Below, in pieces: positions 1 through 64,000 of a stretch of 64,000 nt of DNA. Numbering within the stretch: the stretch's first letter is position 1; every line of letters starts with the position of its first letter. The stretch lies in the NCBI GenBank assembly GCA_963731925.1, contig CAVSXK010000026.1, forward strand, positions 21,526 to 85,525, read 5' to 3'. The DNA comes from an uncultured Actinomycetes bacterium (lineage in GTDB: Bacteria > Actinomycetota > UBA4738 > HRBIN12). The notes below the pieces were generated by a model, which saw only the letters and a list, made by a program, of their open reading frames with translations, searched no databases and was not told where the DNA came from. The translations under genes were made by a program, and so were the position numbers.

Positions 1-2
1 TC

Positions 3-344
3 AACGCCCACGGCACGTCGACGCAGCTGAACGACGCCGCCGAGACCGCCGCCATCAAGGCGACCCTCGGCGACGACGTCGCCCACCGCGTGGCGGTGTC
101 CTCGACGAAGTCGATGACCGGGCACATGCTCGGTGCTGCCGGAGCGGTGGAGGGCGCGATCTGCGTGTTGGCGATCGCGAACGGCGTCGTGCCCCCGACG
201 ATCCACTACGAGACACCCGACCCCGACTGCGACCTCGACTACGTCCCGAACGAGGCCCGAGCGATGGACGTTGGGCTCGCGCTCTCGAACTCGTTCGGCT
301 TCGGGGGCCACAACGCGGTCATGGCGTTCCGCAAGGCTCCCTAG
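3..344 (+). CDS. fabF: beta-ketoacyl-ACP synthase II, C-terminal fragment (5' end lies outside window)
   Basis: Frame-3 translation from window edge: [24 protein letters not shown]...[15 protein letters not shown]...[18 protein letters not shown], typical KAS II C-terminus; TAG at 342-344. Confidence 0.85.
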
Positions 345-366
345 CGTTCGGGGATCGCTCGATCGC

Positions 367-771
367 TCAGCCGAAGAACAGCTTCAACTCTCGTTCGGCC
401 GACTCGGGCGAGTCGCTGCCGTGCACGAGGTTCTCGGTGATGACGAGGCCGTAGTCGCCTCGGATCGTTCCGGGCGGTGCGGTCGCCGGGTCCGTGGGCC
501 CGATGAGCGTCCGCCAGACGTCGATCGCTCCCTCACCCTCCAGACGCGCCACGACCACGGGTCCCGACGTGATGAAGCCGACGAGCTCGCCGAAGAACGG
601 CCGCTCGCGGTGTTCGCCGTAGTGCTCCTCGGCGAGGGGACGGTCGATCGTCAGCGAGCGGATCTCGGCCACCCTGAGACCCTTGTCCTCGGCACGGCGC
701 ACGATCTCGCCGACCAGCCCTCGGCGGACGCCGTCGGGCTTCACGATGAGCAGCGTCGATTCCACGGCCAT
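367..771 (-). CDS. ndk: nucleoside diphosphate kinase
   Basis: 134 aa, MAVESTLLIVKPDGV...YGLVITENLVHGSDS; full-length NDK signature. Confidence 0.95.
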   Translation of the reverse strand: MAVESTLLIVKPDGVRRGLVGEIVRRAEDKGLRVAEIRSLTIDRPLAEEHYGEHRERPFFGELVGFITSGPVVVARLEGEGAIDVWRTLIGPTDPATAPPGTIRGDYGLVITENLVHGSDSPESAERELKLFFG

Positions 772-802
772 CCTCAGGGATCCCTTCGCCTTCAGGAACT
801 CG

Positions 803-2113
803 TTACGCGCCCAACAACACCCGACGCGCTTCCGCGACAGTGTACAGAGAGCCTGTCACCAGGATGAGGTCGTCCGCGGACGCTGCGTCCCGCGCGGCGT
901 CGAGCGCCTCCCGAACGGTCGCGAACGCCTCGGTCGGGATACCGGCGGCGGCCATGGCGTCCGCGACCGCTTCCGGCGGGCGGGCTCGGACGCTGTCGAC
1001 GGCCGACGCGTACCCGGCGTCCGCGAGCGGCGCCAGCGGACGAACGATCCCCTCGAGATCCTTGTCGGCGAACACCCCCATGACGAGATGCAGGCGGTCC
1101 CCGGTGAACGTGTCGGGCAGGGCCTCGGCAAGCGCCTCGGCGGCCGCCGGGTTGTGCGCCCCGTCCAGCACGATCAACGGGCGGCGCGAGACGACCTCCA
1201 ACCGCCCCGGCGAGGTCATCGAACCGAGCGCGACCCGCACGGCGTCCGGATCGAGGGCCCGTTCGAGCAACGCCTCCACCGCAACCACCGCCGCGGCGGC
1301 ATTGTGCGCCGCGTGTTCCCCGTGGATCGGCAGCAGTACCTCGTCGTACGTCGCGTGCAGCCCCCGGACGGCCATGGCCTGGCCGCCCACCGCGGGCGTC
1401 AGGTCGTCGAGCTCCCACTCGCGCCCCTCGAGCAGCAGCGTGGCGATCTGCTCCTCGCACCGTCGCTCGATCACCTGGAGCGCCTCGGCCGTCTGCTCCC
1501 GCGCGACGGCGACCTTCCCCTGCTTGACGATGCCGGCCTTCTCACCGGCAACCTCCGCGATGGTCGAGCCGAGCTCGGGATGATCCACCCCGATCGGACA
1601 GAGCACGGCGACGTCGCCGGACACGAGGTTCGTCGCGTCCCAGGTTCCTCCCATCCCCACCTCGAACACACCGACGGCGACCGGCGCGTCCGCGAACCAG
1701 AGGTATGCGAACGCCGTCAGCGTCTCGAAGTAGGTGACGCGACCGACCCGCTCGTCCACCGTTCGCACGAACGCGAGCAATCGCTCGAACTCGTCACCGA
1801 AGGCCTCCTCGGCGATCGGCTCCCCACAGAGCTCGAACCGCTCCGTCACGGAGGCGAGGTGCGGCGACGTGAACAGACCGGTCGTGAGCCCATGCGCGCA
1901 CGCCACCGCGGCCGCGAGGCGGGCGGTGGTCGTCTTTCCGTTCGTCCCGGTCACGTGGATGGTCGGATACGTCAGCTGCGGATCGGCGAGAAGGACGGCC
2001 AGTGCCCGCATCCGTTCCAGGTCGGGTTTCGGTAGATGCTCGGGCTGACGGTCCTCGAGCTCCGCGACCGCCTCGGCGAACCGCACGGGCTCAGTCTTCC
2101 GGCTTGAGCTCAA
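803..2113 (-). CDS. folC: folylpolyglutamate synthase / dihydrofolate synthase
   Basis: 436 aa with Mur-ligase P-loop [13 protein letters not shown]; sits after valS as in actinobacterial valS-folC synteny; alternative (TTG) start, exact start uncertain. Confidence 0.85.
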
Positions 2114-4632
2114 CCTCGACCGAGGGCTCGGCCGAGTCGACGTACTCGACCGAGAGCACCCTGCCGGCCTCCGCCACGTCGCGCTCGACCCCGCGCAGGA
2201 TCTTCAGCCGCTCCGGCGTGTCCCGAACGATCAGGTGCACGACGTCCGTACGCAGCGAGCGCTTCGCCAGCGCCTTCACCTTGCGTATCTCGCCGAGCGC
2301 CCACGCCGCCACCTCGTAGACGACCGGTTCGCCACCGGCCGGGAACGCTTCGTTCGATGGCCACGCCGACCGATGGATCGAGCCCTGCCGCCACCACGAC
2401 CAGACCTCCTCCGTGGCGTACGGCAGGAACGGCGCGAACAGCCGGAGCAGGACGTCCAGCGCGAACCGCAGCGACGCGATCGCCGATCCCGCGGCCTCGG
2501 GGCCGTGGCCGCCGTACGCGCGTCCCTTCACCAACTCGAGGTAGTCGTCCGTGAACCCCCAGAAGAAGCGCTCGACGAGCTCGAGCGCCCGGGCGTGCTC
2601 GTAGCCTTCGAGCGCGACCGTCGCCCGCTCGACGACGCCGGAGAGCTGGTCGAGCATCGAGCGGTCGAGCGGGTCCGCGATCTCGGCCTCGGTACCCTCG
2701 AGCGACAGGGTGAAGCGCGAGGCGTTCAGGATCTTGATCGCGAGCCGTCGCCCGACCTTGATCTGCTGCTCGTCGAAGGCCGCATCGATGCCGAGTCGCG
2801 CGCTCGCGGCCCAATACCGCACGGCGTCGGCTCCGTGCTGCTCGAGGATGAGCGATCGGGGTCACGACGTTGCCCTTGGACTTCGACATCTTCTTGCGTT
2901 CGGGGTCCAGGACGAACCCGCTGATCGCGGCGTCCGTCCACGGGAGCGAGCCGTGTTCCAGATGCGACTTCAGCACCGTGTAGAACAGCCACGTTCGGAT
3001 GATCTCGTGGGCCTGTGGCCGCAGGTCCATCGGGAAGACCCTGGCGAACAGGTCGGGATCGTCCTCCCAGCCCCCGACGATCTCCGGACTGAGCGAGGAT
3101 GTCGCCCACGTGTCCATGATGTCGGGATCGCCCACGAACCCTCCGGGCTCGCCGCGCTGGTCCTGCGAAAACCCTTCGGGCGTATCGGAGGAGGGATCAA
3201 CCGGAAGCCGATCCTCGCTCGCGACCAACGGATGCTCGTGATCCGCAAGCCCCTCGTCGTCGAGCCGGTACCAGATGGGGAACGGCACGCCGAAGAACCG
3301 CTGACGGCTGACGCACCAGTCCCCATTCAGGCCCTCGACCCATGAGGCGAAGCGGGTTCCCATGGACTCGGGATGCCACCGGATCTGCCGCCCGCGTTCC
3401 AGGAGCTGCTCGCGGAACTCGATCGTCTTCACGAACCATTGGCGGCTCGACACGATCTCGAGCGGCCGTTCGCCGCGCTCGTAGAACTTCACGGAGTGAC
3501 GGACCGGCTTCGGTTCGCCGACGAGATGTCCCGACGCACGGAGGAGGTCCGCAACCTTGGCCCGGGCTTTGCGCGGTGGCAAGCCGGCGAGCTCGTTCTG
3601 CGTCCGTTCCGCGTCTTCGACGTCACGAGATCCCCACCCCGGCTCCCCCCACCGTGACGGCGCGATCTTCCCGTCGCGGCCGATCACGACCCGGGTCGGC
3701 AACCGGAGCTCGCGCCACCACGTGACGTCCGTGAGGTCGCCGAACGTGCAGATCATGGCGACGCCCGTCCCCTTCTCGGGGTCGGCAAGCTCGTGGGCGA
3801 GGATCGGGACCTCCGCGCCGAACAACGGCGTCACGGCCGAAGAGCCGACGACATCCCGGTACCGCTCGTCGGACGGGTTCGCGACCAGAGCCACGCACGC
3901 GGGGATCAGCTCGGGGCGCGACGTCTCGATCTCCACCGAGCCCTGACCGTCCGCGAGGTCGAACCGCACGCGGTGGTAGCGCGCCGTCGATCTCGCGATC
4001 CTCGATCTCCGCCTGGGCAACCGCGGTCTGGAAGTCGACGTCCCACATGGTCGGCGCCTCGACCTGGTAGGCGAGGTCCTTCGAGAGCAGTCGAACGAAC
4101 GAGCGCTGCGAGGCCCGGCGTGAACGCTCGTCGATCGTCGTGTACGTCTGCGCTCCAGTCGACCGACAGGCCGGCGCGACGGAACACCTCTTCGAACGCC
4201 CGCTCATCCTCGGCGGTGAGCCGCTCGCAGAGCTCGATGAAGTTCGGCCGCGAGACCGCGACCAGCTCGCCGTCGGGCCGGTCGAGGGCGTCGACGTCGA
4301 AGCGGGGGTCGTACGGGAGCGACGGATCGCATCGGACGCCGAAGTAGTTCTGCACGCGCCGCTCGGTCGGCAGCCCGTTGTCGTCCCACCCCATCGGATA
4401 GAAGACCGTCTTGCCCCGCATGCGCTGGAAGCGCGCGATCACGTCCGTGTGCGTGTAGGAGCAGCACGTGACCGATGTGCAGGTTCCCGCTCGCGGTCGG
4501 CGGCGGGGTGTCGATCGCGAAGATCTGCTCCCGCGTCTTCGAGCGGTCGAACCGATAGGTGCCGGCGGCCTCCCACCACTCGTCCCATTTCGGCTCCAGG
4601 CCGTCGATCGTCGGCTTCTCGGGCACGTTCAT
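2091..4632 (-). pseudogene. valS: valyl-tRNA synthetase, reading frame interrupted at >=4 sites (about 2850, 3975, 4160, 4450); either a true pseudogene or, more likely for an essential gene, single-base indel errors
   Basis: Five consecutive minus-strand ORF pieces carry the N-terminus [20 protein letters not shown], the HIGH motif ([12 protein letters not shown]), [27 protein letters not shown], the KMSKS motif ([10 protein letters not shown]) and the anticodon-binding C-terminus ([10 protein letters not shown]...). A one-base shift joins HIGHVL to [12 protein letters not shown]. Confidence 0.7.
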
Positions 4633-4717
4633 GCGCGGGAGTCTAAGCGATGGCCGATCGTCGACCGGATGCATACCGTCGGGCTCGGCGTCCGAAGGCG
4701 GTCGTAGACTCGCCGCC

Positions 4718-7700
4718 GTGAATACCTGCGCGGCATGTGGGGCCGAGAATCTCGACGGCGCCCGCTTCTGCTCTTCCTGTGGGGCGTCGCTCGTCCCGTC
4801 GTGTCCGACCTGCGGCGCCGAGGTGCCTCGCGGGGCTCGGTTCTGCCCGGCGTGCGGGTCCGCGCTCGAAGAGCTCGAGCCCGCTCCCCCCGGTGAGGAC
4901 CGGCGCGTGGTGACGATCCTGTTCGCGGATGTGACGAGCTCGACGAGCCTCGGCGAACGCCTGGACCCGGAGCGACTCCAGGAGGTGCTCGGGACGTACT
5001 TCGGAGCGATGCGGGAGGAGATCGAGGCGGAGGGCGGGACGGTCGAGAAGTTCATCGGCGATGCCGTGATGGCGGCGTTCGGCGTGCCGTCCGCACATGA
5101 GGACGACCCGTCGAGAGCCCTCCGGGCTGCCCTGCGGATGCGCGAACGGCTCATCGAGGTCAACGCGGATCTCGAGAGCCGCTTCGGCGTGACGCTCCAG
5201 ATCCGAACCGGCGTGAACACCGGTGAGGTCCTCGCGGCTACCAACCCTCGGCCGGGAGAGCCGATGGTGACGGGCGATGCGGTCAACGTGGCCGCGAGGC
5301 TCGAACAGAGCGCGGACCCAGGGGGGATCGTGGTGGCCGAGCGCACCGCCCGCGCGGCGCGCGGCTTTCGCTTCCGCGAGCTCGGCGACCAGGAGCTCCG
5401 TGGGAAGGAGCAACCGATCCCGGCCGTGGTGCTCGAGGAGCGGACGCCCGGTGCCGACGAACGGGGCGTGCCGGGACTGCATGCTCCGATGGTCGGCCGC
5501 GACCGCGAGCTCGAGCTCCTGAGGAGCCTGTACCAGCGCTCGGCCGAAGAGGGACAACCGAACCTCGTGACGATCTACGGGGACCCCGGGGTGGGCAAGA
5601 GCCGGCTCGTCGCCGAGTTCGTCGCGTGGGCCGAAGGGCTGGACCCGGCCCCCACCATCGTCCGGGGTCGGTGCCTCCCATACGGCGACGGGGTCACGTA
5701 TTGGCCGCTCGCCGAGATCCTCAAGGGGCTCGCGCACATCCGAGACTCCGATGCGACGGAAGTGGCGCTCGAGCATGTCCAACGGCTCGGTGCTGATCTC
5801 ATCACCGTGGACGTCGCGACGAACCCGGAGAAAGCGACGGCCGCGCTCGCCTATAGCATCGGCGTTGAGGATCCAGCGTTCTCTTTCGGATCGATGGAGC
5901 CGCGCGAGGTCAGCCTCAAGATCCACGCAGCGTGGCGTTCGTTGTTCTCTTCGCTCGCGGGCCGAACGCCGGTCGTCGCCGTGATCGATGACATCCATTG
6001 GGCCGATCAGGCGTTGCTCGACCTGTTGGAGGAGCTCGCAGAGCGGGTCGTCGGGCCGATGTTCTTGATCTGTCCTGCGCGTCCGGAACTGACCGAGCGA
6101 CGTCCCGGCTGGGGGGGCGGCAAGCGCAACGTCTCATCGGTCGGCCTCGACCCGCTCACCGCGTTGGAATCAGACCGACTCGTGGGACTGCTGCTGTCGG
6201 TCGCGGATCTGCCGTCATCCGTGCATAGACGGATCCTCGAGCGCGCCGAAGGCAACCCGTTCTTCCTGGAGGAGATCGTCCGCCACCTGATCGACGAGGG
6301 TGTGATCGTCCGAGAAGGGCACCGATGGCGCGCTGCGTCGACCATCGCGGAGGTGCAGATCCCGGACACGGTGCAGGCCGTGCTCGCTGCCAGGATCGAC
6401 CTGCTGGACCCCGTGGAGAAGCGCGCGCTCCAGCGTGCCGCCGTGGTCGGTCGCGTGTTCTGGCCGGGACCCGTTGGACGTCTGCTGAACGGTGACCGAG
6501 ACCGACTGCATTCGACGCTCGATCGTCTGGAGGAGCGCGAGCTGGTTCTGTCGCGGCTCTCCTCCTCGATCGCCGGGGAGCCGGAGTTCATCTTCAAGCA
6601 CATCCTCACCCGCGAGGTCGCCTACGAGAGCCTCCCCCGACGCGAGCGGGCGGGCGCGCACGCGGCGGTCGCGTCGTGGATCGAGGAAACCGCGGGCAAA
6701 CGTGCGAAGGAGTTCGTCGAGCTGCTCGCCTACCACTGTCTCGAGGCGTACCTCGGTGCGAGGGACGATGGGCTCGCGACGCAGGAGGTCGAGGACCTGC
6801 GGCGCCGCGCGTTCGATGCGCTCCTCGGCGTCGCGGGCGAGGCCCATCGTCGATTCGCGATCGCGAAAGCGAACTCGGCGGTCGAGCAGGCGCTGCAGAT
6901 CGCGTCCGGCCCTCTGGAACGCATCGCCGCACTCGAGTGGTTGGGGTTGATCGCTCGAAGCGACTACCGGGGCGACCTGTCGTGGAGGGCGTTCAAGGAA
7001 GCCATCGATCTCCGCCTCCAGCACACACCTCACGACTCGCGAGCGATCGCTTTGGCGTGCGTGAACGGGCTCGAGAACCCTCTCCGATGGCCCGGCTCCA
7101 TGAAGACCTTCCCCGAAGTCGACGAGGTGAAGCGGTACCTCGCGATCTGCGCCGGTCACGTCGGGGACGAGAGAGGTGAGGAGGGGATCCGACTGCTCAC
7201 GGCGCGGGCGTTCCAGCCGTTCGGGTTCGGACCCAGGTCCCACATCGAGCCGGCGGATCGGGAGGAGGCCATCGCCGCCGGGCTCCGGGCCGCAGAACTG
7301 GCACGAGACCTCGGGCGGTTGGACCTGGAGTCGGCAGCGCTTGACGGCGCGGGGTCCGCCATCGTCACGCTCGGGCACTACGGCCGGGGACGCGACATGC
7401 TGGCGAGGCGATTGGAGATCGCGGAGCAGATCGAGGATCCCTGGGAGGCGGGCGATGCCTATGCCATGATCGCGTGGAACGGCGCGATGCTCGGGGATTT
7501 CGCGGGGTCGGTTCGATGGGGACTCCTCGGGCGGGACCGCGCCGAGCATCAAGCCGCGGGAATCGTCGATCACTGCCTGAACTGGGCGGGCACCAGCCTC
7601 TTCCAGCTCGGGGAATGGGACCGCTCGCTGGAGCTTTTCCGAGAGGCCCAAGCGCTCATGGGCGAACGCTCCGACGATCCGCCCTACTTCATGACCAGCC

Positions 7701-8305
7701 TGTTCGGCACGGCGGCGTTCATCCACGAAGCGAGGGGGCTACCAAGTGCGGGAGGCCTCCTCGAGATCCTCGGAGGGATACGCGGATCGGTGCTCGACGT
7801 GGCGACGATGGCGGGTCGTTGGCTCGCTTGGGTCATGGCGCGCAGAGGACAAGTGGATCGGGCTTGGGCACTCGTCCGCGATACGCCGGTCAGATCCGCG
7901 ACCTTCCGGCCGTTCCACGACCAGGCGATCGCGGAGCTCCTCGCCTTGAGCCATCGTTGGGTAGAAGTACCTGCGTTCGTCGAAAGCAGCCGATCGTATG
8001 CGATGGAGGCTGGCCTGCTGGCTCTGCCCGTGCACCTCGATCGCCTCGAGGGACGATCCGCGATCGCGAACGAACAGCTCGAGCGCGGGCTCGAGGCACT
8101 CGAGGATGCTCGCGAGGGGTTCGCCCACCTGGGCGCCACCTGGGAGCGGGCGAGGACCGACCTGGACCTGGCGGATGCCCTTTCGGCCTCCGGTCGGGTC
8201 GAGGAGGCCCGAACGAAGCTCGGCGCGGCCGGCCCCGACCTGGAGCGGGCGGGCGCACTCGTCGAGCTCGATCGGCTGCGCTCGCTCCGCGCCAGGGTGG
8301 CCTGA
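4718..8305 (+). CDS. class III adenylate/guanylate cyclase with N-terminal double zinc ribbon, central AAA/P-loop ATPase and C-terminal TPR region
   Basis: CxxC x4 (CAACG..CSSCG..CPTCG..CPACG); CHD cyclase core VVTILFADVTSST...KFIGDAVMAAFG...NTGEV; P-loop GDPGVGKS; long helical TPR-like tail. Probable GTG start at 4718, in frame with the ORF that begins at 4559 and overlaps valS. Confidence 0.8.
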   Translation: MNTCAACGAENLDGARFCSSCGASLVPSCPTCGAEVPRGARFCPACGSALEELEPAPPGEDRRVVTILFADVTSSTSLGERLDPERLQEVLGTYFGAMREEIEAEGGTVEKFIGDAVMAAFGVPSAHEDDPSRALRAALRMRERLIEVNADLESRFGVTLQIRTGVNTGEVLAATNPRPGEPMVTGDAVNVAARLEQSADPGGIVVAERTARAARGFRFRELGDQELRGKEQPIPAVVLEERTPGADERGVPGLHAPMVGRDRELELLRSLYQRSAEEGQPNLVTIYGDPGVGKSRLVAEFVAWAEGLDPAPTIVRGRCLPYGDGVTYWPLAEILKGLAHIRDSDATEVALEHVQRLGADLITVDVATNPEKATAALAYSIGVEDPAFSFGSMEPREVSLKIHAAWRSLFSSLAGRTPVVAVIDDIHWADQALLDLLEELAERVVGPMFLICPARPELTERRPGWGGGKRNVSSVGLDPLTALESDRLVGLLLSVADLPSSVHRRILERAEGNPFFLEEIVRHLIDEGVIVREGHRWRAASTIAEVQIPDTVQAVLAARIDLLDPVEKRALQRAAVVGRVFWPGPVGRLLNGDRDRLHSTLDRLEERELVLSRLSSSIAGEPEFIFKHILTREVAYESLPRRERAGAHAAVASWIEETAGKRAKEFVELLAYHCLEAYLGARDDGLATQEVEDLRRRAFDALLGVAGEAHRRFAIAKANSAVEQALQIASGPLERIAALEWLGLIARSDYRGDLSWRAFKEAIDLRLQHTPHDSRAIALACVNGLENPLRWPGSMKTFPEVDEVKRYLAICAGHVGDERGEEGIRLLTARAFQPFGFGPRSHIEPADREEAIAAGLRAAELARDLGRLDLESAALDGAGSAIVTLGHYGRGRDMLARRLEIAEQIEDPWEAGDAYAMIAWNGAMLGDFAGSVRWGLLGRDRAEHQAAGIVDHCLNWAGTSLFQLGEWDRSLELFREAQALMGERSDDPPYFMTSLFGTAAFIHEARGLPSAGGLLEILGGIRGSVLDVATMAGRWLAWVMARRGQVDRAWALVRDTPVRSATFRPFHDQAIAELLALSHRWVEVPAFVESSRSYAMEAGLLALPVHLDRLEGRSAIANEQLERGLEALEDAREGFAHLGATWERARTDLDLADALSASGRVEEARTKLGAAGPDLERAGALVELDRLRSLRARVA

Positions 8306-8307
8306 GG

Positions 8308-8757
8308 TCAGCCCTGCATGAACTGCAGGACGGGCGTGCCGTCCGCGTCGTTCATCGACATCGAGCGGCCGCTCACCTCGTACGAGCCGACGCCCTCGAG
8401 GAGCTGTAGGTACCGCGCCTCCGTGCTGCCCTCCGGCTCGGGGCAGGCCATCTTGGTCCCCGCGATCGGGCCGAACGAGATCTGGGCGCCGGTGGCCTCG
8501 TAGGAAGCGTTGTACGAGTTGCACCCGGAGTTGCCGCTGATCGTCGTGCCGTCGAACGAGGCGCTCACGCCCACATCGACGATCTCGGTCTGGCCACCCG
8601 CCGTCAGCATCTGCGTGAGGATCCACGACTCGCCCTCGAGGGCGGCCGGGTCCTGGGTGTCGCCGTCCGAACCCGAACCGTCGTCACCGCCACACGCCGC
8701 GAAGACGAGCGCGAAGGCCACAAGCGAGACGGCGATCGCGGATCGCCGCCGCGTCAC
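8308..8757 (-). CDS. META/HslJ-like domain lipoprotein
   Basis: Signal peptide plus lipobox ([13 protein letters not shown]); META-like C-terminus (ESWILT...[13 protein letters not shown]...MACPEP). GTG start overlaps the clpX stop (GTGA). Confidence 0.55.
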
Positions 8758-10019
8758 GCCGTGCGTTCCTGGCGCTGACGCTTGGGGGTCTCCTTCACCG
8801 GGACCAGCGTGGGGTTCACCTTGGACCGAACGACGTCTTCGTCGATCACGCATTTCGTGACGTCCTGACGCGAGGGCAGCTCGTACATCGTGTTGAGCAG
8901 GACCTCCTCCATGATCGCGCGGAGGCCGCGCGCTCCCGTCGCCCGCAGGATCGCCTGGTCGGCGATCGCTCCCAGCGAGTCGTCGGTGAACTCCAGCTCG
9001 ACGCCGTCGAACTCGAAGAACTTGTGGTACTGCCGGACGAGCGCGTTCTTCGGCTTGGTCAGGATGTCGACGAGCGCCGTCTTGTCCAGGTTGTGGACGT
9101 TGGTGATCACCGGCAGGCGGCCGACGAACTCGGGGATCAACCCGTATTTCAGGAGGTCCTCGGGAAGCACCTGACCCAAGATCGCGCCGATGTCCTTGTC
9201 CTCGACCCGGCGGACGTCGGCGCCGAACCCGATCCCCCGAGAGCCGATCCGGCTCTCGACGATCTTCTCCAGGCCGGCGAAGGCACCGCCGCAGATGAAC
9301 AGGACGTTGGTGGTATCGATCTGGATGAACTCCTGGTGCGGATGCTTGCGGCCGCCCTGCGGCGGGACCGACGCCGTCGTCCCTTCCAAGATCTTGAGGA
9401 GCGCCTGCTGCACGCCTTCACCCGACACGTCGCGCGTGATGGAAGGGTTCTCCGACTTGCGCGCGATCTTGTCGACCTCGTCGATGTAGATGATCCCGGT
9501 CTCGGCCTTCTTGACGTCGTAGTCGGCGGCCTGGATCAGCTTGAGCAGGATGTTCTCGACGTCCTCACCGACGTACCCGGCCTCGGTGAGCGCCGTTGCG
9601 TCCGCGATCGCGAACGGGACGTTCAGCATCTTGGCGAGCGTCTGCGCGAGCAGCGTCTTGCCGCAGCCGGTCGGCCCCAAGATCATGATGTTGGACTTCT
9701 GAAGCTCGACGTCCTGGTCCTTCGCGCCGACCTGGATCCGCTTGTAGTGGTTGTAGACCGCGACCGACAGGACCTTCTTCGCCGTCTCCTGGCCGATCAC
9801 GTACTCGTCCAGGAACGCGAAGATCTCCTGTGGCTTGGGGAGTTCCTCGAGCTTCAGCTCGGAGGTCTCGGAGAGCTCCTCCTCGATGATCTCGTTGCAC
9901 AGGTCGATGCACTCGTCGCAGATGTACACGCCGGGTCCGGCGATGAGCTTCTTGACCTGCTTCTGCGACTTGCCGCAGAACGAGCACTTCAGAAGATCCG
10001 AGTCGCCGATCCTCGCCAT
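8754..10019 (-). CDS. clpX: ATP-dependent Clp protease ATP-binding subunit ClpX
   Basis: 421 aa; N-terminal zinc-binding CSFCGK...CDEC; Walker A GPTGCGKT; intact. Confidence 0.96.
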
Positions 10020-10079
10020 GCCCCCTGAGCCCCCTGAGCCGAGCGGCCGGGCGAGTCCCGGCCGTCCGAGGTCGAAATC

Positions 10080-10709
10080 CTACGACGAGCCGGCGGCCGC
10101 CGCTGCGAGTTCGGGCTTGATCTTGCGGCTGGTGATGACCTCGTCCACGACTCCGTACTCGACGGCCTCATCGGCCGTGAGGATGTAGTCGCGGTCCGTG
10201 TCCTTGGCCACCTTCTCGAGCGACTGACCCGTGTGCTCCGCGATCAGCTCCTCGAGGAGCTTGCGGTACCGGGTGATCTCCTTGGCCTGGATCTCGATGT
10301 CGACGGCCTGGCCCTGGGCGCCTCCGTGCGGCTGGTGCAGGAGGATGCGCGAGTGGGGCAGCGCGTACCGCTTGCCCTTGGTCCCGGCGAGCACCAGCAC
10401 CGCTGCGGCCGACGCCGCCTGCCCCATGCAGATCGTCGAGACGTCCGGCTTGATGTACTGCATCGTGTCGTAGATCGCGAACAGCGACGTGATGTCACCG
10501 CCCGGGGAATTCACGTACAGGTTGATGTCCTTGTCGGGATCCTCGGACTCCAGGTGCAGGAGCTGCGCCATGATGAGGTTGCCGACGGCATCGTCGATCG
10601 GCGTCCCGAGGAAGACGATCCGCTCCTTGAGCAGGCGTGAGTAGATGTCGAACGAGCGCTCCCCTCGGCTGGTCTGCTCGACGACGACGGGGACGAGGTA
10701 GTCCTTCAT
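10080..10709 (-). CDS. clpP: ATP-dependent Clp protease proteolytic subunit
   Basis: 209 aa; ClpP signature (...[42 protein letters not shown]...). Confidence 0.95.
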
Positions 10710-12082
10710 GACGTCTCCTCTGCTGTCTGGGCCGTGGCCGCGACCTCGTCGGAGGACCGTTCCGTCTCTCGGGTGGGGTCCTCGGTGCCGGGGTCCGACC
10801 GGATGTCCGCGTGCTCGACGAGGAGGTCGAGCGCCTTAGAGCGGATGATATCACCGGCCAGTGCTACGACTTGGCCGGTGCGGTCGAGGCTCTTGGCCAG
10901 ATCCTTCGGCTCGCGGCCGAGCGCGGCTGCGAGACTACCGATCTCGCGCCCGATCTCTTCGGCCGTCACCTGGATGTCCTCCTGACGGGCGACGGCCTCC
11001 AGGACGAGGTCGGCCTTGATGGCCCGGATCGCGTGGTCGCGAGCGTCCGCTCGGAACCGGAGCTCGTCGAACCCCTGCGTCTCGAGCAACTGGTTCAGGG
11101 TCATGCCCGCCTGCTCGGCGCGCTCCTGCGCGTGCACGACACGGTGCTGCACCTCCTCGTCGACGAGTGAATCCGGGAGCTCGACGTCGACCGAACCGAT
11201 CATCGCCTCGAGCACGCGATCGCGGACGTCGGCGTCGGCGGAGCGCTCCCGGTTCTTCCGCAACTGCTCCCGGAGATCCGCCTTCAGCTCCTCGAGCGTG
11301 TCGAACTCGGACGCCACCCTGGCGAACTCGTCGTCGGCGTCGGGCAGCTTCTTCCCCTTGACCTCCTTGACCAACGCTCGGAACGAGACCTCCTGCCCGG
11401 CACGATCCCCCGCACCGGGTCCGAGCGTGTCGTTGAACGCGATGATCTCGCCGGCGCGCTTGCCGGCGAGCTCGGCGTCCAGCTTGTCGCCGAACTCACC
11501 GCTGCCGACCGCATACAGGTGGTCGGGCCGGGTGGCCTCGGGGATCTCCTCGCCGTGGACGGCCGCGTGCAGGTCGACGACCACGTAATCGCCCTCGCGA
11601 GCCGCGCGCGACACGGTCTCGAGCTCGGCGAACCGATCGCGCAGCGAATCGAGATACCGGTCGACCTCCTGGTCGGTGATCTCGACCTTCGGTCGATCGA
11701 CCCGGATGCCCTTGTACGCCGACGCGTCGAGCGTCAGACGAGGCCGGACCTCGACGACCGCCGTGAAGACCAGCGCCTTGCCCTCCTCCACGTCGCCGAG
11801 CTCGATGTCGGGCTCGGTGATCGGGGCGAGATCGTGTTCGCGCAACGCCTCCCGGTAGTACGTGGGCACCGACTCCTCGATGAACTCGCCCAGCACGGCG
11901 TCGTGTCCGAACTGCGCATCGATCACCTGCTTCGGGACCTTCCCCTTGCGGAAGCCCGGGATCTTGATCTGTTGCGCGATCTTCCGGTACGCCCGGTCGA
12001 GGTCCTTTCCCACCTCGTCGGGCGGGATCTCGACGGTGAGCTTGACCGTGTGCTTGTCGGTCGATTCGAGGGTCGTCTGCAT
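10706..12082 (-). CDS. tig: trigger factor
   Basis: 458 aa from [24 protein letters not shown]..., PPIase/FKBP middle domain, acidic C-terminal tail; upstream part of the 728-aa ORF is not coding. Confidence 0.93.
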
Positions 12083-12119
12083 GCGCTCACGAGCGTAACG
12101 GAAAGGCGCTTCCGGTATC

Positions 12120-12941
12120 GTGCGCGGCCGGGGCTCGGAGCAGCCGCCGCGCCGGGAGGCCCACGTGGTCGAGACAGGGTTCGAGGACGAACTCGCGTTC
12201 GCGCACGAGTTGGCGGATCTGGCCGGCGAGATCGGTCTCGGGTTCTTCCACGGGTCGTTCGAGGTGACGATCAAACCCGATCGAACCCCGGTCACCGAAG
12301 CCGACCTGTCGATCGAGGCCACGATCCGGGCGGCGGTGAAGGAGCGCTTCCCCGGGGACAGCATCCTCGGGGAAGAGGGTGGCCTGGAAGGCGAGGGGCG
12401 GCGGCGGTGGATCGTCGACCCGATCGACGGGACGAAGAACTTCGCGGACGGCGTGCAGATCTGGTCGAACCTGATCGCGCTGGCCGTGGATGACGAACCG
12501 GTCGTGGGGGTCGTCAACCTGCCCGCGCTCGGCGAGCGGTACGACGCCTCGCGTGGAGGCGGCGCCAGGTTGAACGGCGAGCCGATCCAGGTCTCGCGCG
12601 CCGACCGCGTCCCGCGCTCGTTCGTGGTCTTCGCCGGCATGGAGGACTGGCTGTCGGGTCCGTTCGCGGGGGGTGTGCAGGCCCTCGTCTCGGAGGCGCG
12701 CAGGAACCGGGGGTTCGGCGACGCCTGGGGCCACTGCCTCGTGGCGCGCGGCTCGGCGGACGTCATGGTCGAGCTCGAGCTGGCCACCTGGGACTTCGCG
12801 GCCCTCCAGGTGATCGTCGACGAGGCGGGCGGTCGGATGAGCCAGTTCGACGGGTCGGCGCTCGCCCACGGCGGGACGGTCGTGACCACCAACGGAGTCC
12901 TGCACGACGAGATCGTCGCGAGGCTGCGACCCGAGGACTAG
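12120..12941 (+). CDS. inositol monophosphatase family protein (HisN/ImpA-like)
   Basis: IMPase motifs EEGG...WIVDPIDGTKNF...; start may be an internal GTG. Confidence 0.8.
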   Translation: MRGRGSEQPPRREAHVVETGFEDELAFAHELADLAGEIGLGFFHGSFEVTIKPDRTPVTEADLSIEATIRAAVKERFPGDSILGEEGGLEGEGRRRWIVDPIDGTKNFADGVQIWSNLIALAVDDEPVVGVVNLPALGERYDASRGGGARLNGEPIQVSRADRVPRSFVVFAGMEDWLSGPFAGGVQALVSEARRNRGFGDAWGHCLVARGSADVMVELELATWDFAALQVIVDEAGGRMSQFDGSALAHGGTVVTTNGVLHDEIVARLRPED

Positions 12942-12962
12942 GAGCCGGCGGATGGCGGACGG

Positions 12963-13376
12963 TCAGGAGGCCGGCAGACGCCGCATCGCCGACCTCGCAT
13001 CGGCGATGGTGACCTTCGCCTTGCGGTAGTTCCGCAGGGCGAACCGATCGCACGTGGTCTCGGCCGACATCCCTCGACCGTGGTGCCGGTGCAGGTACCA
13101 GTGCATCCATTCGTGCAGGTACAGGAACCGGAGCACCTCGCGCGGCGTTCGGAACGTCACGCCTTCGGTCAGCCAGATGAACCGGATGGACCGTCCGGGC
13201 CTGCGCTTGGCGCCGAACGCGACCACCTCGCCGAACGGGAGGAACGGCTCGGGGACCTGCAGCGTGATGGTCCGCGAGTCGAAGTCGGTCTGCGCGGCCA
13301 GGTGAGGCTTCTCCCGGTAGCGCAGGGGTTTGACGAGGACCTCGAACCCGTCGGTCGCGGGCAGGCCGGCCAGCAT
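12963..13376 (-). CDS. DUF45/WLM-like HExxH zinc-metallopeptidase family protein
   Basis: C-terminal LHEWMHWYLHRHH (HExxH) plus basic N-terminal segment typical of YgjP/DUF45. The ORF-track extension up to 13574 runs through the tRNA-Pro remnant and is not credible. Confidence 0.5.
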   Translation of the reverse strand: MLAGLPATDGFEVLVKPLRYREKPHLAAQTDFDSRTITLQVPEPFLPFGEVVAFGAKRRPGRSIRFIWLTEGVTFRTPREVLRFLYLHEWMHWYLHRHHGRGMSAETTCDRFALRNYRKAKVTIADARSAMRRLPAS

Positions 13377-13459
13377 CCGTCCGGCGCGGCCGTCCGACAG
13401 ATCGTCCACCGTGGAGGTGAGGTGCACGGGCGTAAGGCTAGCCAGGCTCGGAGGGATCG

Positions 13460-13502
13460 GTCGGGGCGGGCGGATTCGAACCGCCGGCCTCCTGCTCCCA
13501 AA
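13460..13502 (-). repeat. 43-nt direct repeat identical to the 3' half (anticodon loop to discriminator) of tRNA-Pro(TGG); att-like remnant
   Basis: gtcggggcgggcggattcgaaccgccggcctcctgctcccaaa is identical to 22948-22990. The 5' half of a tRNA is absent: no acceptor or D-arm complement upstream. Confidence 0.75.
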
Positions 13503-13590
13503 CCAGAAGCGGCGCAGAGCCGCTACCTGCGGAGACGATCGTTCGCCCTGGTCGGTGCTCGTAACAGGAGTCACACGGGCGCGGTCGAAT

Positions 13591-13632
13591 TCCGTTGGAT
13601 GCCGTTGGTTCTGCTACCTCGGTGCTACCTCC
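13591..13632. repeat. two pairs of short tandem direct repeats (CCGTTGG-N4-CCGTTGG; TGCTACCTC-N3-TGCTACCTC) next to the tRNA remnant
   Basis: Read directly: ttccgttggatgccgttggttctgctacctcggtgctacctcc. Confidence 0.4.
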
Positions 13633-13654
13633 CTGTTATCCGCGCGGACGCGAA

Positions 13655-13676
13655 GTGACCTCTTCCGCGTCAAGGA
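13655..13676. repeat. 22-nt motif gtgacctcttccgcgtcaagga, copy 1
   Basis: Exact repeat of 52707-52728; both copies lie in lower-GC non-coding spacers, each with gccaggctcg upstream (204 nt away here, 5 nt away at copy 2). Confidence 0.7.
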
Positions 13677-13750
13677 AGGCAGGCGCAATGGCCATGCATC
13701 CTCCACGAGGGTCGTTGCCTCCAGGCTACGGGCAGCCTGGAGGACGTGAA

Positions 13751-13781
13751 GCGACCCCGCCGGCATACGCGGCGGGGTCGC
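13751..13781 (-). terminator. 12-bp GC-rich hairpin downstream of the DUF4397 gene, followed by a second 10-bp hairpin at 13718-13743
   Basis: gcgaccccgccg-gcatacg-cggcggggtcgc; candidate intrinsic terminator without a clear U tract. Confidence 0.35.
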
Positions 13782-13807
13782 TCCCTACGCCTTTCGGTGC
13801 GGCGTCC

Positions 13808-14476
13808 CTACTTGGTGCCGACCTCCAGGGCCACGACCGCGAAGTCGTAGCCAGAGGTCCCGTTGCCCCAGGCGTAGACCTGGTAAGCCGTGCCCTCCTG
13901 CAGATCGAGGACGGCTGGCCCGATCACCGGCGCGTAGTCACCCGGAAGGGAGACCCAGGCCGCGTAGACGCCGGTGGGCACCTTCATCGTGGCGGAGGCG
14001 CCGTTCGGCACGTCCTCGAGCAGCACGGCGCCGTTCGCCCACACGTCGACGGCGGGGGCCGCGGCGGTGTGGCGGACCGTGAGGCGCGCGGTGTCGCTCC
14101 TCAGCGCCTTCACGTTGTTCTTGAACAACCCGAGGGTCGGGCTGCCATCGGCCGTCAGGTATGCGATCGCCGTGTAGTTCTTGTTCCTCGCCAGCTCGAC
14201 GCCGTCGGCCTCGAGGATCGCCTCGTCGTCGCAGGTGTTGCTGGCGGCCACGATCTTGACGTCGTAGGTGCCGGCCGGCAGCGGCACGCCGGTCACGACC
14301 TCGCCGGGGTTGAACTCGGGGATGGCCACGGCCCCGTTCATGCAGACTTCGACGTCCACGCCGGGGATCCCGTGCACGACGTTGAGCGACGCGTCGGCGG
14401 CCGAGGCCGTCCCCACGCCGAGCATCGAGACCGCGAGCGTCGCTGCGACACCGAGTCCCAGGAGTCGCTTCCTCAT
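13808..14476 (-). CDS. secreted DUF4397-like protein
   Basis: 222 aa with signal peptide (MRKRLLGLGVAATLAVSMLGVGTASA), beta-rich and Gly/Val-rich; family assignment from memory. Confidence 0.7.
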   Translation of the reverse strand: MRKRLLGLGVAATLAVSMLGVGTASAADASLNVVHGIPGVDVEVCMNGAVAIPEFNPGEVVTGVPLPAGTYDVKIVAASNTCDDEAILEADGVELARNKNYTAIAYLTADGSPTLGLFKNNVKALRSDTARLTVRHTAAAPAVDVWANGAVLLEDVPNGASATMKVPTGVYAAWVSLPGDYAPVIGPAVLDLQEGTAYQVYAWGNGTSGYDFAVVALEVGTK

Positions 14477-14616
14477 CCTGCTTCCTCCTCTTGCCTCGGG
14501 AGCGGGCCACTCCCGCTCCGTCCTCCCAGGAAGCTACGTGAGGACGCTGCCACAATCCATGCGTAAACCTATGCACTCCGCATTGTTTTCCGTCGGCAAC
14601 GCGGTACCATCTAGGC

Positions 14617-15525
14617 ATGCCTGACCCGAACGGAACCTCGAAGCCGGGCGTGCCCATCGCCACCGTGTCGAAGACGCTCGACATCCCGGTCCCCACCATC
14701 CGCTCCTGGGAGCGACGGTACGGCTTCCCCGCGCCGCCCCGGACGGACGGCCGGCATCGCCGCTACACCCCCCGCGAGATCGAGCAGCTCCGCAACCTCC
14801 GCGATCTCATCACGCGCGGGCACTCGGCCCGCGAGGCCGTCGCGCGCCTGAGCGCCGCACCGTCGCGGGCCGACGGCGGGGATCTCGTCGAACAGCTGAT
14901 CGACGCCGCGATGCGTCTGGACAGCGACGGGGTGCGCGGGGCGCTGGATGGCTCGGCCGAACGGCTCGGGGTCGAGGGCGCGATCCGCGACGTGATGTTC
15001 CGCGCGATGCGGGAGATCGGGACGCGGTGGAAGACCGGAACCTGCGACATCGAGCAGGAGCACCTCGCGAGCGAGGCGGTACGGGCGTGGCTCGCCCGCC
15101 AGAGGGCGATGGCGCCGCCCCCGTTCCGGCCGGATCCGATCGTCCTCGCGTGCGGTCCAAAGGACCTCCACACGATCGGGCTCGAGGCGTTCGCCGTCGT
15201 CCTCGCCCGGCGGGGCTGGCCCCTGCGGATGCTCGGCGCGATGACACCCGCCCCCTCGCTCCTCTCGGCGGTCCGAACCGTCCGCGCGGCGGTGGTGGTG
15301 GTGATCTCCCAGCGCGGTGTCACGCGCCGGGCGGCGATCGAGTCCCTCGCGGGGGTCGACGCCGTGCCGGGCGTCAGGGCGTTCTATGCGGGGGACGCGT
15401 TCGTCGCGGCGTCCGCTCGGCGCGACGTCCCCGGCACGTACCTGGGGGAGGACGTGGTCCAGGCGGCCGAGCTGCTTGAGTCCGCCCTCACGCGGCCCCG
15501 GTCCAGCCGGAGCGCGGCGCGCTAG
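14617..15525 (+). CDS. carH: CarH/LitR-type MerR-family transcriptional regulator with B12-binding domain (light-sensing photoreceptor regulator)
   Basis: MerR HTH (VSKTLDIPVPTIRSWERRYGFP); Wx9EH motif (WKTGTCDIEQEH); canonical B12-binding DxHxxG (DLHTIG). Confidence 0.85.
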   Translation: MPDPNGTSKPGVPIATVSKTLDIPVPTIRSWERRYGFPAPPRTDGRHRRYTPREIEQLRNLRDLITRGHSAREAVARLSAAPSRADGGDLVEQLIDAAMRLDSDGVRGALDGSAERLGVEGAIRDVMFRAMREIGTRWKTGTCDIEQEHLASEAVRAWLARQRAMAPPPFRPDPIVLACGPKDLHTIGLEAFAVVLARRGWPLRMLGAMTPAPSLLSAVRTVRAAVVVVISQRGVTRRAAIESLAGVDAVPGVRAFYAGDAFVAASARRDVPGTYLGEDVVQAAELLESALTRPRSSRSAAR

Positions 15526-16826
15526 GTCGCGACCGGGACGATCGGCTCCGGGTAGCCGGAGCCGCGGAGCAGCGCCGGGTCCTTCCACGGGGTGAAGACC
15601 AGGGGCGCCTGGACGCCGCGGAGCTCCTGGACGTACCGACGAATGTACGCGCCGCTCGGGTCGTACCGCCTGGCCTGCCGGACGGGATTCAGGGTCCGGG
15701 TTCGGCGGGGATCGGTGCCCGTGCCCGCCGCCCACTGCCAATTGCCGGCGTTGTTCGCGGGGTCCGCGTCGATCAGCAGACGTGAGAAGTGGCGTTCGCC
15801 CCGCTGCCACGGCACCCCGAGGCGCCGCGTCAGGAACGAGGCGGCCACGAGCCGCGCCCGGTTGTGCATCCACCCCTCGCGCAGCAGCTGGCGCATCCCG
15901 GCGTCGACGAGCGGGAGCCCGGTCCGACCTTCGCGCCAGGCGGCCAGCGCGCGATCCTCCGGCACCGGAGGCCCGGAGATCCCCACCGGGTCCCGGAGGC
16001 TCCGCCACGCGAGCGCCGGGTCCTCCGCTAGGAGCTGCAGGAAGAAGTCGCGCCACGCCAGCTGCCGGACGAACGGCTCGGCGGCGGCGGCGTTCGCGCG
16101 TATCGCCACCTCGTTAGCCGAAACGCACCCGAACCGCAGATAGGGAGACAGGCGCGACGTGGCCTCGACCGCGAGGTCGTCCCGTCCCTCCGCATAGCCC
16201 CCGAGCTCGCGTCCGAGGAAAGCGTGGAGGCGCCGCCGCCCGACGCGCTCGCCGCCACGGGCGACGTCGACCGCGTCGGGCGTGACCGATACCGGGTCCG
16301 GTCGCGGGCCCGGCTCCAGATCGCCCGGGACGATGACCCGCCGCGGCGCGGGCAGAAGGTCACCCGGCGGTCGCTGCCTCCAGGCGCGGAAGTACGGGGT
16401 GAACACGCGATACGCGTTCGCCCGCGGGAGCCCGCCGGGCTCGAAGACGGCGCTCTCGGGGAAGACCCGCAGGTCGAGCCGCGCCCGCTCGCAGGCCTCG
16501 GCGAGCTGGCGCTCGCGGCGTCGGGCGTAGGCGCTCGCGTCCCCCGTCACGAAGATCGCCGAGCAGCCCGCCTCGATCGCGACCGTCATCGCCTCTTCGA
16601 CCACCGCCCCCCGGCGGACGAACAGCCGGCCGTCGAGTCGTTCGAGCGAGCGATCCAGGTCGACGAGGCTCTCGAGCAGGAACCGGTCGCGGTTCGCCGA
16701 GGTCTCGAGGAGCCCCGGGTCCAGCACGAAGAGCGGGACGATCTCGGAGGCCGTCCGGCACGCCTCGGCGAGCGCGGGGTGATCGTGGACACGCAGGTCA
16801 CGCGTGAACAGGACGAGGATCCGCAT
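15522..16826 (-). CDS. phr: deoxyribodipyrimidine photolyase (CPD photolyase)
   Basis: 434 aa; photolyase/cryptochrome FAD-binding motifs (...WREGRTGLPLVDAGMRQL...GWMHNRARLVAASFL...DADPANNAGNWQWAAGTGTD). Confidence 0.9.
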   Translation of the reverse strand: MRILVLFTRDLRVHDHPALAEACRTASEIVPLFVLDPGLLETSANRDRFLLESLVDLDRSLERLDGRLFVRRGAVVEEAMTVAIEAGCSAIFVTGDASAYARRRERQLAEACERARLDLRVFPESAVFEPGGLPRANAYRVFTPYFRAWRQRPPGDLLPAPRRVIVPGDLEPGPRPDPVSVTPDAVDVARGGERVGRRRLHAFLGRELGGYAEGRDDLAVEATSRLSPYLRFGCVSANEVAIRANAAAAEPFVRQLAWRDFFLQLLAEDPALAWRSLRDPVGISGPPVPEDRALAAWREGRTGLPLVDAGMRQLLREGWMHNRARLVAASFLTRRLGVPWQRGERHFSRLLIDADPANNAGNWQWAAGTGTDPRRTRTLNPVRQARRYDPSGAYIRRYVQELRGVQAPLVFTPWKDPALLRGSGYPEPIVPVAT

Positions 16827-16899
16827 GGGTTCGACTGTAGGGGTCTCATGTCGCCATCGGGTCCCCGAACCCGTGCAACCTGGCCGGGCCGATCCGTGA

Positions 16900-17730
16900 T
16901 CAGTCGGCGGACGCCAACGTCCCCGCGAAGATCTGCCACGCCAGCGCGGACTTGGCCACCAGACTGAGGAGCATGTAGACGCGCTCCCCGAACAGGTAGT
17001 CCTTCCACCGCCCGATCTGCCGGTACTGCAGCCATTGGTTCACGGCGAACGACATGAAGAACACGAACAGTGAGACGAAGATCGCGTAGACGAACCCCGG
17101 TGCCTGCGCGTCCGTGCCGATCCCGGCGAGGTACAGCCCGATCGCGATCCACGGGACGACCCCGATCAGGCTCCCGAGCCAGAACGGCAGCATGCCCCCG
17201 CCGGGGCGCTCGTACCGCTCCTGCAGCAAGCCGAACAGGATCATCGCCGCGTTGGCCCCGAGGATCGCGATCACGGCGGCCACGTCGGTAATGCCGGGGA
17301 GCAGCGCGATCAGCACCGCCATGAGCGACGCGCTCACCGAGTACTCGATCCACCGGAAGTCGTTGCGCCCCACCAACAGCATCCGCCGGTACCGCGGGAA
17401 CCCCAGCGGCGAGGCGATCAGGAAGTGCGCGATCGCCGAGATCAACAGGAAGGCGGCCACCGCCCACGCCACGCGCAGGTCGAACAGCGTGACCGTCTCC
17501 GACGCGGAGCCCGGCGGGCCGGTGAGCGGGTGGATGACGATCGGGATCGTGAACCCGGTCGCGAGGATGAGGATCAGCACGCCCTGCGCCGCGTGCAGGA
17601 GGCCGAGGGCGAGGTTGACGCCCCGCAAGCGGCCGATGCGGCTCGAGACCTCGGCCTCCGAGGCGCCCGGGAACAGCAGCTCGCGAAGATCCTCGCGCGA
17701 AGCGGCGCTCATCGGAACCGCTCCCTGCAT
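16900..17730 (-). CDS. heliorhodopsin
   Basis: 276 aa, 7TM; strong similarity to heliorhodopsin 48C12 as recalled from memory (FRWIEYSVSASLMAVLIAL.., ..LPFWLGSLIGVVPW.., ..ERVYMLLSLVAKSALAWQIFAGTL with the retinal Schiff-base Lys in SLVAKSALAW). Possible alternative start at M7 (17712) with better RBS (GGGAG). Confidence 0.88.
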   Translation of the reverse strand: MQGAVPMSAASREDLRELLFPGASEAEVSSRIGRLRGVNLALGLLHAAQGVLILILATGFTIPIVIHPLTGPPGSASETVTLFDLRVAWAVAAFLLISAIAHFLIASPLGFPRYRRMLLVGRNDFRWIEYSVSASLMAVLIALLPGITDVAAVIAILGANAAMILFGLLQERYERPGGGMLPFWLGSLIGVVPWIAIGLYLAGIGTDAQAPGFVYAIFVSLFVFFMSFAVNQWLQYRQIGRWKDYLFGERVYMLLSLVAKSALAWQIFAGTLASAD

Positions 17731-17779
17731 CGTGGGAGCTCTTGGTCTTCATGGTCCCATCTCCTTCCGTCGCACGGCT

Positions 17780-17796
17780 CCTCGGCGGCGCCGAGG
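17780..17796. other. perfect 17-bp GC palindrome abutting the CFA-synthase stop codon in the CFAS-heliorhodopsin spacer
   Basis: cctcggcg-g-cgccgagg; could be an intercistronic terminator or attenuator hairpin, or a dimeric-regulator operator. Confidence 0.3.
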
Positions 17797-17797
17797 G

Positions 17798-19051
17798 TCA
17801 TGCAGCTTCGAGGACGATCTGGCTCACGTCGGTACGTCCTGCCCGGAACCCTCCCTCGCAGTACGAGAGGTAGTACTGCCACATCCGCTTGAAGCGCTCA
17901 TCGAACCCGAGACCGGCGATGGCGGGCCACGACGCGTCGAAGCGCCGACGCCACTCGGCCAGGGTGAGCGCGTACGACGACCCGTAGCCCTGCATCGCCG
18001 TGATCCGCAACCCAGCGGCCGCAGCGTCGGCCCGCAGCACGCCGGGCGAGGGCACCTGGCCCCCGGGGAAGACGTAGCGGCGGATGAAGTCGGGGTTCGC
18101 GTCCGAGGACGCCCAGTGCCGGTCCGCCACCGTGATGGCCTGCAGGCCGATCCGCCCGCCCGGACCGAGACGGTCCGCGAGCGCGCGGAAGTACTCGACC
18201 CACCGGGTTCGCGGGATCGACTCGATCATCTCGATCGACACGATCGCGTCGTAGGTGCCGGGGGTCCGCGCGAAGTCCTCGAGGCGCACCTCCACGCGAT
18301 CGCCGAGCCCTCGGTCGGCCATCAGCTTCTCCACCCACGTCGCCTGCTCCCCCGACACCGTCACCGTGCTCACGGTGCACCCGAGCTCGCCGGCCGCGAA
18401 GGCGGCGAACCCACCCCATCCGGAGCCCACCTCGAGGACCCGCATCCCCGCTCGCAGGCCGGCGGCCCGCGCGATGCGCAGGTACTTCTCCCGCTGCGCC
18501 TCCTCCAGAGACATGTCCTCGCGCGCGAACACGGCCGACGAATACGTCATCGACCCGTCCAGCCACTCGCGGAAGAATGCGTTGCCGAGGTCGTAATGCT
18601 CCACGGGGGTCCGGAGCGGACCTCGCGGTGTGCTGGCGCGGCCGATCCATCGCCAGGCGGCGCGCCCGGCGCGGTCGAGGACGACGGGGATCCGGGGGCG
18701 ATGGTCCCGCTCCAGGTGCAGCGCCCCGAGCTCGATCACGGACGCCAGGTCGGGTGAGTCGAACTCGCCGGCGATCCAGCCGTCGGCCAGCCCGATCGCG
18801 CCCGTGGAGAGGAGCCGTCGGATCACGCGTTCGTCGCGCAGGTCCACCTCGGCGTCGGGCCCCGGCAGCCTTCCGGTGTACGTGCGCATCGAGCCGTCAG
18901 GGAACCGCACCCGGAGGGTCCCGGTACGGAGCAGCCGGCCGGCGAGCCGGTCCAGGAGCCACCGCTCGGCGCTCACGTCCCCACCCCCACCGGTCCGCGC
19001 TCGATCGTCACGAGGTGGTCCGGGGTCGGGCCGTGGCGGCGGAACGGGGCC
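17798..19051 (-). CDS. cyclopropane-fatty-acyl-phospholipid synthase family SAM-dependent methyltransferase (UfaM/UfaO-like)
   Basis: SAM-binding VLEVGSGWGG and CFA-synthase C-terminus (...QYYLSYCEGGFRAGRTDVSQIVL); start approximated at an internal GTG; overlaps DUF1365 stop. Confidence 0.8.
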   Translation of the reverse strand, partial: GPVPPPRPDPGPPRDDRARTGGGGDVSAERWLLDRLAGRLLRTGTLRVRFPDGSMRTYTGRLPGPDAEVDLRDERVIRRLLSTGAIGLADGWIAGEFDSPDLASVIELGALHLERDHRPRIPVVLDRAGRAAWRWIGRASTPRGPLRTPVEHYDLGNAFFREWLDGSMTYSSAVFAREDMSLEEAQREKYLRIARAAGLRAGMRVLEVGSGWGGFAAFAAGELGCTVSTVTVSGEQATWVEKLMADRGLGDRVEVRLEDFARTPGTYDAIVSIEMIESIPRTRWVEYFRALADRLGPGGRIGLQAITVADRHWASSDANPDFIRRYVFPGGQVPSPGVLRADAAAAGLRITAMQGYGSSYALTLAEWRRRFDASWPAIAGLGFDERFKRMWQYYLSYCEGGFRAGRTDVSQIVLEAA

Positions 19052-19761
19052 CCCTTGCGCCACAGGCGAAGGGCCTCCCAGTGGATCCCGCCGAGCACCT
19101 TGAGCGTGACCATCGGGTGGGTGGCGAACACCCGCCACAGGCCGAACCGCCCGAGCTCGCGACGCATCGCCACCAGCGTCGCCGTCAGCACCTGGCCGGC
19201 GGCGACGTGCTCGCGGACGATCAGGGCCGCTCGGTCGTCGGGCGGGCGCACGCGGAAGTCGTACGTCGCCTCTTGGTCGATGAACGGCGACACGAAGAGC
19301 TCCTTGCCGAACACGTGCCGGGCGTTCCCCGCGGGATCGAGCCCGTCGACCCTCGCGAGGTGATGGTGCCACTGCCCGAAGGTGTTCGACACCTCGTAGA
19401 GCACCGCCCGGAGGTCACCCCCCGGCCCGTATCCGAACCACACCGAGATCGGGTTGAATACGTGCCCGAGGACCCTCGGCAGGGTCAGGATCCGGACGGG
19501 TCCACCCTCGAGGTCGATCCCTGCCTCCCGCAGGTAGCCCTCGAGCCACGGGCGCAGCGGCGACCCGTCGCGCGGCCCGTGGTCGCGATCCCAGAACGCG
19601 AACGGGGCCGCGCGGTTGTGACCGAACCCGGCCGCCGAGCGATCCAGCTCGTCGACCTCGTCCAGGTCCAGCCACAGGTAGTACACGCCGTAGGAGAAGC
19701 GGTGCGTCGCCGGGAAGAAGCGGCGATGCATGACGGTCCCAACGTACAGAGCGCTGTTCAT
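18973..19761 (-). CDS. DUF1365 family protein
   Basis: MNSALYVGTVMHRRFFPATHRFSYGVYYLWLDLDE... typical DUF1365; flanked by amine-oxidase-like and CFAS-like genes as recalled for RSP_1087-1091-type clusters. Confidence 0.8.
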   Translation of the reverse strand: MNSALYVGTVMHRRFFPATHRFSYGVYYLWLDLDEVDELDRSAAGFGHNRAAPFAFWDRDHGPRDGSPLRPWLEGYLREAGIDLEGGPVRILTLPRVLGHVFNPISVWFGYGPGGDLRAVLYEVSNTFGQWHHHLARVDGLDPAGNARHVFGKELFVSPFIDQEATYDFRVRPPDDRAALIVREHVAAGQVLTATLVAMRRELGRFGLWRVFATHPMVTLKVLGGIHWEALRLWRKGAPFRRHGPTPDHLVTIERGPVGVGT

Positions 19762-21060
19762 GCGGCGATCGCACCCACGAGAGCGGGCGGCCTCGGCATG
19801 ACGCCCCATGGTGCCGGCGCACCGAGGGCCGCGGCCACGTCCAGGCCGGAGCGCAGTCCGTCCTCGTGGAAGCCGTGCCCGCACCAGGCGCCGGCGAACC
19901 ACGTGCGACGGCCCCCCTGGATCGCCGGGAGCGAGCGCTGCGCGTCGAGGGCTGCCCGGTCGAACTGCGGGTGCACGTACCCGAACCGCTGCACCTCGCC
20001 TCGGGGGTCGCGGATCGGGTTGAGCGTGACGAAGACTGGCCGCTCGGTCCGCAGGTTCTGCAGCCGGTTCATCCAGTACGTGAGCGACACCGGCTTGGAT
20101 CGATCGGGCTGACCGCGCCCGTCGGCGAGGTAGTTCCAGCTGGACCACACGGCCCGGCGCCGGGGCATCAAGGCGGGATCGCGATGCAGCACGGCCTCGT
20201 TGTCCTGGTAGCGGATGGCCCCGAGGACGTGGCGCTCGCGCAGCGTCGCCTCGGAGCCGAGGATCTGGAGCGTGGTGTCGGGATGGGTGGCGAACACCAC
20301 CTCGTCGAACCGGTCGAGCCCACCTGACGCGTCGAGCACCTCGACGCCGTCCTCGTCCCGGCGGACGGCCACCACCCGCGCCGAGAGACGGATCCGATCC
20401 CGATAGCCGGCGGTCAGCCGCCGCACGTACTCCCGGCTCCCTCCGCTCACGGTTCGCCACCGTGGGCGCGCCCGCACCTGGAGGATGTCATGGCTCGAGA
20501 GGAAGCCGACCAGCGTGGTCACGGGGAACTCGAGCATGTCGTCGAGCCCGGACGACCAGATGGCGGCGCTCACGGGGAGCAGCAGGTCCAGGCGGAACTC
20601 GTCGCCGTAGCCACCGCCGCTCCAGATACGAGCCAAGCGACTCGCGCGTTCCGGACGCCAGGACCCGCGGCGCGTCTCGACAGAACCGCCGGAAGTCCCG
20701 CAGCATCCGCCAGGTCCCCGGTCGGATCGCGTTGGACGGCTGCGCGAGCAGGCCGCGGGCCCGGCTCTGGTACTCGAACGAGCCACCGCCCACCGACACC
20801 GAGAAGGACATGTCGCTCCACTCGGTCGGGACCTCGAGCACATCGAACAGGCGGACGAGGTTCGGGTAGTTCCGTTCGTTGTAGACGATGAACCCGGTGT
20901 CGACCGGGACGAGACCTCCCTCGTCCTCCACGTCGACCGTGTTCGAGTGCCCGCCGATCCGCGCCTCGGACTCGTACAGGACCACCTCGTGACGGTGGTC
21001 CAACGCCCACGCGGCGCCCATCCCGGCGATGCCGCCGCCGATGACCCCGATCCTCGCCAT
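19758..21060 (-). CDS. FAD/NAD(P)-binding amine-oxidase-like oxidoreductase (UfaD-like), interrupted by a single +1 frameshift near 20625
   Basis: N-terminus MARIGVIGGGIAGMGAAWAL (Rossmann GxGxxG) in one frame, remainder (..GGYGDEFRLDLLLPVSAAIWSS.. to ..TWFAGAWCGHGFHEDGL) in another; an extra T in cggcggTggctacggc. Confidence 0.75.
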
Positions 21061-21197
21061 GGCCCGACGGTAGAGTCGGATAGCGCCCGCTGCATCGTTT
21101 CGGCCCCCATGTGCATAGGTTCGGCAGAGGTTGGCAGAGGGCCCCGGGACGTACCGTCCGGGGTATGGATCGGATCACTCCTCGACGGCGGAGGCCC

Positions 21198-22211
21198 TCA
21201 CGCGCTGGTGGCTCGGCTCGGGCCGACCTCGCTCGCCGACGTGCTCAGCCGCTCGCACGCGCGCCACAGCCGGCGCGCATCTCGGTCGTCCACGCGGGTG
21301 CCGAGGAGTCGGTCGACCGGGCGGGCTCCACGGTCCAGCCAGAACCTGCCGGTCGTGCGCGCGGGTTCCTCCGACGCAACGAGCCAGACGATCGTGTCCG
21401 CGCCCTCCTCGGGCGTTCGGAGCCTGGGCCCGATCAGCCGGTGGAACGTCGGGAGCGAGGCGACGACGCCCGGGGTGTCGGCCCATCCGGGGTGCATCGC
21501 GTTGACCGTGATGGCCCGGCCCCGCAGTCTTCGGGACCACTCGCGGGTGAGGGTGACCAGCGCCCGCTTCGCCCTCGCGTAGGCGATGCTCCCCCGGTAC
21601 GACTCGCGCTCCATCTGCAGGTCGTCCAGGTGGAGCCCCTGCAGGTACATGCCCCCGGAGGCGACGTTGACGACGCGCGCGACGCCGGCGTTCCCGGCGG
21701 TGCGCTCGAGGAGCGGCACGAGGCCGTTCGTGAGGACGAAGGGCCCGAGCACCATCGTGGTGAACGTCATCTCGTAGCCGTCGACGGAGACCCGGCGCTC
21801 GGGCAGGAGCGCGCCCGCGTTGTTGACGAGCGCGTCGAGCCGTTCCTCGGACTCGGCCATCTGATCGGCGACCCGCCGGACGGCGGCGGGGTCGCTGAGG
21901 TCGAGCGTGTACGTCGCGACCTCGGCGCCGGGAGCGACCTGCAGGACCGACTCGCGCGCCCGCGCGGCCTTGCCCTCGTCGCGGACCAGGAGTCGCAGCC
22001 CGGCACCCATCTTCGCCAGGCGCGTCGCCGCGGCCAGGCCGAGGCCCGAGCTCGCTCCCGTGATCGCCACGACGCGACCCGTCAGGTCGAGGCGGTCGAG
22101 GTCTTCCCAGTCGAACAAGGACGAACGGATCATCGGACCGAGGTCCGTGAAGCTCAGGACCACGGACGCCTCGATCACCTCGTCGGCCAGCCGCCTGAGA
22201 TCGACCATCAC
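21198..22211 (-). CDS. short-chain dehydrogenase/reductase (SDR) family oxidoreductase
   Basis: TGASSGLG cofactor motif, NNAG, catalytic Y-x3-K (YARAK); first gene of the minus-strand lipid-modification operon. Confidence 0.8.
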   Translation of the reverse strand: MMVDLRRLADEVIEASVVLSFTDLGPMIRSSLFDWEDLDRLDLTGRVVAITGASSGLGLAAATRLAKMGAGLRLLVRDEGKAARARESVLQVAPGAEVATYTLDLSDPAAVRRVADQMAESEERLDALVNNAGALLPERRVSVDGYEMTFTTMVLGPFVLTNGLVPLLERTAGNAGVARVVNVASGGMYLQGLHLDDLQMERESYRGSIAYARAKRALVTLTREWSRRLRGRAITVNAMHPGWADTPGVVASLPTFHRLIGPRLRTPEEGADTIVWLVASEEPARTTGRFWLDRGARPVDRLLGTRVDDRDARRLWRACERLSTSASEVGPSRATSA

Positions 22212-22306
22212 AGCTCCCTGAAAGTCCCCTCCCCTCTCTTGACGCTAGCAGCGACGGGTGCCCATCCGATCCCACGAACCGATGCACAGGACAAGGAGGC
22301 CGGAAG

Positions 22307-22744
22307 ATGACCGTACTGAACGAGGAGCTGAAGGTGAGCCGACCACTCGACGAGGTCTTCGGACTGGTCGGCGACTTCGCGAACGCCGAGGTCTGGGATC
22401 CCGGCGTGGAGGAGTCCCGAGCCATCACCGAGGGACCGGTGCGCGTCGGGAGCCGGTACGAGCTGACCGTCGTGTTCAACGGCCGCCGCCTGCCGATGAC
22501 CTACGAGGTCACGGCGTTCGACCCTCCGCGCCGCGTCGAGCTGGTCGGGACGGGTTCGACAGTGGACGCGCGGGACGACATCCGATTCGAGGCGACCGAT
22601 GAAGGGACGAGGATCCTCTACATGGCCGATCTTCGGCTCAAAGGGGTGCTCCGCTTGATAGAGCCGCTCCTGCGATCGAAGTTCGAGCAGGTCGGCCGCC
22701 GGGCGATGGAGGGGATGCGCGCGGCGTTCGAGGCCAAGCCCTGA
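22307..22744 (+). CDS. SRPBCC (START/Bet v1/polyketide-cyclase-like) domain protein
   Basis: 145 aa; good RBS AAGGAGG; divergently transcribed from the SDR gene. Confidence 0.8.
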   Translation: MTVLNEELKVSRPLDEVFGLVGDFANAEVWDPGVEESRAITEGPVRVGSRYELTVVFNGRRLPMTYEVTAFDPPRRVELVGTGSTVDARDDIRFEATDEGTRILYMADLRLKGVLRLIEPLLRSKFEQVGRRAMEGMRAAFEAKP

Positions 22745-22753
22745 GGCAAGACT

Positions 22754-22921
22754 TCACAGAAGAGTGCGGACGCGCGGTCGGCAACCGAGGCCTCGAGGTG
22801 CCAGGAGGAACCGCTTGCGATCGAGCCCACCGGCGTACCCCGTCAGCGAGCCTTCGCTGCCGATCACCCGGTGGCAGGCCACGACGATGCCGATCGGGTC
22901 TGGGACGACGGTCTGGTGGAC
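22754..22921 (-). pseudogene. ogt: remnant of the C-terminal about 55 aa of O6-alkylguanine-DNA alkyltransferase (ogt/MGMT), N-terminal two-thirds missing
   Basis: ..[33 protein letters not shown] matches the MGMT active-site region (PCHRV...GYAGG..K..LL). Only about 50 nt separate it from the tRNA-Pro 3' end, too few for the missing N-terminal domain. Confidence 0.55.
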
Positions 22922-22947
22922 GGCGAAAGCATAACGGGGGGCCTCTA

Positions 22948-22990
22948 CCGGGGTTTTGTCGGGGCGGGCGGATTCGAACCGCCGGCCTCC
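22948..22990 (-). repeat. second copy of the 43-nt direct repeat (inside the tRNA-Pro gene)
   Basis: Identical to 13460-13502. Confidence 0.75.
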
Positions 22991-23022
22991 TGCTCCCAAA
23001 GCAGGCGCGCTGCCAGGCTGCG
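22949..23022 (-). tRNA. tRNA-Pro (anticodon TGG)
   Basis: Cloverleaf folded by eye: acceptor CGGGGCG/CGCCCCG, anticodon stem CCTGC/GCAGG, loop TTTGGGA, T-arm GGCGG-TTCGAAT-CCGCC; CCA not encoded. Confidence 0.85.
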
Positions 23023-23173
23023 CTACGCCCCGTCCGATGGATGCTAACGCGCCAGCCGGACGGGAGCGTCCAGGATCGAGAGCGAGAGCGTGACCCGCTC
23101 CGCTCGGGCGGGCCCGCGCACGCGCCTCGATCCGGTTCGGTCCAATGGTCACGGGTGATACAAAGGGGACCCG

Positions 23174-23845
23174 ATGCGCACCCTCCCTCGACCCCCCGTC
23201 GCCCTGCAGGATGCCGCGGTCGACCTGCGCAGCGTGACGCGACTGTTCGGCGCGGCACCTGCGCTCGTCCGCGTCGACCTGTCGATCGAGCGAGGAGAGG
23301 CGGTCGTCCTGCGGGGACCGAACGGCGCGGGCAAGAGCACGCTGCTTCGGATCGTCGCGACGGCGCTCTCGCCGACCTACGGTGGCGGATCGGTGCTCGG
23401 ATTCGACCTCGCAACCGAGCGCGAGGAGATCCGTCGGCGTTCGGAGCTCCTCACGCACCGAACGCGCCTGTACGAAGAGCTCTCCGCGCGTGAGAACCTC
23501 GAGCTGTTCGCTGATCTCCTCGGCATCAGCCGCGTCCGCGTAGGGGAGGCGCTCGAACGCGTCGCGCTCGACGACGTGGCGGACGAACGCGTGAGGACGT
23601 TCTCCGCGGGGATGCGCCAGAAGGTCGCGGTCGCCCGCGCGATCGTCCGCGATCCCGAGCTCCTCCTTCTCGACGAACCCACCACCGGTCTGGACGCCGC
23701 TGCCCGTCAGGCGGTGGACGACATGATGCTGCGTGCCTCGCGCGAGGGACGAACACTCGTGATCGCGACACATCACGAGGTCGCGCCCGGCCTCGCCGCC
23801 CGCGTCGTCACGATGCGCGATGGTTCCGTGGAGACCGGCTCGTGA
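23174..23845 (+). CDS. ccmA: heme exporter ATP-binding protein CcmA
   Basis: ABC ATPase motifs [28 protein letters not shown]; first gene of the ccmABCD run. Confidence 0.88.
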
Positions 23846-24513
23846 CCTTCGCGCGCCAGGCGAGCGTGATCGCGCGCAAGGACCTCCTGATCGAGGTGCG
23901 CGGACGACACGCGGTCGGGACGCTGCTCCCGTTCGCGGCGACCGTCCTCGTGGCGTTCGGGTTCGCGTTCGGCCCGGGGCGGGACATCCTCGAACGGGTC
24001 GCGCCCGGTCTCCTCTGGATGGCGTTGTTGTTCTCGGCCGTCATGGCGTCCCGCCGCACGTACCAGACGGAGGCGGAGGACGGCGCCCTCGAAGGGCTGC
24101 TGCTCGCGCCGATCGACAAGGCCGCGGTCTACCTCGGGAAGACCTTCGCCGTGACGGTCGAGCTGCTCGCGCTCGTGATCGCCGTGCTCCTGCTCGTCGT
24201 GGTGCTGTTCGACCTCTCGGTCGCGAGCCCTCTCCTGCTGGTCGCCGCGTTCGTGCTCGGGGTCGTCGGACTCGCGGCGGTGGGGAGCCTCTTCGGGGTC
24301 GTCGCCGAGTCGGCGCGAACGCGCGAAGCGATCTTCCCGATGCTGGTCCTGCCGCTCGTCGCGCCGGTGCTGATCGCCGGTGTCCGCGCCACCGATCTCG
24401 CGGCGGCGGGGCGTTCGGGCGAGGTGCTCGCGTGGCTCGGTCTGCTCGCCGCGTTCGACATCGTGTTCCTGTCGGTCGGCGTCCTGGTGTTCGGCTACCT
24501 GTTGGAGGACTGA
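23842..24513 (+). CDS. ccmB: heme exporter membrane protein CcmB
   Basis: 223 aa, 6 TM, overlaps ccmA stop; CcmB-like. Confidence 0.85.
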
Positions 24514-25242
24514 TTGGCGGCGACCGCGGAACGCGCACTCGGCCGGGCGACGTCTCGCGGTGGCGAGCGGACGCTCGGCATCTCGGCGATCCTCGCCCTC
24601 GGGGTGTCGGCCGTGCTCTCGCTCGTCGTGGCACCCCCCGACGCGGTGCAGGGTGAGGTCCAGCGGATCATGTACGTCCACGTCCCCGCCGCCTGGCTCG
24701 CCTACCTGTCGTTCTTCGTCGTCTTCGTCGCGAGCATCGCCTACCTGCGCACGAAGAAGACGCGTTGGGACCGGGTCGCCGCCGCATCGGCCGAGATCGG
24801 CGTGCTGTTCACGGCCCTCGCGATCGTCCTGGGGATGCTGTGGGGCAAGCCCGTCTGGGGCACGTGGTGGACGTGGGACCCGAGGCTCACGACGACCGCC
24901 GTCTTGCTCTTGATCTACGTCTCCTATCTCGCGATCCGGCGCATCACGGACAACCCGTCGCGGCGAGCACGCTGGGCGGCCGTGGTGGGCATCGTCGGGT
25001 TCGTCGACGTGCCGATCGTGCACCTGTCGGTCGTGTGGTGGCGCTCGCTGCACCAGGGATCGACGGTGTTCCGGCTGGGAGGACCCGAGATCGAGGGGAC
25101 GATGCTGCTCGCGCTGCTCGTCGGCGTCGCCGCGTTCACCGTCACGTACGCGTACCTGATGACGCTCCGCCTGCGCGTCGGGCGGCTCGAAGAGCGGGCG
25201 GCGCGCGAGGCCCTGTCACCCCTCGTCGGGGCCGAGCGCTGA
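24514..25242 (+). CDS. ccmC: heme exporter protein CcmC
   Basis: 242 aa; W-rich heme-handling motif WGTWWTWDPRLT; TTG start. Confidence 0.85.
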   Translation: MAATAERALGRATSRGGERTLGISAILALGVSAVLSLVVAPPDAVQGEVQRIMYVHVPAAWLAYLSFFVVFVASIAYLRTKKTRWDRVAAASAEIGVLFTALAIVLGMLWGKPVWGTWWTWDPRLTTTAVLLLIYVSYLAIRRITDNPSRRARWAAVVGIVGFVDVPIVHLSVVWWRSLHQGSTVFRLGGPEIEGTMLLALLVGVAAFTVTYAYLMTLRLRVGRLEERAAREALSPLVGAER

Positions 25243-25388
25243 TGGCCCCCAACGTCGGGTACGTGATCGCTGGATACCTCGTCACCGCGATCGCGCTCGG
25301 CGGGTACACGCTGCGGCTGTTCGCCCGGGCACGCGACGCGAAACGGCGCGCCCAGACGATCGCCGAACGCCGCCATGGAGGGGTTTGA
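25243..25388 (+). CDS. ccmD: heme exporter protein CcmD (small single-TM protein)
   Basis: 48 aa MAPNVGYVIAGYLVTAIALGGYTLRLFARARDAKRRAQ...; ATG overlaps ccmC TGA (ATGA). Confidence 0.6.
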
Positions 25389-25448
25389 AGGTTCGAGCGG
25401 CGAGAACGTCGGTTGGGCTGGATGGTTCTCTGGGCCTCGGTCGGATGC

Positions 25449-26369
25449 TCAGGCGTCCGCGAGCGCCTCGCGCGCCTGCGCGATCATGTCCTTCGCCTTC
25501 CCGCGTTCGACGCCGAACGGGGCCGCGTCCAAGTAGGTCTCGAACGCCGTGATGGCCTCGTCCGGGCGGTCGAGCCCTCGAAGGAGGATGACGCCCCGGA
25601 TGAACAGCGCCTCGGGGTAGCGCGGGTCGGTCGAGAGCGACCGCTCGACGGACCGCAACGCTTCCTCCGGGCGCCCGGACCGGAACAGGATGATCCCGAC
25701 GTGCGCGAGTGCCTCCGCGTCGTCCGGATCGAGGTCAAGAGCGACGGCGTACTGGGAGAGCGACTCCGCGATCATCCCGGCGTCCAGGTACCGGTGAGCG
25801 AGATCCAACCGCGCGGCCAGATCGTTCGGCTGCTCTTGCACGCGTTGCTCGAAGAACGCGAGCGGGTCGTCCGCGGCCTGGGGCGAGGAGGCCGCCTGCG
25901 TCTGCGGCTCGGCGTCGCGAGCCAGCGACGCCACCACGACGGCCAGGACGGTCCCACCGATCAGCACCGCGACCGCCCACGCGGGCACGCGACGGGGTTC
26001 GGCGGTGGCGGCTCGGACTCCCCGGCCCTCGGCCTCCCCCTCGAGCTCCTCGCCTGAGGCCCGCGCCGTCGACGCTTCGATCCCGGCCGACGCCGCAGCG
26101 TCACGACGGTCGAGCGCGCGCAGGACCCGCACCATGCGACCCTCGGTCTGCTCGCGGAATCGGAGGTAGCCGGCCTCGTCGAGCGCACCCGACGCGCGCG
26201 CATCCTCGAGGTCGGCGAGCGATCGCAGGAGCGCCTCGCGCCGGTCCTCGAGGGGGTCGGCGAGCGGTTCGACCGGCGCGGGGGCCTCGCGCAGGAACCC
26301 GGCGACCACGCCCGCGCCCGCGAGGACCGCGAGACCCGCGACCGCGAACGCCACCGCGATCGGGTTCAC
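25449..26369 (-). CDS. ccmI: CcmI/CycH-like TPR protein of cytochrome c maturation
   Basis: N-terminal TM (VNPIAVAFAVAGLAVLAGA) then TPR repeats; last gene of the minus-strand ccmEFGH(I) run; GTG start. Confidence 0.6.
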   Translation of the reverse strand: MNPIAVAFAVAGLAVLAGAGVVAGFLREAPAPVEPLADPLEDRREALLRSLADLEDARASGALDEAGYLRFREQTEGRMVRVLRALDRRDAAASAGIEASTARASGEELEGEAEGRGVRAATAEPRRVPAWAVAVLIGGTVLAVVVASLARDAEPQTQAASSPQAADDPLAFFEQRVQEQPNDLAARLDLAHRYLDAGMIAESLSQYAVALDLDPDDAEALAHVGIILFRSGRPEEALRSVERSLSTDPRYPEALFIRGVILLRGLDRPDEAITAFETYLDAAPFGVERGKAKDMIAQAREALADA

Positions 26370-26850
26370 CCGGGCTCCTGGAGGTTCGCGAGGTCGCGCT
26401 CGATCCGCGCTCGCTCGCTCGTGCTCGCGGCGACCTCGTCTCGCGGCGTCCGGCGCCGGACGAAGCCGATCCAGAGCGCCGCCCCCACGATGAGCCCGAC
26501 GATCGGGATCGCCCACGGGAGGAGGTTCAGGCCGCGCCGTGTCGGTGCGAGCAGGATCCACTCGCCGTAGCGGTCGACGAAGAAGGCCCGGACCTGCTCC
26601 GGGCTCCGGCCCGAGCGGAGCTGCGTCTCGATCTCGGCCCGCATCTCGCCGGCGAGCGCGGAGGGGGAATCGGCGACCGAGAGGTTCAGGCAGACCGGGC
26701 ATCGCAGCCCGGCGCCGATCTCGTGCACCCGGTCATCGATCGATGCCGGGCGGTCGGGACCACCGGACGCGAACACGGCGGCGAGCCCCACGACCGCGAC
26801 GGCCGCGACGAGCAGCGCGAGCGTTCGGGTTCGGCCGTTCAATCGACGTT
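26366..26850 (-). CDS. ccmH: cytochrome c-type biogenesis protein CcmH
   Basis: LRCPVC heme-lyase motif, signal-anchor, C-terminal TM; TTG start. Confidence 0.72.
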
Positions 26851-27447
26851 CCCGTCCCGGAGCGCGCTCTCGATCTCTCGGGTGAGCCACTCGTAGGTGA
26901 CGGCGCCGGTCGTCTTCGCCGAGATCGAGCCGTCCGGCGCGATCACGAACGTCTCGGGCACGCCGAACACACCGTAGGCGATCGCCGTTCGCGAATCGGG
27001 ATCGGCCGCGAGCGGCCAATCGCCACCGAGCTCGTCCCGGAACGCGAGCGCCCCCTCGTCGGTGTCTTCGAACGAGACGCCGAGGATGACGACGCCGCGC
27101 TCACGGTAGCGGCCCCATGCGGCCTCGAGCGCCTCGTGCTCCTCGCGGCACGGCAGGCACCACGACGCCCAGAAGTTCACGACGACGACCTGTCCCTCGA
27201 GGTCACCGAGGTCGAGCGTGCCGCCGTCGTCCAGCCTCGGGAGGGAGAACGTCGGCGCCGGTTGCCCGATCAGCTCGCTCGGGAGCGCCCGGGGATCCCG
27301 CCCGAGCCCCGAGGCGAGCACCACCGCGAACAGCACGATCGGCGTGAGGACGAGGGCGACCAGCCTCCATCGCGAGCGGGGTCGCCCCGGACCGGCACGA
27401 TCGTCGTCCCGGTCGGGCCCGTCGATCTCGTCGATGTCGGCGGTCAC
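26839..27447 (-). CDS. ccmG: thiol:disulfide interchange protein CcmG/DsbE (thioredoxin-like)
   Basis: WASWCLPCREE (WCxxC) and TM anchor. Confidence 0.8.
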   Translation of the reverse strand: MTADIDEIDGPDRDDDRAGPGRPRSRWRLVALVLTPIVLFAVVLASGLGRDPRALPSELIGQPAPTFSLPRLDDGGTLDLGDLEGQVVVVNFWASWCLPCREEHEALEAAWGRYRERGVVILGVSFEDTDEGALAFRDELGGDWPLAADPDSRTAIAYGVFGVPETFVIAPDGSISAKTTGAVTYEWLTREIESALRDGNVD

Positions 27448-29459
27448 ACCGACACCTCTTCCCGGCGCTCTACGACCGGTTCGGGTCGCGGTGTGCTCGC
27501 CGGCCGCGGCCCGGACGGCCATGCCGCAACGATGCCGCCGAGCGCCATCACGGCCCCACCGAACCACAGGAGCCCGATGCCCGGGTTCACGAAGAAGCGG
27601 AACGAGGCGCGCGTCTGGTCCTCGACCGTGACGAGCGAGGCGTACAGGTCCGCCATGCCGTTGAAGGGCGTTCCGACCCGGATCGACGGTGTCCCGATCG
27701 GCTCGGAAGACGCCGGGTACAGGTTGAGCGACGGCTGGAGGCGCACGACCTCTCGCCCGCTGTTCGGATCCAGCACCGTGAGCTCGGCGACCAGCACCCG
27801 TCGGTGCGGCTCATCCCTGGCCGTGAGCCCGTCGAAACGCAGGTCGTAGCCCTCCGCATGCACGATCTCGCCCTCGGTGATCGTCACCTCCGACGAACGG
27901 TCCGAGAGCGCCGACCACGACACGCCGACGACCGCGACGATCAGTCCGAGATGCACCACGAGCCCGCCGTACAGGCGATGGTTCCTGGACACCGCGGCGA
28001 CCGTGGCGCCGCCGATCGAGAGCCCTCGCGCGCGCCGCTGCGCCTGCACGCCCCGAACCATCTCGGCGATGGTCGCCGTCGCGACGAACGCCGCGAGCCC
28101 GAACACGACCACCGCGGCCAACCCCGCCCCCGCAGATGCGAGGACCACCGCGGTGGTGGCGGCGGCCCACATCGGGACCTGCAGGCGGCGAAGGACCGCC
28201 GACAGCGACGCCGCTCGCCACGGCAGGAGGGGCCCGATCCCCATCAGGAACAGGAGGAGGAGCGCCACCGGCGCCGTGTTGCGGTTGAAGAACGGCGATC
28301 CCACCGAGACCTTCCCGCCCGTGACCGCCTCGGCGAGCAGGGGGTAGATCGTCCCGACCAGGACGGTGAACGTGAGCACCAGCAACAGGATGTTGTTGCC
28401 GAGGAACACGCTCTCGCGCGAGAGCGGCGTGTCGAACGTCGCCTCGGCGCGCAGCGACTCCCGTCGCCACGCGATCAGCCCGAACCCTCCCAGCAGCACG
28501 ACGGTGAGGAACACGAGGTACAGGGGTCCGACGATCGAGTCGGCGAACGCGTGGACCGAGGCGAGGATGCTCCCGCGCGTCAGGAACGTCCCGAGCACCG
28601 TGAGCGCGAACGTCCCGACGATGAGCGAGAGGTTCCAGACCTTCAGCATCCCTCGACGCTCCTGCACCATGACCGAGTGCAGGAACGCGGTCCCCAGCAG
28701 CCAGGGCAGGAGCGCGACGTTCTCGACCGGGTCCCACGCCCAGTACCCGCCCCAACCGAGGACGCTGTACGACCACAGGGCGCCCAGCACGAGGCCGATC
28801 ACGAGGAAGATCCAGGCCGCGATCGTCCATCGGCGGGTGATCCGCATCCAGGCGTCGCTCACGCGACCGGTCACGAGCGCGGCGATCGCGAACGCGAACG
28901 GGACCGTGAACCCGATGAACCCGAGGTACAGGAACGGCGGGTGCGCGGCCATGAGCGGGTGGTTCTGCAGGAGAGGCAGCGGCCCCCTTCCGTCGGGCGC
29001 GGCGGTGGCCAGCGTCGCGAACGGCGTCGTCGGTCCCAGGACGAGCACCAGGTAGAAGGCCGACACGCCGAACATCACGGCGAGCGCCCACGGGAACGTC
29101 TGGGGGCGGCGAGCGCGGAAGCGGAACGCCACCGCCGCCAGGTAGCCGCCGAGGACCAGGTTCCACAGCAGCAGGGAGCCCTCGTCCGCGGACCACAGCG
29201 CGAGCACCTTGAAGAACGTCGGGGTCGCGCGGCTGGAGTTCGACGCGACGTACCGCAGCGAGAAGTCGTCGGCCAGCAGCGCCGCCAGCATCGCGAGGTT
29301 CGCCACGACGACGAGCGCGAACAGCGAGTACGCGGCCGTGCGCGCGCTCTCGACCACGCGAGGCCGGCCGGTCCGCGTTCCGACGATCGCCGCGATCGCG
29401 CCGTACAGCGCGAGGGCGAGGGCGAGCGCGAGCGCGAGCGTGCCGACCAGCGCCGGCAT
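27444..29459 (-). CDS. ccmF: cytochrome c-type biogenesis protein CcmF
   Basis: 671 aa polytopic; WGGYWAWDPVEN W-rich motif; intact. Confidence 0.9.
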   Translation of the reverse strand: MPALVGTLALALALALALYGAIAAIVGTRTGRPRVVESARTAAYSLFALVVVANLAMLAALLADDFSLRYVASNSSRATPTFFKVLALWSADEGSLLLWNLVLGGYLAAVAFRFRARRPQTFPWALAVMFGVSAFYLVLVLGPTTPFATLATAAPDGRGPLPLLQNHPLMAAHPPFLYLGFIGFTVPFAFAIAALVTGRVSDAWMRITRRWTIAAWIFLVIGLVLGALWSYSVLGWGGYWAWDPVENVALLPWLLGTAFLHSVMVQERRGMLKVWNLSLIVGTFALTVLGTFLTRGSILASVHAFADSIVGPLYLVFLTVVLLGGFGLIAWRRESLRAEATFDTPLSRESVFLGNNILLLVLTFTVLVGTIYPLLAEAVTGGKVSVGSPFFNRNTAPVALLLLFLMGIGPLLPWRAASLSAVLRRLQVPMWAAATTAVVLASAGAGLAAVVVFGLAAFVATATIAEMVRGVQAQRRARGLSIGGATVAAVSRNHRLYGGLVVHLGLIVAVVGVSWSALSDRSSEVTITEGEIVHAEGYDLRFDGLTARDEPHRRVLVAELTVLDPNSGREVVRLQPSLNLYPASSEPIGTPSIRVGTPFNGMADLYASLVTVEDQTRASFRFFVNPGIGLLWFGGAVMALGGIVAAWPSGPRPASTPRPEPVVERREEVSV

Positions 29460-29866
29460 CAGCTCACCTCGTCGGGCGCGGGCGTCTCACCCGGAGCCGG
29501 TGGCCGGTACTCCTCGCCGTGCTTGACGAGCATGTTGTCGGAGTGGAACGCGCCGTCCGCTCCGTACGTGCCCTCCAGCACGACGCCCGTGCCGGTCCTG
29601 AACAGGGCCGGCGTCGAACCCGTGTGCACCACGCTCATGCGGCTGCTCCCGTCGGTCACCACGAAGCCGACGCCGCCGGCGGCATCGTGCACCGAGCCAG
29701 GTACCACCTGCCCGCCCAGGCGAAGGCGTTCACCGGCGGCCGGATGCTGCTCCAGCAGCTCGGTCGGCGTGACGTAGTAGACGAGGTTGCCCGAGAGCGC
29801 CTGCGTTCCGACCCAGGCCAGGCTGCCGGTGATCAGCACGAGCAGGACGACGACGCGAACGCGCAC
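29459..29866 (-). CDS. ccmE: cytochrome c-type biogenesis heme chaperone CcmE
   Basis: 135 aa, N-terminal TM, ...LVKHGEEY heme-binding-His region; GTG start. Confidence 0.85.
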   Translation of the reverse strand: MRVRVVVLLVLITGSLAWVGTQALSGNLVYYVTPTELLEQHPAAGERLRLGGQVVPGSVHDAAGGVGFVVTDGSSRMSVVHTGSTPALFRTGTGVVLEGTYGADGAFHSDNMLVKHGEEYRPPAPGETPAPDEVS

Positions 29867-29932
29867 GGACAGAGCCTACGAGGGTGCCTCCGTTCTCGTC
29901 GAGGTACCGCGCCGAGCGATGCGAAGCACGGC

Positions 29933-30796
29933 TCAGAGGTCGAACTCGCCCCGGCCGACGACGTGAACCCCTCCCCCGACCCGAACGCGCCAGGCGCCGT
30001 CCTCACGCCGGGCCTCGACGTGGAGCTCGCTCGGACGACCCACCTGCTCGCCCTGCCGGATCAGGACGGATCCCGGCATCCCGGCCAGACCGTGCTCGGC
30101 GAGGTAGGCGCCCAACGGTCCCGCCGCCGAACCGGTCGCCGGGTCCTCGCCGATGTCGAACCCCTCCTCGAACATCCGAGCGACCACGCCGCCGCCCTCG
30201 TCGATGGCGAAGAGGTAGAGCTCCGCCCCTCCCGACCCCCGGATCGCGCGCCCGATCGCTCGGTCGTTGCGGGCTGCGCGCCGGAGCGTTTCCACGTCGC
30301 GGATGGGCACGATCGTGGGCGGCAGGCCGGTGGACACCGGCTGCACCGGCAGTTCGGCGAGATCCTCGAGTTCGAGGCCGATCGCCGTGGCGATCAGGTC
30401 GCGGTCCTCGAACACGCGGCCGAACGAGGCCGGCAGCTGCGTCATCCACGCGGTACCCGCGCCCACGTCGACCTCGACGGGGATCTCGCCGGCGGCGACG
30501 ACCTGGGTCGCCGGGGACCTCACTCGCCCCTCGCTCACCATCACGAAGGCCGTGCCGAGCGTCGGATGTCCGGCGAAAGGGAGCTCCATCCCGGGTGTGA
30601 AGATCCGCATGGCGTACCGGTCGGCTTCGGAGGCGGTGACGAACGTCGTCTCCGAGAACCCGATCTCCTTGGCGATCGCCTGCATCGTCGCATCGTCGAT
30701 CTCGATCGGTTCGGGGACGACGCAGAGCTGGTTGCCGGCGAGCGGCCGTGGCGTGAACACGTCGACGAGCCGGAAGGGCACGTGCACGCCGGGCAC
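29933..30796 (-). CDS. PhzF-family phenazine-biosynthesis-like isomerase
   Basis: 287 aa; PhzF/DAP-epimerase-like fold signature (FTPRPLAGNQLCVV...ETTFV...FAGHPTLGTA). Confidence 0.82.
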   Translation of the reverse strand: MPGVHVPFRLVDVFTPRPLAGNQLCVVPEPIEIDDATMQAIAKEIGFSETTFVTASEADRYAMRIFTPGMELPFAGHPTLGTAFVMVSEGRVRSPATQVVAAGEIPVEVDVGAGTAWMTQLPASFGRVFEDRDLIATAIGLELEDLAELPVQPVSTGLPPTIVPIRDVETLRRAARNDRAIGRAIRGSGGAELYLFAIDEGGGVVARMFEEGFDIGEDPATGSAAGPLGAYLAEHGLAGMPGSVLIRQGEQVGRPSELHVEARREDGAWRVRVGGGVHVVGRGEFDL

Positions 30797-30823
30797 TCTA
30801 ACGGGCCATTGCTACCTTTGGAC

Positions 30824-31477
30824 ATGGCCGAACGGACCTTCCGGGACGGGGCTCGAGCCGTCGGACCGCTCGCGATCGCCGTCGCCGGATTCGGGATCTC
30901 GTTCGGCGTGATCGCTCGCGCGGTCGGGTTCGGATGGCTTGCACCGATCGTGATGTCGGCGACGACGTTCGCCGGCTCGGCCCAGTTCGCCTCGGTCTCC
31001 GTGCTCCGTGACGGCGGCACGGTCGCCGCGGCGGTCGCGGCGGCACTCCTGCTGAACGCGAGGTACGCGCCGATCGGCATCTCGGTCGCGCCGTACCTGA
31101 CCGGTTCCGTGGTGTCGAGGTTCGTCCACGCGCAGCTCGTCGTCGACGAGTCCTGGGCGATCGCCGCCGAGGGCGAGGGCCGGTTCTCCCGAAGCATGCT
31201 GCTCGGCGCCGGCGTCGTCCTGTACGTCTCGTGGGTCGCGGGCACGACGGTGGGCGCGATCGTGGGGCAGGGGATCGGGGATCCGGCCGCCCTCGGGCTC
31301 GACGCGGCGTTCGCCGCCCTGTTCCTTGGGCTCCTCGTCCCCCTCCTCCGCGATCGGCGGCACGTCGCGGCGGCCGCCCTCGGTGCGGGGATCGCCCTCG
31401 CGCTCACGCCGTTCGCGCCGGCCGGTGTGCCGATCATCGCGGCGAGCGCCGCATGTCTGCTGGGGTTGAAGCGATGA
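30824..31477 (+). CDS. azlC: AzlC-family branched-chain amino-acid exporter component
   Basis: 217 aa hydrophobic, AzlC-like; the upstream part of the 652-aa ORF is antisense artifact. Confidence 0.8.
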   Translation: MAERTFRDGARAVGPLAIAVAGFGISFGVIARAVGFGWLAPIVMSATTFAGSAQFASVSVLRDGGTVAAAVAAALLLNARYAPIGISVAPYLTGSVVSRFVHAQLVVDESWAIAAEGEGRFSRSMLLGAGVVLYVSWVAGTTVGAIVGQGIGDPAALGLDAAFAALFLGLLVPLLRDRRHVAAAALGAGIALALTPFAPAGVPIIAASAACLLGLKR

Positions 31478-31782
31478 GCCAGACGTGGCTCGTCGTTGCG
31501 TTGGTCGGAGCGGGCACCATCGCGATCAAGGCGATCGGCCCGGTGCTGCTCGGCGGCCGCCCGCTCCCCGAGAGCCTTTCGCGCGTGATCGAGCTCCTCG
31601 CGCCGGCCCTGCTCGGAGCGCTGGTCGCCTGGCAGACATTCGGGAACGGGGAGGCGCTCGCGATCGACGAGCGAGTGATCGGCGTGGCGGCCGCAGCGGT
31701 CGCGATCTGGCGAAAGGCGCCGCTCCTCGTCGTCGTGATCGTCGCGACCCTTACGACCGCGCTCGCCCGGGCGATCCTCTGA
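31474..31782 (+). CDS. azlD: AzlD-family small membrane protein
   Basis: 102 aa, 3-4 TM, ATG overlaps azlC stop. Confidence 0.78.
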   Translation: MSQTWLVVALVGAGTIAIKAIGPVLLGGRPLPESLSRVIELLAPALLGALVAWQTFGNGEALAIDERVIGVAAAAVAIWRKAPLLVVVIVATLTTALARAIL

Positions 31783-31805
31783 GGTTGCTAGGCTTCACGA
31801 GCCAC

Positions 31806-31876
<71 letters not shown>

Positions 31877-32082
31877 CCTCGGGTAAGGGCATGCATCCCA
31901 GGTCAGAGGCCGTCTGGCGCTCGCCTTCTACTCAGGACTCCTTTTCGTTTTCGCGGCATTCTTCCGGTCTCTTGCGGGACGGCCCGGGGACAGATGCAGG
32001 AAGGGAGGTTCGAGGAGGCGGAACGCCGCCATGCGCGAGAGTTCTCCGCTGGAATGTCCCTCGAGTGGAGTGCTGATCTCTC

Positions 32083-32514
32083 TCAGGCCGACGCCATCGA
32101 TCCCTCGGTCACTTCCCCCTTGTGCGCCGCGAAGGCCGCCAGGACTTCATCCTTCTCGCGCGGAGGGACCCCGAAGTGATCGAGCGTGCGTCCCAGCTCA
32201 GCCGCGACCTCGTCGAACTCCTCGGGGGCGATGTGGAGGTCGCGATGGGCCTCCTCCAGCCCGAGGGGGGTGCTTCCCGGCTTCGTGGCTGAAAACGAGA
32301 AGGGTCCACCGGCGACGTTGCAGACCCACAGCGTGCGCATGAACTTCAGCCCGGGGAGCCGGTCCAGCTGGTTGGTATGCCATTCACGAAGCTCGGGGTT
32401 CTTCGATGCTTGGCCGACGATCGGGTTCTGGACGACCGCATCGCTGAAGTGGTCGATCACCGCAGCGATGGCGAACACGCCACCCAATCGTTCGTACAGG
32501 CTCGGCTCAGCCAT
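32083..32514 (-). CDS. glbO: group II truncated hemoglobin (trHbO)
   Basis: 143 aa MAEPSLYERLGGVFAIAAVIDHFSDAV...W.TNQ... Confidence 0.85.
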   Translation of the reverse strand: MAEPSLYERLGGVFAIAAVIDHFSDAVVQNPIVGQASKNPELREWHTNQLDRLPGLKFMRTLWVCNVAGGPFSFSATKPGSTPLGLEEAHRDLHIAPEEFDEVAAELGRTLDHFGVPPREKDEVLAAFAAHKGEVTEGSMASA

Positions 32515-32645
32515 CGTCCTTCTCCTCTCTTCATCACTCCCTCATCACGAGTCAGAGGATCGGAAGGAGGACCTCGCGTTGGCGACCGGGAGTGACGCAT
32601 AGGATGCCCTTTTATGAAGGGTTTAGAGGCTAGGAAGCCTCTTTA

Positions 32646-33302
32646 TCAGATCGAAGCGCGTCCGGTCAAGACCTGAAATGAGCACCCCTTCTCTGCGTAG
32701 TCGCGGAACGCTGCCGTTCTCAGGTCCAACCCTGCCTTCTGGAAGGCGCCCTCGAGGATGCCGGCGTGGAACTCGCAGACGATGTCCTGGGCCTGCTCAC
32801 ACGCCTCACGGAAGATGCAGTTCCGCGCGACGATCTCCCCGTCCGCGAGCACGTATTGCGCAGCTAGCGGAGCGAGTTGGTGAAGCGCGGATTCGGGGGA
32901 GTCCGCGGGCTTGGTGACCAGCGACGCGCCATACCCCCGTCCGGCTTCCCGAGCGGCGTCGATCCCTTCGGACACTCCGCGAAGAGCTTGGGCCAACTCC
33001 GCCGCGAGCCGTGCGAATCGCCGAACAGGGTAGCTGAGTTCGATTTGCTGCCCGGTGAGCCGGTACAGCTTGGCGGGTTTGCCAGACGTGCCCCGTCGCT
33101 GACCTGACACCAGGTACCCGAGTGCCACCAGCCGCTCGAGATGTGCATGAGCGACGGTTCTGTGGACGCCCACCGCCTCGGCGACCTCGGCCGTTGTCCA
33201 TTCGGCCTGGTGGACGTAGAAGTCGAGGAGGATCCGACGTCGCGTAGGATCCTGCAACGCGGAGATGGTTCGGTCGATCTCGGCGAGTGGTTCATCACCC
33301 AC
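32646..33302 (-). CDS. ArsR/SmtB-like HTH transcriptional regulator with Cys-containing C-terminal domain
   Basis: N-terminal wHTH (ISALQDPTRRRILLDF...TTAEVAEAVGVHRTVAHAHLERL); C-terminal domain with 4 Cys; directly upstream of trHbO on the same strand. Confidence 0.6.
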   Translation of the reverse strand: MGDEPLAEIDRTISALQDPTRRRILLDFYVHQAEWTTAEVAEAVGVHRTVAHAHLERLVALGYLVSGQRRGTSGKPAKLYRLTGQQIELSYPVRRFARLAAELAQALRGVSEGIDAAREAGRGYGASLVTKPADSPESALHQLAPLAAQYVLADGEIVARNCIFREACEQAQDIVCEFHAGILEGAFQKAGLDLRTAAFRDYAEKGCSFQVLTGRASI

Positions 33303-33303
33303 G

Positions 33304-33921
33304 CTAGAAGCTTATCCACAGCCGCATCTGCTGCTCCGCGTGTCCGATCATCGCGGTCCTTGACGAGCAGGACCGGGACTTCATCAACGGCTCGGGGCTA
33401 CCCGGACTTCTGTCCCGTGCGCAGGTCCATCCAGCTCGTCTCGATGGCCGCGTAACGGGCCCAGGCGGCGGCCCATCCGTCGTCGTTGCGCGGGAACGTC
33501 TCGACCGGCTGCTGCGGTGTGTTCCTGTCCCAGATCCCGAAGTGGTCAGGCGCGAACCCGAGCAGGTAGCGCGAGCCCGTGTGCGTGAACTCGATCTTGG
33601 CTTCCACGGGCGTGGGTTGCGCCGCGGCGGGCTGAGCAGTCGCTGCCGCCGGGGCCTGGGCGACCGGCTGCGCAACCGTGGGCGCGGGTTCCGCCTTCGG
33701 CTGGGCCGTCGCGAGGGGCGCCGTCCGCGTGGCCTGTGGCGGAGCGACCTCCTTCTCCTCGACCCTGGGCGTCTCGACCTTCGGGGCTTCCTGGGGGCCT
33801 CGGCGCGCTTCGGAGGACCCACCGCGCCGGCGGGGATCTCATCCACGAGCCACGAACCGCACCAGCGGCACTTGATCGCCGCGTCCTTGATCTCCTCGGC
33901 ACAGTACGGACAGGTCTTCAT
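33304..33921 (-). CDS. zinc-ribbon protein with Pro/Ala-rich linker and conserved C-terminal domain; single-base frameshift in a C-homopolymer near 33795
   Basis: MKTCPYCAEEIKDAAIKCRWCG (frame 1) then ..QEAPKVETPRVEEKEVAPPQ...AAQPTPVEAKIEFTHTGSRYLLGFAPDHFGIWDR...WMDLRTGQKSG (frame 2, ends 33398). Confidence 0.5.
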   Translation of the reverse strand: MKTCPYCAEEIKDAAIKCRWCGSWLVDEIPAGAVGPPKRAEAPRKPRRSRRPGSRRRRSLRHRPRGRRPSRRPSRRRNPRPRLRSRSPRPRRQRLLSPPRRNPRPWKPRSSSRTRARATCSGSRLTTSGSGTGTHRSSRSRRSRATTTDGPPPGPVTRPSRRAGWTCARDRSPGSPEPLMKSRSCSSRTAMIGHAEQQMRLWISF

Positions 33922-34008
33922 CGGCGTGCTCCTTCCACATCCCGCGTTGCTGCCGTCAGGACGACGGAAGCGTACCCCTGGACCGCGACCGGAGTGAAAC
34001 CGGAGACC

Positions 34009-35235
34009 TCAGGTAGCCGAGACGACCCGGCCGCCCTTCATCACGAACGCGACGTCGGTCAGCAGGTCGACGTCGTTCATCACGTCGCCCTCCACCGCGA
34101 CCAGGTCGGCGAACAGACCCGGCTCGAGCGCGCCGACCCGGTCGCGCCACCCCAGGAGCTCGGCCGCGACGACCGTCGCGGAGCGGATCGCCTCCAGCGG
34201 AGTCATGCCGTACTTGACCATGGACGCGAACTGCTTGGCGTTCATCCCGTGCGGGTAGGTCCCGCTGTCCGTCCCGAACGCGATCCGCACGCCCGCCTCG
34301 ACGGCCTTGGCGAACCCCTCGCGCTGCACGTCGGTCGTCTCGCGCAGCTTGCGCATGACGTCCGGCGACCAGCCTTCGCGCTCGCCCTGCTCGATCGACC
34401 AGTCCCCCATCCAGACGTCGGCGACCAGGAAGGTTCCGTGCTCGGCCATGAGCGCGATCGACTCGTCGTCCATCAGCGAACCGTGCTCGATCGAACGGAC
34501 GCCGGCCCGAACGGCGCGCTTGATGCCCTCGGCGCCGTGGGCGTGGGCCGCGACGTGCGTCTCGTACAGCGCAGCCTCCTCGACCGCCGCTCGGATCTCG
34601 GCCTCGCTGAACTCGGGCGCGGACGGGACGGTCCCTTCGGTGAGGACCGCCCCGGTCGCGATGACCTTGATGAAGTCGGCGCCGCCGTGCAGGATCTCGC
34701 GCACGGCCTTGCGGACCTCGTCGGGCGAGTTCGCGACGCCGAAGCGCAGATCCCGTGGGACCACGGCGTCGACGTCGGGCGCGAGGCCGGTCACGTCGCC
34801 CCCGCCGCCCGAGCTCGTGACGTACGCGCCCGCACAGAGCATCCGCGGACCGAGCACGTCGCCGGCCTCGATCGCATCGCGAAGCGCGACGTCGACGAAC
34901 GCTCGGAAGGTCCCGACGTCCCGGACGCTCGTGAAGCCGGCCATGATCGTGTCCCGCGCGTTCCGAACCCCGGAAAGCGCCTCCTGCGCCCCGGTGCGCT
35001 GCACGAGCGCCGCGTACCCGTGCCCGCTCTCGACCTCGCCGATGAGGTGCGCGTGGCAGTCGATCAGGCCGGGAAGCACGGTGTGGTTCGACAGGTCGAC
35101 GTCGACGGGACCGTCGTCATACGGTCCGACCGACTCGATGCGCTCGCCACGCGCGATCAGGAGCTGATCGGTCAGCACTTCGCCGGCGACGACCTCGACC
35201 AGGCGTCCGGCCCGGATCCTCGTGACGTCGGTCAC
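34009..35235 (-). CDS. metal-dependent amidohydrolase
   Basis: 409 aa; HxH motif (LIDCHAHL) and later HAHG; GTG start overlaps ALDH stop (GTGA). Confidence 0.85.
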   Translation of the reverse strand: MTDVTRIRAGRLVEVVAGEVLTDQLLIARGERIESVGPYDDGPVDVDLSNHTVLPGLIDCHAHLIGEVESGHGYAALVQRTGAQEALSGVRNARDTIMAGFTSVRDVGTFRAFVDVALRDAIEAGDVLGPRMLCAGAYVTSSGGGGDVTGLAPDVDAVVPRDLRFGVANSPDEVRKAVREILHGGADFIKVIATGAVLTEGTVPSAPEFSEAEIRAAVEEAALYETHVAAHAHGAEGIKRAVRAGVRSIEHGSLMDDESIALMAEHGTFLVADVWMGDWSIEQGEREGWSPDVMRKLRETTDVQREGFAKAVEAGVRIAFGTDSGTYPHGMNAKQFASMVKYGMTPLEAIRSATVVAAELLGWRDRVGALEPGLFADLVAVEGDVMNDVDLLTDVAFVMKGGRVVSAT

Positions 35236-36792
35236 GGCTCGGGCAGCCGGAACGAGGGGTCGGCCGACAGGTCCGCGACGTCCATCTGGGCCTTCTGCAG
35301 CTTGCCCGAGTAGTCCCAGTTCATCGCCTGCCACCGCGTGAACTGGTCGAGCACCCACACGCCGGACTGGCGCGCGCCGTTCCCGCTCCGCCCGTTGCCG
35401 CCGAACGGTAGGTGCGCCTCCGCGCCGGTGGTCGAGTTGTTCACGCTCACCATGCCGGCCGAGATCCGCTCGCGGAACCGGAACACGTTGAGGGGATCCG
35501 TCGTGTAGATCGAGGACGACAGGCCGTACCCGTGGCCGTTCGCGAGCGCCATCGCCTCGTCGAAGTCGCCGAACGTCGCCACGCCCACGATCGGACCGAA
35601 CGTCTCCTGCTTGTACAGGTCGTCGTCCGCCGTCACCCCGTCGACGATCGTCGGGTGCACGAACAGCCCCGCCTCCGGATCGCCGACGAACCCCGCTCGC
35701 GGGTTGTCGCGCGTGATCCGCCCGGTGCCGCTCGAGCCAGAGAGCACGTGATGCGGCTGCACCCAGTCGAGCCACCCGAGGAAGCGATCGTAGAAGCGCG
35801 ACGAGATCATCGGCCCGTAGAGCACGTCCTCGAACGGATCGCCGATCGCCGCCGTCTCCACCGCGTTCGCGTATCGCGAGAGGAACTCGTCGTGCACGCG
35901 CTCGTGCACGATCACCGTGCCGAGCGACGTGCATCGCTGCCCCGCGGTGCCGAACCCGCTGAACAGCGCGCCCTCGACGGCGAGGTCGAGCTCGGCGTCG
36001 CGCATGACCACGAGCGGGTTCTTGCCACCGAGTTCGAGACACGGCGTCTGGAGATGCCGGCCGCAGAGCTCGCCCGAGACGCCGACCGACCTCGCTCGAG
36101 CCGGTGAACCCCACCTTGTCGACGAGCCCCGCCTCCAGCGCCTGCGAGAGGCCGTCGAACGTCGAGGCGCCGTCCGCGAGCACCATGTTGAAGACGCCCT
36201 CGGGGAAGCCGGCGTGCAGGAACAGCTGCGCGAGCGCCTCGGAGGTGGCCGGCGCATACTCGGCCGGCTTCCACACGACCGTGTTGCCGCACAAGAGCGC
36301 CGGGACCAGGTACCAGGAGGGAACGGCGACCGGGAAGTTCCCCGCCGTGACGATCGCCGCGACGCCGACCGGGTTCCGGAACGTGAACAGCTGCTTGTCG
36401 GGCAGCTCGGACGGGACCGTCATGCCGTACAGGCGACGGCCCTCCGACACGAAGAAGTTGCACGTGTCGACGACCTCCTGCACCGAGCCACGGGCTTCGG
36501 CGAGGGGTTTGCCGATCTCAAGGGTCATGATCCGGGCGAGCGTCTCGGCGTTCTCCTCGACGAGCCGGCCGAGCTGCTGGATCGCGCGGCCGCGGACGGG
36601 TGCCGGCACGCGCGCCCAGCGCGGTTGGGCATCCCGGGCTGCGGCGCAAGCCTCCACGAAGGTCGTGGGATCGCCCAGCCGCGCGGTGGCGACGACGTCG
36701 ACGAGCCGTGTGGGGTTCGGGATCTCCAGCGTGCCGCCCGGCGCGCCCTCACGAGCTCGACCGCCGATCAGCGAAGCGACCGTGCGCGCCAT
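35232..36792 (-). CDS. NAD(P)-dependent aldehyde dehydrogenase with one +1 frameshift near 36075
   Basis: N-half ..FTGSSEVGRRLG in one frame, C-half ELCGRHLQTPCLELGGKNP...(catalytic Cys region)..EAHLPFGG in another; extra G in ctcgGgcgag. Confidence 0.8.
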
Positions 36793-36861
36793 CGCGCCAT
36801 CCTACGCCGCCGTTCGCGGCCGGGACCGCCGTCGTTTGCGCACGGGACCTCGGGCTGCGAC

Positions 36862-37312
36862 GATGCCTCCCATGGCCGCCGCTCGACGCCCGATGGTCAA
36901 CCTCCTCGGCCGGGTCCCGCTGTTCGAGGGCTGCACCCGCATGGATCTCTCGCGGATCGCGGCCCTGTCCGAGGAACGCATCTACCACGAGGGTCAGGTG
37001 ATCGTGACGGCGGGCGACCCCGGCAAGGCGTTCTACGTGATCACGAACGGCAAGGTGAAGGTCGTGGCCGGCAAGACGCCCGGCGGCAAGAAGGAAGCGG
37101 AGCTCGGCCGGGGCGAGTTCTTCGGCGAGCTCTCGCTCCTCGACGGCGACGCACGGACCCGCACCGTCGTCGCCGAGACGCCGCTCGAGACGATCCGGAT
37201 CGAGCGCTCGGAATTCCGCAAGCTGCTCCGGAAGGAGCCCAACCTGGCGATCCGGCTCCTCGAGGGGATGGCCAGGCGCACCCGCAAGATCCTCGACCAG
37301 CCGCCGCTGTAG
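36862..37312 (+). CDS. stand-alone cyclic-nucleotide-binding (CNB/Crp-like) domain protein, no HTH
   Basis: FGELSLLDG...RTRTVVA phosphate-binding cassette; about 150 aa. Confidence 0.75.
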
Positions 37313-37367
37313 GACCCCGCCTCCCGCCCTCCCGACACCCCGCGGCTCGTTCGGAGGTGGCGCGCGC

Positions 37368-37685
37368 TCACGAGACGTACGAGAAGGCCCTCTCCGCGAG
37401 ATCGGCCCAGCGCTCGGCATGGGTGAGCGGGACCAGCACCCATTCCTTCATCGCACGACCCTTCGCCGGCTCGAACGGCTCGACGCCCGGCTGCTTCCGC
37501 GCCTCCTCGAGATCGTCCGGGCCGAGCTTGAAGTTCATCGCGTCGCCGAACGTACCCGCGAACACCTTGCCGCCGGCCTTCAGCACCGGCATCCCGAACA
37601 TCTGCGACCGCTCCGCGCCCCGCGCCACGAACGTCTCGGCCAGCTCGTCGAATCGCGCCACGGTCTTTGGGCCCGCCTTCGGCAT
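37368..37685 (-). CDS. hypothetical protein (TfoX-N/DUF1801-like fold guess)
   Basis: ORF with plausible start MPKAGPKTVARFDELAETF...; function uncertain. Confidence 0.4.
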   Translation of the reverse strand: MPKAGPKTVARFDELAETFVARGAERSQMFGMPVLKAGGKVFAGTFGDAMNFKLGPDDLEEARKQPGVEPFEPAKGRAMKEWVLVPLTHAERWADLAERAFSYVS

Positions 37686-37899
37686 CTTCTGCGCCCGAGG
37701 AGGGGGTATCGCCTTCTTGGGGCGGGTCTTCGCCGGCGTCTCCCTCGACGGCATACGCCGGATGCTACCGTGGCGGCCACGCCTCCCCACCGAAGCGACG
37801 CGAACGCTCGGTGTTCCGCACGCTGCACGTCTGTCGCCGCCTCGGTCACCTTCTGAGCCGAACGCGGCTGCCCCGCGGCGCTGCCCTACAATCGGGCCA

Positions 37900-37974
37900 G
37901 CGCCGGTAGCTCAGTCTGGACAGAGCGGCTGCCTTCTAAGCAGCGGGTCGCAGGTTCGAGTCCTGCCCGGCGCA
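37900..37974 (+). tRNA. tRNA-Arg (anticodon TCT)
   Basis: GCGCCGG TA GCTC AGTCTGGAC AGAGC G GCTGC CTTCTAA GCAGC GGGTC GCAGG TTCGAGT CCTGC CCGGCGC A. Confidence 0.85.
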
Positions 37975-38043
37975 CGAGCGAGACCGGGATCGGAACCCTG
38001 CCCATCGTCTCGAGGCCGCGAGGACGCTTGACAGGAGGTCCGA

Positions 38044-38070
38044 GGATTGGCGAGCGTCCGCATCGGGTAA
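38044..38070 (+). promoter_or_regulatory. candidate general-stress (SigB/SigF-type) promoter GGATTG-N15-GGGTAA upstream of small membrane protein and csbD
   Basis: Resembles GTTT-N15-GGGTAT consensus; about 37 nt upstream of the 38107 start. Confidence 0.25.
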
Positions 38071-38106
38071 TCCCCTGACCGACTGCGACGGAAGGGAGGG
38101 AAAACG

Positions 38107-38289
38107 ATGGACTTCGTCATTGCTGCTCGCGATTGTGGAGGCGGGGTTGCAACGATCCTGTGGATCATCGCGGCGGTCCTCGTCATCTTCGGGGTCGTCA
38201 CGCTGGTCCGCGGTGCGGTCCTGTACGGCATCGTTCTCATCATCATCGGCCTCTTGATCGGCCCAGGTGGTGTCAGCATCTTCTGCTGA
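38107..38289 (+). CDS. small hydrophobic membrane protein (60 aa)
   Basis: MDFVIAARDCGGGVATILWIIAAVLVIFGVVTLVRGAVLYGIVLIIIGLLIGPGG. Confidence 0.5.
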   Translation: MDFVIAARDCGGGVATILWIIAAVLVIFGVVTLVRGAVLYGIVLIIIGLLIGPGGVSIFC

Positions 38290-38320
38290 GGCAGGGATTC
38301 ACCGCACGGGAGGTGAGCAC

Positions 38321-38528
38321 CGTGGATGACAGCAAGCGACTCGAGATGGAAGGGAAATGGGATCAGGCGCGCGGACGCGTGAAGGAGGCCTGGGGCGTCC
38401 TGACCGACGACGAGCTCGATCGCACCGAAGGGAAGTGGGACCGACTGGTCGGGGTCATCAAGGAACGGACGGGAGAGTCAGCGGGTGACGTCGAGAGGAA
38501 GCTCCGAGAACTCTTCGACAAGATCTGA
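38321..38528 (+). CDS. csbD: CsbD-family general stress protein
   Basis: GKWDQARGRVKEAWGVLTDDELDRTEGKWDRLVGVIKERTG; GTG start with GGGAGG RBS; small hairpin cgttcg-agc-cgaacg right after the stop. Confidence 0.75.
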
Positions 38529-38554
38529 CGTTCGAGCCGAACGAGCGCGAGAGC

Positions 38555-38749
38555 TCAGCCATGGCGGGTGTCCTCGCCTGTGGCGAGGCGAGGCGGCCCA
38601 ACGAGAGAGGGAAGCTGGTCCCGCCATGGCTGAAGATCGTCGTCGTCCTCGAAGAACTCGGCGAAACACACACCGCAGGTTCCGAAGATCACCGTGTTGA
38701 CGCCACGGCACTCCGGGCAGTCGGCCACGGTCATGGAGGGGCTCATCAC
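38555..38749 (-). CDS. small Cys-rich hypothetical protein (possible zinc ribbon)
   Basis: CPECRGV...CGVC pairs; weak. Confidence 0.25.
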   Translation of the reverse strand: MMSPSMTVADCPECRGVNTVIFGTCGVCFAEFFEDDDDLQPWRDQLPSLVGPPRLATGEDTRHG

Positions 38750-38904
38750 CGCAAAACTACGGGCTCCTCGTGACGGCCCCGCGTACCGCTCCGTGGCCGC
38801 TCCGTGAACAATTCTGGGCGAGAGCCGCGTCTCCCACGTGGCGACCCGGCGGCTCAGGACGCGACTACCATGACGGCTCCGTCGACCCGTCGAGGGACGA
38901 TCCG

Positions 38905-39612
38905 ATGGTGCTGAAGATCCGAAGGGATGACGAGATCTCCGACGTGGACGGCGGCTGGTTCCGGGCCCGCTGGCATTACTCGTTCGACACCTACGTCGAC
39001 CCGGAGTACACGTCGTTCGGAACGATGCGGGTCTTCAACGACGACCGGCTCGTGCCGGGCGCCGTCTGGCCGATGCACCCGCACCGCGACATCGAAGGTC
39101 TCACGTACGTCGTCGAGGGCCTCTTCGGCCACGAGGACAACGTCGGGGGTCCGCCGGGACCGCTGCCCGCGGGTTCGGTGCAGCGGATGACGCTCGGGAG
39201 CGGTGCCTTCCACTCGGAGCGGAACGCATCGGCGGCCGAGCCGATGCGGTTCATCCAGATCTGGATCATGCCGGCGGAACGAGGCCTTGCGCCGGGCGTC
39301 GAGCAGAAGGTGTTCACCACCGAAGACCGGACCGACCGGTGGCTCGAGGCCATCAGCGGGGGCGGAGGCGACGCGGTGCTCGTCCACCAGGACGCGAGCG
39401 TCTCGGTCTCGCGCCTGAACGCCGGCCGGTCGCTCGAGCATCCGCTCGCGACCGGGCGGGGCGCCTACCTGTACGTGATCGAGGGTGACGTCGGCGTCAA
39501 CGGGGAGCGCATGGAGACGGGCTCCGCGGCGCAGATCACGGCCGAGCAACGGGTCGAGATCGCGGCCAGGTCGACGAGCGAGCTGATCCTGGTCGACGTC
39601 GCGGTAACGTAG
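38905..39612 (+). CDS. pirin-family cupin protein
   Basis: MVLKIRRDDEISDVDGGWFRARWHYSFD...HPHRDIEGLTYVVEG (metal-binding His cluster). Confidence 0.85.
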   Translation: MVLKIRRDDEISDVDGGWFRARWHYSFDTYVDPEYTSFGTMRVFNDDRLVPGAVWPMHPHRDIEGLTYVVEGLFGHEDNVGGPPGPLPAGSVQRMTLGSGAFHSERNASAAEPMRFIQIWIMPAERGLAPGVEQKVFTTEDRTDRWLEAISGGGGDAVLVHQDASVSVSRLNAGRSLEHPLATGRGAYLYVIEGDVGVNGERMETGSAAQITAEQRVEIAARSTSELILVDVAVT

Positions 39613-39619
39613 CCGCCCC

Positions 39620-40540
39620 CTAGCCCGCAGCCTTCTTGCGCGACCGCTTCGATCGATCCCGCTTGGCGGCCTCGACGCTCTCCCTGAGGGCGGCCATGAG
39701 CTCCTCGACGGCCGATCCCGACACCGCGCTCGGCTCGGCGGCCGGCTTCTTCGACGGGGTTCGCTCGGCCAGCAGACGGAGGAGCTCATCTCGGTAGGTG
39801 TCCGCGTAGGCCGCCGGGTCCCACTCGGTCTTCAGCGTATCGATGAGCGTGACGGCGAGATCCAGCTCCCGCTCGTCGACCTCGACCCCGTCCAGGCCGG
39901 GGACGAGCGCCGCGGGATCGCGCACCTCGTCGCCGAAGAACATCGTCTCGACCGCCAACACCTTCTCCATCGGGCGGATCGCGACGAGGTGCGGCTTGGT
40001 CCGAAGCACGAAGCGGCCGACCCCGATGCGTCCGGCTTCGCGCATCGCGTGGTGGAACAGGACGTAGGGCTTGGTCGCCTCGGTCGATGCCGGGACGGCG
40101 TAGTAGCTCTTCTCGAAGAAGACCGGGTCGATCTGCGCGAGCTCGACGAAGTCCTCGATGTCGATGGACCGGCTCCGCTCCGGACGGATCCGCTCGATCT
40201 CCTCCCGCGGAACCGTCACGACGTCACCCTCGTCGGTCTCCACGCCGCGGACGACGTCCTCCCATGCGACCGGCGCTTCGACCGGGACCGTCGGGCGTTC
40301 GGGCTCGCCCCCACCGACGAGCGGGGCTTCCTCCTCCTCCCGCTCGGTCCTCGGAGCGTCGGACCGGTCGATCCCGGGTGACGTCTCGTCGGTCTCCACG
40401 ACCCGTTGGTACCGGATGCGTCGTCCTTCGCGGTCGTAGAGGTGGAACCGCACGTCCTTGGGCTGGGTCGCGGGGTAGAGGCGGACGGGCAGCGTGATCA
40501 GCCCGAAGGACAGGGTCCCCGTCCACACGGCGGTCGCCAT
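39620..40540 (-). CDS. ku: non-homologous end-joining protein Ku
   Basis: MATAVWTGTLSFGLITLPVRLYPAT... Ku core plus basic C-terminal tail (KRSRKKAAG); no ligD adjacent. Confidence 0.88.
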   Translation of the reverse strand: MATAVWTGTLSFGLITLPVRLYPATQPKDVRFHLYDREGRRIRYQRVVETDETSPGIDRSDAPRTEREEEEAPLVGGGEPERPTVPVEAPVAWEDVVRGVETDEGDVVTVPREEIERIRPERSRSIDIEDFVELAQIDPVFFEKSYYAVPASTEATKPYVLFHHAMREAGRIGVGRFVLRTKPHLVAIRPMEKVLAVETMFFGDEVRDPAALVPGLDGVEVDERELDLAVTLIDTLKTEWDPAAYADTYRDELLRLLAERTPSKKPAAEPSAVSGSAVEELMAALRESVEAAKRDRSKRSRKKAAG

Positions 40541-40682
40541 CGCGTCCAGCGTACCTACGTGACGACGGGTGAGGAAGGGGTTCACGATCGGGCGTAACGT
40601 GCACCCGCGTGTCACGTTCTGCGGACACGCACGGACGAGGCCACGAGGCCCGGCGAAGGAGAACCCGATCGACGATCAGAGC

Positions 40683-42401
40683 GTGAGTTCGACTTCCGCG
40701 ATCGCCGAGATCCGCAGGGATCTCGGGGTTTCGGCGCGGGCCCTCGTCTCGTCCTTCCGCAATCCGAACCTCGCCCGAGCCCAGCTGGCGTTCGTCGCGT
40801 TCAGCATCTGCGAATGGGCGAGCTTCATCGCGCTCATGGTGTTCGCGTTCGACGAGGGCGGTGCGGCAGCGGTCGGCGTCATCTCCCTGGTCCAGCTGAT
40901 CCCCGCGGCGGTGATCGCCCCGCTCGGGTCGGTCCTCGGCGACCGCTTCCGTCGCGAGCGCGTCTTCCTGCTCGCCGAGGCGTCCATGTGCGTCGCGTGC
41001 GCGTCGGCGGCTGCGGCCGCCCTGCTCGACGCGCCCGCGCTGGTCGTCTATGCCGCCGCATGCTCGGTGGGCTGGATCCTGACCCTCGTGCGCCCGACCC
41101 ACGGGGCGCTCCTCCCGTGGCTCGCTCGGGACCCGACCGAGCTCACCACGGCCTACACGGCCGCGGGTCTGATCGAGAGCATGAGCGCGCTCCTCGGACC
41201 GTTGCTCGCGACGATCTTCTTCGCGCTGGGCGGATCGTTCGGGATCTCCGGACCCGGACTCGTGTACGCCGCGCTCGCCGTCCTCCTCGGGGTCGGTTCG
41301 GTCCTGATCGTGCGGATCCGAACGCCGGGACCACCGGCCGAGCCGGAGCATGAGCGGTCCGCGGTGTTCCGCGAGCTCGGTGCGGGCTTCCGCTACGTGT
41401 GGTCCGATCCTCGGCCGCGCGTCCTCGTCGGCACGCTCGGACTGTGGACCTTCGTGCTCGGCTTCATCGACGTCCTGATCGTCGTCCTCGCGCTGGACGT
41501 CCTCGGGATCGGTGAGACGGGTGTGGGCGCCCTGAGCGCCGCGCTCGGGATCGGCGGGGTGATCGGCGCCGCGATCGCGGTGGTCGCCGGCAGCCGCGAA
41601 CGGTTGTTCCCGGCCTTCCGAGCGGGATCGTTCCTGTACGGGGTTCCGGTGTCGGCGATCGGAGCCTTCCCCCCGCTCGCCCCGGTCTTGCTCGGCGTCG
41701 CCGGCTCCGGCGCGGTCCTGTACGACGTCTCGGGCAGGACGATGCTGCAGCGCCTGATCCCGGACCAGAAGCTCACCCGTTCCCTCGGCGTGCTCGAGTC
41801 CGTGTACATGGGGAGCGAGGGCCTCGGCGCCTTCGCCGGTGCGGCCCTGGTGGCGTCGCTCGGTACCGCGTGGACCTTCGTGATCGCCGGCGCGATCGTC
41901 CCCGTCGTGTGCTTGGCGCTCCGCCGGGGACTTCGAGCCGTCGACGTCGGCGCGAGGGTCCCGGCCGAGGACCTCGCGCTCCTCCGCGCGACGTCGCTCT
42001 TCGAACCGCTCCCCCCGTCGGCGCTCGAGCGACTCGCTCGTAACAGCGTCCCGGTCGTCGTATCGGCGGGCACCGTCGTGATCCGCGAAGGAGACGTCGG
42101 CGATCGCGTGTACGTGATCGCGGACGGCCACGCGGACGTGACCACGAGCGGGAACCACGTGGCGACGCTCGGACCCGGGGATCACGTCGGCGAGATCGCC
42201 CTGCTCCGGGACGTTCCGCGAACGGCCACCGTCACCGCGTCGTCTCAGGTACGGCTCCTTTCGCTCGAACGCGACGTGTTCCTGCGCACGATGACCGGGC
42301 ACGAGCCCGCACACGCCGCGGCTCACTCCGCCGCCGAGGATCGGCTGCACGAGCTCTCCACCCCAGGCCAGGCAGACACGCGGAGCGACCCGGAGGACTG
42401 A
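40683..42401 (+). CDS. MFS transporter fused to a C-terminal cyclic-nucleotide-binding domain
   Basis: 12 predicted TM segments followed by a CNB domain (..VIREGDVGDRVYVIADGHADV...GEIALLRDVPRTATVTA..); GTG start approximate. Confidence 0.78.
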   Translation: MSSTSAIAEIRRDLGVSARALVSSFRNPNLARAQLAFVAFSICEWASFIALMVFAFDEGGAAAVGVISLVQLIPAAVIAPLGSVLGDRFRRERVFLLAEASMCVACASAAAAALLDAPALVVYAAACSVGWILTLVRPTHGALLPWLARDPTELTTAYTAAGLIESMSALLGPLLATIFFALGGSFGISGPGLVYAALAVLLGVGSVLIVRIRTPGPPAEPEHERSAVFRELGAGFRYVWSDPRPRVLVGTLGLWTFVLGFIDVLIVVLALDVLGIGETGVGALSAALGIGGVIGAAIAVVAGSRERLFPAFRAGSFLYGVPVSAIGAFPPLAPVLLGVAGSGAVLYDVSGRTMLQRLIPDQKLTRSLGVLESVYMGSEGLGAFAGAALVASLGTAWTFVIAGAIVPVVCLALRRGLRAVDVGARVPAEDLALLRATSLFEPLPPSALERLARNSVPVVVSAGTVVIREGDVGDRVYVIADGHADVTTSGNHVATLGPGDHVGEIALLRDVPRTATVTASSQVRLLSLERDVFLRTMTGHEPAHAAAHSAAEDRLHELSTPGQADTRSDPED

Positions 42402-42458
42402 ACCCGGGCGCCTCATCGGTCTCACACCTGCCGCCGGGCAGGTCAGGTAGGCCGTCGG

Positions 42459-42953
42459 CTATGCCTCGGAAGGGTCGAGGTTGGCGAGGATCTCCGCGGC
42501 CTTGGCCTCGCGGTGTTTGCGGACGGCCTCGTCGAACTCGGGACGCGAGCGCCCGAGGATCTGCGCGGCCAGGATCGCCGAGTTCACGGCGCCCGCCTTG
42601 CCGACGGCGAGCACGCCGACGGGGATCCCACCCGGCATCTGCACCATCGAGAGCAGCGAGTCGAGCCCCCCAGCCAGCTTGGACTCCATCGGGACGCCGA
42701 GGACCGGCCGCGTCGTCTGCGCGGCGACGACGCCGGGGAGCGCCGCGGCCATGCCGGCGGCCGCGATGAACACCTCCGCGCCTCGGGACTCGGCGTCCGC
42801 GATCCAAGCGGTGAGCTCGCGCGGGGTCCGATGCGCCGAGAGCACGCGGGTCTCGAACGGGACGCCGAACGCCTCCAGCTGCCGGGCGCAGTGCTGCATC
42901 GTCTCCCAGTCGGACGCCGATCCCATCACGACGCCGACGAGCGGCTCGGTCAT
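42459..42953 (-). CDS. purE: N5-carboxyaminoimidazole ribonucleotide mutase
   Basis: LVGVVMGSASDWETM...SAHRTP...AAGMAAALPGVVAA. Confidence 0.85.
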   Translation of the reverse strand: MTEPLVGVVMGSASDWETMQHCARQLEAFGVPFETRVLSAHRTPRELTAWIADAESRGAEVFIAAAGMAAALPGVVAAQTTRPVLGVPMESKLAGGLDSLLSMVQMPGGIPVGVLAVGKAGAVNSAILAAQILGRSRPEFDEAVRKHREAKAAEILANLDPSEA

Positions 42954-43029
42954 CTCGTTCGGGTTCCCTCCTGTGGGCCCTTGCAGTGTAGTTGACGAGT
43001 GTCGTTCCACCGCACCAGCCGCGAGCGGT

Positions 43030-44799
43030 GTACAAAGCTGCCGTGGAGGGGATCAGGAGCGCGAGATCGCCGGCTTCGGATCGAGTCCGAGATCGGTCGT
43101 GGAGGGATGGGCGTCGTCTACCTCGCCATCAGGAGTTCCCCGAGCGGCGGGTAGCGCTGAAGCTGCTTGCGCCGGACGTAGCCTCGGACCGGTGTTCCGC
43201 GAGCGGTTCATCCGCGAATCGAACGCGGCCGCCTCGACCGAGCACCGCACATCGTGCCGATCTACGGCGCCGGGGAGTCCGATGGGCATCTGTATCTCGC
43301 GATGCGCTACATCGAGGGCACCGATCTCGGGACGCTGCTCGCCGCGAGGGAAGCCTCTCCCGAACCGCGCCAGCCGGATCTGCGGCGAGATCGCGGACGC
43401 CCTCCAGGCGGCGCACGACCGCGGGCTGATCCACCGCGACGTCAAGCCCGGGAACATCCTGCTCGATGCACGTGACCACGCCTACCTGACCGACTTCGGG
43501 CTGATCCGGCGCACGAAGCTGCACACGGACCTCACCAGGACCGGTCAGTTCATGGGGACGATCGACTACGTTGCGCCTGAGCAGATCAAGGGCGGAGAGA
43601 TCGACGGCCGGGTGGACGTGTACTCGCTCGGATGCGTGCTGTACGAGTGCCTGACCGGTGCTCCCCGTTCCGCAGGGCTCGAGGTCGCCACGATGTACGC
43701 GCACCTTGAGGACCTCCCCACGGCCGAGCTCGAAGCGGCCGGGCATGTTCCCCGGACTGGTGGCGACCGTCCAGAAGGCGATGGCCAAGCGGCCTGAGGA
43801 TCGGTTCGCGACGCCGGGAGAGATGGCCGATGCGCTCAAAGGTCGCGCGGTTCGGCACGACCAGCGGGGCGCCGGTGGGTCGCCGGCGCGGTGGCAGCGT
43901 TCCTGGCCATCGCCATCGTGGTCTCCATCGCGGTCCTTTCCGACGACGACCCCTCCACTGCCCCTCCGGACGCCTCGACCGGCGCGACCATCCCGTGAAC
44001 TCGCTCGTCCAGATCGACGCGAATGACAGTGCGATCCTCTCGGTCACGCGACCAGCGCCGGCTCCGGAGGGGATCTCCGGCGGTCGCCGTCGGAGAAGGC
44101 GCCGTCGGATGCCGTGAGCGGGACGCTCGGCCGTGTGGATGCCGCCGAGCCGGCCGGCATCGATGCGGTGACGATCGGAACCATCAACACGACCCCTCGT
44201 TCGCGCTCGCTGAGCGCCTGGTCTGGGCGCGACCGACACCGGCATCGCGCGCGTCTCGGCCACCGACCTCCGGCCCCTGGGCGACATCGAGCTAGCAGAG
44301 GGTTCGATCGTGTCGGTCTACGTCACTGCGGGGGGTGGGCGGGTCTGGGCCGTCCTGTCCACGGTCAGCTCACCGAGATCGATCCGAGGACCGCAGAGGT
44401 GATCGAGAGCATCGACGTCGGCCAGAGCGCCAGCGGCATCACCGCCGGCTTCGGTGCGGTCTGGGTCGCCGACGATCTCACCGGCACGATCACCCCCGTC
44501 GGCATGGAGACACTCCAGCCTGGAACGCCATCGCGATGCCGGGCGACATCGACGACCTCGAGGCCGGCGCCGGAGCGGTCTGGTACCTCGACACCGACGC
44601 GGGCGTCGTAACGCCGCTCGACCCCGACACCGGTGCCCTCCGTTCGCCCGTCTGGGTCGGGGTCCGACTGACGGATCTCGCCTCAGGGCTCGGCGCCCTC
44701 TGGGTGACGAACAACGGGGACGGCACGATCTCGAAGGTCGACCCGGTCACCGGTGGCTCTACGACGCTGGACCTATGCGCTCGGGCGCGAGCAGTGTAG
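43030..44799 (+). pseudogene. Ser/Thr protein kinase with C-terminal beta-propeller-like repeat domain, broken by >=5 frameshifts (pseudogene or indel errors)
   Basis: Kinase subdomains spread over 3 frames: EIGRGGMGVVYLA | ALKLLAPD | IVPIYGAGESDGHLYLAMRYIEG | HRDVKPGNILL...DFGL...GTIDYVAPE...DVYSLGCVLYECLTG; C-terminal repeats GTITPV / GVVTPLDP / GTISKVDPVTG. Confidence 0.6.
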
Positions 44800-46258
44800 A
44801 CGGGCGAACGAGCTGTGGGTCGTCGTCGCGGACGCAGTAGCCGCCCTCAACCCCGAACAGGCGCTCGCCGAGCTCGGCCGCGATCTCGACGACGTCGAGC
44901 ACGTCCTCCTCGGTGGTTCGGAAGTTCACGAAGCACGGGCGAAGCCAGACCTCGTCGTCGACCAGCGCGCTCGACATCCACACGCGCCCGTCGGCTTGGA
45001 TCTCCTGGGCCAGCCGATGGTTGTGGGAGCCGACGTCCCCGACCCCGGCCGGCGCGTGACGGAAGGCCACGATCGACAGCTTCGGCGGCGCGAGCACCTC
45101 GAAGTCGTCCCTGGCCGAGACCGTTCGGTACAGGAGCTGGGCCTGCCCCAGGTTGCGTTCGATCGCCTCGGCGAACGCCGCCGCCCCGTGCACCCGCATC
45201 GCGAGCCAGAACTTGAGCGCACGGAAGGGTCTCGAGTACTCGAACGTCGTCTCCATCGCGTGCAGCTCGTGCCGCTGGTGCGGCAGGTACCCCTGCTCGT
45301 GCCCGAACGACGCCACGAGGGCCTCCTGCTCGCGCACCAGCAGGATCCCGCACGCCTTCGGCAGGTAGAGCCACTTGTGGGCGTCGACGGAGACGGAGTT
45401 CGCGCGCTCGAACCCGATGAAGAGCTCGGGTCGAGCGGCGACGGCCGGCAGCCCGTAGGCGCCGTCGACGTGGAACCACACGCCTCGCTCCTCGCAGATG
45501 TCCGCGATCGCCGCGAGCGGATCGATCGCGCCGGTGAGCGTGGTGCCCGCGCTCGCCACCACGGCGATCGGCGTGACCCCGTCGGCGAGGTCCCGGTCGA
45601 TCGCGTCCGCGAGGGCCTCCGGGACGAGCCCGCGTTCGGGCCCGAGCGGGATCGCGCGCAGGTTGGCGGAGCCGACGCCAAGCGTCTCGACGGCTCGGGT
45701 GACCGAGTAGTGCACCTCCTGCGAGCAGTAGATCGCCACCCGCTTTCCGCCCAGGCCCTCGTAGCGAGAACCGGGCAACGCGTGTTCGCGCGCGGCGGCG
45801 AGCGCGGTCGTGTTCGAGACCGTGCCGCCGCTCGTGAACGCCCCCGCGGCGTCGGGCGCGTAGCCGATGAACTCGGCCGCCCACCGGACCGCTTGCTTCT
45901 CGACAAGCGTCGCCGCCCGCGCGTCGACGGCGAGGTTGATGTCGTACGTGTGCGCGAGCAGGTCCGCGATCGTTCCGATCTCGAGTCCGCTCGAACCGAC
46001 GCCGACGAAATATCGGGGCCGGGGCTGCGCGATCGACTCGTCGAGGATCCGGGCGGCGTCGTCGACCGCCTCGTGAGCGGAGGCGGGGCCGGTCGGGAGC
46101 TCGGTCTGCAGGAGCCGCCGAACGCGTTCGTCGAGGGGAGGTTCCTCGGGCCGGTATCGATCGAAGCTCTGCCAGGCCTCGGCGACCAGCTTGACCGCGT
46201 GTTCGAGCACCTCTTCGCGCGGGGCGTCGAGCCGCAGCGGAGGTTCGTTCCCGATCAT
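44759..46258 (-). CDS. PLP-dependent group II decarboxylase (glutamate/aromatic-amino-acid decarboxylase family)
   Basis: ...SGGTVSNTTAL..., PLP-Lys region SVSVDAHKWLYLPKACG; about 500 aa. Confidence 0.85.
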   Translation of the reverse strand: MIGNEPPLRLDAPREEVLEHAVKLVAEAWQSFDRYRPEEPPLDERVRRLLQTELPTGPASAHEAVDDAARILDESIAQPRPRYFVGVGSSGLEIGTIADLLAHTYDINLAVDARAATLVEKQAVRWAAEFIGYAPDAAGAFTSGGTVSNTTALAAAREHALPGSRYEGLGGKRVAIYCSQEVHYSVTRAVETLGVGSANLRAIPLGPERGLVPEALADAIDRDLADGVTPIAVVASAGTTLTGAIDPLAAIADICEERGVWFHVDGAYGLPAVAARPELFIGFERANSVSVDAHKWLYLPKACGILLVREQEALVASFGHEQGYLPHQRHELHAMETTFEYSRPFRALKFWLAMRVHGAAAFAEAIERNLGQAQLLYRTVSARDDFEVLAPPKLSIVAFRHAPAGVGDVGSHNHRLAQEIQADGRVWMSSALVDDEVWLRPCFVNFRTTEEDVLDVVEIAAELGERLFGVEGGYCVRDDDPQLVRPSTLLAPERIGPAS

Positions 46259-47230
46259 CGCTCGGATGGTACCCGGACGGCCTCGGGGACCTGCTCTTCG
46301 ACCGGCCGGCGGAGCGCGCCGAGGTAGACGCCCATCAACACCAGGACCGAGCGTGCGGCGAACGCCCACGTGATGCGTTCGTCCTGCAGCCACCACGCCA
46401 GGACGATCGCGACCAGCGGGATCAGCACGCCCTCATACGAGACGCGCTGGCCGTCCAGCGGCGCAGCACGAAGACGTACAGGGTGAAGACCACGACCGAG
46501 CCGAGGATCACGAGGTAGGCCTGCGCGAGCCACGTCCTGGTGAGCTCGGGAACGACGTGGGCCTCGCCGTAGATCGCGCTGAGCGCGAGCAGCATGGCCC
46601 ACCCACGCCCAGTCCGATCGCGTTCATCGCCGCGGATGCACGGGCGGGAACGCCTTCACCACGATGCCGGTCTCGGCGAAGCAGGCGGCGCCCGCGAGGA
46701 GAGCCAGCAACGAGCTGAGCGGAACCCCGGCGCCGACCCCCTCGCGGAAGATCACCGCCATCCCGGCGATCGCGAGGATCCCGCCCGCCAGCCCGCCCCA
46801 CCGGAACCGTTCCTGCCGATGCGCGAGCGCGAACACGAACGTGAGCAGGGGAACGGTCGCGAGCAGGATGGCCCCGAGACCTCCGGAGACACGCTGCAAC
46901 CCCCAGTAGGCGAACGCGAACGCAGCGCCGAACCCCAACACGCCGTAGAGCACGGCGCCGAGGAGGGCTCGACCGCGTGGCATCCCGGTTCGGAGCGCGA
47001 GCGCGATGACGACGAAGATCAGCGGAAGCGAGCAGGAAGCGCGTCGCGGCGGCCCAGAACGGATCGAGCTCGCACGCCTCGCAGGAGATGTACCGGACGC
47101 GATGACGTTGCCGCCCGCCAGCGTCACGAACAGACCGAAGGCCACGAGGGTGACGCGGTCGGGTCCCTGCTCCCTTCGGGCATCCGCCACGGTTGCAGAG
47201 CCTATCCGTCCTTGGTTGGGGTTCCCCCAC
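46255..47230 (-). pseudogene. EamA/DMT-family transporter split over >=3 frames
   Basis: Hydrophobic EamA-like segments in ORFs 46255-46602, 46508-46640 (third frame) and 46624-47370. Confidence 0.45.
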
Positions 47231-47359
47231 CGACGCGTGTTCGGGAGGGTCGTCGTCGAGCCGCGGATCCGACGATCCTCCCGGACGCCGCAACTCAACC
47301 CGCGCGCTTGATCGACATGCGAAGCGGGCGGCCCGGATGCGGGCCGCCCGTCTCGCGGA

Positions 47360-48430
47360 TCACCGTTCAAGCGTGGAGAGAACGGCCGAACCAGCAGCGT
47401 CCCCCTTAGTGCCGGCCCTTCGGGCTACTGCTTGATCGAACTTCGAGACGTTCGTGATCTTCCAGACCTCTCCGTTCAGGGTGGTGACGAACGCGGTGTT
47501 ACCCGACGAAATCGAGCGAGGTTGGCAGGTCCAGCTCGTCGACCAGCACGGAGAACGAACCGTTTCGGTTGACGAGGAGCAGCTCACCGCTGTCCGGCGC
47601 CGCCGGACTCGCCGGGGGGACGTTGCCCGGCGAGTCACCCTGCGAGAGCGCGTAGAGCGCCCCGTCGGGACCGGGTTCGACGTCGACGAGCAGGCTGAAA
47701 CCGGACGCAACTCGTGAGCGTTCGGCCCGGCAGCGTTCAACGGGAACGAGACGACCTTCCCCGTCGCCGGGACATGAGGGATCGGGCCTGCCTGAGCCAG
47801 GAAGACCGTGCCGTGAGTCACCGCCAGCCCCGTGGGGACGATGTTCGTGAACTGAATCCGCTGCGTGATCTCACCCGTGGACGACACGTGGAGGACCCGG
47901 TTGTGGTGTCCGTCCGAGACGAGGAACCCATCGGGGACGGGCTGGAGCGCGAATTGGACGCCGTCCGGTAGATCGAACGCGGTCGCGGGGGGATGGTCGA
48001 TCGACCAGGTGCCGAGGTCGGCGAAGACCGAGAAGCCCCCCGATCCGTCCCTCCGGTAGATGCCGACGACGCTGTTTCCCCCGACGTCCGGACCTACGAC
48101 CGTCACCAACACGTACATGGTTGTCCGACGAACGCGACGTCGATCGCCCCACCGAGGGGGATCACCTGAGGCGGGAGTCCACTTGCGAACGTCGTGGCGT
48201 TGCCGGTCGTGGGATCGATGCGTGTGATCTGGCCGAGCTGCTGCCTCGGGGACGTAGAGCGCGCCATCAGGCCCGATGGTTGCGCCGACCGAGCCTTGGA
48301 GCCCATCCGCAAGCAACGTGACCTGCATCGGAGGCGTCGGGGCCTTCCGAGCGTGTGCCCCTGCCGGAACGGCAGCGATCGATCCGGTGATCACACTCAC
48401 GACGATCGCGAAAAGCGTGATGATGCGGGT
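47360..48430 (-). pseudogene. secreted beta-propeller protein (ScyD/ScyE-like guess) with frameshifts
   Basis: Signal peptide RRTRIITLFAIVVSVITGSIAAVPAGAHA, ..IGPDGALYVPEAAA.. propeller blades; C-terminal half readable only in alternate frames (e.g. 48103-48312). Confidence 0.45.
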
Positions 48431-48481
48431 TCTCCTCACGGCCTTCTCCTCTCGGACATCCGATGGATGGATCCTCCTCAG

Positions 48482-48749
48482 TCGTAGAAGTACGGATCGA
48501 GGACTCGGACCTGCGTGATCACGTCGACGGGGAGATCGTTCCGTGCGGCGGTCCTGCGGATCGCCTCGGGGTCGGCGCCTCGTAAACGCAGAACGACTTC
48601 GTCCGGTCGTCACTCACGTAGGAGTGGAGCCAGGTGACGCCTTCATCGGCGTTGCGTTCACCGATCGCGAGGCACAGCTCGGCGCCGTCTGTGTCCGCCG
48701 GAACGTGCCAGCCGTCCGGGAACGTCCGTTCTACGACGTACCGTGGCAT
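48482..48749 (-). CDS. DUF4242 family protein with single-base deletion (C-homopolymer) near 48585
   Basis: MPRYVVERTFPDGWHVPADTDGAELCLAIGERNADEGVTWLHSYVSDDRTKSFCVYEAPTP | (frameshift) EAIRRTAARNDLPVDVITQVRVLDPYFYD*. Confidence 0.6.
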
Positions 48750-48845
48750 CCGCACCTCCCTCCGTCTCGCCAGCCCTCGCGTCGAAGGTAGGCCGCGAGC
48801 ACCCACGGCACGCATCGGGAGGACTACCCAGATTGGGAGCCGGAC

Positions 48846-51466
48846 CTACCGGTCTTGGCCGATGAGCCCGAGACGGATCGCCTCGGCGCTCGCCTGGCCG
48901 CGCGTTCGGACGTCGAGCTTCTGCAGGATCGCCGAGACGTGGTGATCGACCGTCTTCGCGGCGAGGACGAGGCGCTCGGCGATCTCCGCGTTGCGAAGAC
49001 CCTGCGCCAAGAGCGCGAGAACCTCCATCTCCCGCGCGGTCAGCCCCACAGGGTTCACCTCGGTCGTGGGGCGAGGCCCGCGCGGGAGTCCGGTCGCGCC
49101 GCGCGCGCGGAGCCGGCGCGCGACGATCGCGGCAGCCGGACGCGCGCCCAAGATGCTGCAACTCGTCCAACGCACGACGCAGCGGTTCCTCCTCGTCCGC
49201 GTCGGCAAGCGCGAGCGCCGCCTCGTAGGGGCAGCCCAGGTCGGTCCAGAGCTCGGCCGCGCGGGACCAGTCGCCCGCGATCTGGACCGCGTAAGGCTCC
49301 GCAGCGTGGTCCGGGACCGCCTCCTCGATGCCTGCGCGCCAGCGCCAGGAGGCGAGCTCGCCGATCACCCACGGGAGCCTCTCTCGCGTGGCGAGCTCGA
49401 GCGCCGCCTGGGTAGACACCGGCGACCGCCTCATGCCTGCCCTCGAGCCACGCGGCCTCGGCTCGGGCGGCCGCCGCCGGCCCGAACCGCAGCGACTCAC
49501 CCGTCGACTCCGAGAGGGCCCAGGCTTCGTCCAGCGGCGCCGACTGGCCGGGATCTCCTCGCCGCGCTCGAACGAGCCCGAGCACGACCTGAGCGATGGT
49601 GCGAGGCATCGTCGACGCCCGCGGAACGCGGACGACGGCCGCGGCGGTGGCGGCGGCGTCTGCCCACTGCCCCCGATCGAGCTCCGATCGAGCGCGATAC
49701 GCGAGGAGATAGAGACGGTAGAGCTCGAGCCCGTGCTCGCTGCAATACCGGATGCCTGCATCGAGGTACTCGCTCGCGGACGCGTATGAACGGGTGTGCA
49801 CGAAAGCGATAGCGAGCAAGTCGAACGCATTCCCAACCTGTTCGGGGAGTGCCGCGCGACCGGCGAGTTGCAGGGCGCGAGTGAGCTTCTCGACCCCCTC
49901 CGACATGCCTCTGCAGCGATTCCGCGAAGCCGAGGCAGGCGAGCGCACGGACGACGATCTCGGTGTCGTCCACGCCGCTCAGCCAGTTCGAGCGCACGCT
50001 GGCTCAAGGCGACATCGCTCCACGAAGAACGCGAGATTGGCTGTAGGCCATGGCGAGCTCGCGCCCCGGGGGGAGCTCCTCGAGGATGGCCACGGCCTCC
50101 CGACCCGCTCGCTGGGATTCCGCGATCCTGCCCGGACACCAGAGGATCTCCGACAGCGAAACGGAGCGAATCGCCCTCCCTGCGGCGGTCACCGAGCTCC
50201 CGGTAACACTGGAGCGCGGCGCGCTGCGCCTCGATCGCTTCGTCGTTCTCGTCCGCGAGGTAGCACTCTGCGGCGCGGCGACCGAGGAACTCGGCCCGCT
50301 CCTCGAGCTGCAGGTGGTCACCGAACCGAAGCGCCCGCGCGTACTGGGCGGCAGCTTCCCGATGCGCGCCCAGCGAGGCCGCGCGTAGCGGCCGCCTCTG
50401 GCGCGAAACGCAACACCGCTTCCGCATCGCCGGCTGCCTCCGCATGATGCGAGAGCCGCGCGAGATCCGGAGAACCGGTCGGCGGATCCGCGAGCGCTCC
50501 GAGCGCCTTCCGGTGCAGGATGATGCGCCGATCCGACGGGAGTGACTCTTCGATCGCCAGCCGAGCGAGCTCGTGGCGGAACGACGACGCCTTCCGGATC
50601 CGAGCTCAGCATCCCGGAGGCGAGGCACTCCTCGACGCGATCGATGGCCTCCGGCGCGAGCGCCTCCAGGAGCCAGAGTCTCGCCGCGAGGCGGAACGGC
50701 GGCGACGGCTTCGAGCAGGTCCCGCGCCTCGGGGCTCAAACGCGCCGCGCGGGCGAGGACCGCGTCCCGGACCGTGTTCGGGATCTCGGCGTCGGCCGCC
50801 GCCAGGACCTCCGTGACGAAGAACGGGTTCCCGCCAGTGTTTCGGTAGAGAACAACGGCGTCGACGCCGTGCGGTTCGGCGAGTCGGGCGACGGCCTCCG
50901 GCGAGAGCGGATCGACCCGCAGCCGCCTCACCGCCTGGCTGGTCGAGAGCTCGCCGCGCCAGGACCCGCAGCGGATGCACCCGATCGAGCTCGTCGCGGT
51001 AGCTCACGAGGACGAGCGCGGGAACACCTTCCACCTTGCGCCCGAGCAGGCGAACCACGTCGAGGGTCGCCTCGTCGGCCCAGTGAACATCTTCGAGCAC
51101 GAGCACGCTCGGCGCATGCCTGCCAAGCTCGTGCATGAGAGCGGTGGCGACCTCGTAGGGCTTCGCTGCGCCGTGGACGAGCGCCTCCACCTCGCCCCCG
51201 CTCGACTCCGCGACCTCGATCAGCGGCCCGAGCGGACTCGGCGTGTACAGCGCATCGCAGGCACCCCAAAGGATCCGAGCCGAGCTCCGATGCTCGTCGC
51301 AGAAGCGCCGCAGGAGCGCCGTCTTCCCCACCCCGGCCTCCCCCGCGACGAGCACGAGCCAGCCACGTCGATGCTCACGCACGTCATCGAGCAACGCGGC
51401 CAGCGCGTCCAGCTCGCCCTGCCGCTCGAGGAGCTCCGTCGAGGGCTCGCCGATCAGCGTGATCAT
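48846..51466 (-). pseudogene. LuxR-family regulator (N-terminal AAA ATPase, central TPR, C-terminal LuxR HTH) fragmented into >=5 frames
   Basis: N-terminal P-loop LVLVAGEAGVGKTALL (50606-51466); TPR-like middle pieces in 49055-49948 and 48658-50931 frames; C-terminal HTH LTAREMEVLALLAQGLRNAEIAERLVLAAKTVDHHVSAILQKL (48846-49208). Confidence 0.6.
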
Positions 51467-51532
51467 GCGTCAGGGCATGGTTATCCAACGTGAATGACCA
51501 CGCAAGTGCCGCGTTGAGACCGCTATCGCCGC

Positions 51533-52666
51533 TCATCCCCAGAGCCGGTCGGCGACACGGGCGACCAGCTCGAGCTTGCGCCACTGTGTGTCCTCGTCGA
51601 TCTCGTTGCCCACCATCACGCTCGCGAACCCGCACTGCGGGCTGATCGCAAGCCTGTCAAGGTCGCCGTCTACGAACCCGGCCGCCACGTCCATCTTCCG
51701 AAGGAGATCGTCCTCGGCCTCGAGGACGGGCGTCTTCGTCGAGAGGATCCCCATGACCATCGTCGAACCCCCTCTGAGGTAGCGCACCGGCTCGAACCCA
51801 CCGTCTCGTCCGAGGTCGTCCCACTCGACCAGGAACGCGTCGTACGGGAGCTCGCCGAACACGCGCTCGGCGACGGGTTCGAGCGAGCCCTCGCACATCC
51901 ACGAAGAACGGAAGTTCCCTCGACAGATGTGCAGCGCCACGGTCACCTCGTCGGGGATGCCCTCGAGCACGGCGGTATCGGCCGCGATGGCGGCGTCGAC
52001 GAGATCTGCGACGGGGTGGCCTCGCGCCTCGAAGCGCGCGACCCACGTCGGGTCGACGAGGTACGGATAGAGCGGGAAGTCGAATTGTAGATAGTTACCT
52101 CCTGCCTCCACGGCCTCCCCGACGAGCTGCCGCTCGATCTCGATAGCAGCCTCGGCGAACTCCTCCACCGATCCGTAGGCACCAGCGACCGTCGTGAAGG
52201 GGTGGAGGAAGATGGATGGGGCTGGGAACGTCACCTTGAAGGGGTAGCCACCGGTCGCCTCGACCATGAAGGCAGCCTCCCGAGCGGCTGGCGAGTCGAC
52301 CTGCTCGAGCGGTGCGACGATCTCGTGAACAGCCAGCTCGACGCCCTCGCCTCGGTCGTTGCGGAACGTCACACTCTTGCCTGTTCGGACGCCCGATACG
52401 GCATCGTAGAAGGAGTTCATGAACATCCAACGCCGGAACTCGCCGTCCGTGACGACGTCGAGTCCGATGTCGATCTGACGCCGAACGACGTCGCGGATGG
52501 CAGCGTCCTCGAGCTCACGGAGCGCCGTTCGGTCCTTCTCCCGCTCCTCACTCAGGACGGCCGAGTGCCCCCGTTCGTAGAAGGCGTCGATTGACTGACT
52601 CACTAGGGGTGGCCGGAGCAGCGAGCCGACGACCTCGGCGCGAGCCGGGCGACGTGGGGCGTCCAT
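51533..52666 (-). CDS. cobalamin-independent methionine synthase II family protein (MetE C-terminal-domain-like)
   Basis: 377 aa; UROD/MetE-like Zn site HICRGN...C..; intact. Confidence 0.85.
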   Translation of the reverse strand: MDAPRRPARAEVVGSLLRPPLVSQSIDAFYERGHSAVLSEEREKDRTALRELEDAAIRDVVRRQIDIGLDVVTDGEFRRWMFMNSFYDAVSGVRTGKSVTFRNDRGEGVELAVHEIVAPLEQVDSPAAREAAFMVEATGGYPFKVTFPAPSIFLHPFTTVAGAYGSVEEFAEAAIEIERQLVGEAVEAGGNYLQFDFPLYPYLVDPTWVARFEARGHPVADLVDAAIAADTAVLEGIPDEVTVALHICRGNFRSSWMCEGSLEPVAERVFGELPYDAFLVEWDDLGRDGGFEPVRYLRGGSTMVMGILSTKTPVLEAEDDLLRKMDVAAGFVDGDLDRLAISPQCGFASVMVGNEIDEDTQWRKLELVARVADRLWG

Positions 52667-52706
52667 AGGTTCCGAACACTAGTAACGATCGGCCAGGCTC
52701 GCTGGT

Positions 52707-52728
52707 GTGACCTCTTCCGCGTCAAGGA
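52707..52728. repeat. 22-nt motif gtgacctcttccgcgtcaagga, copy 2
   Basis: Exact repeat of 13655-13676. Confidence 0.7.
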
Positions 52729-53209
52729 TGGCAGACCCGCTGCTAGGGCCTCGACCTGAGGATCTCGTCACGTATTCCAACCGAGTGGTTCGGTCGAATC
52801 GTGCGGGCACGTTAGCCATTTCGTCCTAGTCCAGCGCGTTGTGCGCGCACGGAGCGAACGTCAGTGCGAGGAAGATAGCGAGACCGGCGAATCAGGTCGC
52901 CTCAGGGCCCTGACTCAACCCCTACCCCTTCCGCACCGATGGTGCTCGTCGAGCCAGGATCGGACGCCGTCCTCGGCGCGCTAGGGAAGCCAGCTACCTC
53001 CCGGAGACGGCGCGCTGAGAGCAGCGCTATCACGATGCCCGCGAGGACCATCAGGACAACGCGGACGTAACGCGGCCGCGCGTCCCACCAGCTCGACGAC
53101 CTCTCCATGGCTGGCGACGCTACCGCCTTTCATCGCGGGGCGCGACATGCTACGGAGCGGAACCGACTGTCCCACGGACTCTCACAACAGGCACTCGGTC
53201 GCGACCGCC

Positions 53210-54388
53210 CTAGGGCCGTGCTCGTCGCACCTCGGCGCGGTCCTCCCGGTAATGGATGACATCCCAGGCGATGAGCGCGCAACAAACCGCCGTCACGAGC
53301 GCGAGGGAGACGAGCGCCGGCAGCTCGAGCGCCGCCGGGATGAGCGCCAGCATGGCGATGCCCGTCGCGAGCCTGCCCGGCCCGATCCATCCTGGTCGCT
53401 CGGTCGTCGTGCGGCGGATGAAGTGGACCAGCCGCAGACGCAGGCCGACGTGGGTGAGGAAATAGAGCGCGAGCCCACCGCAGAGCGCCACGGCGGGCAC
53501 CGCGGCCAACGACTCGTCGACGTGCTCGATCGTCGTCTTGAGGCCCAGAGCGAACAGGACGATCCCGGCGATCATCGGCAGGTGCAGGTAGCTGTAGTAG
53601 TCGCGGGCGAGCCGGGCTCGCTCCGCACCGCTGGTCTGCGCGAGTTGACGTTGCGACATGACGGCGACGACGTCGAAGTACGCCCACCAGAGCGCGGCAA
53701 CGACGACGACCCCAAGGACGGCGGCGGAGATGATGCCGGCAGTGAGCGAGAAGCCGGCGGCCCCCACGCCGAGGGCGATGATCGACTCGCCGAGCGCGAT
53801 GATGACGATGAGCCCATACCGTTCGGCGAAGTGAGCCGGTGAGACGCTCCAGCCCTTCCCTCGGCCGATCAGGGCAGCCCCGTAGAGGACGGCGAGCCCG
53901 ACGACCCAGAGCGCGGTCTGCGCGCCGCCGTCGACGAAACCGGCCACGAGGATGCCCACCGCTCCGATCGTGGCCATCGGCGCGAACCCCATGAGCGCCC
54001 GACGAAGGTCGGGGTCGCGCTTGGCGGCGATCGCATCGAGCACGAGGTTCAGCAGAAGCACGAGCAGGTAGGCCACCCCGAACAGCACCTCGTCGGCACC
54101 GAACGCACCCGGGACGGCGAGGGCGACGACGAGCATCGCGGCCATCGCTCCGAACATGCCCGCGCGGACCTGGCCCTCCTCCGGCTCGAGCGCGTTCGTG
54201 AGCCACGCATAGCCCGTCCAGGCCCACCAGATCGCGGCGAGGACGAGCAGTCCGTGCCCGATCCCCCGCCAGGTGAGGTCGTGCGACATGAACTGGGTCA
54301 CCTGCGTGATCGCGAACACCACCACGAGATCGAAGAAGAGCTCCAAGGGGGTGACCCGCTGCTCGCGCTCGGTCGGTTGAGCGTCCAT
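53210..54388 (-). CDS. ltrA: LtrA (low-temperature-requirement A) family membrane protein
   Basis: MDAQPTEREQRVTPLELFFDLVVVFAITQ... polytopic; the upstream part of the 519-aa ORF is R/G-rich non-coding. Confidence 0.8.
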   Translation of the reverse strand: MDAQPTEREQRVTPLELFFDLVVVFAITQVTQFMSHDLTWRGIGHGLLVLAAIWWAWTGYAWLTNALEPEEGQVRAGMFGAMAAMLVVALAVPGAFGADEVLFGVAYLLVLLLNLVLDAIAAKRDPDLRRALMGFAPMATIGAVGILVAGFVDGGAQTALWVVGLAVLYGAALIGRGKGWSVSPAHFAERYGLIVIIALGESIIALGVGAAGFSLTAGIISAAVLGVVVVAALWWAYFDVVAVMSQRQLAQTSGAERARLARDYYSYLHLPMIAGIVLFALGLKTTIEHVDESLAAVPAVALCGGLALYFLTHVGLRLRLVHFIRRTTTERPGWIGPGRLATGIAMLALIPAALELPALVSLALVTAVCCALIAWDVIHYREDRAEVRRARP

Positions 54389-54390
54389 CC

Positions 54391-54789
54391 CTACGAGCTC
54401 CTCGAACGCGGCACGAGCCTGATCGTCACGTCGTGGGCCTGGGGGCCCACGACGGTTCCGACGATCTCGGGCCCGTAGCGGTCGTACTTCGCGTGGTAGG
54501 CGGCGTCGATGTCGACGTGCACGCCCGGGGCGGCCTCGGCGAAGGTGACGTCCCGCTCCAGACCGCCGGCCCCGATGCGACCCACGCCGCTCGCCTTCGC
54601 GCGCCGGAACCACGGGTTGTCGGGGCCGTAGGCGGAGCGCACATACAGCTGGTCGTCGACGCGGACGACCCACATCGTCACGTACGGCCGGAACGTGCCG
54701 TCCGGGCGTTCCGAGGTGAGCTGCAGCTCCAGCGCCTCGCCGATACGTCCAAGCTCCTCCTCGGTCCACGCGATCATCGGCGTACCTCG
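54391..54789 (-). CDS. DUF2255 family protein
   Basis: ..AWTEEELGRIGEALELQLTSERPDGTFRPYVTMWVVRVDDQLYVRSAYG... Confidence 0.6.
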   Translation of the reverse strand, partial: RGTPMIAWTEEELGRIGEALELQLTSERPDGTFRPYVTMWVVRVDDQLYVRSAYGPDNPWFRRAKASGVGRIGAGGLERDVTFAEAAPGVHVDIDAAYHAKYDRYGPEIVGTVVGPQAHDVTIRLVPRSRSS

Positions 54790-55025
54790 CATCACGAGTT
54801 CGGCATCGGTGACTCGGCCATCACAGTAACCGGAGCGAACATCCTCAGTGACATCCAGGCTGCGCCTCGCGGAGTGCTGGTGGCCGGAGCAGCGAGCCGA
54901 CGACTTCGGCACGCGCCGGACGACGGGGAGGCTTCACGGCCGGAGCCTGCCCAGCGAACCCAGCGAGAGAGCCGGTAGCCTCGGACCTCGGGGTGTGATC
55001 CGGGAATAGCTCTCGGTTCGCAAGG

Positions 55026-57284
55026 ATGCAGAGGCAAGGAGGACCGAAGTTGGACCACGATCACCACGGACACGAGCACGCTGACCACCCGGAGGGGGGA
55101 AGCGACGCCTCCGCGAGCGTAGAGACGGGGGTGCGTGAGCATGGTCGCGCCGATCACGCATCTCACGACATGCACGAAGGACATGGACCTGGAGAACACG
55201 CGGGTCACGACGAGCATGCCGGGCACAGCGTCGCGATGTTCCGAGACCGCTTCTGGCTGAGCCTCCTCCTCACGATCCCGGTGCTGGTGTGGTCGGAGAT
55301 GGTGCAGGAGTGGCTCGGCTACACCGCCCCCTCCTTCCCGCTCTCGGTTCGCATCCCGGCGATCCTCGGCACGGTGATCTTCGTCTACGGAGGCATGCCG
55401 TTCCTGAAGGGCGGCGTCCAGGAGCTTCGGGACCGGCAGCCGGGCATGATGCTCCTGATCTCGCTCGCGATCGTCGTCGCCTTCGTCGCGAGCCTCGCGT
55501 CGGAGTTCGACTGGCTCGATCTCGAGTTCTGGTGGGAGCTCGCCCTCCTGATCGACGTGATGCTCCTCGGGCACTGGCAGGAGATGAAGGCCATCGGCCA
55601 GGCATCGGGAGCACTCGAGGCACTCGCAGCCCTGCTCCCCGACGAGGCTGAGGTCGTCCACGGAGCTGAGGTCCACACCGTCGCCGTGAGCGAGCTTCGC
55701 CCCCGCGACGTCGTCCTCGTCCGCCCGGGCGGCAGGGTGCCCGCCGACGGGATGGTCATCGAAGGCGACGCCTCGTTCGACGAGTCGATGATCACCGGGG
55801 AGTCCCGCACCGTTCGTCGCAGCTCCGGCGACCGCGTGGTCGCGGGCACGGTCGCCACCGACAACTCCGTGCGGATCGAGGTGGAAGCCGTCGGCGACGA
55901 GACCGCGCTCGCGGGGATCCAACGGTTGGTCCGTGAGGCGCAGGCGTCGCGGTCTCGGGCTCAGACACTCGCCGACCGCGCCGCGGCGATGCTCTTCTAC
56001 ATCGCCGTGGCGGCAGGGGCACTGACGTTCGTGGTCTGGGCGGCGATCGGCGACACGGGCGAGGCCGTCGAACGAAGCGTCACCGTCCTCGTCATCTCGT
56101 GCCCCCACGCGCTCGGGCTCGCGATCCCGCTCGTCATCGCCATCTCCACCGGCATCGCCGCACGAGCGGGGATCCTGGTCAGGGACCGCCTGGCGCTCGA
56201 GCGGATGCGCACGGTCGGCGCCGTCCTGTTCGACAAGACCGGGACCCTGACGAAGGGGAGACCGGCCGTCCGAGACGTCACGGGCTTCGGCGTTCCGGCT
56301 GACGAGGTGCTCCGCCTGGCGGCCGCGGTCGAGGCGAGCAGCGAGCACCCGCTCGCGAAGGCGATCGTCTCCGCGGCGACCGCCAACGGCGGGATCCCGA
56401 ACGCGTCGGACTTCCGGGCGCTGCCGGGGCGTGGCGTCGAAGCCGTCGTCGACGGAACGCCGGTCGAGGTCGGCGGTCCGGCCCTCCTTCGGGAACGAGC
56501 GATCGACATGCCGACCGAGATCAGCGATGACGTCGAGACGTGGAGCGCTCGCGGCGCGACGGTGCTCAGCGTGGTGCGCGACGGCCGCATCATCGGAGCG
56601 GTCGCGGTGGAGGATGAGATCCGCCCGGAGTCCGCCGAGGCGGTGCAGGACCTCCACCGCGAAGGGGTCCGCGTCGTGATGATCACGGGCGACGCGAGAG
56701 AGGTCGCCGACGCTGTCGCCGCTGATGTCGGGGTCGACGAGGTCATGGCCGAGGTTCTGCCCGAGGACAAGGCCGAGGCCGTAGCGGGGCTCCAGGGACG
56801 AGGGCTCCAGGTCGCCATGGTCGGTGACGGGGTCAACGACGCACCGGCCCTGGCGCGAGCCGACGTCGGGATCGCCATCGGAGCCGGAACGGACGTCGCC
56901 ATCGAGTCGGCCGGCGTGGTGCTGGCGGGTGACGATCCGCGCGGCGTCGTCTCCGTCCGAAGACTCTCCAAGGCCAGTTACCGAAAGATGCTGCAGAACC
57001 TCGGGTGGGCGGTGGGATACAACGTGATCGCTATCCCCCTGGCTGCCGGGGTCTTCGCGTGGGCAGGGTTGGTGCTCGCGCCCGCCGTCGGCGCTCTCGC
57101 CATGAGCATCTCGACCATCGTCGTGGCGGTCAACGCGATGCTGCTTCGTCGACTCGACCTTCGGCCGGCGCCCGTCGCGACCGATCCCGTCAGGCGAGCA
57201 GCGCGTCGGCGAACCGACGCACAGCGCGCACCACCACGCCTGACGAGGAGACGACGTATCGGCGGCGAGCCGTGGCCGGCGTGA
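55026..57284 (+). CDS. heavy-metal P1B-type ATPase (CopB-like: His-rich N-terminus, CPH motif)
   Basis: His-rich N-terminus (HDHHGHEHADH...), TGES, SCPHALGLA, DKTGTLT, GDGVNDAP; 752 aa intact. Confidence 0.9.
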   Translation: MQRQGGPKLDHDHHGHEHADHPEGGSDASASVETGVREHGRADHASHDMHEGHGPGEHAGHDEHAGHSVAMFRDRFWLSLLLTIPVLVWSEMVQEWLGYTAPSFPLSVRIPAILGTVIFVYGGMPFLKGGVQELRDRQPGMMLLISLAIVVAFVASLASEFDWLDLEFWWELALLIDVMLLGHWQEMKAIGQASGALEALAALLPDEAEVVHGAEVHTVAVSELRPRDVVLVRPGGRVPADGMVIEGDASFDESMITGESRTVRRSSGDRVVAGTVATDNSVRIEVEAVGDETALAGIQRLVREAQASRSRAQTLADRAAAMLFYIAVAAGALTFVVWAAIGDTGEAVERSVTVLVISCPHALGLAIPLVIAISTGIAARAGILVRDRLALERMRTVGAVLFDKTGTLTKGRPAVRDVTGFGVPADEVLRLAAAVEASSEHPLAKAIVSAATANGGIPNASDFRALPGRGVEAVVDGTPVEVGGPALLRERAIDMPTEISDDVETWSARGATVLSVVRDGRIIGAVAVEDEIRPESAEAVQDLHREGVRVVMITGDAREVADAVAADVGVDEVMAEVLPEDKAEAVAGLQGRGLQVAMVGDGVNDAPALARADVGIAIGAGTDVAIESAGVVLAGDDPRGVVSVRRLSKASYRKMLQNLGWAVGYNVIAIPLAAGVFAWAGLVLAPAVGALAMSISTIVVAVNAMLLRRLDLRPAPVATDPVRRAARRRTDAQRAPPRLTRRRRIGGEPWPA

Positions 57285-57327
57285 CACGTCTACGATGGCC
57301 GCTGCGACCGGATCCTGGAGGCAGCTG

Positions 57328-57744
57328 ATGAACCCCTCGTCGACCGCGACAACCCCCGAGCAGTACATCGCCCAGCTCGAGGAGCCTCGCCGAGAGCAGG
57401 TGGGCCGTCTCCACGAGCTCATCAGGACGACGGTCCCCGAGCTCGAGCCCTACATGGAATCGGGGATGATCGGCTACGGCCGATATCACTTCCGCTACGC
57501 GACGGGGCGAGAAGGCGATTGGTGCGTACTCGGGCTCGCGAGCCACAAGCGATACATCTCGCTGTACGTGACGGCCGAGGACGGCCGGGGCGGCTACCTC
57601 GCCGAGGGCTACCGCGACCGGCTGCCCAAGGCCGACTTCGGGAAGAGCTGTGTGCGCTTCCAGCGTCTGGACGATCTCGACCAGGAGGCACTGCGGGAGC
57701 TGGTCCGTGAGGCGGCGAAGAGCCCCGCAGCTTCGGCGAGGTGA
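57328..57744 (+). CDS. DUF1801 domain protein
   Basis: MNPSSTATTPEQYIAQLEEPRREQVGRLHELIRTTVPELEPYMESGMIGYGRYHF. Confidence 0.65.
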   Translation: MNPSSTATTPEQYIAQLEEPRREQVGRLHELIRTTVPELEPYMESGMIGYGRYHFRYATGREGDWCVLGLASHKRYISLYVTAEDGRGGYLAEGYRDRLPKADFGKSCVRFQRLDDLDQEALRELVREAAKSPAASAR

Positions 57745-58187
57745 GCGCGACCCCGCAACCGGTCGAGAAGGTCTTCGACAGCCCCACCGGCTGGGTCGCC
57801 CGGCACATCGGGGACTACGTTCGTACCGACGGGGAGAAGGGTCACCGCTGGCATGGCGTCGACACCCTGCTGCTCACCACCCGAGGCCGCAGGTCCGGGA
57901 AGCTCCGAAGGACCGCGCTGATCTACGGCCGTGACGGCGACCGGTACATCGTCGTCGCCTCGCGAGGCGGCGACAAGCACCATCCGAGCTGGTACCTCAA
58001 CCTCGTCGAGCACCCGGAGGTGACGATCCAGGTAGGCCCCGAGACGTTCACGGCGCGAGCCAGAACGGCGAACGCGAACGAGAAGCCGGGGTTGTGGCGA
58101 CTGATGAGCTCGATCTGGCCGGACTACGACCGCTATCAAGCGAAGACGGATCGCGACATCCCCGTCGTCATCATCGAGCCGAGCTGA
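57741..58187 (+). CDS. nitroreductase-family deazaflavin (F420)-dependent oxidoreductase (DUF385/PPOX class)
   Basis: ..TTRGRRSGKLRRTALIYGRDGDRYIVVASRGGDKHHPSWYLNLVEHPEVTIQV... Confidence 0.75.
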   Translation: MSATPQPVEKVFDSPTGWVARHIGDYVRTDGEKGHRWHGVDTLLLTTRGRRSGKLRRTALIYGRDGDRYIVVASRGGDKHHPSWYLNLVEHPEVTIQVGPETFTARARTANANEKPGLWRLMSSIWPDYDRYQAKTDRDIPVVIIEPS

Positions 58188-58212
58188 CCCGCCAGGCGAC
58201 CCAACCGAACGC

Positions 58213-59397
58213 TCAGGCCGGATCCCAGCGCACCCAGGTCGAATCCGGAGCTCGGAACTCCCAGCCCGAGAGCGTGGCCGGCCGATCAACGTCGAGCCGG
58301 AGTCCCGGCAATCGGTCGAGCAAGATGTCGAGCGAGACCCTCGCGAGATGCCGCCCGAACCACGCCCCCAAACAGAAGTGGCTCCCCACCGCGAACGCCA
58401 GATGTGCACCCTCTCTCCGATGGACGTCGAACCGATCGGGGTCGGTGAAGCGACGTGGGTCGCGGTTCGCCGAGGAGAGCACCGCGCCGATCAACGCACC
58501 CTCCTCGAGCTTCGTTCCCGCGAGCTCGGTGGTCTCGGTCGTCTGTCGCGTCGACGTTCCGACGGGTCCCGCCCACCGGAGGGTCTCCTCGACGGCCGGC
58601 TTCACCAGGCGCCGGTCGGCGCGGACCTCCTCGAGCTGCTCGGGGTTCGAACCGAGCGCCAGAACGAGGAGCGCGATGAGGTCGCGCGGCTCCTGGAGCC
58701 CGCCGGAGAGCATCAGCTTGGTGTTCGCGACGATCTCGCTGCGGGTCATGCGGGCGCCGTCGCGGTCGTGATGGAGCATCCACGACAGGACGGAGCCGTC
58801 GGGCTCGGCCGCCAGACGGTCGAGGACGCGTTCGATCACCTCGGAGAGCGCGTCGCTGGCTTCGTCGGCCGGCCCCTGCTTCGCAGGATCGCCCTCGAAG
58901 TTCGCCAGGCCGATCATCAGTCCCTGGTTCCACCGCAGGAGGTCCTCCCACGCCACCTCGTCGAGCCCGAGCATGAACCGGAGCGAACGCACGCTCATCG
59001 GGTCGGCGAACTCGCGGAACAGGTCGCACTCCCCCCTCGCCTCGAACCCGTCGATCAGCTCGTTCGCCAGCGCCGGGATCATCCCCTTGGTCCGCTCCTC
59101 GACGTCGCGCGGCCGGAACGGGGACTCGACGACGAGGCGGACCCGCTCCTGGTCCGGGCCCTCGGAGCCCAGCATGTTGACCCCCATCGTTCGGTTCAGG
59201 GTCGAGGGTTCGGTCGCCGCCGTGAACACGTTCGGCGACAGGTCGACCGTGCGCACGTCCTCGTACCGCGTGACGAGCCAGAGCTGCACCGCGGGGACCC
59301 ACGAGACCGGCTCCTCGTCGCGCAGGCGCGCGTAGATCGGGTACGGGTCGCGCTCGAGATCCTCCAGGCCGATCCGCTCGCCGAACGTCACACGCAC
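58213..59397 (-). CDS. cytochrome P450
   Basis: Heme-binding loop FAVGSHFCLG, ExxR (EETLRW), I-helix region. Confidence 0.9.
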   Translation of the reverse strand: MRVTFGERIGLEDLERDPYPIYARLRDEEPVSWVPAVQLWLVTRYEDVRTVDLSPNVFTAATEPSTLNRTMGVNMLGSEGPDQERVRLVVESPFRPRDVEERTKGMIPALANELIDGFEARGECDLFREFADPMSVRSLRFMLGLDEVAWEDLLRWNQGLMIGLANFEGDPAKQGPADEASDALSEVIERVLDRLAAEPDGSVLSWMLHHDRDGARMTRSEIVANTKLMLSGGLQEPRDLIALLVLALGSNPEQLEEVRADRRLVKPAVEETLRWAGPVGTSTRQTTETTELAGTKLEEGALIGAVLSSANRDPRRFTDPDRFDVHRREGAHLAFAVGSHFCLGAWFGRHLARVSLDILLDRLPGLRLDVDRPATLSGWEFRAPDSTWVRWDPA

Positions 59398-59468
59398 CCG
59401 CCTCCACCAGCCCCTGCGCCTCGCCGACGCCGGTAGGGCAGACTATCCGGCATCGGACAGGGGGAGCG

Positions 59469-60266
59469 ATGCGGCTCGAAAACAAGGTGGCGATCGTGAG
59501 CGGCGGCGGAACGGGGATCGGTGCCGCGACCGCTCGCGTCTTCGCGAGGGAGGGCGCGAAGGTGGTCGTCACCGGCCGCCGCGCCGAACCCCTCGAGGCC
59601 GTCGCGGCCGAGATCGACGGGCGGGCCGTCGCCGGGGACACGTCCGACGACGATCACGTCCGGGCGGCCGTCGCCGCGGCGAGGGACGCGTTCGGAGGGC
59701 TCGACGTCGTCGTCGCGAACGCGGGACTGGGGTTCGGTGGCGCCGCCGCGGACGTCGACGACGAACGCTGGCAGCAGACGCTCGACGTGAACCTGACGGG
59801 GGCGTTCCGGCTGGCGCGAGCCGCCATCCCGTCGCTGGTCGAACGGGGCGGCGGCTCGATCGTCCTCGTCTCGAGCGTCTCGGCGCTCGTGAGCGGCACG
59901 GACGGCGCGGCGTACGTGACGTCGAAGGCGGCGATGCTCGGGCTCGCGCGCTCGATCGCCGTCGACTACGGGCCGAGCGGCATCCGCGCGAACGCCCTCT
60001 GTCCCGGCTGGGTCGAGACGCCGATGGGCGACCGGTCGATGGAGTCGCTGATGACCAAGCACGGCATCTCGCTGGGAGACGCGTATCGCCTGGTGACCCA
60101 GCACATCCCCCTGCGGCGACCCGCCACCGCGGACGAGATCGCGGCCTGCTGCCTGTTCCTCGCGAGCGACGAGTCGTCGATCGTGACGGGGACGACGCTC
60201 GTGGCCGACGGCGGTGGCCTGGCGGTCGACCTCACCGAGGTCGCGTGGCAGCAGGAGCGTCCGTGA
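59469..60266 (+). CDS. SDR family oxidoreductase
   Basis: VSGGGTGIG, NAG, YVTSKAA. Confidence 0.88.
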   Translation: MRLENKVAIVSGGGTGIGAATARVFAREGAKVVVTGRRAEPLEAVAAEIDGRAVAGDTSDDDHVRAAVAAARDAFGGLDVVVANAGLGFGGAAADVDDERWQQTLDVNLTGAFRLARAAIPSLVERGGGSIVLVSSVSALVSGTDGAAYVTSKAAMLGLARSIAVDYGPSGIRANALCPGWVETPMGDRSMESLMTKHGISLGDAYRLVTQHIPLRRPATADEIAACCLFLASDESSIVTGTTLVADGGGLAVDLTEVAWQQERP

Positions 60267-61033
60267 GCTTCGACCACTCGGGAAGGATCGCGTTCATCAC
60301 CGGGGCCGGTTCGGGCATCGGGCGGGCGACCGCCCTCCGCCTCGCGGCGCAGGGCGCGGCCGTCGCGGTCGTCGACATCCGGCTCGAGGCGGCCGAGGAG
60401 ACGGTTGCAGCGATCGCCGACGGCGGCGGGACCGGCGTGGCGTTCGACGCCGACGTGCGGGACCGTTCCGAGATCGAGAGCGCGCGGGACGGCGCGGTGA
60501 ACGCGTTCGGCCACGTGAACTACCTGGTGAACAACGCCGGTCTGGTCCGGATGTCGCCGCTCGACGAGCTCAGCGAGGACGAGTGGGACCTGGTCCTCGA
60601 CACGAACCTGAAGGGGATGTACCTCGTGACGCAGGCGATCGCCCCGGTGATCGCCGGTGCGGGCGGCGGCGCGATCGTGAACCTCGCGACGATCGAGTCC
60701 GAGGTCGTGGTCGCGTCGACCGGACACCCGCAAGTGCACTACAACGCGTCGAAGGGCGGGGTGAAGATGCTGACGAAGGCGCTCGCGGTCGAGCTCGCCG
60801 ATCGCAACATCCGCGTGAATGCGGTAGAGCCCGGGGCGATCGCGACCTCGTTCATCCCCGGAGGGAACCTCCGCTCCCCCGAGGCGTGGGCCTCGATGAA
60901 GGACCGGCTCCTGGTCCCGCGCGTCGGCGAGCCGGAGGACGTGGCCGCGGCGATCTCGTTCCTGCTCTCGGACGACGCGTCGTACATCACCGGGGCCATG
61001 CTGCCGGTCGACGGGGGGTGGCTCACGCGATGA
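60263..61033 (+). CDS. SDR family oxidoreductase (second, adjacent)
   Basis: ITGAGSGIG, NNAG, YNASKGG; GTG overlaps previous TGA. Confidence 0.85.
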   Translation: MSFDHSGRIAFITGAGSGIGRATALRLAAQGAAVAVVDIRLEAAEETVAAIADGGGTGVAFDADVRDRSEIESARDGAVNAFGHVNYLVNNAGLVRMSPLDELSEDEWDLVLDTNLKGMYLVTQAIAPVIAGAGGGAIVNLATIESEVVVASTGHPQVHYNASKGGVKMLTKALAVELADRNIRVNAVEPGAIATSFIPGGNLRSPEAWASMKDRLLVPRVGEPEDVAAAISFLLSDDASYITGAMLPVDGGWLTR

Positions 61034-62376
61034 CGCTCGACCTCGCGGATCTGGAAGGGTTCGGGACGGTGGTCGTGACATCGGCCGACGTGACGGGGCG
61101 GCCGGTCGGCAAACGCGTGTCCGTCGACGTGTTCCGACGGATCGTTCACGAGGGGATCCCGCTGAGTTCCTGCGTCCTCGGATGGGACGTCGACCAGTGG
61201 CCGGGGCCGGTGCAGGAGTACACGGGCCATCACACCGGTTGGCACGACGTCCGGCTCGTGCCGGATCTCGGGACCCTCCGGCCGGCGGCGTGGCTGGAGC
61301 GCACGGCGATCTGCCTCGCCGACTTCGCCGAGATGGGTTCGGACGAGCTCGCGCCGGTCGCGCCGCGCACGATCCTGCGGCGGCAGGTCGAGCGGCTGAC
61401 CGACGCCGGCCTCACCCCGCAGGTCGCGAGCGAGCTCGAGTTCTCGCTGTACCACGGCAGCTACGACGACGGTCGGATGAACGGCTACGAGACGCTCGTC
61501 CCCACCACGCTCGCGCGGGCCGACTACACGATCCAGGCGGGCGACCGGTACGAGGGCTTCTTCTCGGGCGTTCGGGACGCGCTCGCCGCCTCCGAACTCG
61601 GTCCGTGGACCAGCCAGGTCGAGTGGGGCCTCGGCCAGTGGGAGATCAACCTCGAGTACCGGAACGCGCTCGAGATGGCCGACCGCCACCTGCTGTTCAA
61701 GCTCGCGATGCGCACGCTCGCGTCGAACGCCGGCATGGCGGTCACGTTCATGGCACGGCCGTTCGCGAACACGACCGGCTCGTCGTGCCACCTGCATCTG
61801 TCGCTCGTCGACGGCGACGGCCGCAACGTCTTCCACGACGCGGAGGACGCCGACGGGATCTCGGCGACGCTCCGGCAGGCGATCGGCGGCGTCCTGGAGC
61901 GCGCGCCGGAGCTCATGCTCTTCTACGCGCCGACGGTGAACTCGTACCGGCGGACGACGAGCGGCGAGTTCTCGGGCAACGGCCTGTCGTGGGGGTTCGA
62001 CAGCCGGATGGTCTCGTGCCGAGTACTGACCGAATCGCCCGAGTCCACCCGCCTCGAGTGGCGCGTGCCCGGCGCCGACGTCGACCCGTACCTCGCGATC
62101 GCGGCGCTCCTCGCGTCGGCGCTCGACGGGATCGAGACGCAGTCCGACCCGGGTGAGCCATTGATGGGGAGCGACTTCGAGCGGCCGGTCACTCCGCTGC
62201 CCGTCACGCTGGGCGAGGCGGTCGAACGGTTCCGGGAGGGCTCGTTCGCGCCCGAGGTCCTCGGCAAGGACGTAGTGGCCCACTACGCGGAGGCCGGGCG
62301 ATGGGAGTGGGAGCAGTTCCTGTCCCCCACGGCCGTGGGTGAGTGGGAGCGACGGCGCTACTTCGACGTCATCTGA
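61030..62376 (+). CDS. glutamine synthetase family protein (GS-like / gamma-glutamyl-amine synthetase type)
   Basis: 448 aa; GS catalytic-domain motifs (..ELEFSLY..., ..SSCHLHLSL.., ..NSYRR..); ATG overlaps upstream TGA. Confidence 0.85.
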   Translation: MTLDLADLEGFGTVVVTSADVTGRPVGKRVSVDVFRRIVHEGIPLSSCVLGWDVDQWPGPVQEYTGHHTGWHDVRLVPDLGTLRPAAWLERTAICLADFAEMGSDELAPVAPRTILRRQVERLTDAGLTPQVASELEFSLYHGSYDDGRMNGYETLVPTTLARADYTIQAGDRYEGFFSGVRDALAASELGPWTSQVEWGLGQWEINLEYRNALEMADRHLLFKLAMRTLASNAGMAVTFMARPFANTTGSSCHLHLSLVDGDGRNVFHDAEDADGISATLRQAIGGVLERAPELMLFYAPTVNSYRRTTSGEFSGNGLSWGFDSRMVSCRVLTESPESTRLEWRVPGADVDPYLAIAALLASALDGIETQSDPGEPLMGSDFERPVTPLPVTLGEAVERFREGSFAPEVLGKDVVAHYAEAGRWEWEQFLSPTAVGEWERRRYFDVI

Positions 62377-62389
62377 GGGAGGTGCTCGT

Positions 62390-62773
62390 ATGGGCCAGGC
62401 GCAGGACGCCGAGCGGATCGGACCGGACGAGCTCGTCGAGATCGAGGGCCCTCCCGAGATCCACCGGCGTCAGGCGTTCGCGAAGCCGGGCCTGTGGGCG
62501 GGGCTCACGACGACCGAGCCCGGCCTCGTGAGCGGCTGGCACCACCACGGGGGCCACGACACGATCGTCTACGTGATCTCGGGGCACGTGGCGATCGAGT
62601 TCGGCGAGGGTGGTCGGCGGGCCGTCCAGGCCGGCGCCGGCGATTTCCTGGTGATCCCGAGCGGTCTCGTCCACCGCGAGAGCACGCCGGGACAGGAGCC
62701 CTCGCGGAGCGTCGTGATCCGAGCCGGCGGCGACGGCCCACCGACGATCGAGGTCGACGGGCCGTCGTCGTAA
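62390..62773 (+). CDS. cupin domain protein
   Basis: GWHHHGGHDTIVYVISGHVAIEFGEGG...GDFLVIPSGLVH. Confidence 0.7.
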   Translation: MGQAQDAERIGPDELVEIEGPPEIHRRQAFAKPGLWAGLTTTEPGLVSGWHHHGGHDTIVYVISGHVAIEFGEGGRRAVQAGAGDFLVIPSGLVHRESTPGQEPSRSVVIRAGGDGPPTIEVDGPSS

Positions 62774-62774
62774 C

Positions 62775-63735
62775 TCAGCCGACGAGCGCGTCGACGCGCT
62801 CGAACCACGTCGCGACAGAACGGACCGATCTCGTTGGGATCGTCGATGAACTGCGAAGGCTTGATGCAGATCGTCGAAAAGCCGCGTTCGAGCTGTGCGG
62901 GGATCGACGCGAGCGCCTCACCCAGGTCCGCGACCCCATCGGCATCGGCGAACCGGCCTCTCGTGCCGCCAACCATCTCGAGCTCGGCGGGGTCCCGGCC
63001 GGCGGCCACCATCGCCGAACGCACGCGCTCGAGGTCCTCGTCGCTCGGCGTTCCGAGTGGGTTGAACCCACTCCCGTATCCGACGAGGCGTCGCAGGAGA
63101 CGATCGTGCATGGTCTCGCCGCCGAACCACAGCGCCGGTCCCTGCTCTCGGAGGGGTTTGGGCTCGAGTGAGACCTCGGCGAACCGGTAGTGCCGGCCCT
63201 CGAACGACGCCGGCGTCTCGCGCCAGAGCACGCTCCATGCCGCCAGGTGCTCGTCGAGCAGCTCGCCCCGCCGCTCGAACGGCACCCCGAGTGCCTCGTA
63301 CTCGGGTCGGTGCCAGCTCACGGTCGGCTGGACGACGAGACGCCCCTCGGACAGGAGGTCGAGCGTCGCGAGCTGCTTGGCAAGCAGCAACGGGTGGCGG
63401 AGCGGCACGATGATCGAGCTCGCGACCAGCCGGAGCCGTGACGTCGCCGACGCGACGGCCGCGAGCAACGTGAGCGCATCCGGCCACGGCGTCGACGGGT
63501 CCTGGTTCCCCGGCAGCGCGTAGTCGCGGGGATTCTCGGGCACGCCCTTCGCGTCCGCCCCTTGGCCGAGCACGACGTGCTCGCTCACCATGACGGCGTC
63601 GAACCCCGACTCCTCAGCCTCGACGGCCATCCGAACGAGCGCTCGGAGGTCGCGCGCCGGGACGAGCGTCCAGTTCTCGCTCAGGATGAGGACGAGGCGG
63701 GGCCGAACCGCCCCGCCTCGTCCCGTACCCGTCAC
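62775..63735 (-). CDS. LLM-class F420-dependent oxidoreductase (luciferase-like monooxygenase), probable frameshift near 62800
   Basis: ..AVMVSEHVVLG..., ..LLAKQLATLDLLSEGRL.. LLM signatures; true C-terminus (..WFERVDALVG*) lies in a different frame (62775-63071 ORF). Confidence 0.7.
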
Positions 63736-63736
63736 G

Positions 63737-64000
63737 CTACGTGCGTAGGTCTGCCAGCGCGTCGCTCGCCGGCTCGCGCCCCTTGACCAGGGCCATGTAG
63801 ACCAGGCCGATCGCGAACCAGATCACCGCCGACCAGGGAGCGAGCAGCGTCGGGCTCGTCACCTTGTAGAACGACCCGAAGATCGCCGCCGCCGTGATCG
63901 CGATCCCCACGAGGGCCGCGACGATGAGTCCCGCGGTCGCCCTGTCCTCACCGACGCCTCGGAAGGCTCCGATGGACATCAGGAAGTAGACGACCAGCAA
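63737..64000 (-). CDS. C-terminal fragment of a polytopic membrane transporter (APC/amino-acid-permease-like), 5' end beyond window
   Basis: Hydrophobic C-terminal 87 aa ending at 63737. Confidence 0.5.
   Translation of the reverse strand: MLVVYFLMSIGAFRGVGEDRATAGLIVAALVGIAITAAAIFGSFYKVTSPTLLAPWSAVIWFAIGLVYMALVKGREPASDALADLRT

Follow-up and report, generated by a model that had tools for sequence, protein, structure and literature searches.

The whole stretch of DNA analysed here (the window, 64 kb) carries an intact tRNA-Pro(TGG) gene, which is followed by a 58-nt arm (P'), a 9.2-kb cargo, a 186-nt arm (ARM) and a 43-nt tRNA fragment (FRAG). Loci used for comparison are given as L numbers. 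The following features were assigned to this island and its flanks:

12963 to 13427, minus strand: 'anchor' gene for a 154-aa HExxH protein, conserved neighbour of the tRNA-Pro 3' end; flank
13460 to 13502, minus strand: FRAG, displaced 3' 43 nt of tRNA-Pro(TGG), anticodon loop to 3' end; exact match to 22958-23000
13503 to 13688, minus strand: ARM, conserved non-coding 186-nt arm beside FRAG
13689 to 22899, no strand: cargo, a captured 9.2-kb chromosomal block, colinear with the non-island cluster of L111
13808 to 14476, minus strand: gene for a DUF4397 protein, divergent from carH (PF14344, 1.4e-27; 93% identical to the L111 orthologue)
14566 to 14576, plus strand: candidate CarH operator motif AACCTATGCAC, upstream of carH; further copies at 21111-21121 (minus) and 22277-22287 (plus)
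14617 to 15525, plus strand: CarH/LitR-type regulator (Pfam MerR_1 2.6e-12, B12-binding_2 1.2e-12, B12-binding 7e-06)
15522 to 16826, minus strand: DNA photolyase, last gene of the minus-strand operon (Pfam DNA_photolyase 5e-39, FAD_binding_7 1e-64)
16900 to 17730, minus strand: heliorhodopsin (PF18761, 1.5e-93)
17798 to 18979, minus strand: CMAS-family SAM methylase, UfaM-like (Pfam CMAS 1.7e-74; tblastn to the L111 orthologue)
18973 to 19761, minus strand: DUF1365 protein, UfaO-like (Pfam DUF1365 3.6e-72)
19758 to 21060, minus strand: FAD amine-oxidase-like gene, UfaD-like, frameshifted (Pfam Amino_oxidase and NAD_binding_8)
21198 to 22211, minus strand: short-chain dehydrogenase (SDR), first gene of the minus-strand operon (Pfam adh_short 4e-29)
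22307 to 22744, plus strand: SRPBCC (Polyketide_cyc2) protein, divergent from the operon (Pfam 1.1e-16)
22759 to 22899, minus strand: ogt remnant, residues 120-166 of the 166-aa Ogt (Pfam DNA_binding_1, profile positions 29-77)
22900 to 22957, minus strand: P', 58-nt tRNA-proximal arm, delimited by junction alignment
22958 to 23032, minus strand: tRNA-Pro(TGG), intact, the integration target (attB), found with ARAGORN; identical tRNA at empty sites
23174 to 23845, plus strand: ccmA, first gene of a cytochrome c maturation cluster (Pfam ABC_tran); flank

Pfam searches bore out the gene list that a sequence-only reading of this DNA had given, i.e. DUF4397, CarH-type regulator, photolyase, heliorhodopsin, CMAS, DUF1365, FAD amine oxidase, SDR, SRPBCC and the C-terminal remnant of Ogt. 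The heliorhodopsin has more than 7,000 homologues, the closest of which are from Actinomycetota, and no Pfam family was found for the anchor protein. The Pfam matches of ufaD are split over two reading frames; the frame changes at residue 148/149 (tblastn), and a +1 G frameshift lies near position 20616, the extra G being visible in comparison with L111 and L112. The ogt remnant, compared by tblastn with the full-length Ogt of L111, also has a +1 frameshift and ends at the cargo breakpoint. As both are frameshifted, the lipid pathway may be broken here, or the frameshifts may be long-read errors. The GC content and codon usage of the island did not differ from those of the flanks.

No integrase or transposase was detected by Pfam in any of the island ORFs, as the sequence-only reading had claimed, and the intergenic gaps of the island leave no room for another gene of integrase size. 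The scanned window ORFs and the precomputed Pfam lists for 20 conspecific places contained no integrase either, and the coding capacity of the complete cassettes L103, L109, L094, L032 and L014 was accounted for without one. With L5 and lambda integrases as phmmer queries against the ORFs from all six frames of related loci (1.66 Mb), the best E-value was about 3. As the screen relied on these two proteins as seeds and on Pfam for selected ORFs, it could have overlooked a divergent recombinase.

The window contains exactly two copies of the 43-mer GTCGGGGCGGGCGGATTCGAACCGCCGGCCTCCTGCTCCCAAA, which share one orientation (13460-13502 and 22958-23000). The left copy had been located correctly before, while the right copy had been placed at 22948-22990, 10 nt too low. 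No further copies with up to three mismatches were present in the window (0.00 expected from shuffles), and the 43-mer is therefore not a generic multi-copy element, a possibility that had been raised together with the repeat. The identity begins in the anticodon loop and ends with the discriminator base; nothing of the tRNA's 5' half is present at the left copy. The two copies are 9,455 bp apart, which makes a repeat period of 9,498 bp. FRAG forms the core of the attachment site at the distal end, and the 3' 43 nt of the present tRNA-Pro now come from the insert.

Near-identical strains (up to 99.4% identity) possess an empty site that corresponds to the window minus exactly 9,498 bp. Because this difference is exactly one repeat period, the insertion was precise. 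With 99.4% identity on either side, L004 has a 47-nt overlap that maps to each of the two repeat copies. In the junction alignment the empty site consists of the left flank, one core and the right flank, with a single 43-nt copy, and ccmA is contiguous with tRNA-Pro at empty sites. The proposed site-specific insertion into tRNA-Pro was thereby supported by the very comparison with relatives that had been suggested for it. Eight of ten contigs encoding an identical anchor protein were empty. In about 20 species of the family the distance from tRNA-Pro to the anchor gene is 24-111 bp, and given this adjacency the ancestral state of the site is empty. None of 80 species representatives had cargo genes in the interval between tRNA-Pro and anchor gene.

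Four states of the site were present in one species-level population: empty, photoprotection cassette, SBP cassette, and photoprotection plus SBP cassette. The SBP cassette carries a solute-binding protein gene and an ARM subtype different from that of the photoprotection cassette. The photoprotection island is thus polymorphic within this population, and it occurs in two different array contexts. Its identity between strains (97.7% and 96.2-97.5%) was lower than that of the flanks (99.4% and 98.8%).

ARM contains three direct AGGTAGC motifs, two CCAACGG motifs and a distal CCTTGACGCGGAAG. It ends abruptly on the distal side, and blocks such as GAGGTAGCACCGAGGTAGCAGAACCAACGG are nearly invariant in 14 copies. 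Cassettes of differing cargo have ARM in common, with E-values of 1e-44 to 1e-56. An RNA fold of ARM had no covariation support, no Rfam family scored above threshold, and the phage and plasmid collections contained no match to ARM. P', which is missing from the empty site and from the native cluster, holds CCGGTAGAGG, a copy of the arm motif; in other cassettes a related consensus, AACAAACCCGCAGGTAGAG, directly follows the 3' end of the tRNA or of FRAG. We infer that ARM is the P arm of an attP, with its repeated motifs as putative arm-type integrase sites.

The combination of ARM and tRNA fragment closes at least eight unrelated cargoes at about 30 loci, some of them tandem, such as L014 and L109 with tandem copies of ARM plus fragment. 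The short P' motif also recurs around many unrelated cargoes at the same tRNA. With so many unrelated cargoes inside the same arm boundaries, these units look like a cassette family and not like occasional decay products. In relatives whose anchor gene is 94-97% identical, ARM is only 78-80% identical, and in L014 the values are 86% for the anchor gene and 86-88% for ARM. This divergence, the tandems, the four site states and the divergence between strains point to independent insertions and not to one ancient scar. Cassettes come and go at the tRNA-Pro site. The earlier description of the island as fixed or decayed is too simple for a polymorphic unit that has kept both arms, is found in two array contexts and is a member of a cassette family that shares its architecture and likewise lacks integrases.

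In blastn the window from 22899 to 13689 aligned colinearly with L111 from 4858 to 14060, with 89.4% identity over 9,228 nt. The core flank of the L111 genome was only 78.7-81% identical, i.e. the cargo is about 10 percentage points closer. L111, which is another species, has the same ten genes in the same order with intact, full-length ogt and ufaD, in a chromosomal context without tRNA-Pro or ARM. According to the junction alignments one cargo breakpoint lies within ogt and the other 7 nt into doxX. Judged from these alignments, the island captured a copy of its cargo from a related lineage, in which the genes form an ordinary chromosomal cluster; the cuts fell at arbitrary points, and the gene set cannot be regarded as specific for a type of island.

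The 11-mer AACCTATGCAC had three matches in 64 kb versus 0.01 expected, all in intergenic regions of the island. It is kept at the same places in L111 and adjoins carH homologues in L045, L072, L073 and L077. The functional coherence already noticed in the cargo gains from this shared motif, and the cargo most likely represents one light regulon, for which the placement of the motif suggests control by CarH. In the dark, a B12-dependent CarH repressor would occupy candidate operators containing AACCKATGCAC. Light would derepress the operon SDR-ufaD-ufaO-ufaM-heliorhodopsin-photolyase and the divergent SRPBCC and DUF4397 genes. This would lead to furan-type fatty acids, which would scavenge membrane singlet oxygen, and to DNA photorepair, in which heliorhodopsin may assist photolyase. 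The biochemistry of UfaM, UfaD and UfaO, a DUF1365 protein, and the role in singlet-oxygen defence are known (PMC7380195), as is the stimulation of photolyase by heliorhodopsin (PMC9769723).

Integrase-less islands flanked by att sites have already been described as cis-mobilizable elements (CIMEs) (PMC5704250). The segment from 13460 to 22957 probably represents a discrete integrative cassette that has no integrase and lies in tRNA-Pro(TGG) of an uncultured Gaiellaceae bacterium from soil, and we favour, with a probability of roughly 0.6, a CIME-like, attP-only cassette inserted by an unlinked tyrosine integrase acting in trans. ARM, the 43-nt core and P' would form an attP of about 290 bp, in which the repeated (C/G)AGGTAG motifs would be the arm-type sites of a heterobivalent tyrosine integrase and strand exchange would take place in the anticodon loop. 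The integrase would come from a helper element or from a chromosomal gene that is not linked to the cassette; any unit flanked by two core copies would be released by it as a circle and integrated at tRNA-Pro again. Fresh cargo would be taken up between P' and ARM of a cassette already in place, through illegitimate recombination or end joining. Neither a circular form nor an excision junction was seen. RecA acting on the 43-nt repeats could be an alternative route to precise loss, and homologous exchange of the flanks could also spread presence and absence. An integrase, excisionase or helper using this attP was found neither in the 128 loci nor in the phage and plasmid collections or viral contigs, so that the enzyme at the centre of the mechanism is hypothetical.

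It is possible but unlikely that the island is the fixed scar of a classical element, an integrase-bearing prophage or actinomycete integrative element at tRNA-Pro that lost integrase and backbone; its absence in some strains would then result from RecA deletion between the 43-nt repeats or allele replacement of the flanks. The island without integrase and the frameshifted ufaD are consistent with such decay. A truncated, frameshifted ogt occupies the tRNA-proximal end, the usual position of the integrase gene, but this fragment belongs to the captured chromosomal block and is no gene of an element. An ARM island in L099 keeps a terminase-small-subunit-like ORF near tRNA-Pro, possibly a relic of a phage-like backbone, and array decay is seen in L002, where the SBP cassette lacks its ARM and fragment. 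In L001, L006, L007 and L009 the sharply different identities of the two flanks (98% versus 86-88%) show homologous exchange breaking at the site. However, at least eight cargoes would each have had to lose all backbone genes and yet keep the same minimal P' and an unchanged ARM boundary, and the different ARM subtypes in one species, the tandem units and the four combinatorial states also argue against decay. Alternatively, circular DNA carrying the 3' half of tRNA-Pro might have recombined by RecA in a Campbell-type event, duplicating the 43 nt without a site-specific recombinase. The resulting topology would be identical to that of site-specific integration, and no integrase was found with the L5 and lambda seeds (phmmer, 1.66 Mb). 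This is nevertheless improbable, as 43 nt are a poor RecA substrate and in every copy the identity block starts precisely at the anticodon loop, as is usual at the crossover sites of integrases. Moreover, the insert-side flanks of the core are conserved over unrelated cargoes, with repeated motifs on both sides, and homology neither needs nor explains them.

That the island was ancestral at this locus, with the empty sites arising by secondary deletion and no acquisition in the lineage, is very doubtful. Deletion between direct repeats would produce exactly the empty site observed, and the composition is that of the host. Against this stand the immediate adjacency of tRNA-Pro and anchor gene in about 20 species of the family, the lack of these genes from the interval in all 80 representatives, the location of the cluster elsewhere in the L111 chromosome with ogt intact, and the closer relationship of the cargo than of the core flanks to L111 (about 10 percentage points). 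A chimeric join at the repeated tRNA sequence during assembly is hardly credible. Short repeats and a source that is probably a metagenome assembly would allow it, but the ARM-side junction recurs in the independent assemblies L002 and L005/L125. The ogt-side cargo end is present in L011, a short contig from another sample, and the L111 match stops at the same breakpoint. Both junctions also show the ordered arm architecture of dozens of other contigs.

The favoured attP-only cassette resembles several known systems. The pSAM2-type elements at tRNA-Pro and mycobacteriophage L5 at tRNA-Gly are tyrosine-integrase elements of Actinobacteria that encode int (and xis) beside attP. They likewise use the 3' part of a tRNA as target, with an identity block from the anticodon loop to the 3' end, regenerate the tRNA on insertion and have an arm-rich attP; in contrast, the cassette has no int beside its attP, and its ARM is without match in phage and plasmid collections. 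Integron gene cassettes are also promoter-independent units of genes plus one recombination site, forming arrays at a single chromosomal site without a recombinase of their own. Here, however, the site is a tRNA gene without an adjoining IntI gene, the attP is linear (290 bp) with arm repeats and not a folded attC hairpin, and a cassette can carry ten genes in both orientations. Tycheposons of Prochlorococcus (bioRxiv 10.1101/2020.12.28.424599) share 'plug-in' cargo modules at tRNA genes, partial tRNAs between tandem units, niche-related cargo and a terS-like gene, found here in L099, but possess, by definition, an integrase and replication modules of their own, both of which the cassettes lack.

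CIMEs and their site-specific accretion were defined for the ICESt1-related islands of Streptococcus thermophilus and reported for Streptomyces pathogenicity islands (PMC5704250). As in the cassettes, attL and attR derive from the 3' end of the target gene, integration and transfer genes are lacking, units stand in tandem with others at the site, an integrase from another element is proposed, and gene capture has been described. The cassettes differ in that no cognate ICE or IME was present at the tRNA-Pro site in more than 100 loci and no backbone relics were seen; they are reduced to an attP of about 290 bp plus cargo, and the host is an uncultured member of the Gaiellaceae. With CIMEs (PMC5704250) and the link between heliorhodopsin and photolyase (PMC9769723) already published, the claim that no such island type had been described needs qualification. 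The cargo resembles the CarH/LitR light regulons and the sigmaE-ChrR singlet-oxygen regulon (ufaM, ufaD, ufaO, photolyase; PMC7380195, PMC5241685, PMC9758184) in that photolyase shares its light control, presumed in the island, with CMAS, DUF1365 and FAD-oxidase lipid genes and a MerR/B12 regulator is encoded alongside. Unlike in those regulons, the island genes form one operon that also holds heliorhodopsin, control is probably exerted by CarH and not, as in the sigmaE-ChrR regulon, by an ECF sigma factor, and the complete regulon comes as one mobile unit. The heliorhodopsin-photolyase pair of Trichococcus flocculiformis (PMC9769723) is likewise adjacent in one operon, to which the island, in a different phylum, adds the furan-fatty-acid genes.

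The tRNA-Pro(TGG) gene of the window is intact. Of the 43 nt from its anticodon loop to its 3' end, the core, the 64-kb window has two exact copies, one at 13460-13502 and one at 22958-23000, oriented alike. Allowing up to three mismatches gave no third copy in the window, and none would be expected by chance. A tRNA-associated island typically repeats the 3' part of its target tRNA at the far end and keeps the tRNA gene intact, as is the case here. In the sequence-only reading the left copy had been placed correctly and the right copy 10 nt too low; the remainder of that observation stood.

Conspecific contigs were retrieved by look-up of the exact ClpP protein of the window and, in a second retrieval, of the exact anchor protein, a 154-aa HExxH protein. 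The same type of look-up with the heliorhodopsin or the SRPBCC protein gave nothing or tiny contigs only. In the contigs from the ClpP look-up, ccmA, tRNA-Pro and the anchor gene were contiguous. One of them, L004, was 99.4% identical to the window on both sides, and a 47-nt stretch of it aligned to both repeat copies. The junction alignment showed that the empty site consists of the left flank, one core and the right flank, and the window therefore carries a precise 9,498-bp insertion. Integration into tRNA-Pro, as proposed from the repeats, was thereby confirmed, and the unoccupied tRNA-Pro site to be sought in close relatives was found, differing from the occupied one by the lack of the island and of one repeat copy. 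The anchor look-up returned eight empty sites, one copy of the photoprotection island and one site with a different insert. In about 20 of 80 species representatives of the lineage only 24-111 bp separate tRNA-Pro from the anchor gene, and the empty site is therefore the ancestral state. The host lineage belongs to uncultured soil Actinomycetota; NCBI names the exact ClpP protein Gaiellaceae.

The anchor gene (12963-13427, minus strand; HEWMH motif) was found directly downstream of tRNA-Pro in at least 80 species (the window and loci L012-L091), with 64-98% protein identity, and its product matched no Pfam family. Four empty-site contigs (L001, L006, L007 and L009) shared 98.2-98.3% identity with the window on the ccm side of tRNA-Pro but only 85.7-88.3% on the tig/clp side (window segments 58-13506 and 22958-30203), so that a homologous-recombination breakpoint coincides with the integration site. 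In four more distant relatives (L064, L069, L086 and L090) tRNA-Arg(TCT), tRNA-Gly(TCC) and tRNA-Pro(TGG) lie within about 1.5 kb, while in the window (22958-37975) they are set apart by the 8.8-kb ccm cluster and a further 6 kb. Because of this wider spacing, the neighbouring tRNA-Arg and tRNA-Gly genes may also have been insertion points; no fragments of either were found elsewhere in the window.

The Pfam search bore out the gene list of the sequence-only reading.

Features of the insert and its target (genes by Pfam, tRNA by ARAGORN)
13503-13688, conserved non-coding arm (ARM), beside the displaced tRNA fragment
13808-14476, minus strand, DUF4397 protein
14617-15525, plus strand, MerR and B12-binding regulator of the CarH type
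15522-16826, minus strand, photolyase
16900-17730, minus strand, heliorhodopsin
about 17798-18979, minus strand, CMAS methylase (ufaM-like)
18973-19761, minus strand, DUF1365 protein (ufaO-like)
19758-21060, minus strand, FAD amine-oxidase-like gene (ufaD-like)
21198-22211, minus strand, SDR
22307-22744, plus strand, SRPBCC protein
beside the tRNA, Ogt C-terminal remnant
22958-23032, minus strand, tRNA-Pro(TGG), intact

The regulator has the domain order of CarH/LitR proteins, with the N-terminal MerR helix-turn-helix first (MerR_1, residues 14-75; B12-binding_2, 91-160; B12-binding, 175-242, at 26.3 bits, below the 32.1-bit cut-off); proteins of this family bind AdoCbl and come apart in light. 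The heliorhodopsin matched PF18761 over its full length (1.5e-93, profile positions 1-242 of 242). As for a source of retinal, the annotated parts of the window showed no genes for retinal or carotenoids. A CMAS-family SAM methylase, an amine-oxidase/phytoene-desaturase-type FAD desaturase and a DUF1365 protein are encoded together, as in the Ufa gene set, and were assigned to the UfaM, UfaD and UfaO families following PMC7380195. Compared with L111, a contig of another species, and with contig L112, a single extra G near 20616 in the ufaD-like gene and another near 22801 in the ogt remnant cause +1 frameshifts, which are either true inactivation (pseudogenization) or homopolymer errors of a long-read assembly. 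In one strain (L002, 1028-1984) an IS481-family transposase (rve) lies between the carH and photolyase genes of the photoprotection island.

The closest heliorhodopsin on a long contig was that of L111 (88% identical). This contig carries the same ten genes in the same order, with a full-length ogt (166 aa) and an intact amine oxidase gene, between ordinary genes (MTHFR and YkuD upstream; DoxX, SHOCT and P-type ATPase downstream). Neither tRNA-Pro nor an ARM was found near the L111 cluster, the only tRNA of the contig being a tRNA-Leu about 3.7 kb upstream of ogt. The window was colinear with L111 from 22899 to 13689 (89.4% over 9,228 nt), and homology ended inside ogt and 7 nt past the doxX start codon; the flanks of the native cluster are absent from the window. 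In the genome of L111 the tRNA-Pro/anchor locus, found on a separate contig (L027), has only 79-81% identity with the window. This difference shows that the cargo was acquired horizontally, from a lineage with the chromosomal cluster. The novelty attributed to the gene combination is tempered, since elsewhere the cluster exists as an ordinary regulon of the chromosome, made up of known parts. The deviating base composition or codon usage of genomic islands was not seen: GC was 0.709 in the island and 0.683 and 0.698 in the flanks, and the island-flank codon-usage distance of 0.045 was within the spread of flank split-halves (0.054 +/- 0.012). This comparison, which the sequence-only reading had proposed, was uninformative on foreignness, the island being indistinguishable from the host, as expected for transfer within the family.

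The ARM and the same tRNA fragment also adjoin unrelated cargo in many other contigs, among them L010, L012-L014 and L032 and 19 further metagenome contigs that were retrieved with an ARM 21-mer. Units bounded by tRNA-Pro (or its fragment) and by ARM plus fragment were taken as complete.

Cargoes of other cassettes, by locus (examples; others exist)
L103, a single 1,139-aa cyclase-AAA-TPR gene
L109 and L126, gene of a 1,002-aa SBP_bac_5 solute-binding protein (SBP cassette)
L094, STAND kinase
L032, WD40 protein
L014, BNR-like protein
L099 and L012, 13-kb polysaccharide/sulfotransferase/Na-H exchanger set

Tandem units occurred in L014 and L109. Four states of the site were present in one species-level population: empty, photoprotection cassette, SBP cassette with a different ARM subtype, and photoprotection cassette followed by a truncated SBP cassette. 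Island copies were more divergent between strains (97.7% and 96.2-97.5% identity) than their flanks (99.4% and 98.8%). The element, judged fixed or decayed in the sequence-only reading, instead belongs to a polymorphic family of att cassettes that lack an integrase. In L099 the 13-kb island bounded by an ARM contains, 0.9 kb from tRNA-Pro, a 151-aa ORF (1195-1650) with a phage terminase small-subunit domain (Terminase_4, 5e-10). This ORF may be left over from an ancestor or helper that resembled a phage satellite.

In an alignment of 14 ARM copies several blocks were nearly invariant, the main one being GAGGTAGCACCGAGGTAGCAGAACCAACGG; a CCGCAGGTAG motif lies nearer the core, and the distal boundary at CCTTGACGCGGAAG is sharp. 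On the other side the cassettes share a short motif that adjoins the 3' end of the tRNA or of its fragment (consensus AACAAACCCGCAGGTAGAG; AAAACCCCGGTAGAGGCC in the window). A common tRNA-proximal arm of at least 100 nt was rejected, as blastn of the first 400 nt showed nothing shared with the window and the motif comprises only about 20 nt. Core copies thus stand at both ends of the insert, together with the conserved ARM and the tRNA-proximal arm P' (58 nt), like the attL and attR flanks of a cis-mobilizable element (CIME). ARM, core and P' together would have the layout of an attP, with repeats of (C/G)AGGTAG as putative arm-type sites flanking a crossover in the anticodon loop. That the ARM is a structured RNA was rejected, as RNAalifold gave no covariation in support and Rfam showed no family above threshold, only a sub-threshold tmRNA-like match due to the tRNA-like 3' end. 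No match to the ARM was obtained by blastn in phage and plasmid collections, or with the ARM 21-mer in viral contigs.

A 28-nt sequence, CTGCCATCCTTGACGCGGAAGAGGTCAC, at 52707-52734 (minus strand) equals the distal ARM end (13655-13682) with one mismatch and is located about 40 nt upstream of a Meth_synt_2 (MetE-like) gene (51533-52678). Across the 1.66 Mb of loci its 14-mer core was otherwise found only at ARM ends and once upstream of a gene at L055 8677; L109 has a variant with two mismatches, CCTTGACGCGGAGA, about 60 nt downstream of its first tRNA fragment. Rfam gave no match around the copy at about 52.7 kb, which looks like a promoter or operator element. The outward-facing distal motif of the ARM may compensate for the displaced promoter of the anchor gene. 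ARM-like sequences with GAGGTAGCACCGAGGTAGCAG and further GGTAG motifs were seen in two other loci (L101, 1706-1870; L108, 1120-1233), followed by the 3' half of a different tRNA. Its anticodon loop, TTTGCAA, is by eye that of tRNA-Ala(TGC), and ARAGORN calls no tRNA there. These loci suggest a sister cassette family aimed at another tRNA.

As claimed from the sequence, the island has no integrase or transposase: Pfam found none in any island ORF, and no gap between the genes is large enough to contain one. An integrase inside the island, usually beside the tRNA, would be typical of a genomic island; here neither Pfam nor phmmer showed one, and the tRNA-Pro neighbours are ccmA and the anchor gene, with no recombinase. 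The complete cassettes listed have no room for an integrase and no Pfam integrase match. With L5 and lambda integrases as queries, phmmer, a screen of limited sensitivity, gave a best E value of about 3 among 7,507 six-frame ORFs of at least 120 aa (window and all loci, 1.66 Mb). No integrase was among the families with most members listed by Pfam for 84 cluster representatives of interval ORFs from 80 species, nor among the P' neighbours and about 30 larger window ORFs. The photoprotection island had no backbone relic, and more than 100 loci showed no helper element at tRNA-Pro. The viral contigs, metagenome contigs, phages and plasmids searched gave no related autonomous element.

The best-supported reading is that the insert is a CIME-like cassette consisting of att sites and cargo. 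Recombination between ARM-core-P' and tRNA-Pro would be carried out by a tyrosine integrase that acts in trans. Whatever lies between two cores could be excised as a circle and inserted again, and illegitimate recombination would bring new cargo in between the arms. The window has a Ku-domain gene at 39620-40675 (minus strand), adjoined by a long ORF (40563-42401), so that non-homologous end joining is available for such capture. The arms might be taken for the vertically inherited scar of one ancient insertion; this was rejected, because the identity of the ARM does not follow that of the flanks. Relatives whose anchor genes are 94-97% identical have an ARM subtype of 78-80%, and L014, with an anchor of 86%, has one of 86-88%. 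The main rival is that classical elements decayed independently and were lost by recombination between the repeats. It is a real possibility, as neither an integrase nor a circle was observed. The CIME-like reading can be extended to a broader and tentative proposal, which we consider rather unlikely as a whole. Soil Gaiellaceae and relatives might run an integron-like, tRNA-anchored cassette system, in which a dedicated integrase, with its gene at another place in the genome, would insert, stack, excise and exchange arbitrary chromosomal segments of 1 to 13 kb at tRNA-Pro, each joined to an attP of roughly 290 bp (ARM, tRNA-Pro 3' half and P'). Sister cassettes would use another tRNA with the anticodon loop of tRNA-Ala(TGC), and whole regulons, the light-defence unit of heliorhodopsin, photolyase and furan-lipid genes being one, would be traded as plug-in modules without a mobility gene.

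Within the cargo, the SDR, ufaD-like, ufaO-like, ufaM-like, heliorhodopsin and photolyase genes follow one another closely in a single minus-strand array. The SRPBCC and DUF4397 genes diverge from this array, while carH and the photolyase gene are convergent. The 11-mer AACCKATGCAC occurred three times in the window (0.01 expected), always in intergenic regions of the island. L111 has kept it at the three corresponding positions, and in four other species it stands near carH homologues. This placement makes it a good candidate for the CarH operator. Furan fatty acids, which quench singlet oxygen, are the products of UfaM, UfaD and UfaO (PMC7380195), and a heliorhodopsin stimulates its operon-partner photolyase (PMC9769723); by analogy with these roles the cargo would be a light-derepressed photoprotection regulon. 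In eight other loci (L032, L034, L040, L043, L045, L070, L072 and L077) a CarH homologue (57-62% identical) lies beyond the anchor gene, before an inositol-phosphatase gene. The 11-mer is beside it in L045, L072 and L077, and beside a carH homologue elsewhere in L073, so light-regulon genes recur near the tRNA-Pro locus in other forms.

The insert exactly delimits a natural example of a complete putative light-defence regulon, with sensor, DNA photorepair, heliorhodopsin and membrane antioxidant lipids. Its presence or absence as a single unit among conspecific soil bacteria offers a clean comparison on the role of heliorhodopsin. With the heliorhodopsin gene between furan-fatty-acid genes and photolyase and with a candidate CarH operator, a photoprotective role is directly testable. 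The breakpoints, inside ogt and 7 nt into doxX, show a core chromosomal cluster turning into mobile cargo. An integrase-less cassette family with conserved attachment arms is exposed in an abundant, uncultured soil lineage, and if a trans-acting integrase serves it, this would be a route of gene flow missed by integrase-based island finders. The cassette system and its missing integrase are the part worth following up.

Among known systems, integrons have intI and attI beside the cassette array and attC hairpins, whereas here no recombinase is found at tRNA-Pro and the ARM has no supported secondary structure. Tycheposons carry their own tyrosine or large serine recombinase and a replication module, neither of which was detected by Pfam in the photoprotection island. 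The closest likeness is to CIMEs, whose accretion and mobilization have been described, also in Streptomyces (PMC5704250), and which are likewise att-flanked islands without integration and transfer genes. CIMEs are moved by the integrase and conjugation functions of an element accreted at their site. They derive by deletion from ICEs or IMEs, and the terminase-like ORF of L099 is the only hint of such a derivation here. Unusual for CIMEs are the lack of a helper at tRNA-Pro, the reduction of each unit to a minimal attP, and the many different cargoes with the same arm boundaries.

Follow-up and report, generated by a model that had tools for sequence, protein, structure and literature searches.

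A predicted CarH/LitR-type B12 photoreceptor and a candidate operator element in a photolyase, heliorhodopsin and lipid gene cluster of an uncultured Actinomycetes bacterium

Regulators of the CarH/LitR family are mostly known as switches of carotenoid genes. CarH of Myxococcus xanthus and Bacillus megaterium and the class I LitR proteins are adenosylcobalamin (AdoCbl)-dependent, light-inactivated and autoregulating repressors, which bind large operators over σA promoters (PMC8156234; PMC9758184). The published motifs that discriminate class I CarH/LitR are RxWERRY, an intact Wx9EH, which belongs to the adenosyl-group pocket of the four-helix bundle, and D/ExHxxG (PMC9304148). In Rhodobacter sphaeroides, a module of lipid genes serves the photo-oxidative stress response (PMC7380195). 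In the heliorhodopsin (HeR) literature, photolyase, a MerR-family regulator and SDR are among the ten most frequent families in HeR gene neighbourhoods (Cho et al. 2024), and HeR stimulates a photolyase (TfHeR-photolyase, Shim et al. 2022) (PMC11109279; PMC9769723).

We analyzed a 64,000 nt stretch of DNA from an uncultured soil Actinomycetes bacterium (hereafter the window), in which a carH/litR-like gene lies among the following genes.

13808-14476, minus strand: DUF4397 secreted-protein gene, divergent from carH, predicted regulon member
14617-15525, plus strand: carH/litR-like gene, 302 aa, TAG stop codon at 15523-15525
15522-16826, minus strand: DNA photolyase gene (phr), tail-to-tail with carH, 4 nt overlap
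16900-17730, minus strand: HeR gene, own operator and promoter absent
17798-21060, minus strand: Ufa-like lipid operon (UfaD-like, DUF1365/UfaO-like, CMAS)
17798-18976, minus strand: CMAS methyltransferase gene of this operon
18973-19761, minus strand: DUF1365/UfaO-like gene of this operon
19758-21060, minus strand: UfaD-like FAD amine oxidase gene of this operon, frameshifted near 20617 in the present assembly
21198-22211, minus strand: SDR gene (RSP1087-like), divergent from the SRPBCC gene
22307-22744, plus strand: SRPBCC/polyketide-cyclase-like gene, predicted regulon member

The carH open reading frame has a GC content of 0.93 at third codon positions. As an earlier note on this DNA had read, its stop codon overlaps the opposite-strand phr stop codon at 15522-15524 (CTAG), and its upstream region is common to the divergent DUF4397 gene, whose product begins with a Sec-type signal peptide (MRKR..TASA/AD, cleavage at the slash, by inspection). 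The stop codon overlap is also present in independent assemblies with an identical protein, and the tail-to-tail arrangement was found again at 13 related loci. At this junction, folding energies were like those of shuffled sequences (z -0.9 and +0.5), with no special RNA fold, and a consensus terminator scan gave nothing relevant. Start and stop codons within the lipid operon overlap by 4 nt, and the only Amino_oxidase-family gene of the window lies in this UfaD/UfaO-like context. Phytoene synthase and lycopene cyclase were absent from the ~60 open reading frames searched with Pfam, in agreement with the earlier statement that the window holds no carotenoid genes. Neither crt genes nor a LitS-like sigma factor was found in the window, nor were genes for cobalamin synthesis, adenosylation or uptake, and Rfam gave no riboswitch there, cobalamin riboswitches included.

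The protein encoded by carH has the domains and motif codons listed here.

Residues ~13-80: DNA-binding domain
Residues ~85-164: four-helix bundle
Residues ~175-292: Rossmann-like B12 subdomain
15028-15063, plus strand: Wx9EH codons (W138...E148 H149), sequence WKTGTCDIEQEH; W codon at 15028-15030, E/H codons at 15058-15063
15163-15180, plus strand: DLHTIG codons (D183-x-H185-x-x-G188), read directly from the sequence

Pfam matched MerR_1 (47 bits) and B12-binding_2 (48 bits), both over their cutoffs, and MerR (35 bits). The MerR helix-turn-helix, Wx9EH and DLHTIG elements reported previously are all present, and the recognition helix carries RxWERRY as R29-S-W-E-R-R-Y35; RxWERRY, Wx9EH, DxHxxG, G200 and P167 are invariant across 24 homologues of 61-97% identity. 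The protein aligns end to end with Thermus thermophilus CarH (TtCarH; 5C8D/3WHP) at ~30% identity (E 1e-29), so that W138, E148 and H149 align with W131, E141 and H142 of TtCarH, and H185 with its lower axial ligand H177. Mapped by hand from this alignment, G200 corresponds to G192 and P167 to G160 ('often Pro') of TtCarH. In an AF2 model (pLDDT 85.4), strands 175-179, 203-205, 226-230 and 254-258 form the Rossmann-like subdomain, which bears the His loop. The best 50 PDB matches in Foldseek were TtCarH chains and two chains of a Chloracidobacterium MerR-family protein with a B12-binding domain, and the cobalamin-binding domain of the model superposed on the matches with TM-scores of 0.82-0.87 and rmsd of 2.2-3.7 Å. 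Motifs, full-length match and fold thus bear out the class I CarH/LitR identity proposed in the earlier note, and the gene product is well supported as a B12 light-sensing repressor of this type, which would be expected to bind B12 and respond to light.

Two neighbouring families were set aside. LitR proteins of classes II-V, which are B12-independent and lack the Rossmann B12 subdomain, are excluded by the Rossmann-like subdomain of our protein. The MtbC/MtgC corrinoid proteins of methyltransferase systems combine B12-binding_2 and B12-binding domains but have no DNA-binding domain; they were rejected because our protein carries a MerR domain and its MtgC score, 23.7 bits, is far from the 370-bit cutoff. 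Some homologues are annotated as MtbC/MtgC corrinoid proteins.

The protein departs from canonical CarH at several positions. Of the classic B12 motif, the x41-SxT/V element is not kept: I230 occupies position +42 counted from G188, with S231-Q232 next to it, which puts the Ser one residue off, and this residue varies between S and A in the clade. The GG of x22-27-GG corresponds to A258-G259. The residue after the Wx9EH Trp is Lys in place of the His of TtCarH, and the positions of the TtCarH Arg-Asp dimer salt bridge are L184 and M209. The score against NF052513, the NCBIfam equivalog of CarH, was 122.5 bits, below its 400-bit cutoff; by this profile, the protein is a homologue of the seed proteins and not an equivalog. 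The divergent distal motif elements and salt bridge, together with a Pfam B12-binding (PF02310) score of 26.3 bits under the 32.1-bit cutoff, count for a CarA-like repressor with the same fold and operators, derepressed by another signal or an antirepressor and not by photolysis of bound AdoCbl, much as M. xanthus CarA functions with this fold without B12 (PMC8156234). Yet CarA lacks the Wx9EH Trp (PMC9304148), and W138, E148, H149 and H185 are invariant in all 24 homologues down to 61% identity, so that the protein is not of the CarA type by this published criterion. Nor does a gene for a CarS-like or other conserved partner lie beside carH in 80 related loci, and we consider a B12-independent repressor improbable.

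The same 80 loci were searched for sequences shared upstream of carH. An 11-12 nt element, GAACCYATGCA, is ~46-fold enriched there and occurs in 70 of the loci, and an unbiased 7-mer enrichment recovered only tiles of this motif (p down to 5e-83). With a position weight matrix trained without the window, eight of the nine top sites in the window fell inside four intergenic regions of the carH cluster (14477-14616, 16827-16899, 21061-21197 and 22212-22306), as follows.

14553-14589: three elements between the divergent carH and DUF4397 genes, predicted CarH operator
14553-14564, plus strand: element, 12.7 bits
14565-14576, plus strand: element, 18.9 bits
14578-14589, minus strand: element, 11.7 bits, overlapping the carH -35 box
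16821-16878: putative phr promoter/operator, 73 bp HeR-phr gap
16821-16832, minus strand: element, 14.4 bits, spanning the phr start codon and transcription start
16867-16878, plus strand: element, 12.6 bits
21067-21122, minus strand: putative lipid-operon promoter/operator
21090-21101, minus strand: element, 15.8 bits, over the -35 position
21111-21122, minus strand: element, 19.5 bits
22276-22287, plus strand: element, 16.5 bits, SDR/SRPBCC intergenic region

Of the three regions in which the earlier note had proposed to look for shared operators, 14477-14616 and 22212-22306 contain the element, but 17731-17797 upstream of HeR does not, its top score being 2.6 bits without a leaderless promoter pattern; the regions 16827-16899 and 21061-21197 came in addition to those proposed. 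The ninth strong site, at 32595-32606, lies upstream of a globin gene. A site scoring 9 bits or more is present at this place in only two of 32 related metagenomic loci, and we treat the one in the window as chance or strain-specific.

The sequence pattern makes GAACCYATGCA the predicted operator of CarH. Of the five positions that the TtCarH direct-repeat consensus nAnnTnnACAn specifies (PMC8156234), it matches four, and two to three elements overlap the -35 box of the carH promoter in most of the 80 loci. The elements stand in tandem (12 or 21 bp), convergent (6 or 13-14 bp) or divergent (18-20 bp) arrangement. Cores of ECF -35 boxes resemble GAAC, and the GAAC of the element might be likened to them. 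On that account, the element would be a promoter box of an ECF sigma factor, or the site of another regulator, and CarH would act elsewhere. However, the element may lie on one strand or the other, in two or three copies and at distances that vary, and its forms include perfect palindromes; this is unlike any promoter box, and for this reason the ECF reading was rejected. The promoters have σA-type TANNNT -10 boxes, the element goes with carH in the 70 loci whatever the neighbours and resembles the known CarH repeats, and the loci have no other regulator in common. An origin of the element other than as a CarH site is therefore the least likely of the alternatives considered, and very unlikely in itself.

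A sigma-70 consensus scan returned no promoter in 13.5-23 kb, and promoters were instead deduced from a conserved TANNNT-N6-start pattern. TANNNT lies 5-7 nt before the start codon in 49 of the 80 loci, and one element, positioned at -40 and covering the -35 box, keeps a constant distance to the TANNNT-N6-ATG leaderless carH promoter. The putative promoter sequences in the window are:

14583-14610, plus strand: putative carH promoter, TTGTTT-N16-TACCAT, -10 box ending 6 nt before the ATG
16834-16839: putative phr -10 box, TACAGT, 7 nt before the ATG
21067-21072, minus strand: putative lipid-operon -10 box, TACCGT, 6 nt before the ATG at 21060

The spacing of 6 nt between the carH -10 box and its ATG implies a leaderless mRNA. 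The phr gene is predicted to be transcribed from its own, operator-bearing promoter, and HeR is probably transcribed together with the upstream lipid genes. The minus-strand genes form at least three transcription units, and the single heliorhodopsin/phr/Ufa-like operon assumed previously does not hold.

The genes of the cluster recur in related loci: phr, Ufa-like genes, SDR, SRPBCC, DUF4397 and HeR again adjoin, in shuffled order, homologues of carH that are 52-93% identical. The element is upstream of DUF4397 in 13 of 16 homologous genes and of phr in 7 of 12, and likewise in 8/13 cases for the amine oxidase, 5/8 for SDR, 5/6 for SRPBCC and 6/6 for fasciclin; unrelated neighbour families were absent among the site-bearing gene clusters listed. 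HeR lies within operator-controlled operons at four loci (L012, L045, L056 and L069). This recurrence in shuffled orders, HeR included, supports and refines the earlier guess that CarH controls the HeR, phr and Ufa-like genes, the DUF4397 gene, or both: elements mark DUF4397, phr and the lipid operon, but HeR has no operator of its own. The predicted regulon comprises carH, DUF4397, phr, the UfaD-like/DUF1365/CMAS operon with HeR as its terminal gene, SDR and SRPBCC, which appears to be a photoprotection and photorepair set and not a carotenoid set.

In other lineages, carH homologues of 53-65% identity adjoin genes for methylmalonyl-CoA mutase, an MttB-family methyltransferase, RACo and DUF1638. 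The AdoCbl-dependent mutase and the MttB/RACo corrinoid systems were counted as a link to B12. As regulon members, methylmalonyl-CoA mutase and MttB/RACo were rejected; although neighbours of carH, they are absent from the operator-bearing clusters listed. Such B12-enzyme genes count for a sensor of cobalamin availability, which would bind B12 and regulate by cofactor supply, light being incidental. Against it, no B12-enzyme genes are found in the listed clusters with an element upstream, the element-bearing genes are those of photobiology (photolyase, heliorhodopsin and singlet-oxygen-type lipid genes), and Wx9EH is specific for the photolabile adenosyl form (PMC9304148). We regard a sensor of cofactor supply as about as unlikely as the CarA-like repressor, if not slightly more so.

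Taken together, the protein is probably a class I CarH/LitR photoreceptor-repressor that acts on a local regulon via GAACCYATGCA clusters. By analogy with the family, AdoCbl-loaded CarH would oligomerise in the dark, probably into a tetramer as in Thermus and Bacillus, and the oligomer would sit on element clusters that cover, in mostly leaderless promoters, either the -35 box or the transcription start. Light from UV to green would cleave the Co-C bond, disassemble the oligomer and free the promoters, among them that of carH itself, which would be autoregulated.

The entire light-response cluster is bracketed by an intact tRNA-Pro gene and a partial copy, delimiting a 9.4 kb block.

13453-13511: partial tRNA-Pro copy (3′ half), a 59 nt direct repeat with 22951-23009, 90% identical
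22958-23032, minus strand: intact tRNA-Pro(UGG) gene

A B12 photoreceptor might control the transcription of HeR. We put forward tentatively, with the balance tipped slightly against it, that CarH senses UV-to-green light and induces a compact photoprotection module (photolyase, HeR as its possible helper, furan-fatty-acid-type lipid enzymes and secreted DUF4397/fasciclin proteins), which moves as shuffled cassettes, here as the tRNA-Pro-bracketed block. If this is true, HeR gains a place in a defined light-stress regulon, and the block is a self-regulating, possibly mobile 'light island'.

What is new here is the conserved GAACCYATGCA element marking four intergenic regions; the known mechanism of the CarH family is unchanged. 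The element yields a concrete operator sequence and a promoter architecture open to experiment, and the pair may be a further natural CarH/operator pair for optogenetics. The clade is widespread in uncultured soil Actinomycetota, where it appears to control photolyase, lipid remodelling of the singlet-oxygen type, secreted proteins and HeR directly, linking HeR, whose function is still debated, to a defined light-stress regulon.

Compared with T. thermophilus CarH/LitR (5C8D, 5C8E, 3WHP), our protein has the same MerR domain, four-helix bundle and Rossmann B12 subdomain, and a predicted operator of repeated ~11 nt elements likewise lies over the -35 box. TtCarH binds three tandem 11 bp repeats, whereas the spacing here is 12 bp with an added inverted copy, and the Lys after the Trp, the missing Arg-Asp salt bridge and the loss of SxV and GG set the two proteins apart. 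The Thermus regulon is crtB, in contrast to the phr, HeR and lipid genes predicted here. In Thermus, phr is not known to be controlled other than indirectly, via LdrP. The M. xanthus and B. megaterium CarH and class I LitR systems control carotenoid genes, unlike the present cluster, and Streptomyces LitR acts through its partner ECF sigma factor LitS (PMC11519972), for which we found no counterpart. A very similar regulon, of phrB, ufaM for furan fatty acids and further genes whose function is unknown, is controlled by the class II LitR proteins PplR1 and PmlR2 of Pseudomonas putida and P. mendocina, which likewise act as repressors from sites that cover the -35 box, their TGTACA being analogous to TATGCA here (PMC9758184); however, class II LitR lacks the Rossmann B12 subdomain and needs a LOV photoreceptor partner, whereas our protein retains the whole B12 module. 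The same lipid-gene module forms the R. sphaeroides σE-ChrR regulon RSP1091-1087 (UfaD, UfaO/DUF1365, CFA-synthase-like, SDR; PMC7380195), but its control is by an ECF sigma/anti-sigma pair sensing singlet oxygen and not by a direct photoreceptor-repressor. Finally, the portions available of the HeR neighbourhood studies do not identify the MerR neighbour as a B12 photoreceptor and treat HeR as a protein-protein modulator, whereas the present cluster would place HeR transcription under a light sensor.

The carH gene (14617-15525, + strand) encodes a 302 aa protein and has strong coding-type composition (GC3 0.93). Wx9EH and DxHxxG, the two motifs that an earlier note had read in its product, are both present on direct reading of the sequence:

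15028-15063, + strand, Wx9EH motif WKTGTCDIEQEH, W138 to H149 (W codon 15028-15030, EH codons 15058-15063)
15163-15180, + strand, DLHTIG, D183 to G188

Pfam MerR_1 (47 bits) and B12-binding_2 (48 bits) scored above cutoff, and B12-binding (26 bits) just under it. The best PDB-sequence matches were CarH/LitR of Thermus thermophilus (5C8D, 3WHP; E 1e-29, across residues 10-282). In the alignment to this protein (TtCarH), W138/E148/H149 correspond to W131/E141/H142, and H185 to H177, the lower axial ligand. The recognition-helix motif R29-x-W-E-R-R-Y35 and the residues W138, E148, H149, P167, D183, H185 and G200 are invariant in 24 homologues (61-97% identity). Such features separate CarH from the B12-independent CarA (Perez-Castano et al., PMC9304148). 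Compared with the Thermus protein, SxT/V and GG of the classic B12 motif are not kept (I230-S231-Q232 and A258-G259 here), Lys139 replaces the His that in Thermus follows Trp and forms the bis-His photoproduct, and the Arg-Asp dimer salt bridge of TtCarH corresponds to L184/M209. The AlphaFold model built from the 24-homologue alignment was confident (pLDDT 85.4); a Foldseek search of the PDB with it gave, as the 50 best hits, CarH structures and two chains from a Chloracidobacterium MerR-family B12 domain, with TM-scores of 0.82-0.87 over the cobalamin-binding domain. The NCBIfam CarH equivalog model gave 122 bits against a 400-bit cutoff. The assignment to class I CarH/LitR, with cofactor binding predicted, therefore comes from the domain architecture, the modelled fold and the discriminating motifs; the protein falls in a divergent actinobacterial subclade of this class. 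Six independently assembled metagenomic contigs carry this protein unchanged, with DUF4397, carH and phr arranged as here. Some database entries call carH homologues 'MtbC1 corrinoid protein', a label at odds with their MerR domain.

The carH stop codon (TAG, 15523-15525) and that of phr (15522-15524, other strand) share CTAG, the tail-to-tail overlap described in the earlier note. This arrangement, overlapping or abutting, is kept in 13 related loci, and phr and carH are divergent in two others. The neighbours were identified with Pfam and NCBIfam:

13808-14476, - strand, secreted DUF4397 protein
15522-16826, - strand, photolyase (phr)
16900-17730, - strand, heliorhodopsin (HeR; 313 bits)
within the cluster, CMAS-type methyltransferase, DUF1365 protein and FAD amine oxidase
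21198-22211, - strand, SDR
22307-22744, + strand, SRPBCC protein

Across the whole window, a Pfam survey of ~60 ORFs turned up, among others, housekeeping genes and genes for cytochrome-c maturation, with no phytoene synthase or lycopene cyclase, so the statement that the window lacks carotenoid genes holds. Nor did this survey find genes for cobalamin synthesis or transport. Elsewhere in the window, cyclic-nucleotide signalling genes (4559-8305, 36008-37312, 40569-42401) encode a 1248 aa zinc-ribbon/adenylate-cyclase/AAA_16 protein and two cNMP-binding-domain proteins, one an MFS-transporter fusion. A valyl-tRNA-synthetase-like gene (2094-4203) is split across frames, and an amidohydrolase and an aldehyde dehydrogenase are joined in one long reading frame (34012-36801); these may be further frameshifts or same-frame adjacent genes.

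Alignment of the carH upstream regions of close relatives revealed a common sequence, CCATGCGTAAACCTATGCACTCCGCATTG, with the unit AACCYATGCR. Allowing up to one mismatch, this unit has 12 occurrences in the window versus 3.9 +/- 2.2 in shuffles. We fetched 80 related loci from bacterial genomes, all Actinomycetota MAGs. Across the 260 bp preceding carH the element density was 6.35 per kb, versus 0.136 per kb elsewhere, and 70/80 loci were positive upstream of carH. In a seed-free 7-mer enrichment the top words were only tiles of GAACCTATGCAT, CTATGCA, for example, being 63-fold enriched and present in 55 loci (p = 5e-83). A position weight matrix trained on the related loci only, with the window left out, gave these nine best sites in the window:

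14553, + strand, 12.7 bits, carH/DUF4397
14565, + strand, 18.9 bits, carH/DUF4397
14578, - strand, 11.7 bits, carH/DUF4397
16821, - strand, 14.4 bits, upstream of phr
16867, + strand, 12.6 bits, upstream of phr
21090, - strand, 15.8 bits, upstream of the lipid operon (oxidase-DUF1365-CMAS)
21111, - strand, 19.5 bits, upstream of the lipid operon
22276, + strand, 16.5 bits, SDR/SRPBCC
32595, - strand, 12.7 bits, upstream of a globin gene

All but one of these sites fall within four intergenic regions of the carH cluster. The earlier note had proposed three regions for shared operators; sites were found in the carH/DUF4397 and SDR/SRPBCC regions but not upstream of HeR (17731-17797). The ninth (32595-32606) precedes a bacterial-like globin gene (32083-32514, - strand) by 80 bp, beside an HTH_20/V4R regulator gene, and is not conserved (2/32 related loci). 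The preferred arrangements were tandem at 12 or 21 bp, convergent at 13-14 bp and divergent at 18-20 bp; convergence at 6 bp creates the perfect palindrome GAACCYATGCATRGGTTC. The Thermus operator, by contrast, has three tandem 11-bp repeats. Compared with the published 11-bp CarH consensus nAnnTnnACAn (PMC8156234), AACCTATGCAC agrees at A2, T5, C9 and A10 and departs at position 8, and TATGCA is the counterpart of the class II LitR hexamer TGTACA (PMC9758184).

A TANNNT hexamer stands 5-7 nt (mostly 6) 5′ of the carH start codon in 49/80 loci, and the elements occupy stereotyped positions such as -65, -53 and -40, so that one covers the -35 box. The same promoter pattern recurs three times in the window sequence:

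14605-14619 (from TACCAT to ATG), carH promoter, TTGTTT-N16-TACCAT-N6-ATG
16824-16839, phr promoter, TACAGT-N7-ATG
21058-21072, oxidase gene promoter, TACCGT-N6-ATG

A -10-like TANNNT so close to the start codon implies leaderless mRNAs, which would then be the norm in this regulon, and the pattern confirms ATG 14617 as the carH start codon. The layout fits repression through occlusion of the promoter, the mode reported for other CarH proteins (PMC8156234).

In tblastn searches of the 80 loci with the window proteins, phr, the SDR/oxidase/DUF1365/CMAS genes, SRPBCC, DUF4397 and HeR recurred beside carH homologues (52-93% identity). Their order and orientation vary, and the breakpoints lie at the operator-bearing intergenic regions. 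All called genes were clustered, and elements of at least 11 bits upstream were counted as sites: CarH 56/70, DUF4397 13/16, oxidase 8/13, Phr 7/12, fasciclin-domain protein 6/6, SDR 5/8, SRPBCC 5/6 and FtsX-type permease 8/15. The frequent unrelated neighbours (aminotransferase, RACo, MttB and TetR) are absent from these families. HeR lies within operator-controlled operons in four further arrangements: fasciclin-HeR-DUF2867 divergent from carH (locus L012), HeR-carH (L045, L056) and SRPBCC-HeR-carH (L069). The secreted fasciclin-domain protein, with an operator upstream of its gene in L003 (8447-8980), L012 (5280-5864) and four more loci, is like DUF4397 an extracytoplasmic member of the predicted light regulon. 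In lineages of 53-65% identity (L021, L020, L044, L048, L051, L058 and others), carH homologues adjoin genes for B12-dependent enzymes: methylmalonyl-CoA mutase in some, an MttB-family methyltransferase together with RACo and DUF1638 in others. No MttB, RACo, DUF1638 or mutase gene was among the operator-bearing gene clusters.

The sequence evidence thus has three parts: the protein family, a conserved repeated element overlapping promoters, and a recurrent gene set. By analogy with the family, CarH would oligomerise with AdoCbl and bind DNA in the dark, and light would dissociate it and derepress its targets. The minus-strand genes make up at least three transcription units, which would be SDR; oxidase-DUF1365-CMAS, joined by 4-nt start/stop overlaps, with HeR following across a 67-nt gap; and phr from its own promoter. 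The three rival readings, a CarA-like repressor that works without B12, a sensor of B12 availability and binding of the element by some other factor, are together unlikely, at roughly one chance in five.

The 3′ half of an intact tRNA-Pro(UGG) (22958-23032, - strand) recurs at 13453-13511 as a 59-nt copy with 90% identity, and this direct repeat (13453-13511 and 22951-23009) brackets the entire 9.4-kb light-response cluster. On two contigs with the identical CarH protein (L164 and L166; 97-98% DNA identity) the block is common and the flanks differ. Homology of L166 to the window starts exactly at 13460, and in L164 a 5.2-kb copper-ATPase/CsoR cassette follows the repeat and similarity is lost again at 22910. 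The block is also shared, with other flanks, by the 93%-identical relative L001, whose alignment begins only at 13689. The block between tRNA-Pro and the partial copy looks like an island, but no integrase was seen for it, and no tRNA in the last 428 bp of L164. The cassette (L164 2140-7362, between the partial-tRNA repeat and DUF4397, on a contig 97.5% identical across the cluster) encodes a copper P-type ATPase, a CsoR-type repressor and small ORFs. The stretch from the SRPBCC gene to tRNA-Pro contains a 67 aa O6-methylguanine-DNA methyltransferase fragment (22757-22957, - strand; PF01035, covering positions 29-77 of the 81-position model), a truncated remnant at the block edge.

The UfaD-like oxidase gene (19758-21060, - strand) is in two frames owing to a 1-nt insertion near 20617 (CCACCGCCGC in the window versus CCACCG-CGC in L164 and L001). 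This is probably an assembly indel rather than a pseudogene, because the sister assembly L165 splits phr instead, which suggests that these assemblies are error-prone.

The protein is a further member of a known family, and the mechanism is a known one. In the literature searched, we found no study that identifies the MerR neighbour in actinobacteria as a B12 photoreceptor and defines its operator, and none that makes heliorhodopsin a member of such a regulon. Work on HeR already reports photolyase, MerR-family regulator and SDR genes as frequent neighbours (PMC11109279) and one HeR that stimulates a photolyase (PMC9769723). In Pseudomonas, phrB and ufaM are under the control of class II LitR proteins (PMC9758184). 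The lipid genes here correspond to the R. sphaeroides RSP1091-1087 operon (UfaD, UfaO/DUF1365, CFA-synthase-like protein and SDR), which makes furan fatty acids that scavenge singlet oxygen (PMC7380195).

Follow-up and report, generated by a model that had tools for sequence, protein, structure and literature searches.

The closest described analogues of the locus reported here are the light-induced phrB-SDR-FAD oxidoreductase-ufaM clusters of Pseudomonas putida and P. mendocina, in which a MerR-type LitR/CarH regulator lies beside photolyase, SDR, FAD-oxidoreductase and UfaM-type genes (PMC9758184; Sumi et al., 2020, as cited there). Experiments in Pseudomonas have shown that light induces phrB and ufaM clusters through LitR, by 25-33-fold; the regulators are of class II, do not bind B12 and work with LOV proteins, and the gene lists as described contain no rhodopsin (PMC9758184). 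The class I CarH/LitR regulons of Thermus, Myxococcus, Bacillus megaterium and Streptomyces have autoregulated MerR-B12 repressors and photoprotective, classically carotenoid, target genes; the published repeat rule is N4-T-N2-RCR, with 11-bp repeats in tandem overlapping the -35 (PMC9304148). As for lipid modification, R. palustris carries ufaD-ufaO-ufaM (RPA2571-2569), and the RSP1091-1087 operon of R. sphaeroides is under sigmaE/ChrR (singlet oxygen) control (PMC7380195).

Among heliorhodopsins (HeR), TfHeR of Trichococcus flocculiformis is encoded beside a class II CPD photolyase (TfPHR) on the same strand, and an accessory non-pumping role has been proposed for it; DUF2238 and HIT genes are the other neighbours, neither CarH nor lipid genes being present (PMC9769723). 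The genes around HeR have been tied to lipid remodelling, photolyase and cobalamin-binding proteins (10.1101/2021.02.16.431466), and the surveys (10.1101/2021.02.16.431466; PMC11109279; PMC8612252) name photolyase, cobalamin-binding proteins, MerR-family regulators and SDRs as neighbours, as found here, and propose roles in oxidative stress and lipid remodelling. A shared operator is not reported in these surveys; DUF1365 and cyclopropane (CFA synthase) have zero occurrences in PMC11109279 and PMC8612252, and cyclopropane has none in the Chazan preprint (10.1101/2021.02.16.431466). A search of the available literature for heliorhodopsin together with CarH, or heliorhodopsin with fasciclin, found no paper. 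To our knowledge, few HeR partners have been tested so far: glutamine synthetase, a class II photolyase and an ABC transporter.

We analysed a window of 64,000 nucleotides from an uncultured Actinomycetes bacterium; the locus and its relatives are known from uncultured MAGs. The window contains a cassette of ∼9.5 kb with light-protection genes including HeR, a photolyase and furan-fatty-acid-type lipid enzymes (Table 1). An earlier sequence-only reading had given the minus-strand order as SDR, amine oxidase, DUF1365, CFAS-like, HeR and phr, with CarH convergent; genes, order and strands are all as it described, and carH (+) converges on phr (-) with a 4-nt overlap of the 3' ends. No crt genes are found inside the cassette, and an Rfam scan of 12.5-23.5 kb gave tRNA-Pro as the sole match, with no riboswitch and specifically no cobalamin riboswitch. 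With moderate confidence, we favour the view that the cassette is a photoprotection unit of ∼9.5 kb under a predicted coenzyme-B12 repressor of CarH/LitR class-I type, in which HeR would be a co-induced accessory.

Table 1. Genes, putative control elements and repeats of the cassette (positions in the window).
Feature	Position	Strand	Remarks
DUF4397 secreted protein	13808..14476	-	Pfam PF14344; divergent from carH
carH	14617..15525	+	MerR + B12-binding
phr, class-I-type CPD photolyase	15522..16826	-	PF00875 + PF03441
Heliorhodopsin	16900..17752 (in-frame ORF 16900-17730)	-	PF18761
CFAS-HeR spacer	17753..17797	-	SD GGAAGGAG at 17761-17768
CFA-synthase-like SAM methyltransferase (UfaM/RSP1089 position)	17798..18976	-	PF02353
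DUF1365 (UfaO family)	18973..19761	-	PF07103
FAD amine oxidase/phytoene-desaturase-like (AmOx, UfaD-like)	19758..21060	-	PF01593; +1 frameshift near 20617
SDR oxidoreductase, own promoter (predicted)	21198..22211	-	Upstream of HeR
SRPBCC/Polyketide_cyc2 protein	22307..22744	+	Also with the AmOx cluster in L044
carH promoter/operator (predicted)	14554..14610	+	Repeats AATCCATGCGT 14554-14564, AACCTATGCAC 14566-14576, inverted CCGCATTGTTT 14578-14588
phr promoter (predicted)	16834..16878	-	Reverse-oriented TTGCACGGGTTC 16867-16878; -10 TACAGT 16834-16839, 7 nt to ATG
AmOx operon promoter/operator (predicted)	21067..21132	-	Tandem AACCTCTGCCG 21122-21132 + AACCTATGCAC 21111-21121; AAACGATGCAG 21090-21100 at -35 position
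Divergent SDR/SRPBCC control region (predicted)	22242..22287	.	Repeat 22275-22287: AACCGATGCAC towards SRPBCC, GTGCATCGGTTCG towards SDR
tRNA-Pro(tgg)	22958..23032	-	3' 43 nt (22958-23000) = second repeat copy
att-like repeat, perfect 43-nt copy of tRNA-Pro 3' part	13460..13502	.	DUF4397 end of cassette

The rhodopsin gene product matches PF18761 over its full length (E=1.5e-93, 313 bits, cutoff 26.7), the NCBIfam HeR equivalog NF038020 (303 bits, cutoff 100) and the 48C12 structure 6SU3 (E=5e-71). In the alignment to 6SU3, the retinal Schiff-base lysine in TM7 (K260, K241 of 48C12), the single counterion glutamate (E129, E107 of 48C12) and both histidines (His46 and His102, H23 and H80 of 48C12) are kept, and K260, E129, H46 and H102 are invariant across a 33-sequence alignment. 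The gene is a bona fide heliorhodopsin, and its product would be expected to share the inverted membrane topology, retinal binding and slow non-pumping photocycle of the family. The gaps given by the sequence-only reading, 67 nt to the CFAS-like gene and 73 nt to phr, are correct if HeR starts at ATG 17730. Relatives keep ATG 17752 as start codon; it follows the SD and is thrown out of frame in the window by one extra C at ∼17734. This ATG is probably the true start, and the extra C is probably a sequencing error. Without that C, HeR has 283 aa in a layout identical to P0001, and the CFAS-HeR gap shrinks to 45 nt. AmOx is likewise split over two frames by one extra G, and is intact (433 aa) in L081. 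Since valS (at least 4 frames) and an aldehyde dehydrogenase gene (2 frames) are also broken in the window, the AmOx and HeR indels are most likely assembly errors; real pseudogenisation of the AmOx cluster was rejected as the default reading on these grounds and on the intact state of three independent 97%-identical contigs. Because the window carries indel errors, the fine spacings given below may be 1-2 nt off.

The regulator consists of MerR HTH (PF13411), four-helix-bundle (PF02607) and Rossmann-type B12-binding (PF02310) domains by Pfam and aligns to TtCarH (5C8D) over nearly its full length (E=1.5e-29); it scores 122 bits against the NCBIfam CarH equivalog, under the cutoff of 400. The Wx9EH motif and the lower-ligand histidine are present (W138, E148, H149 and H185, aligned to TtCarH), and these four residues are invariant in 24 HeR-linked regulators. 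In contrast to the class II regulators of Pseudomonas, it carries the full class-I B12 signature and is predicted to be a CarH/LitR class-I-type B12 photoreceptor repressor with AdoCbl-dependent binding in the dark.

An 11-bp CarH-type repeat (AACCTATGCAC) is found at the promoters of carH, AmOx, SDR/SRPBCC and phr. The sequence AACCNNTGCA occurs five times in the window vs 0.26 expected, a count reached in 0/100 shuffles; all five copies fall within 14.5-22.3 kb, four of them in promoter gaps. The repeats fit the published rule with a GCA core, are in tandem at 11 bp (AmOx) or 12 bp (carH) and overlap the -35, as in the class I regulons; their core is TnnGCA and not the canonical TnnACA, and the genes so marked are lipid-modification genes and photolyase, with HeR in the lipid operon, in place of the carotenoid genes. 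At carH, the inverted CCGCATTGTTT overlaps the -35 TTGTTT, and the -10 TACCAT (14605-14610) stands 6 nt from the ATG, a leaderless-type arrangement; the repeat recurs at the carH promoter, in similar layout, in the window, L001, L086, L088 and L093. The AmOx -10 (TACCGT, 21067-21072) also lies 6 nt before its ATG, and this promoter region is identical in L001 and L081. The SDR/SRPBCC repeat is 27 nt upstream of TAGCGT (22242-22247), a geometry equal to that of the phr promoter. Besides having a TnnGCA core, the repeat varies in orientation and -10 distance from promoter to promoter: it is forward at carH and AmOx and reversed at phr and SDR, where ∼27 nt separate it from the downstream -10. 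Another regulator could be the binder. Control of ECF-sigma/ChrR type, as in Rhodobacter or Vibrio, was rejected: the cassette and its immediate flanks encode no sigma or anti-sigma factor, and the spacing of the motif is unlike a -35/-10 pair. CarH probably controls the whole cassette and is more than a mere neighbour.

The single six-gene operon assumed in the sequence-only reading is not supported, as separate promoter-like elements precede SDR, AmOx-DUF1365-CFAS-HeR and phr. The DUF1365 ATG overlaps the AmOx stop and the CFAS-like GTG start overlaps the DUF1365 stop. The CFAS-HeR gap (17753-17797) contains neither a CarH-type repeat nor a -10-like element; the GC hairpin at 17780-17796 after the CFAS stop is no more stable than shuffles, giving no convincing terminator there, and a hairpin after the SDR stop in the window is likewise no better than shuffles. 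A generic scan of 13.5-23.5 kb for sigma-70 promoters and for terminators returned no promoters and chance-level terminators, and is uninformative for a 70% GC genome. The -10 hexamer is 6-7 nt before the ATG at carH, AmOx and phr; HeR has an SD instead. Since the repeat marks the other promoters and is missing from the CFAS-HeR gap, HeR is most likely the terminal gene of a CarH-controlled AmOx-DUF1365-CFAS-HeR operon, while phr seems to keep its own conserved promoter-like element and may in addition be reached by read-through from HeR. Relative to the light-induced LitR-phr-ufaM clusters of Pseudomonas, HeR is a new member.

AmOx-DUF1365-CFAS is collinear with R. palustris ufaD-ufaO-ufaM (PMC7380195), which bears out the Ufa-like cluster proposed earlier as a likeness at the family level: the same three families in the same order, and an SDR. 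A B12 photoreceptor is predicted to stand here in place of the sigmaE/ChrR control of R. sphaeroides. The CFAS-like protein falls under the cutoffs of all NCBIfam CFA-synthase models. The products that define the Ufa pathway are 11-methyl-octadecenoate, its diene and 9M5-FuFA, carried on phospholipids. The product of the enzymes here is probably a methylated or furan-type lipid; it is uncertain because R. sphaeroides can make furan fatty acids without its CFA-like gene of the RSP1089 type (PMC7380195).

We propose that in the dark CarH would sit on the TnnGCA-type repeats of 11 bp at four promoters, which would drive carH (probably with the divergent DUF4397 gene as well), SDR/SRPBCC, AmOx-DUF1365-CFAS-HeR and phr, and that light would release it from the repeats. 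HeR, with an SD and no promoter or operator of its own, would be transcribed last in the lipid-modification operon, and phr would be co-regulated from its own conserved leaderless-type promoter. HeR would be made along with the CPD photolyase and with enzymes that probably modify membrane phospholipids to carry methylated or furan-type fatty acids able to scavenge singlet oxygen. It would most likely serve as a light-dependent membrane accessory tuning one co-induced partner, the lipid enzymes being better candidates and the photolyase second. The identities of the genes, the places and conservation of the motif and the neighbourhood counts are observations; binding by CarH, induction by light, co-transcription, the lipid made and contact of HeR with a partner are inferred from them.

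The arrangement is not due to chance, as independent contigs (L001, L081-L083 and the one carrying P0005) repeat it with HeR identities of 88-98%. CFAS-like orthologues with 78-98% identity are found in L081, L084, L086 and L093, and the DUF4397 gene stays beside carH in L084, L086 and L093. In the clade with 80-98% identity, the DUF1365 cluster adjoins the HeR operon, just upstream, in every longer contig reaching far enough upstream. The sequence-only reading had looked to enrichment of this neighbourhood among HeR loci as a check, and the enrichment was found: the DUF1365 cluster is within 10 kb in 4/80 HeR loci vs about 0.25-0.6 expected. Across phyla, conservation beside HeR is strongest for a CarH-like B12 regulator (18 of the 80 loci, at a distance of up to 3 kb), followed by Fasciclin and NmrA-like genes; HeR has a photolyase or the CFAS cluster as neighbour less often than these three.

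A first alternative holds that deletion, rearrangement and cassette movement packed light genes together while HeR works independently, for example with Fasciclin/NmrA-like partners that are lost in this lineage. Relatives at 75-83% identity do have HeR in a Fasciclin-epimerase-HeR operon with its own operator, so the direct HeR-CFAS fusion would be a recent deletion and need not mean a specific partnership of HeR with the lipid enzymes. In addition, att-like repeats bracket the cassette, which is in a different context in L001, and the relatives P0048, P0062, P0049 and P0077 have unrelated neighbourhoods, with HeR at the contig edge in 2/4. Against this, co-regulation by the same motif appears to be retained in every arrangement: the motif precedes the HeR transcription unit in L084/L085, L086, L087, L088, L091 and L093. 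It is not found upstream of HeR in L090, L002 and L003, and the Chloroflexia locus L044, inspected by eye, has no shared operator and a different palindrome upstream of Fasciclin-HeR; the SRPBCC gene accompanies the AmOx cluster in L044 too. HeR-DUF1365/CFAS linkage recurs in three phyla, HeR, the B12 regulator and SDR<>AmOx-DUF1365-CFAS co-occurring in Chloroflexia and Dormibacterota loci as well, and on the P0005 contig CFAS and HeR overlap by 4 nt, which points to selection for co-expression. We regard incidental adjacency as unlikely.

The second alternative is a pair like that of Trichococcus, with HeR binding the neighbouring photolyase and boosting or spectrally broadening CPD repair, and the lipid genes as bystanders. 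The HeR-photolyase interaction that the sequence-only reading had mentioned is real: according to ITC and repair assays, TfHeR binds to the product of the adjacent photolyase gene and enhances its activity (PMC9769723); basic residues in its cytoplasmic loops (R162 and K227) are given as mediators of the binding. HeR and phr are adjacent here on the same strand across 73 nt, HeR is also beside phr in L060, and one survey describes HeR neighbourhoods that form a photolyase group (PMC11109279). However, the photolyase here is of class-I type, not class II as the TfHeR partner: its best PDB matches are the class I enzymes 1DNP, 1IQR, 4U63 and 1TEZ, and the class II model TIGR00591 gives only 59 bits over 63 residues. 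The 73-nt gap holds the promoter-like element specific to phr, for which Trichococcus offers no parallel; it is kept in the window, L001, L081, L084 and L086, and in L084 and L086 it persists although HeR sits 3-4 kb off on the opposite strand. A photolyase is within 10 kb in only 2/80 HeR loci, and the conserved partner of phr in the clade is the convergent carH and not HeR. HeR-phr adjacency is rare and recent, and we consider a pair of this kind improbable as the main explanation.

That HeR is the primary photosensor signalling to the cluster like a sensory rhodopsin, as the sequence-only reading suggested and as others have proposed from neighbourhood analysis (PMC8612252), has the long photocycles and lack of pumping of bacterial HeRs in its favour but is very unlikely, because a complete B12 photoreceptor-repressor with matching operator-like repeats would already account for light control, the cassette has no histidine kinase, transducer or response regulator, and HeR lies downstream within an operon that itself carries the operator.

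Returning to HeR as a co-induced accessory, the repeats at four promoters argue against an upstream sensor and for an accessory or effector; of the signalling or accessory role offered earlier, the second half is favoured, and the locus may well be the coordinated light/photo-oxidation response unit that was envisaged. The data suggest that HeR expression is itself light-induced by a different photoreceptor, and so recast HeR from a sensor into an effector. The locus and its relatives place HeR in a defined regulon with a predicted operator and B12 photoreceptor, and provide a concrete list of partners (UfaD-, UfaO- and UfaM-like enzymes, the class-I-type photolyase, and Fasciclin and NmrA-like proteins in relatives). 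They also strengthen, at the level of sequence, an earlier idea that was purely statistical, namely a tie between HeRs and the light-dependent remodelling of membrane lipids. A more speculative joint reading, to which we give little credence at present, is that HeR and CarH-type B12 sensors form a two-photoreceptor module in Actinomycetota, Chloroflexota and Dormibacterota, the B12 sensor switching on transcription and the co-induced HeR acting in the membrane, either as a regulator gated by green light or as a partner presenting lipids, in the furan-fatty-acid-type modification of phospholipids, and that the module travels here as an integrase-less cassette targeting tRNA-Pro. If this were true, HeR would have a definite biochemical task in protecting membranes from photo-oxidation.

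The L001 cassette showed no flanking direct repeat, and a 447-nt extra segment in L081 has no Pfam match. In the window, no integrase or recombinase is encoded between the repeats, where every gene has another assignment. The repeat pair extends over 59 nt at 90% identity with a 43-nt perfect core and a spacing of 9498, so that an intact tRNA gene with a direct repeat of its 3' end, as expected of a tRNA-integrated genomic island, is present. A terminator-like hairpin (13508-13524, minus strand) is located just inside the repeat at the DUF4397 end.

The heliorhodopsin (HeR) assignment is secure: the protein matches Pfam PF18761 (E=1.5e-93), reaches 303 bits with the NCBIfam HeR equivalog (cutoff 100) and aligns with the solved 48C12 structure (E=5e-71). 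The retinal Lys, counterion Glu and two signature His align and are invariant among 33 relatives. The gene set and order around HeR claimed in the sequence-only reading were borne out, with six minus-strand genes at 15.5-22.2 kb of a window of ~70% G+C, and the gaps of 67 and 73 nt that it gave on either side of HeR are correct as figures. Close relatives, however, start HeR at ATG 17752, eight nucleotides past a strong SD, GGAAGGAG; one extra C near 17734 puts this ATG out of frame in the window. Removal of the C gives a 283-aa HeR (MKTKSSTMQGAVPMSAAS...) that agrees with the relative P0001, and with the corrected start the gap to the CFA-synthase-like methyltransferase gene (CFAS) is 45 nt. 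The features discussed here are listed in the table.

Features of the light-protection cassette and of the surrounding window
Feature	Position	Strand	Remark
valS-like and aldehyde dehydrogenase genes	2091-5346; 34009-36801	minus	conserved, frameshifted
Zinc-ribbon/guanylate-cyclase/AAA_16/TPR protein	4559-8305	plus	9 kb from HeR
43-nt repeat copy	13460-13502		direct copy of tRNA-Pro 3' end
Terminator-like hairpin	13508-13524	minus	T-rich tail
11-bp repeat	14566		upstream of carH
carH (MerR + B12-binding)	14617-15525	plus	convergent with phr; stop codons overlap by 4 nt
Photolyase (phr)	15522-16826	minus	sixth in transcription order
11-bp repeat	16867-16878		HeR-phr gap, reverse orientation
Heliorhodopsin	16900-17730	minus	fifth
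CFAS	17798-18976	minus	fourth
DUF1365	18973-19761	minus	third
FAD amine-oxidase-like (AmOx)	19758-21060	minus	second
11-bp repeat	21111-21121		upstream of AmOx; tandem with AACCTCTGCCG at 11-bp spacing; third copy at -35 position
SDR	21198-22211	minus	first
11-bp repeat	22275-22287		divergent SDR/SRPBCC gap
ogt remnant	~22760-22900	minus	O6-alkylguanine-DNA alkyltransferase C-terminus
tRNA-Pro	22958-23032	minus	cassette end
43-nt repeat copy	22958-23000		within tRNA-Pro
System I cytochrome c maturation genes	23174-29875		adjoin cassette
One-mismatch repeat copy, AACCTATGGAC	52661-52671	minus	overlaps MetE-like start codon
MetE-like (Meth_synt_2) gene	51533-52668

A second indel, one extra G near 20617, splits the AmOx gene over two frames. 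Over 6.6 kb compared with the 97.3%-identical contig L081, these two are the only uncompensated coding indels. We read them as probable assembly errors and not as decay of the cluster, since the valS-like tRNA ligase (valyl-tRNA-synthetase-like) and aldehyde dehydrogenase genes are broken as well, into at least four and two frames, respectively. The assembly seems indel-prone, and gene lengths and gap sizes in the window need care.

The AmOx-DUF1365-CFAS order is that of ufaD-ufaO-ufaM in R. palustris. It is also similar to the R. sphaeroides operon RSP1091-1087, in which UfaD and UfaO (DUF1365) make furan fatty acid without need of the CFA-like and SDR genes (PMC7380195). Pseudomonas has a gene for a LitR/CarH-family regulator beside phrB, SDR, FAD oxidoreductase and ufaM genes, and light induces these genes 25-33-fold (PMC9758184). 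The cassette corresponds to that cluster in an actinobacterial, class-I (B12) form with HeR added, and HeR as a member is what is new among LitR/CarH-controlled photoprotection clusters. According to published surveys, the genes near HeR include photolyase, cobalamin-binding proteins, MerR regulators and SDRs; the surveys also propose lipid remodelling. The HeR-photolyase precedent named in the sequence-only reading is real (PMC9769723), but the enzyme there belongs to class II, whereas the cassette photolyase is closest to the class I enzymes 1DNP, 1IQR and 4U63.

The intergenic regions of the cassette have in common an 11-bp element, AACCTATGCAC. In 64 kb there are five matches to its relaxed form, AACCNNTGCA (0.26 expected; 0/100 shuffles reached five), all of them within 14.5-22.3 kb and four of the five in promoter gaps; the same scan gave no match in the CFAS-HeR gap. 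CarH operators consist of tandem 11-bp repeats, nnnnTnnACAn (searched as N4-T-N2-RCR), that overlap promoter elements (PMC9304148). The cassette element, a candidate operator, fits this rule, with a GCA core where the canonical repeat has ACA. A TAnnnT hexamer stands 6-7 nt ahead of the start codon in carH, the AmOx gene and phr, a layout of the leaderless type that is common in Actinobacteria. The DUF1365 and CFAS starts sit on the stop codon of the preceding gene, and hairpins past the CFAS and SDR stops were no better than shuffled controls. From the repeat placement, hexamers, overlapping starts, HeR SD and unconvincing hairpins we predict four transcription units: carH (with divergent DUF4397), SDR and SRPBCC, AmOx-DUF1365-CFAS-HeR, and phr. 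The one-mismatch repeat copy at the MetE-like gene could mark a further regulon member or be due to chance.

HeR homologues number in the thousands. The window layout is repeated in contigs with 88-98% HeR identity (L001, L081-L083), and the contig of P0005 (91% identity) has a 4-nt overlap of CFAS with HeR. At 80-83% identity (L084/L085, L086, L093), two reverse motif copies and then a (hypothetical)-Fasciclin-epimerase/DUF1731-HeR operon come after a CFAS orthologue (78-81% identical; in L093 the DUF1365 3' end stands before it), with DUF4397, carH and phr a few kb off; L084 and L086 keep the convergent 4-nt carH/phr overlap together with the phr promoter element. L088 (75% identity) has the motif between carH and a divergent Fasciclin-HeR-NmrA-like set, and HeR stands alone in L087 and L091, with a reverse motif 40-75 nt upstream. 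No motif was seen in L090, L002 and L003, and HeR lies at the contig edge in two other relatives. Constant across the clade are the motif and the association with carH; the direct CFAS-HeR-phr chain looks like a recent compaction, in which Fasciclin, the epimerase and their promoter were lost, plus rearrangement. Several clade relatives also have the large zinc-ribbon/guanylate-cyclase/AAA_16/TPR protein near HeR (L093 3763-6963, L089 3700-7194).

All ORFs were profile-searched in the best 80 HeR loci (one genome per species scanned, 1.24 Mb). A CarH-like B12-binding HTH regulator lies within 3 kb of HeR at 18 of the 80 loci, far above chance (rough Poisson, relatedness ignored). Fasciclin precedes HeR within ~0.5 kb at 12/80, an NmrA/epimerase-like gene lies within 3 kb at 10/80, and photolyase within 10 kb at 2/80. 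The neighbourhood enrichment to which the sequence-only reading had looked was found: the SDR<>AmOx-DUF1365-CFAS cluster lies within 10 kb at 4/80 loci (L001; L018, Dormibacterota; L044 and L050, Chloroflexia) against ~0.25-0.6 expected (P ~1e-4 to 4e-3; rough Poisson for a single-copy cluster, genome relatedness ignored). The B12-HTH regulator stands between HeR and the lipid cluster in L018 and L044. The CarH photochemistry signature (W138, E148, H149, H185) is present in 24/24 aligned regulators, whose DNA-binding domain is MerR or HTH_17; two may be without HTH. We concluded that the dominant HeR partner is the B12 photoreceptor, not photolyase. In the literature searched, no paper was found joining heliorhodopsin with CarH or with fasciclin. 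Eight loci (L025, L034, L044, L048, L050, L052, L062, L079; around locus position 9200-11600) have Fasciclin, HeR and an HTH_17 + B12-binding regulator in this order on one strand, and L030 shares the HeR-regulator string with no Fasciclin match. These genomes are Chloroflexia and other Chloroflexota, and their regulators keep the CarH Wx9EH and His signature with a non-MerR DNA-binding domain.

In the dark, AdoCbl-CarH would occupy the repeats and repress four promoters. Light would photolyse the cofactor and release CarH, upon which the lipid-modifying enzymes, photolyase and HeR would be made, HeR on the mRNA of the lipid enzymes. The output of these enzymes is probably methyl-branched or furan-type acyl chains scavenging singlet oxygen, and HeR, a non-pumping, slow-cycling membrane protein, may serve as a light-dependent accessory of a co-induced partner. 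Every step beyond repeat placement is one that we infer. As partner we favour the membrane-acting lipid enzymes, with photolyase as second candidate, because HeR has been linked with DUF1365/CFAS for longer and more widely than with phr, one relative has overlapping CFAS and HeR genes, and the literature holds an independent lipid-remodelling hypothesis. The earlier placement of HeR in a light-damage operon stands as to gene arrangement and is supported in part as to interpretation. The cassette reading rests on sequence inference, uncultured genomes and an error-prone assembly; the cassette makes the question of HeR function more testable and points to a cross-phylum link of HeR with a B12 photoreceptor.

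tRNA-Pro lies at one cassette end and a perfect 43-nt direct copy of its 3' end at the other, 9498 nt apart, an apparent att-like signature of site-specific integration; no integrase was found between the repeats in the window. The block common to the window and L001 spans almost the same stretch (window 13689-22899) as the repeat interval, and the flanks differ. At the edge, ogt is intact in L001 (3771-4988), and the window retains only its last ~45 codons, cut at the cassette edge. L081 has the DUF4397-side end joined to the SRPBCC-side end via one repeat copy plus 447 nt, as expected of a circular or tandem form. These features suggest that the light cassette moved as a unit. The terminator-like hairpin lies downstream of DUF4397, directly before the att-like repeat. 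The adjoining System I cytochrome c maturation genes encode a CcmA-like ABC ATPase, a CcmC-like protein, CcmF and CcmE; Actinobacteria more often use System II.
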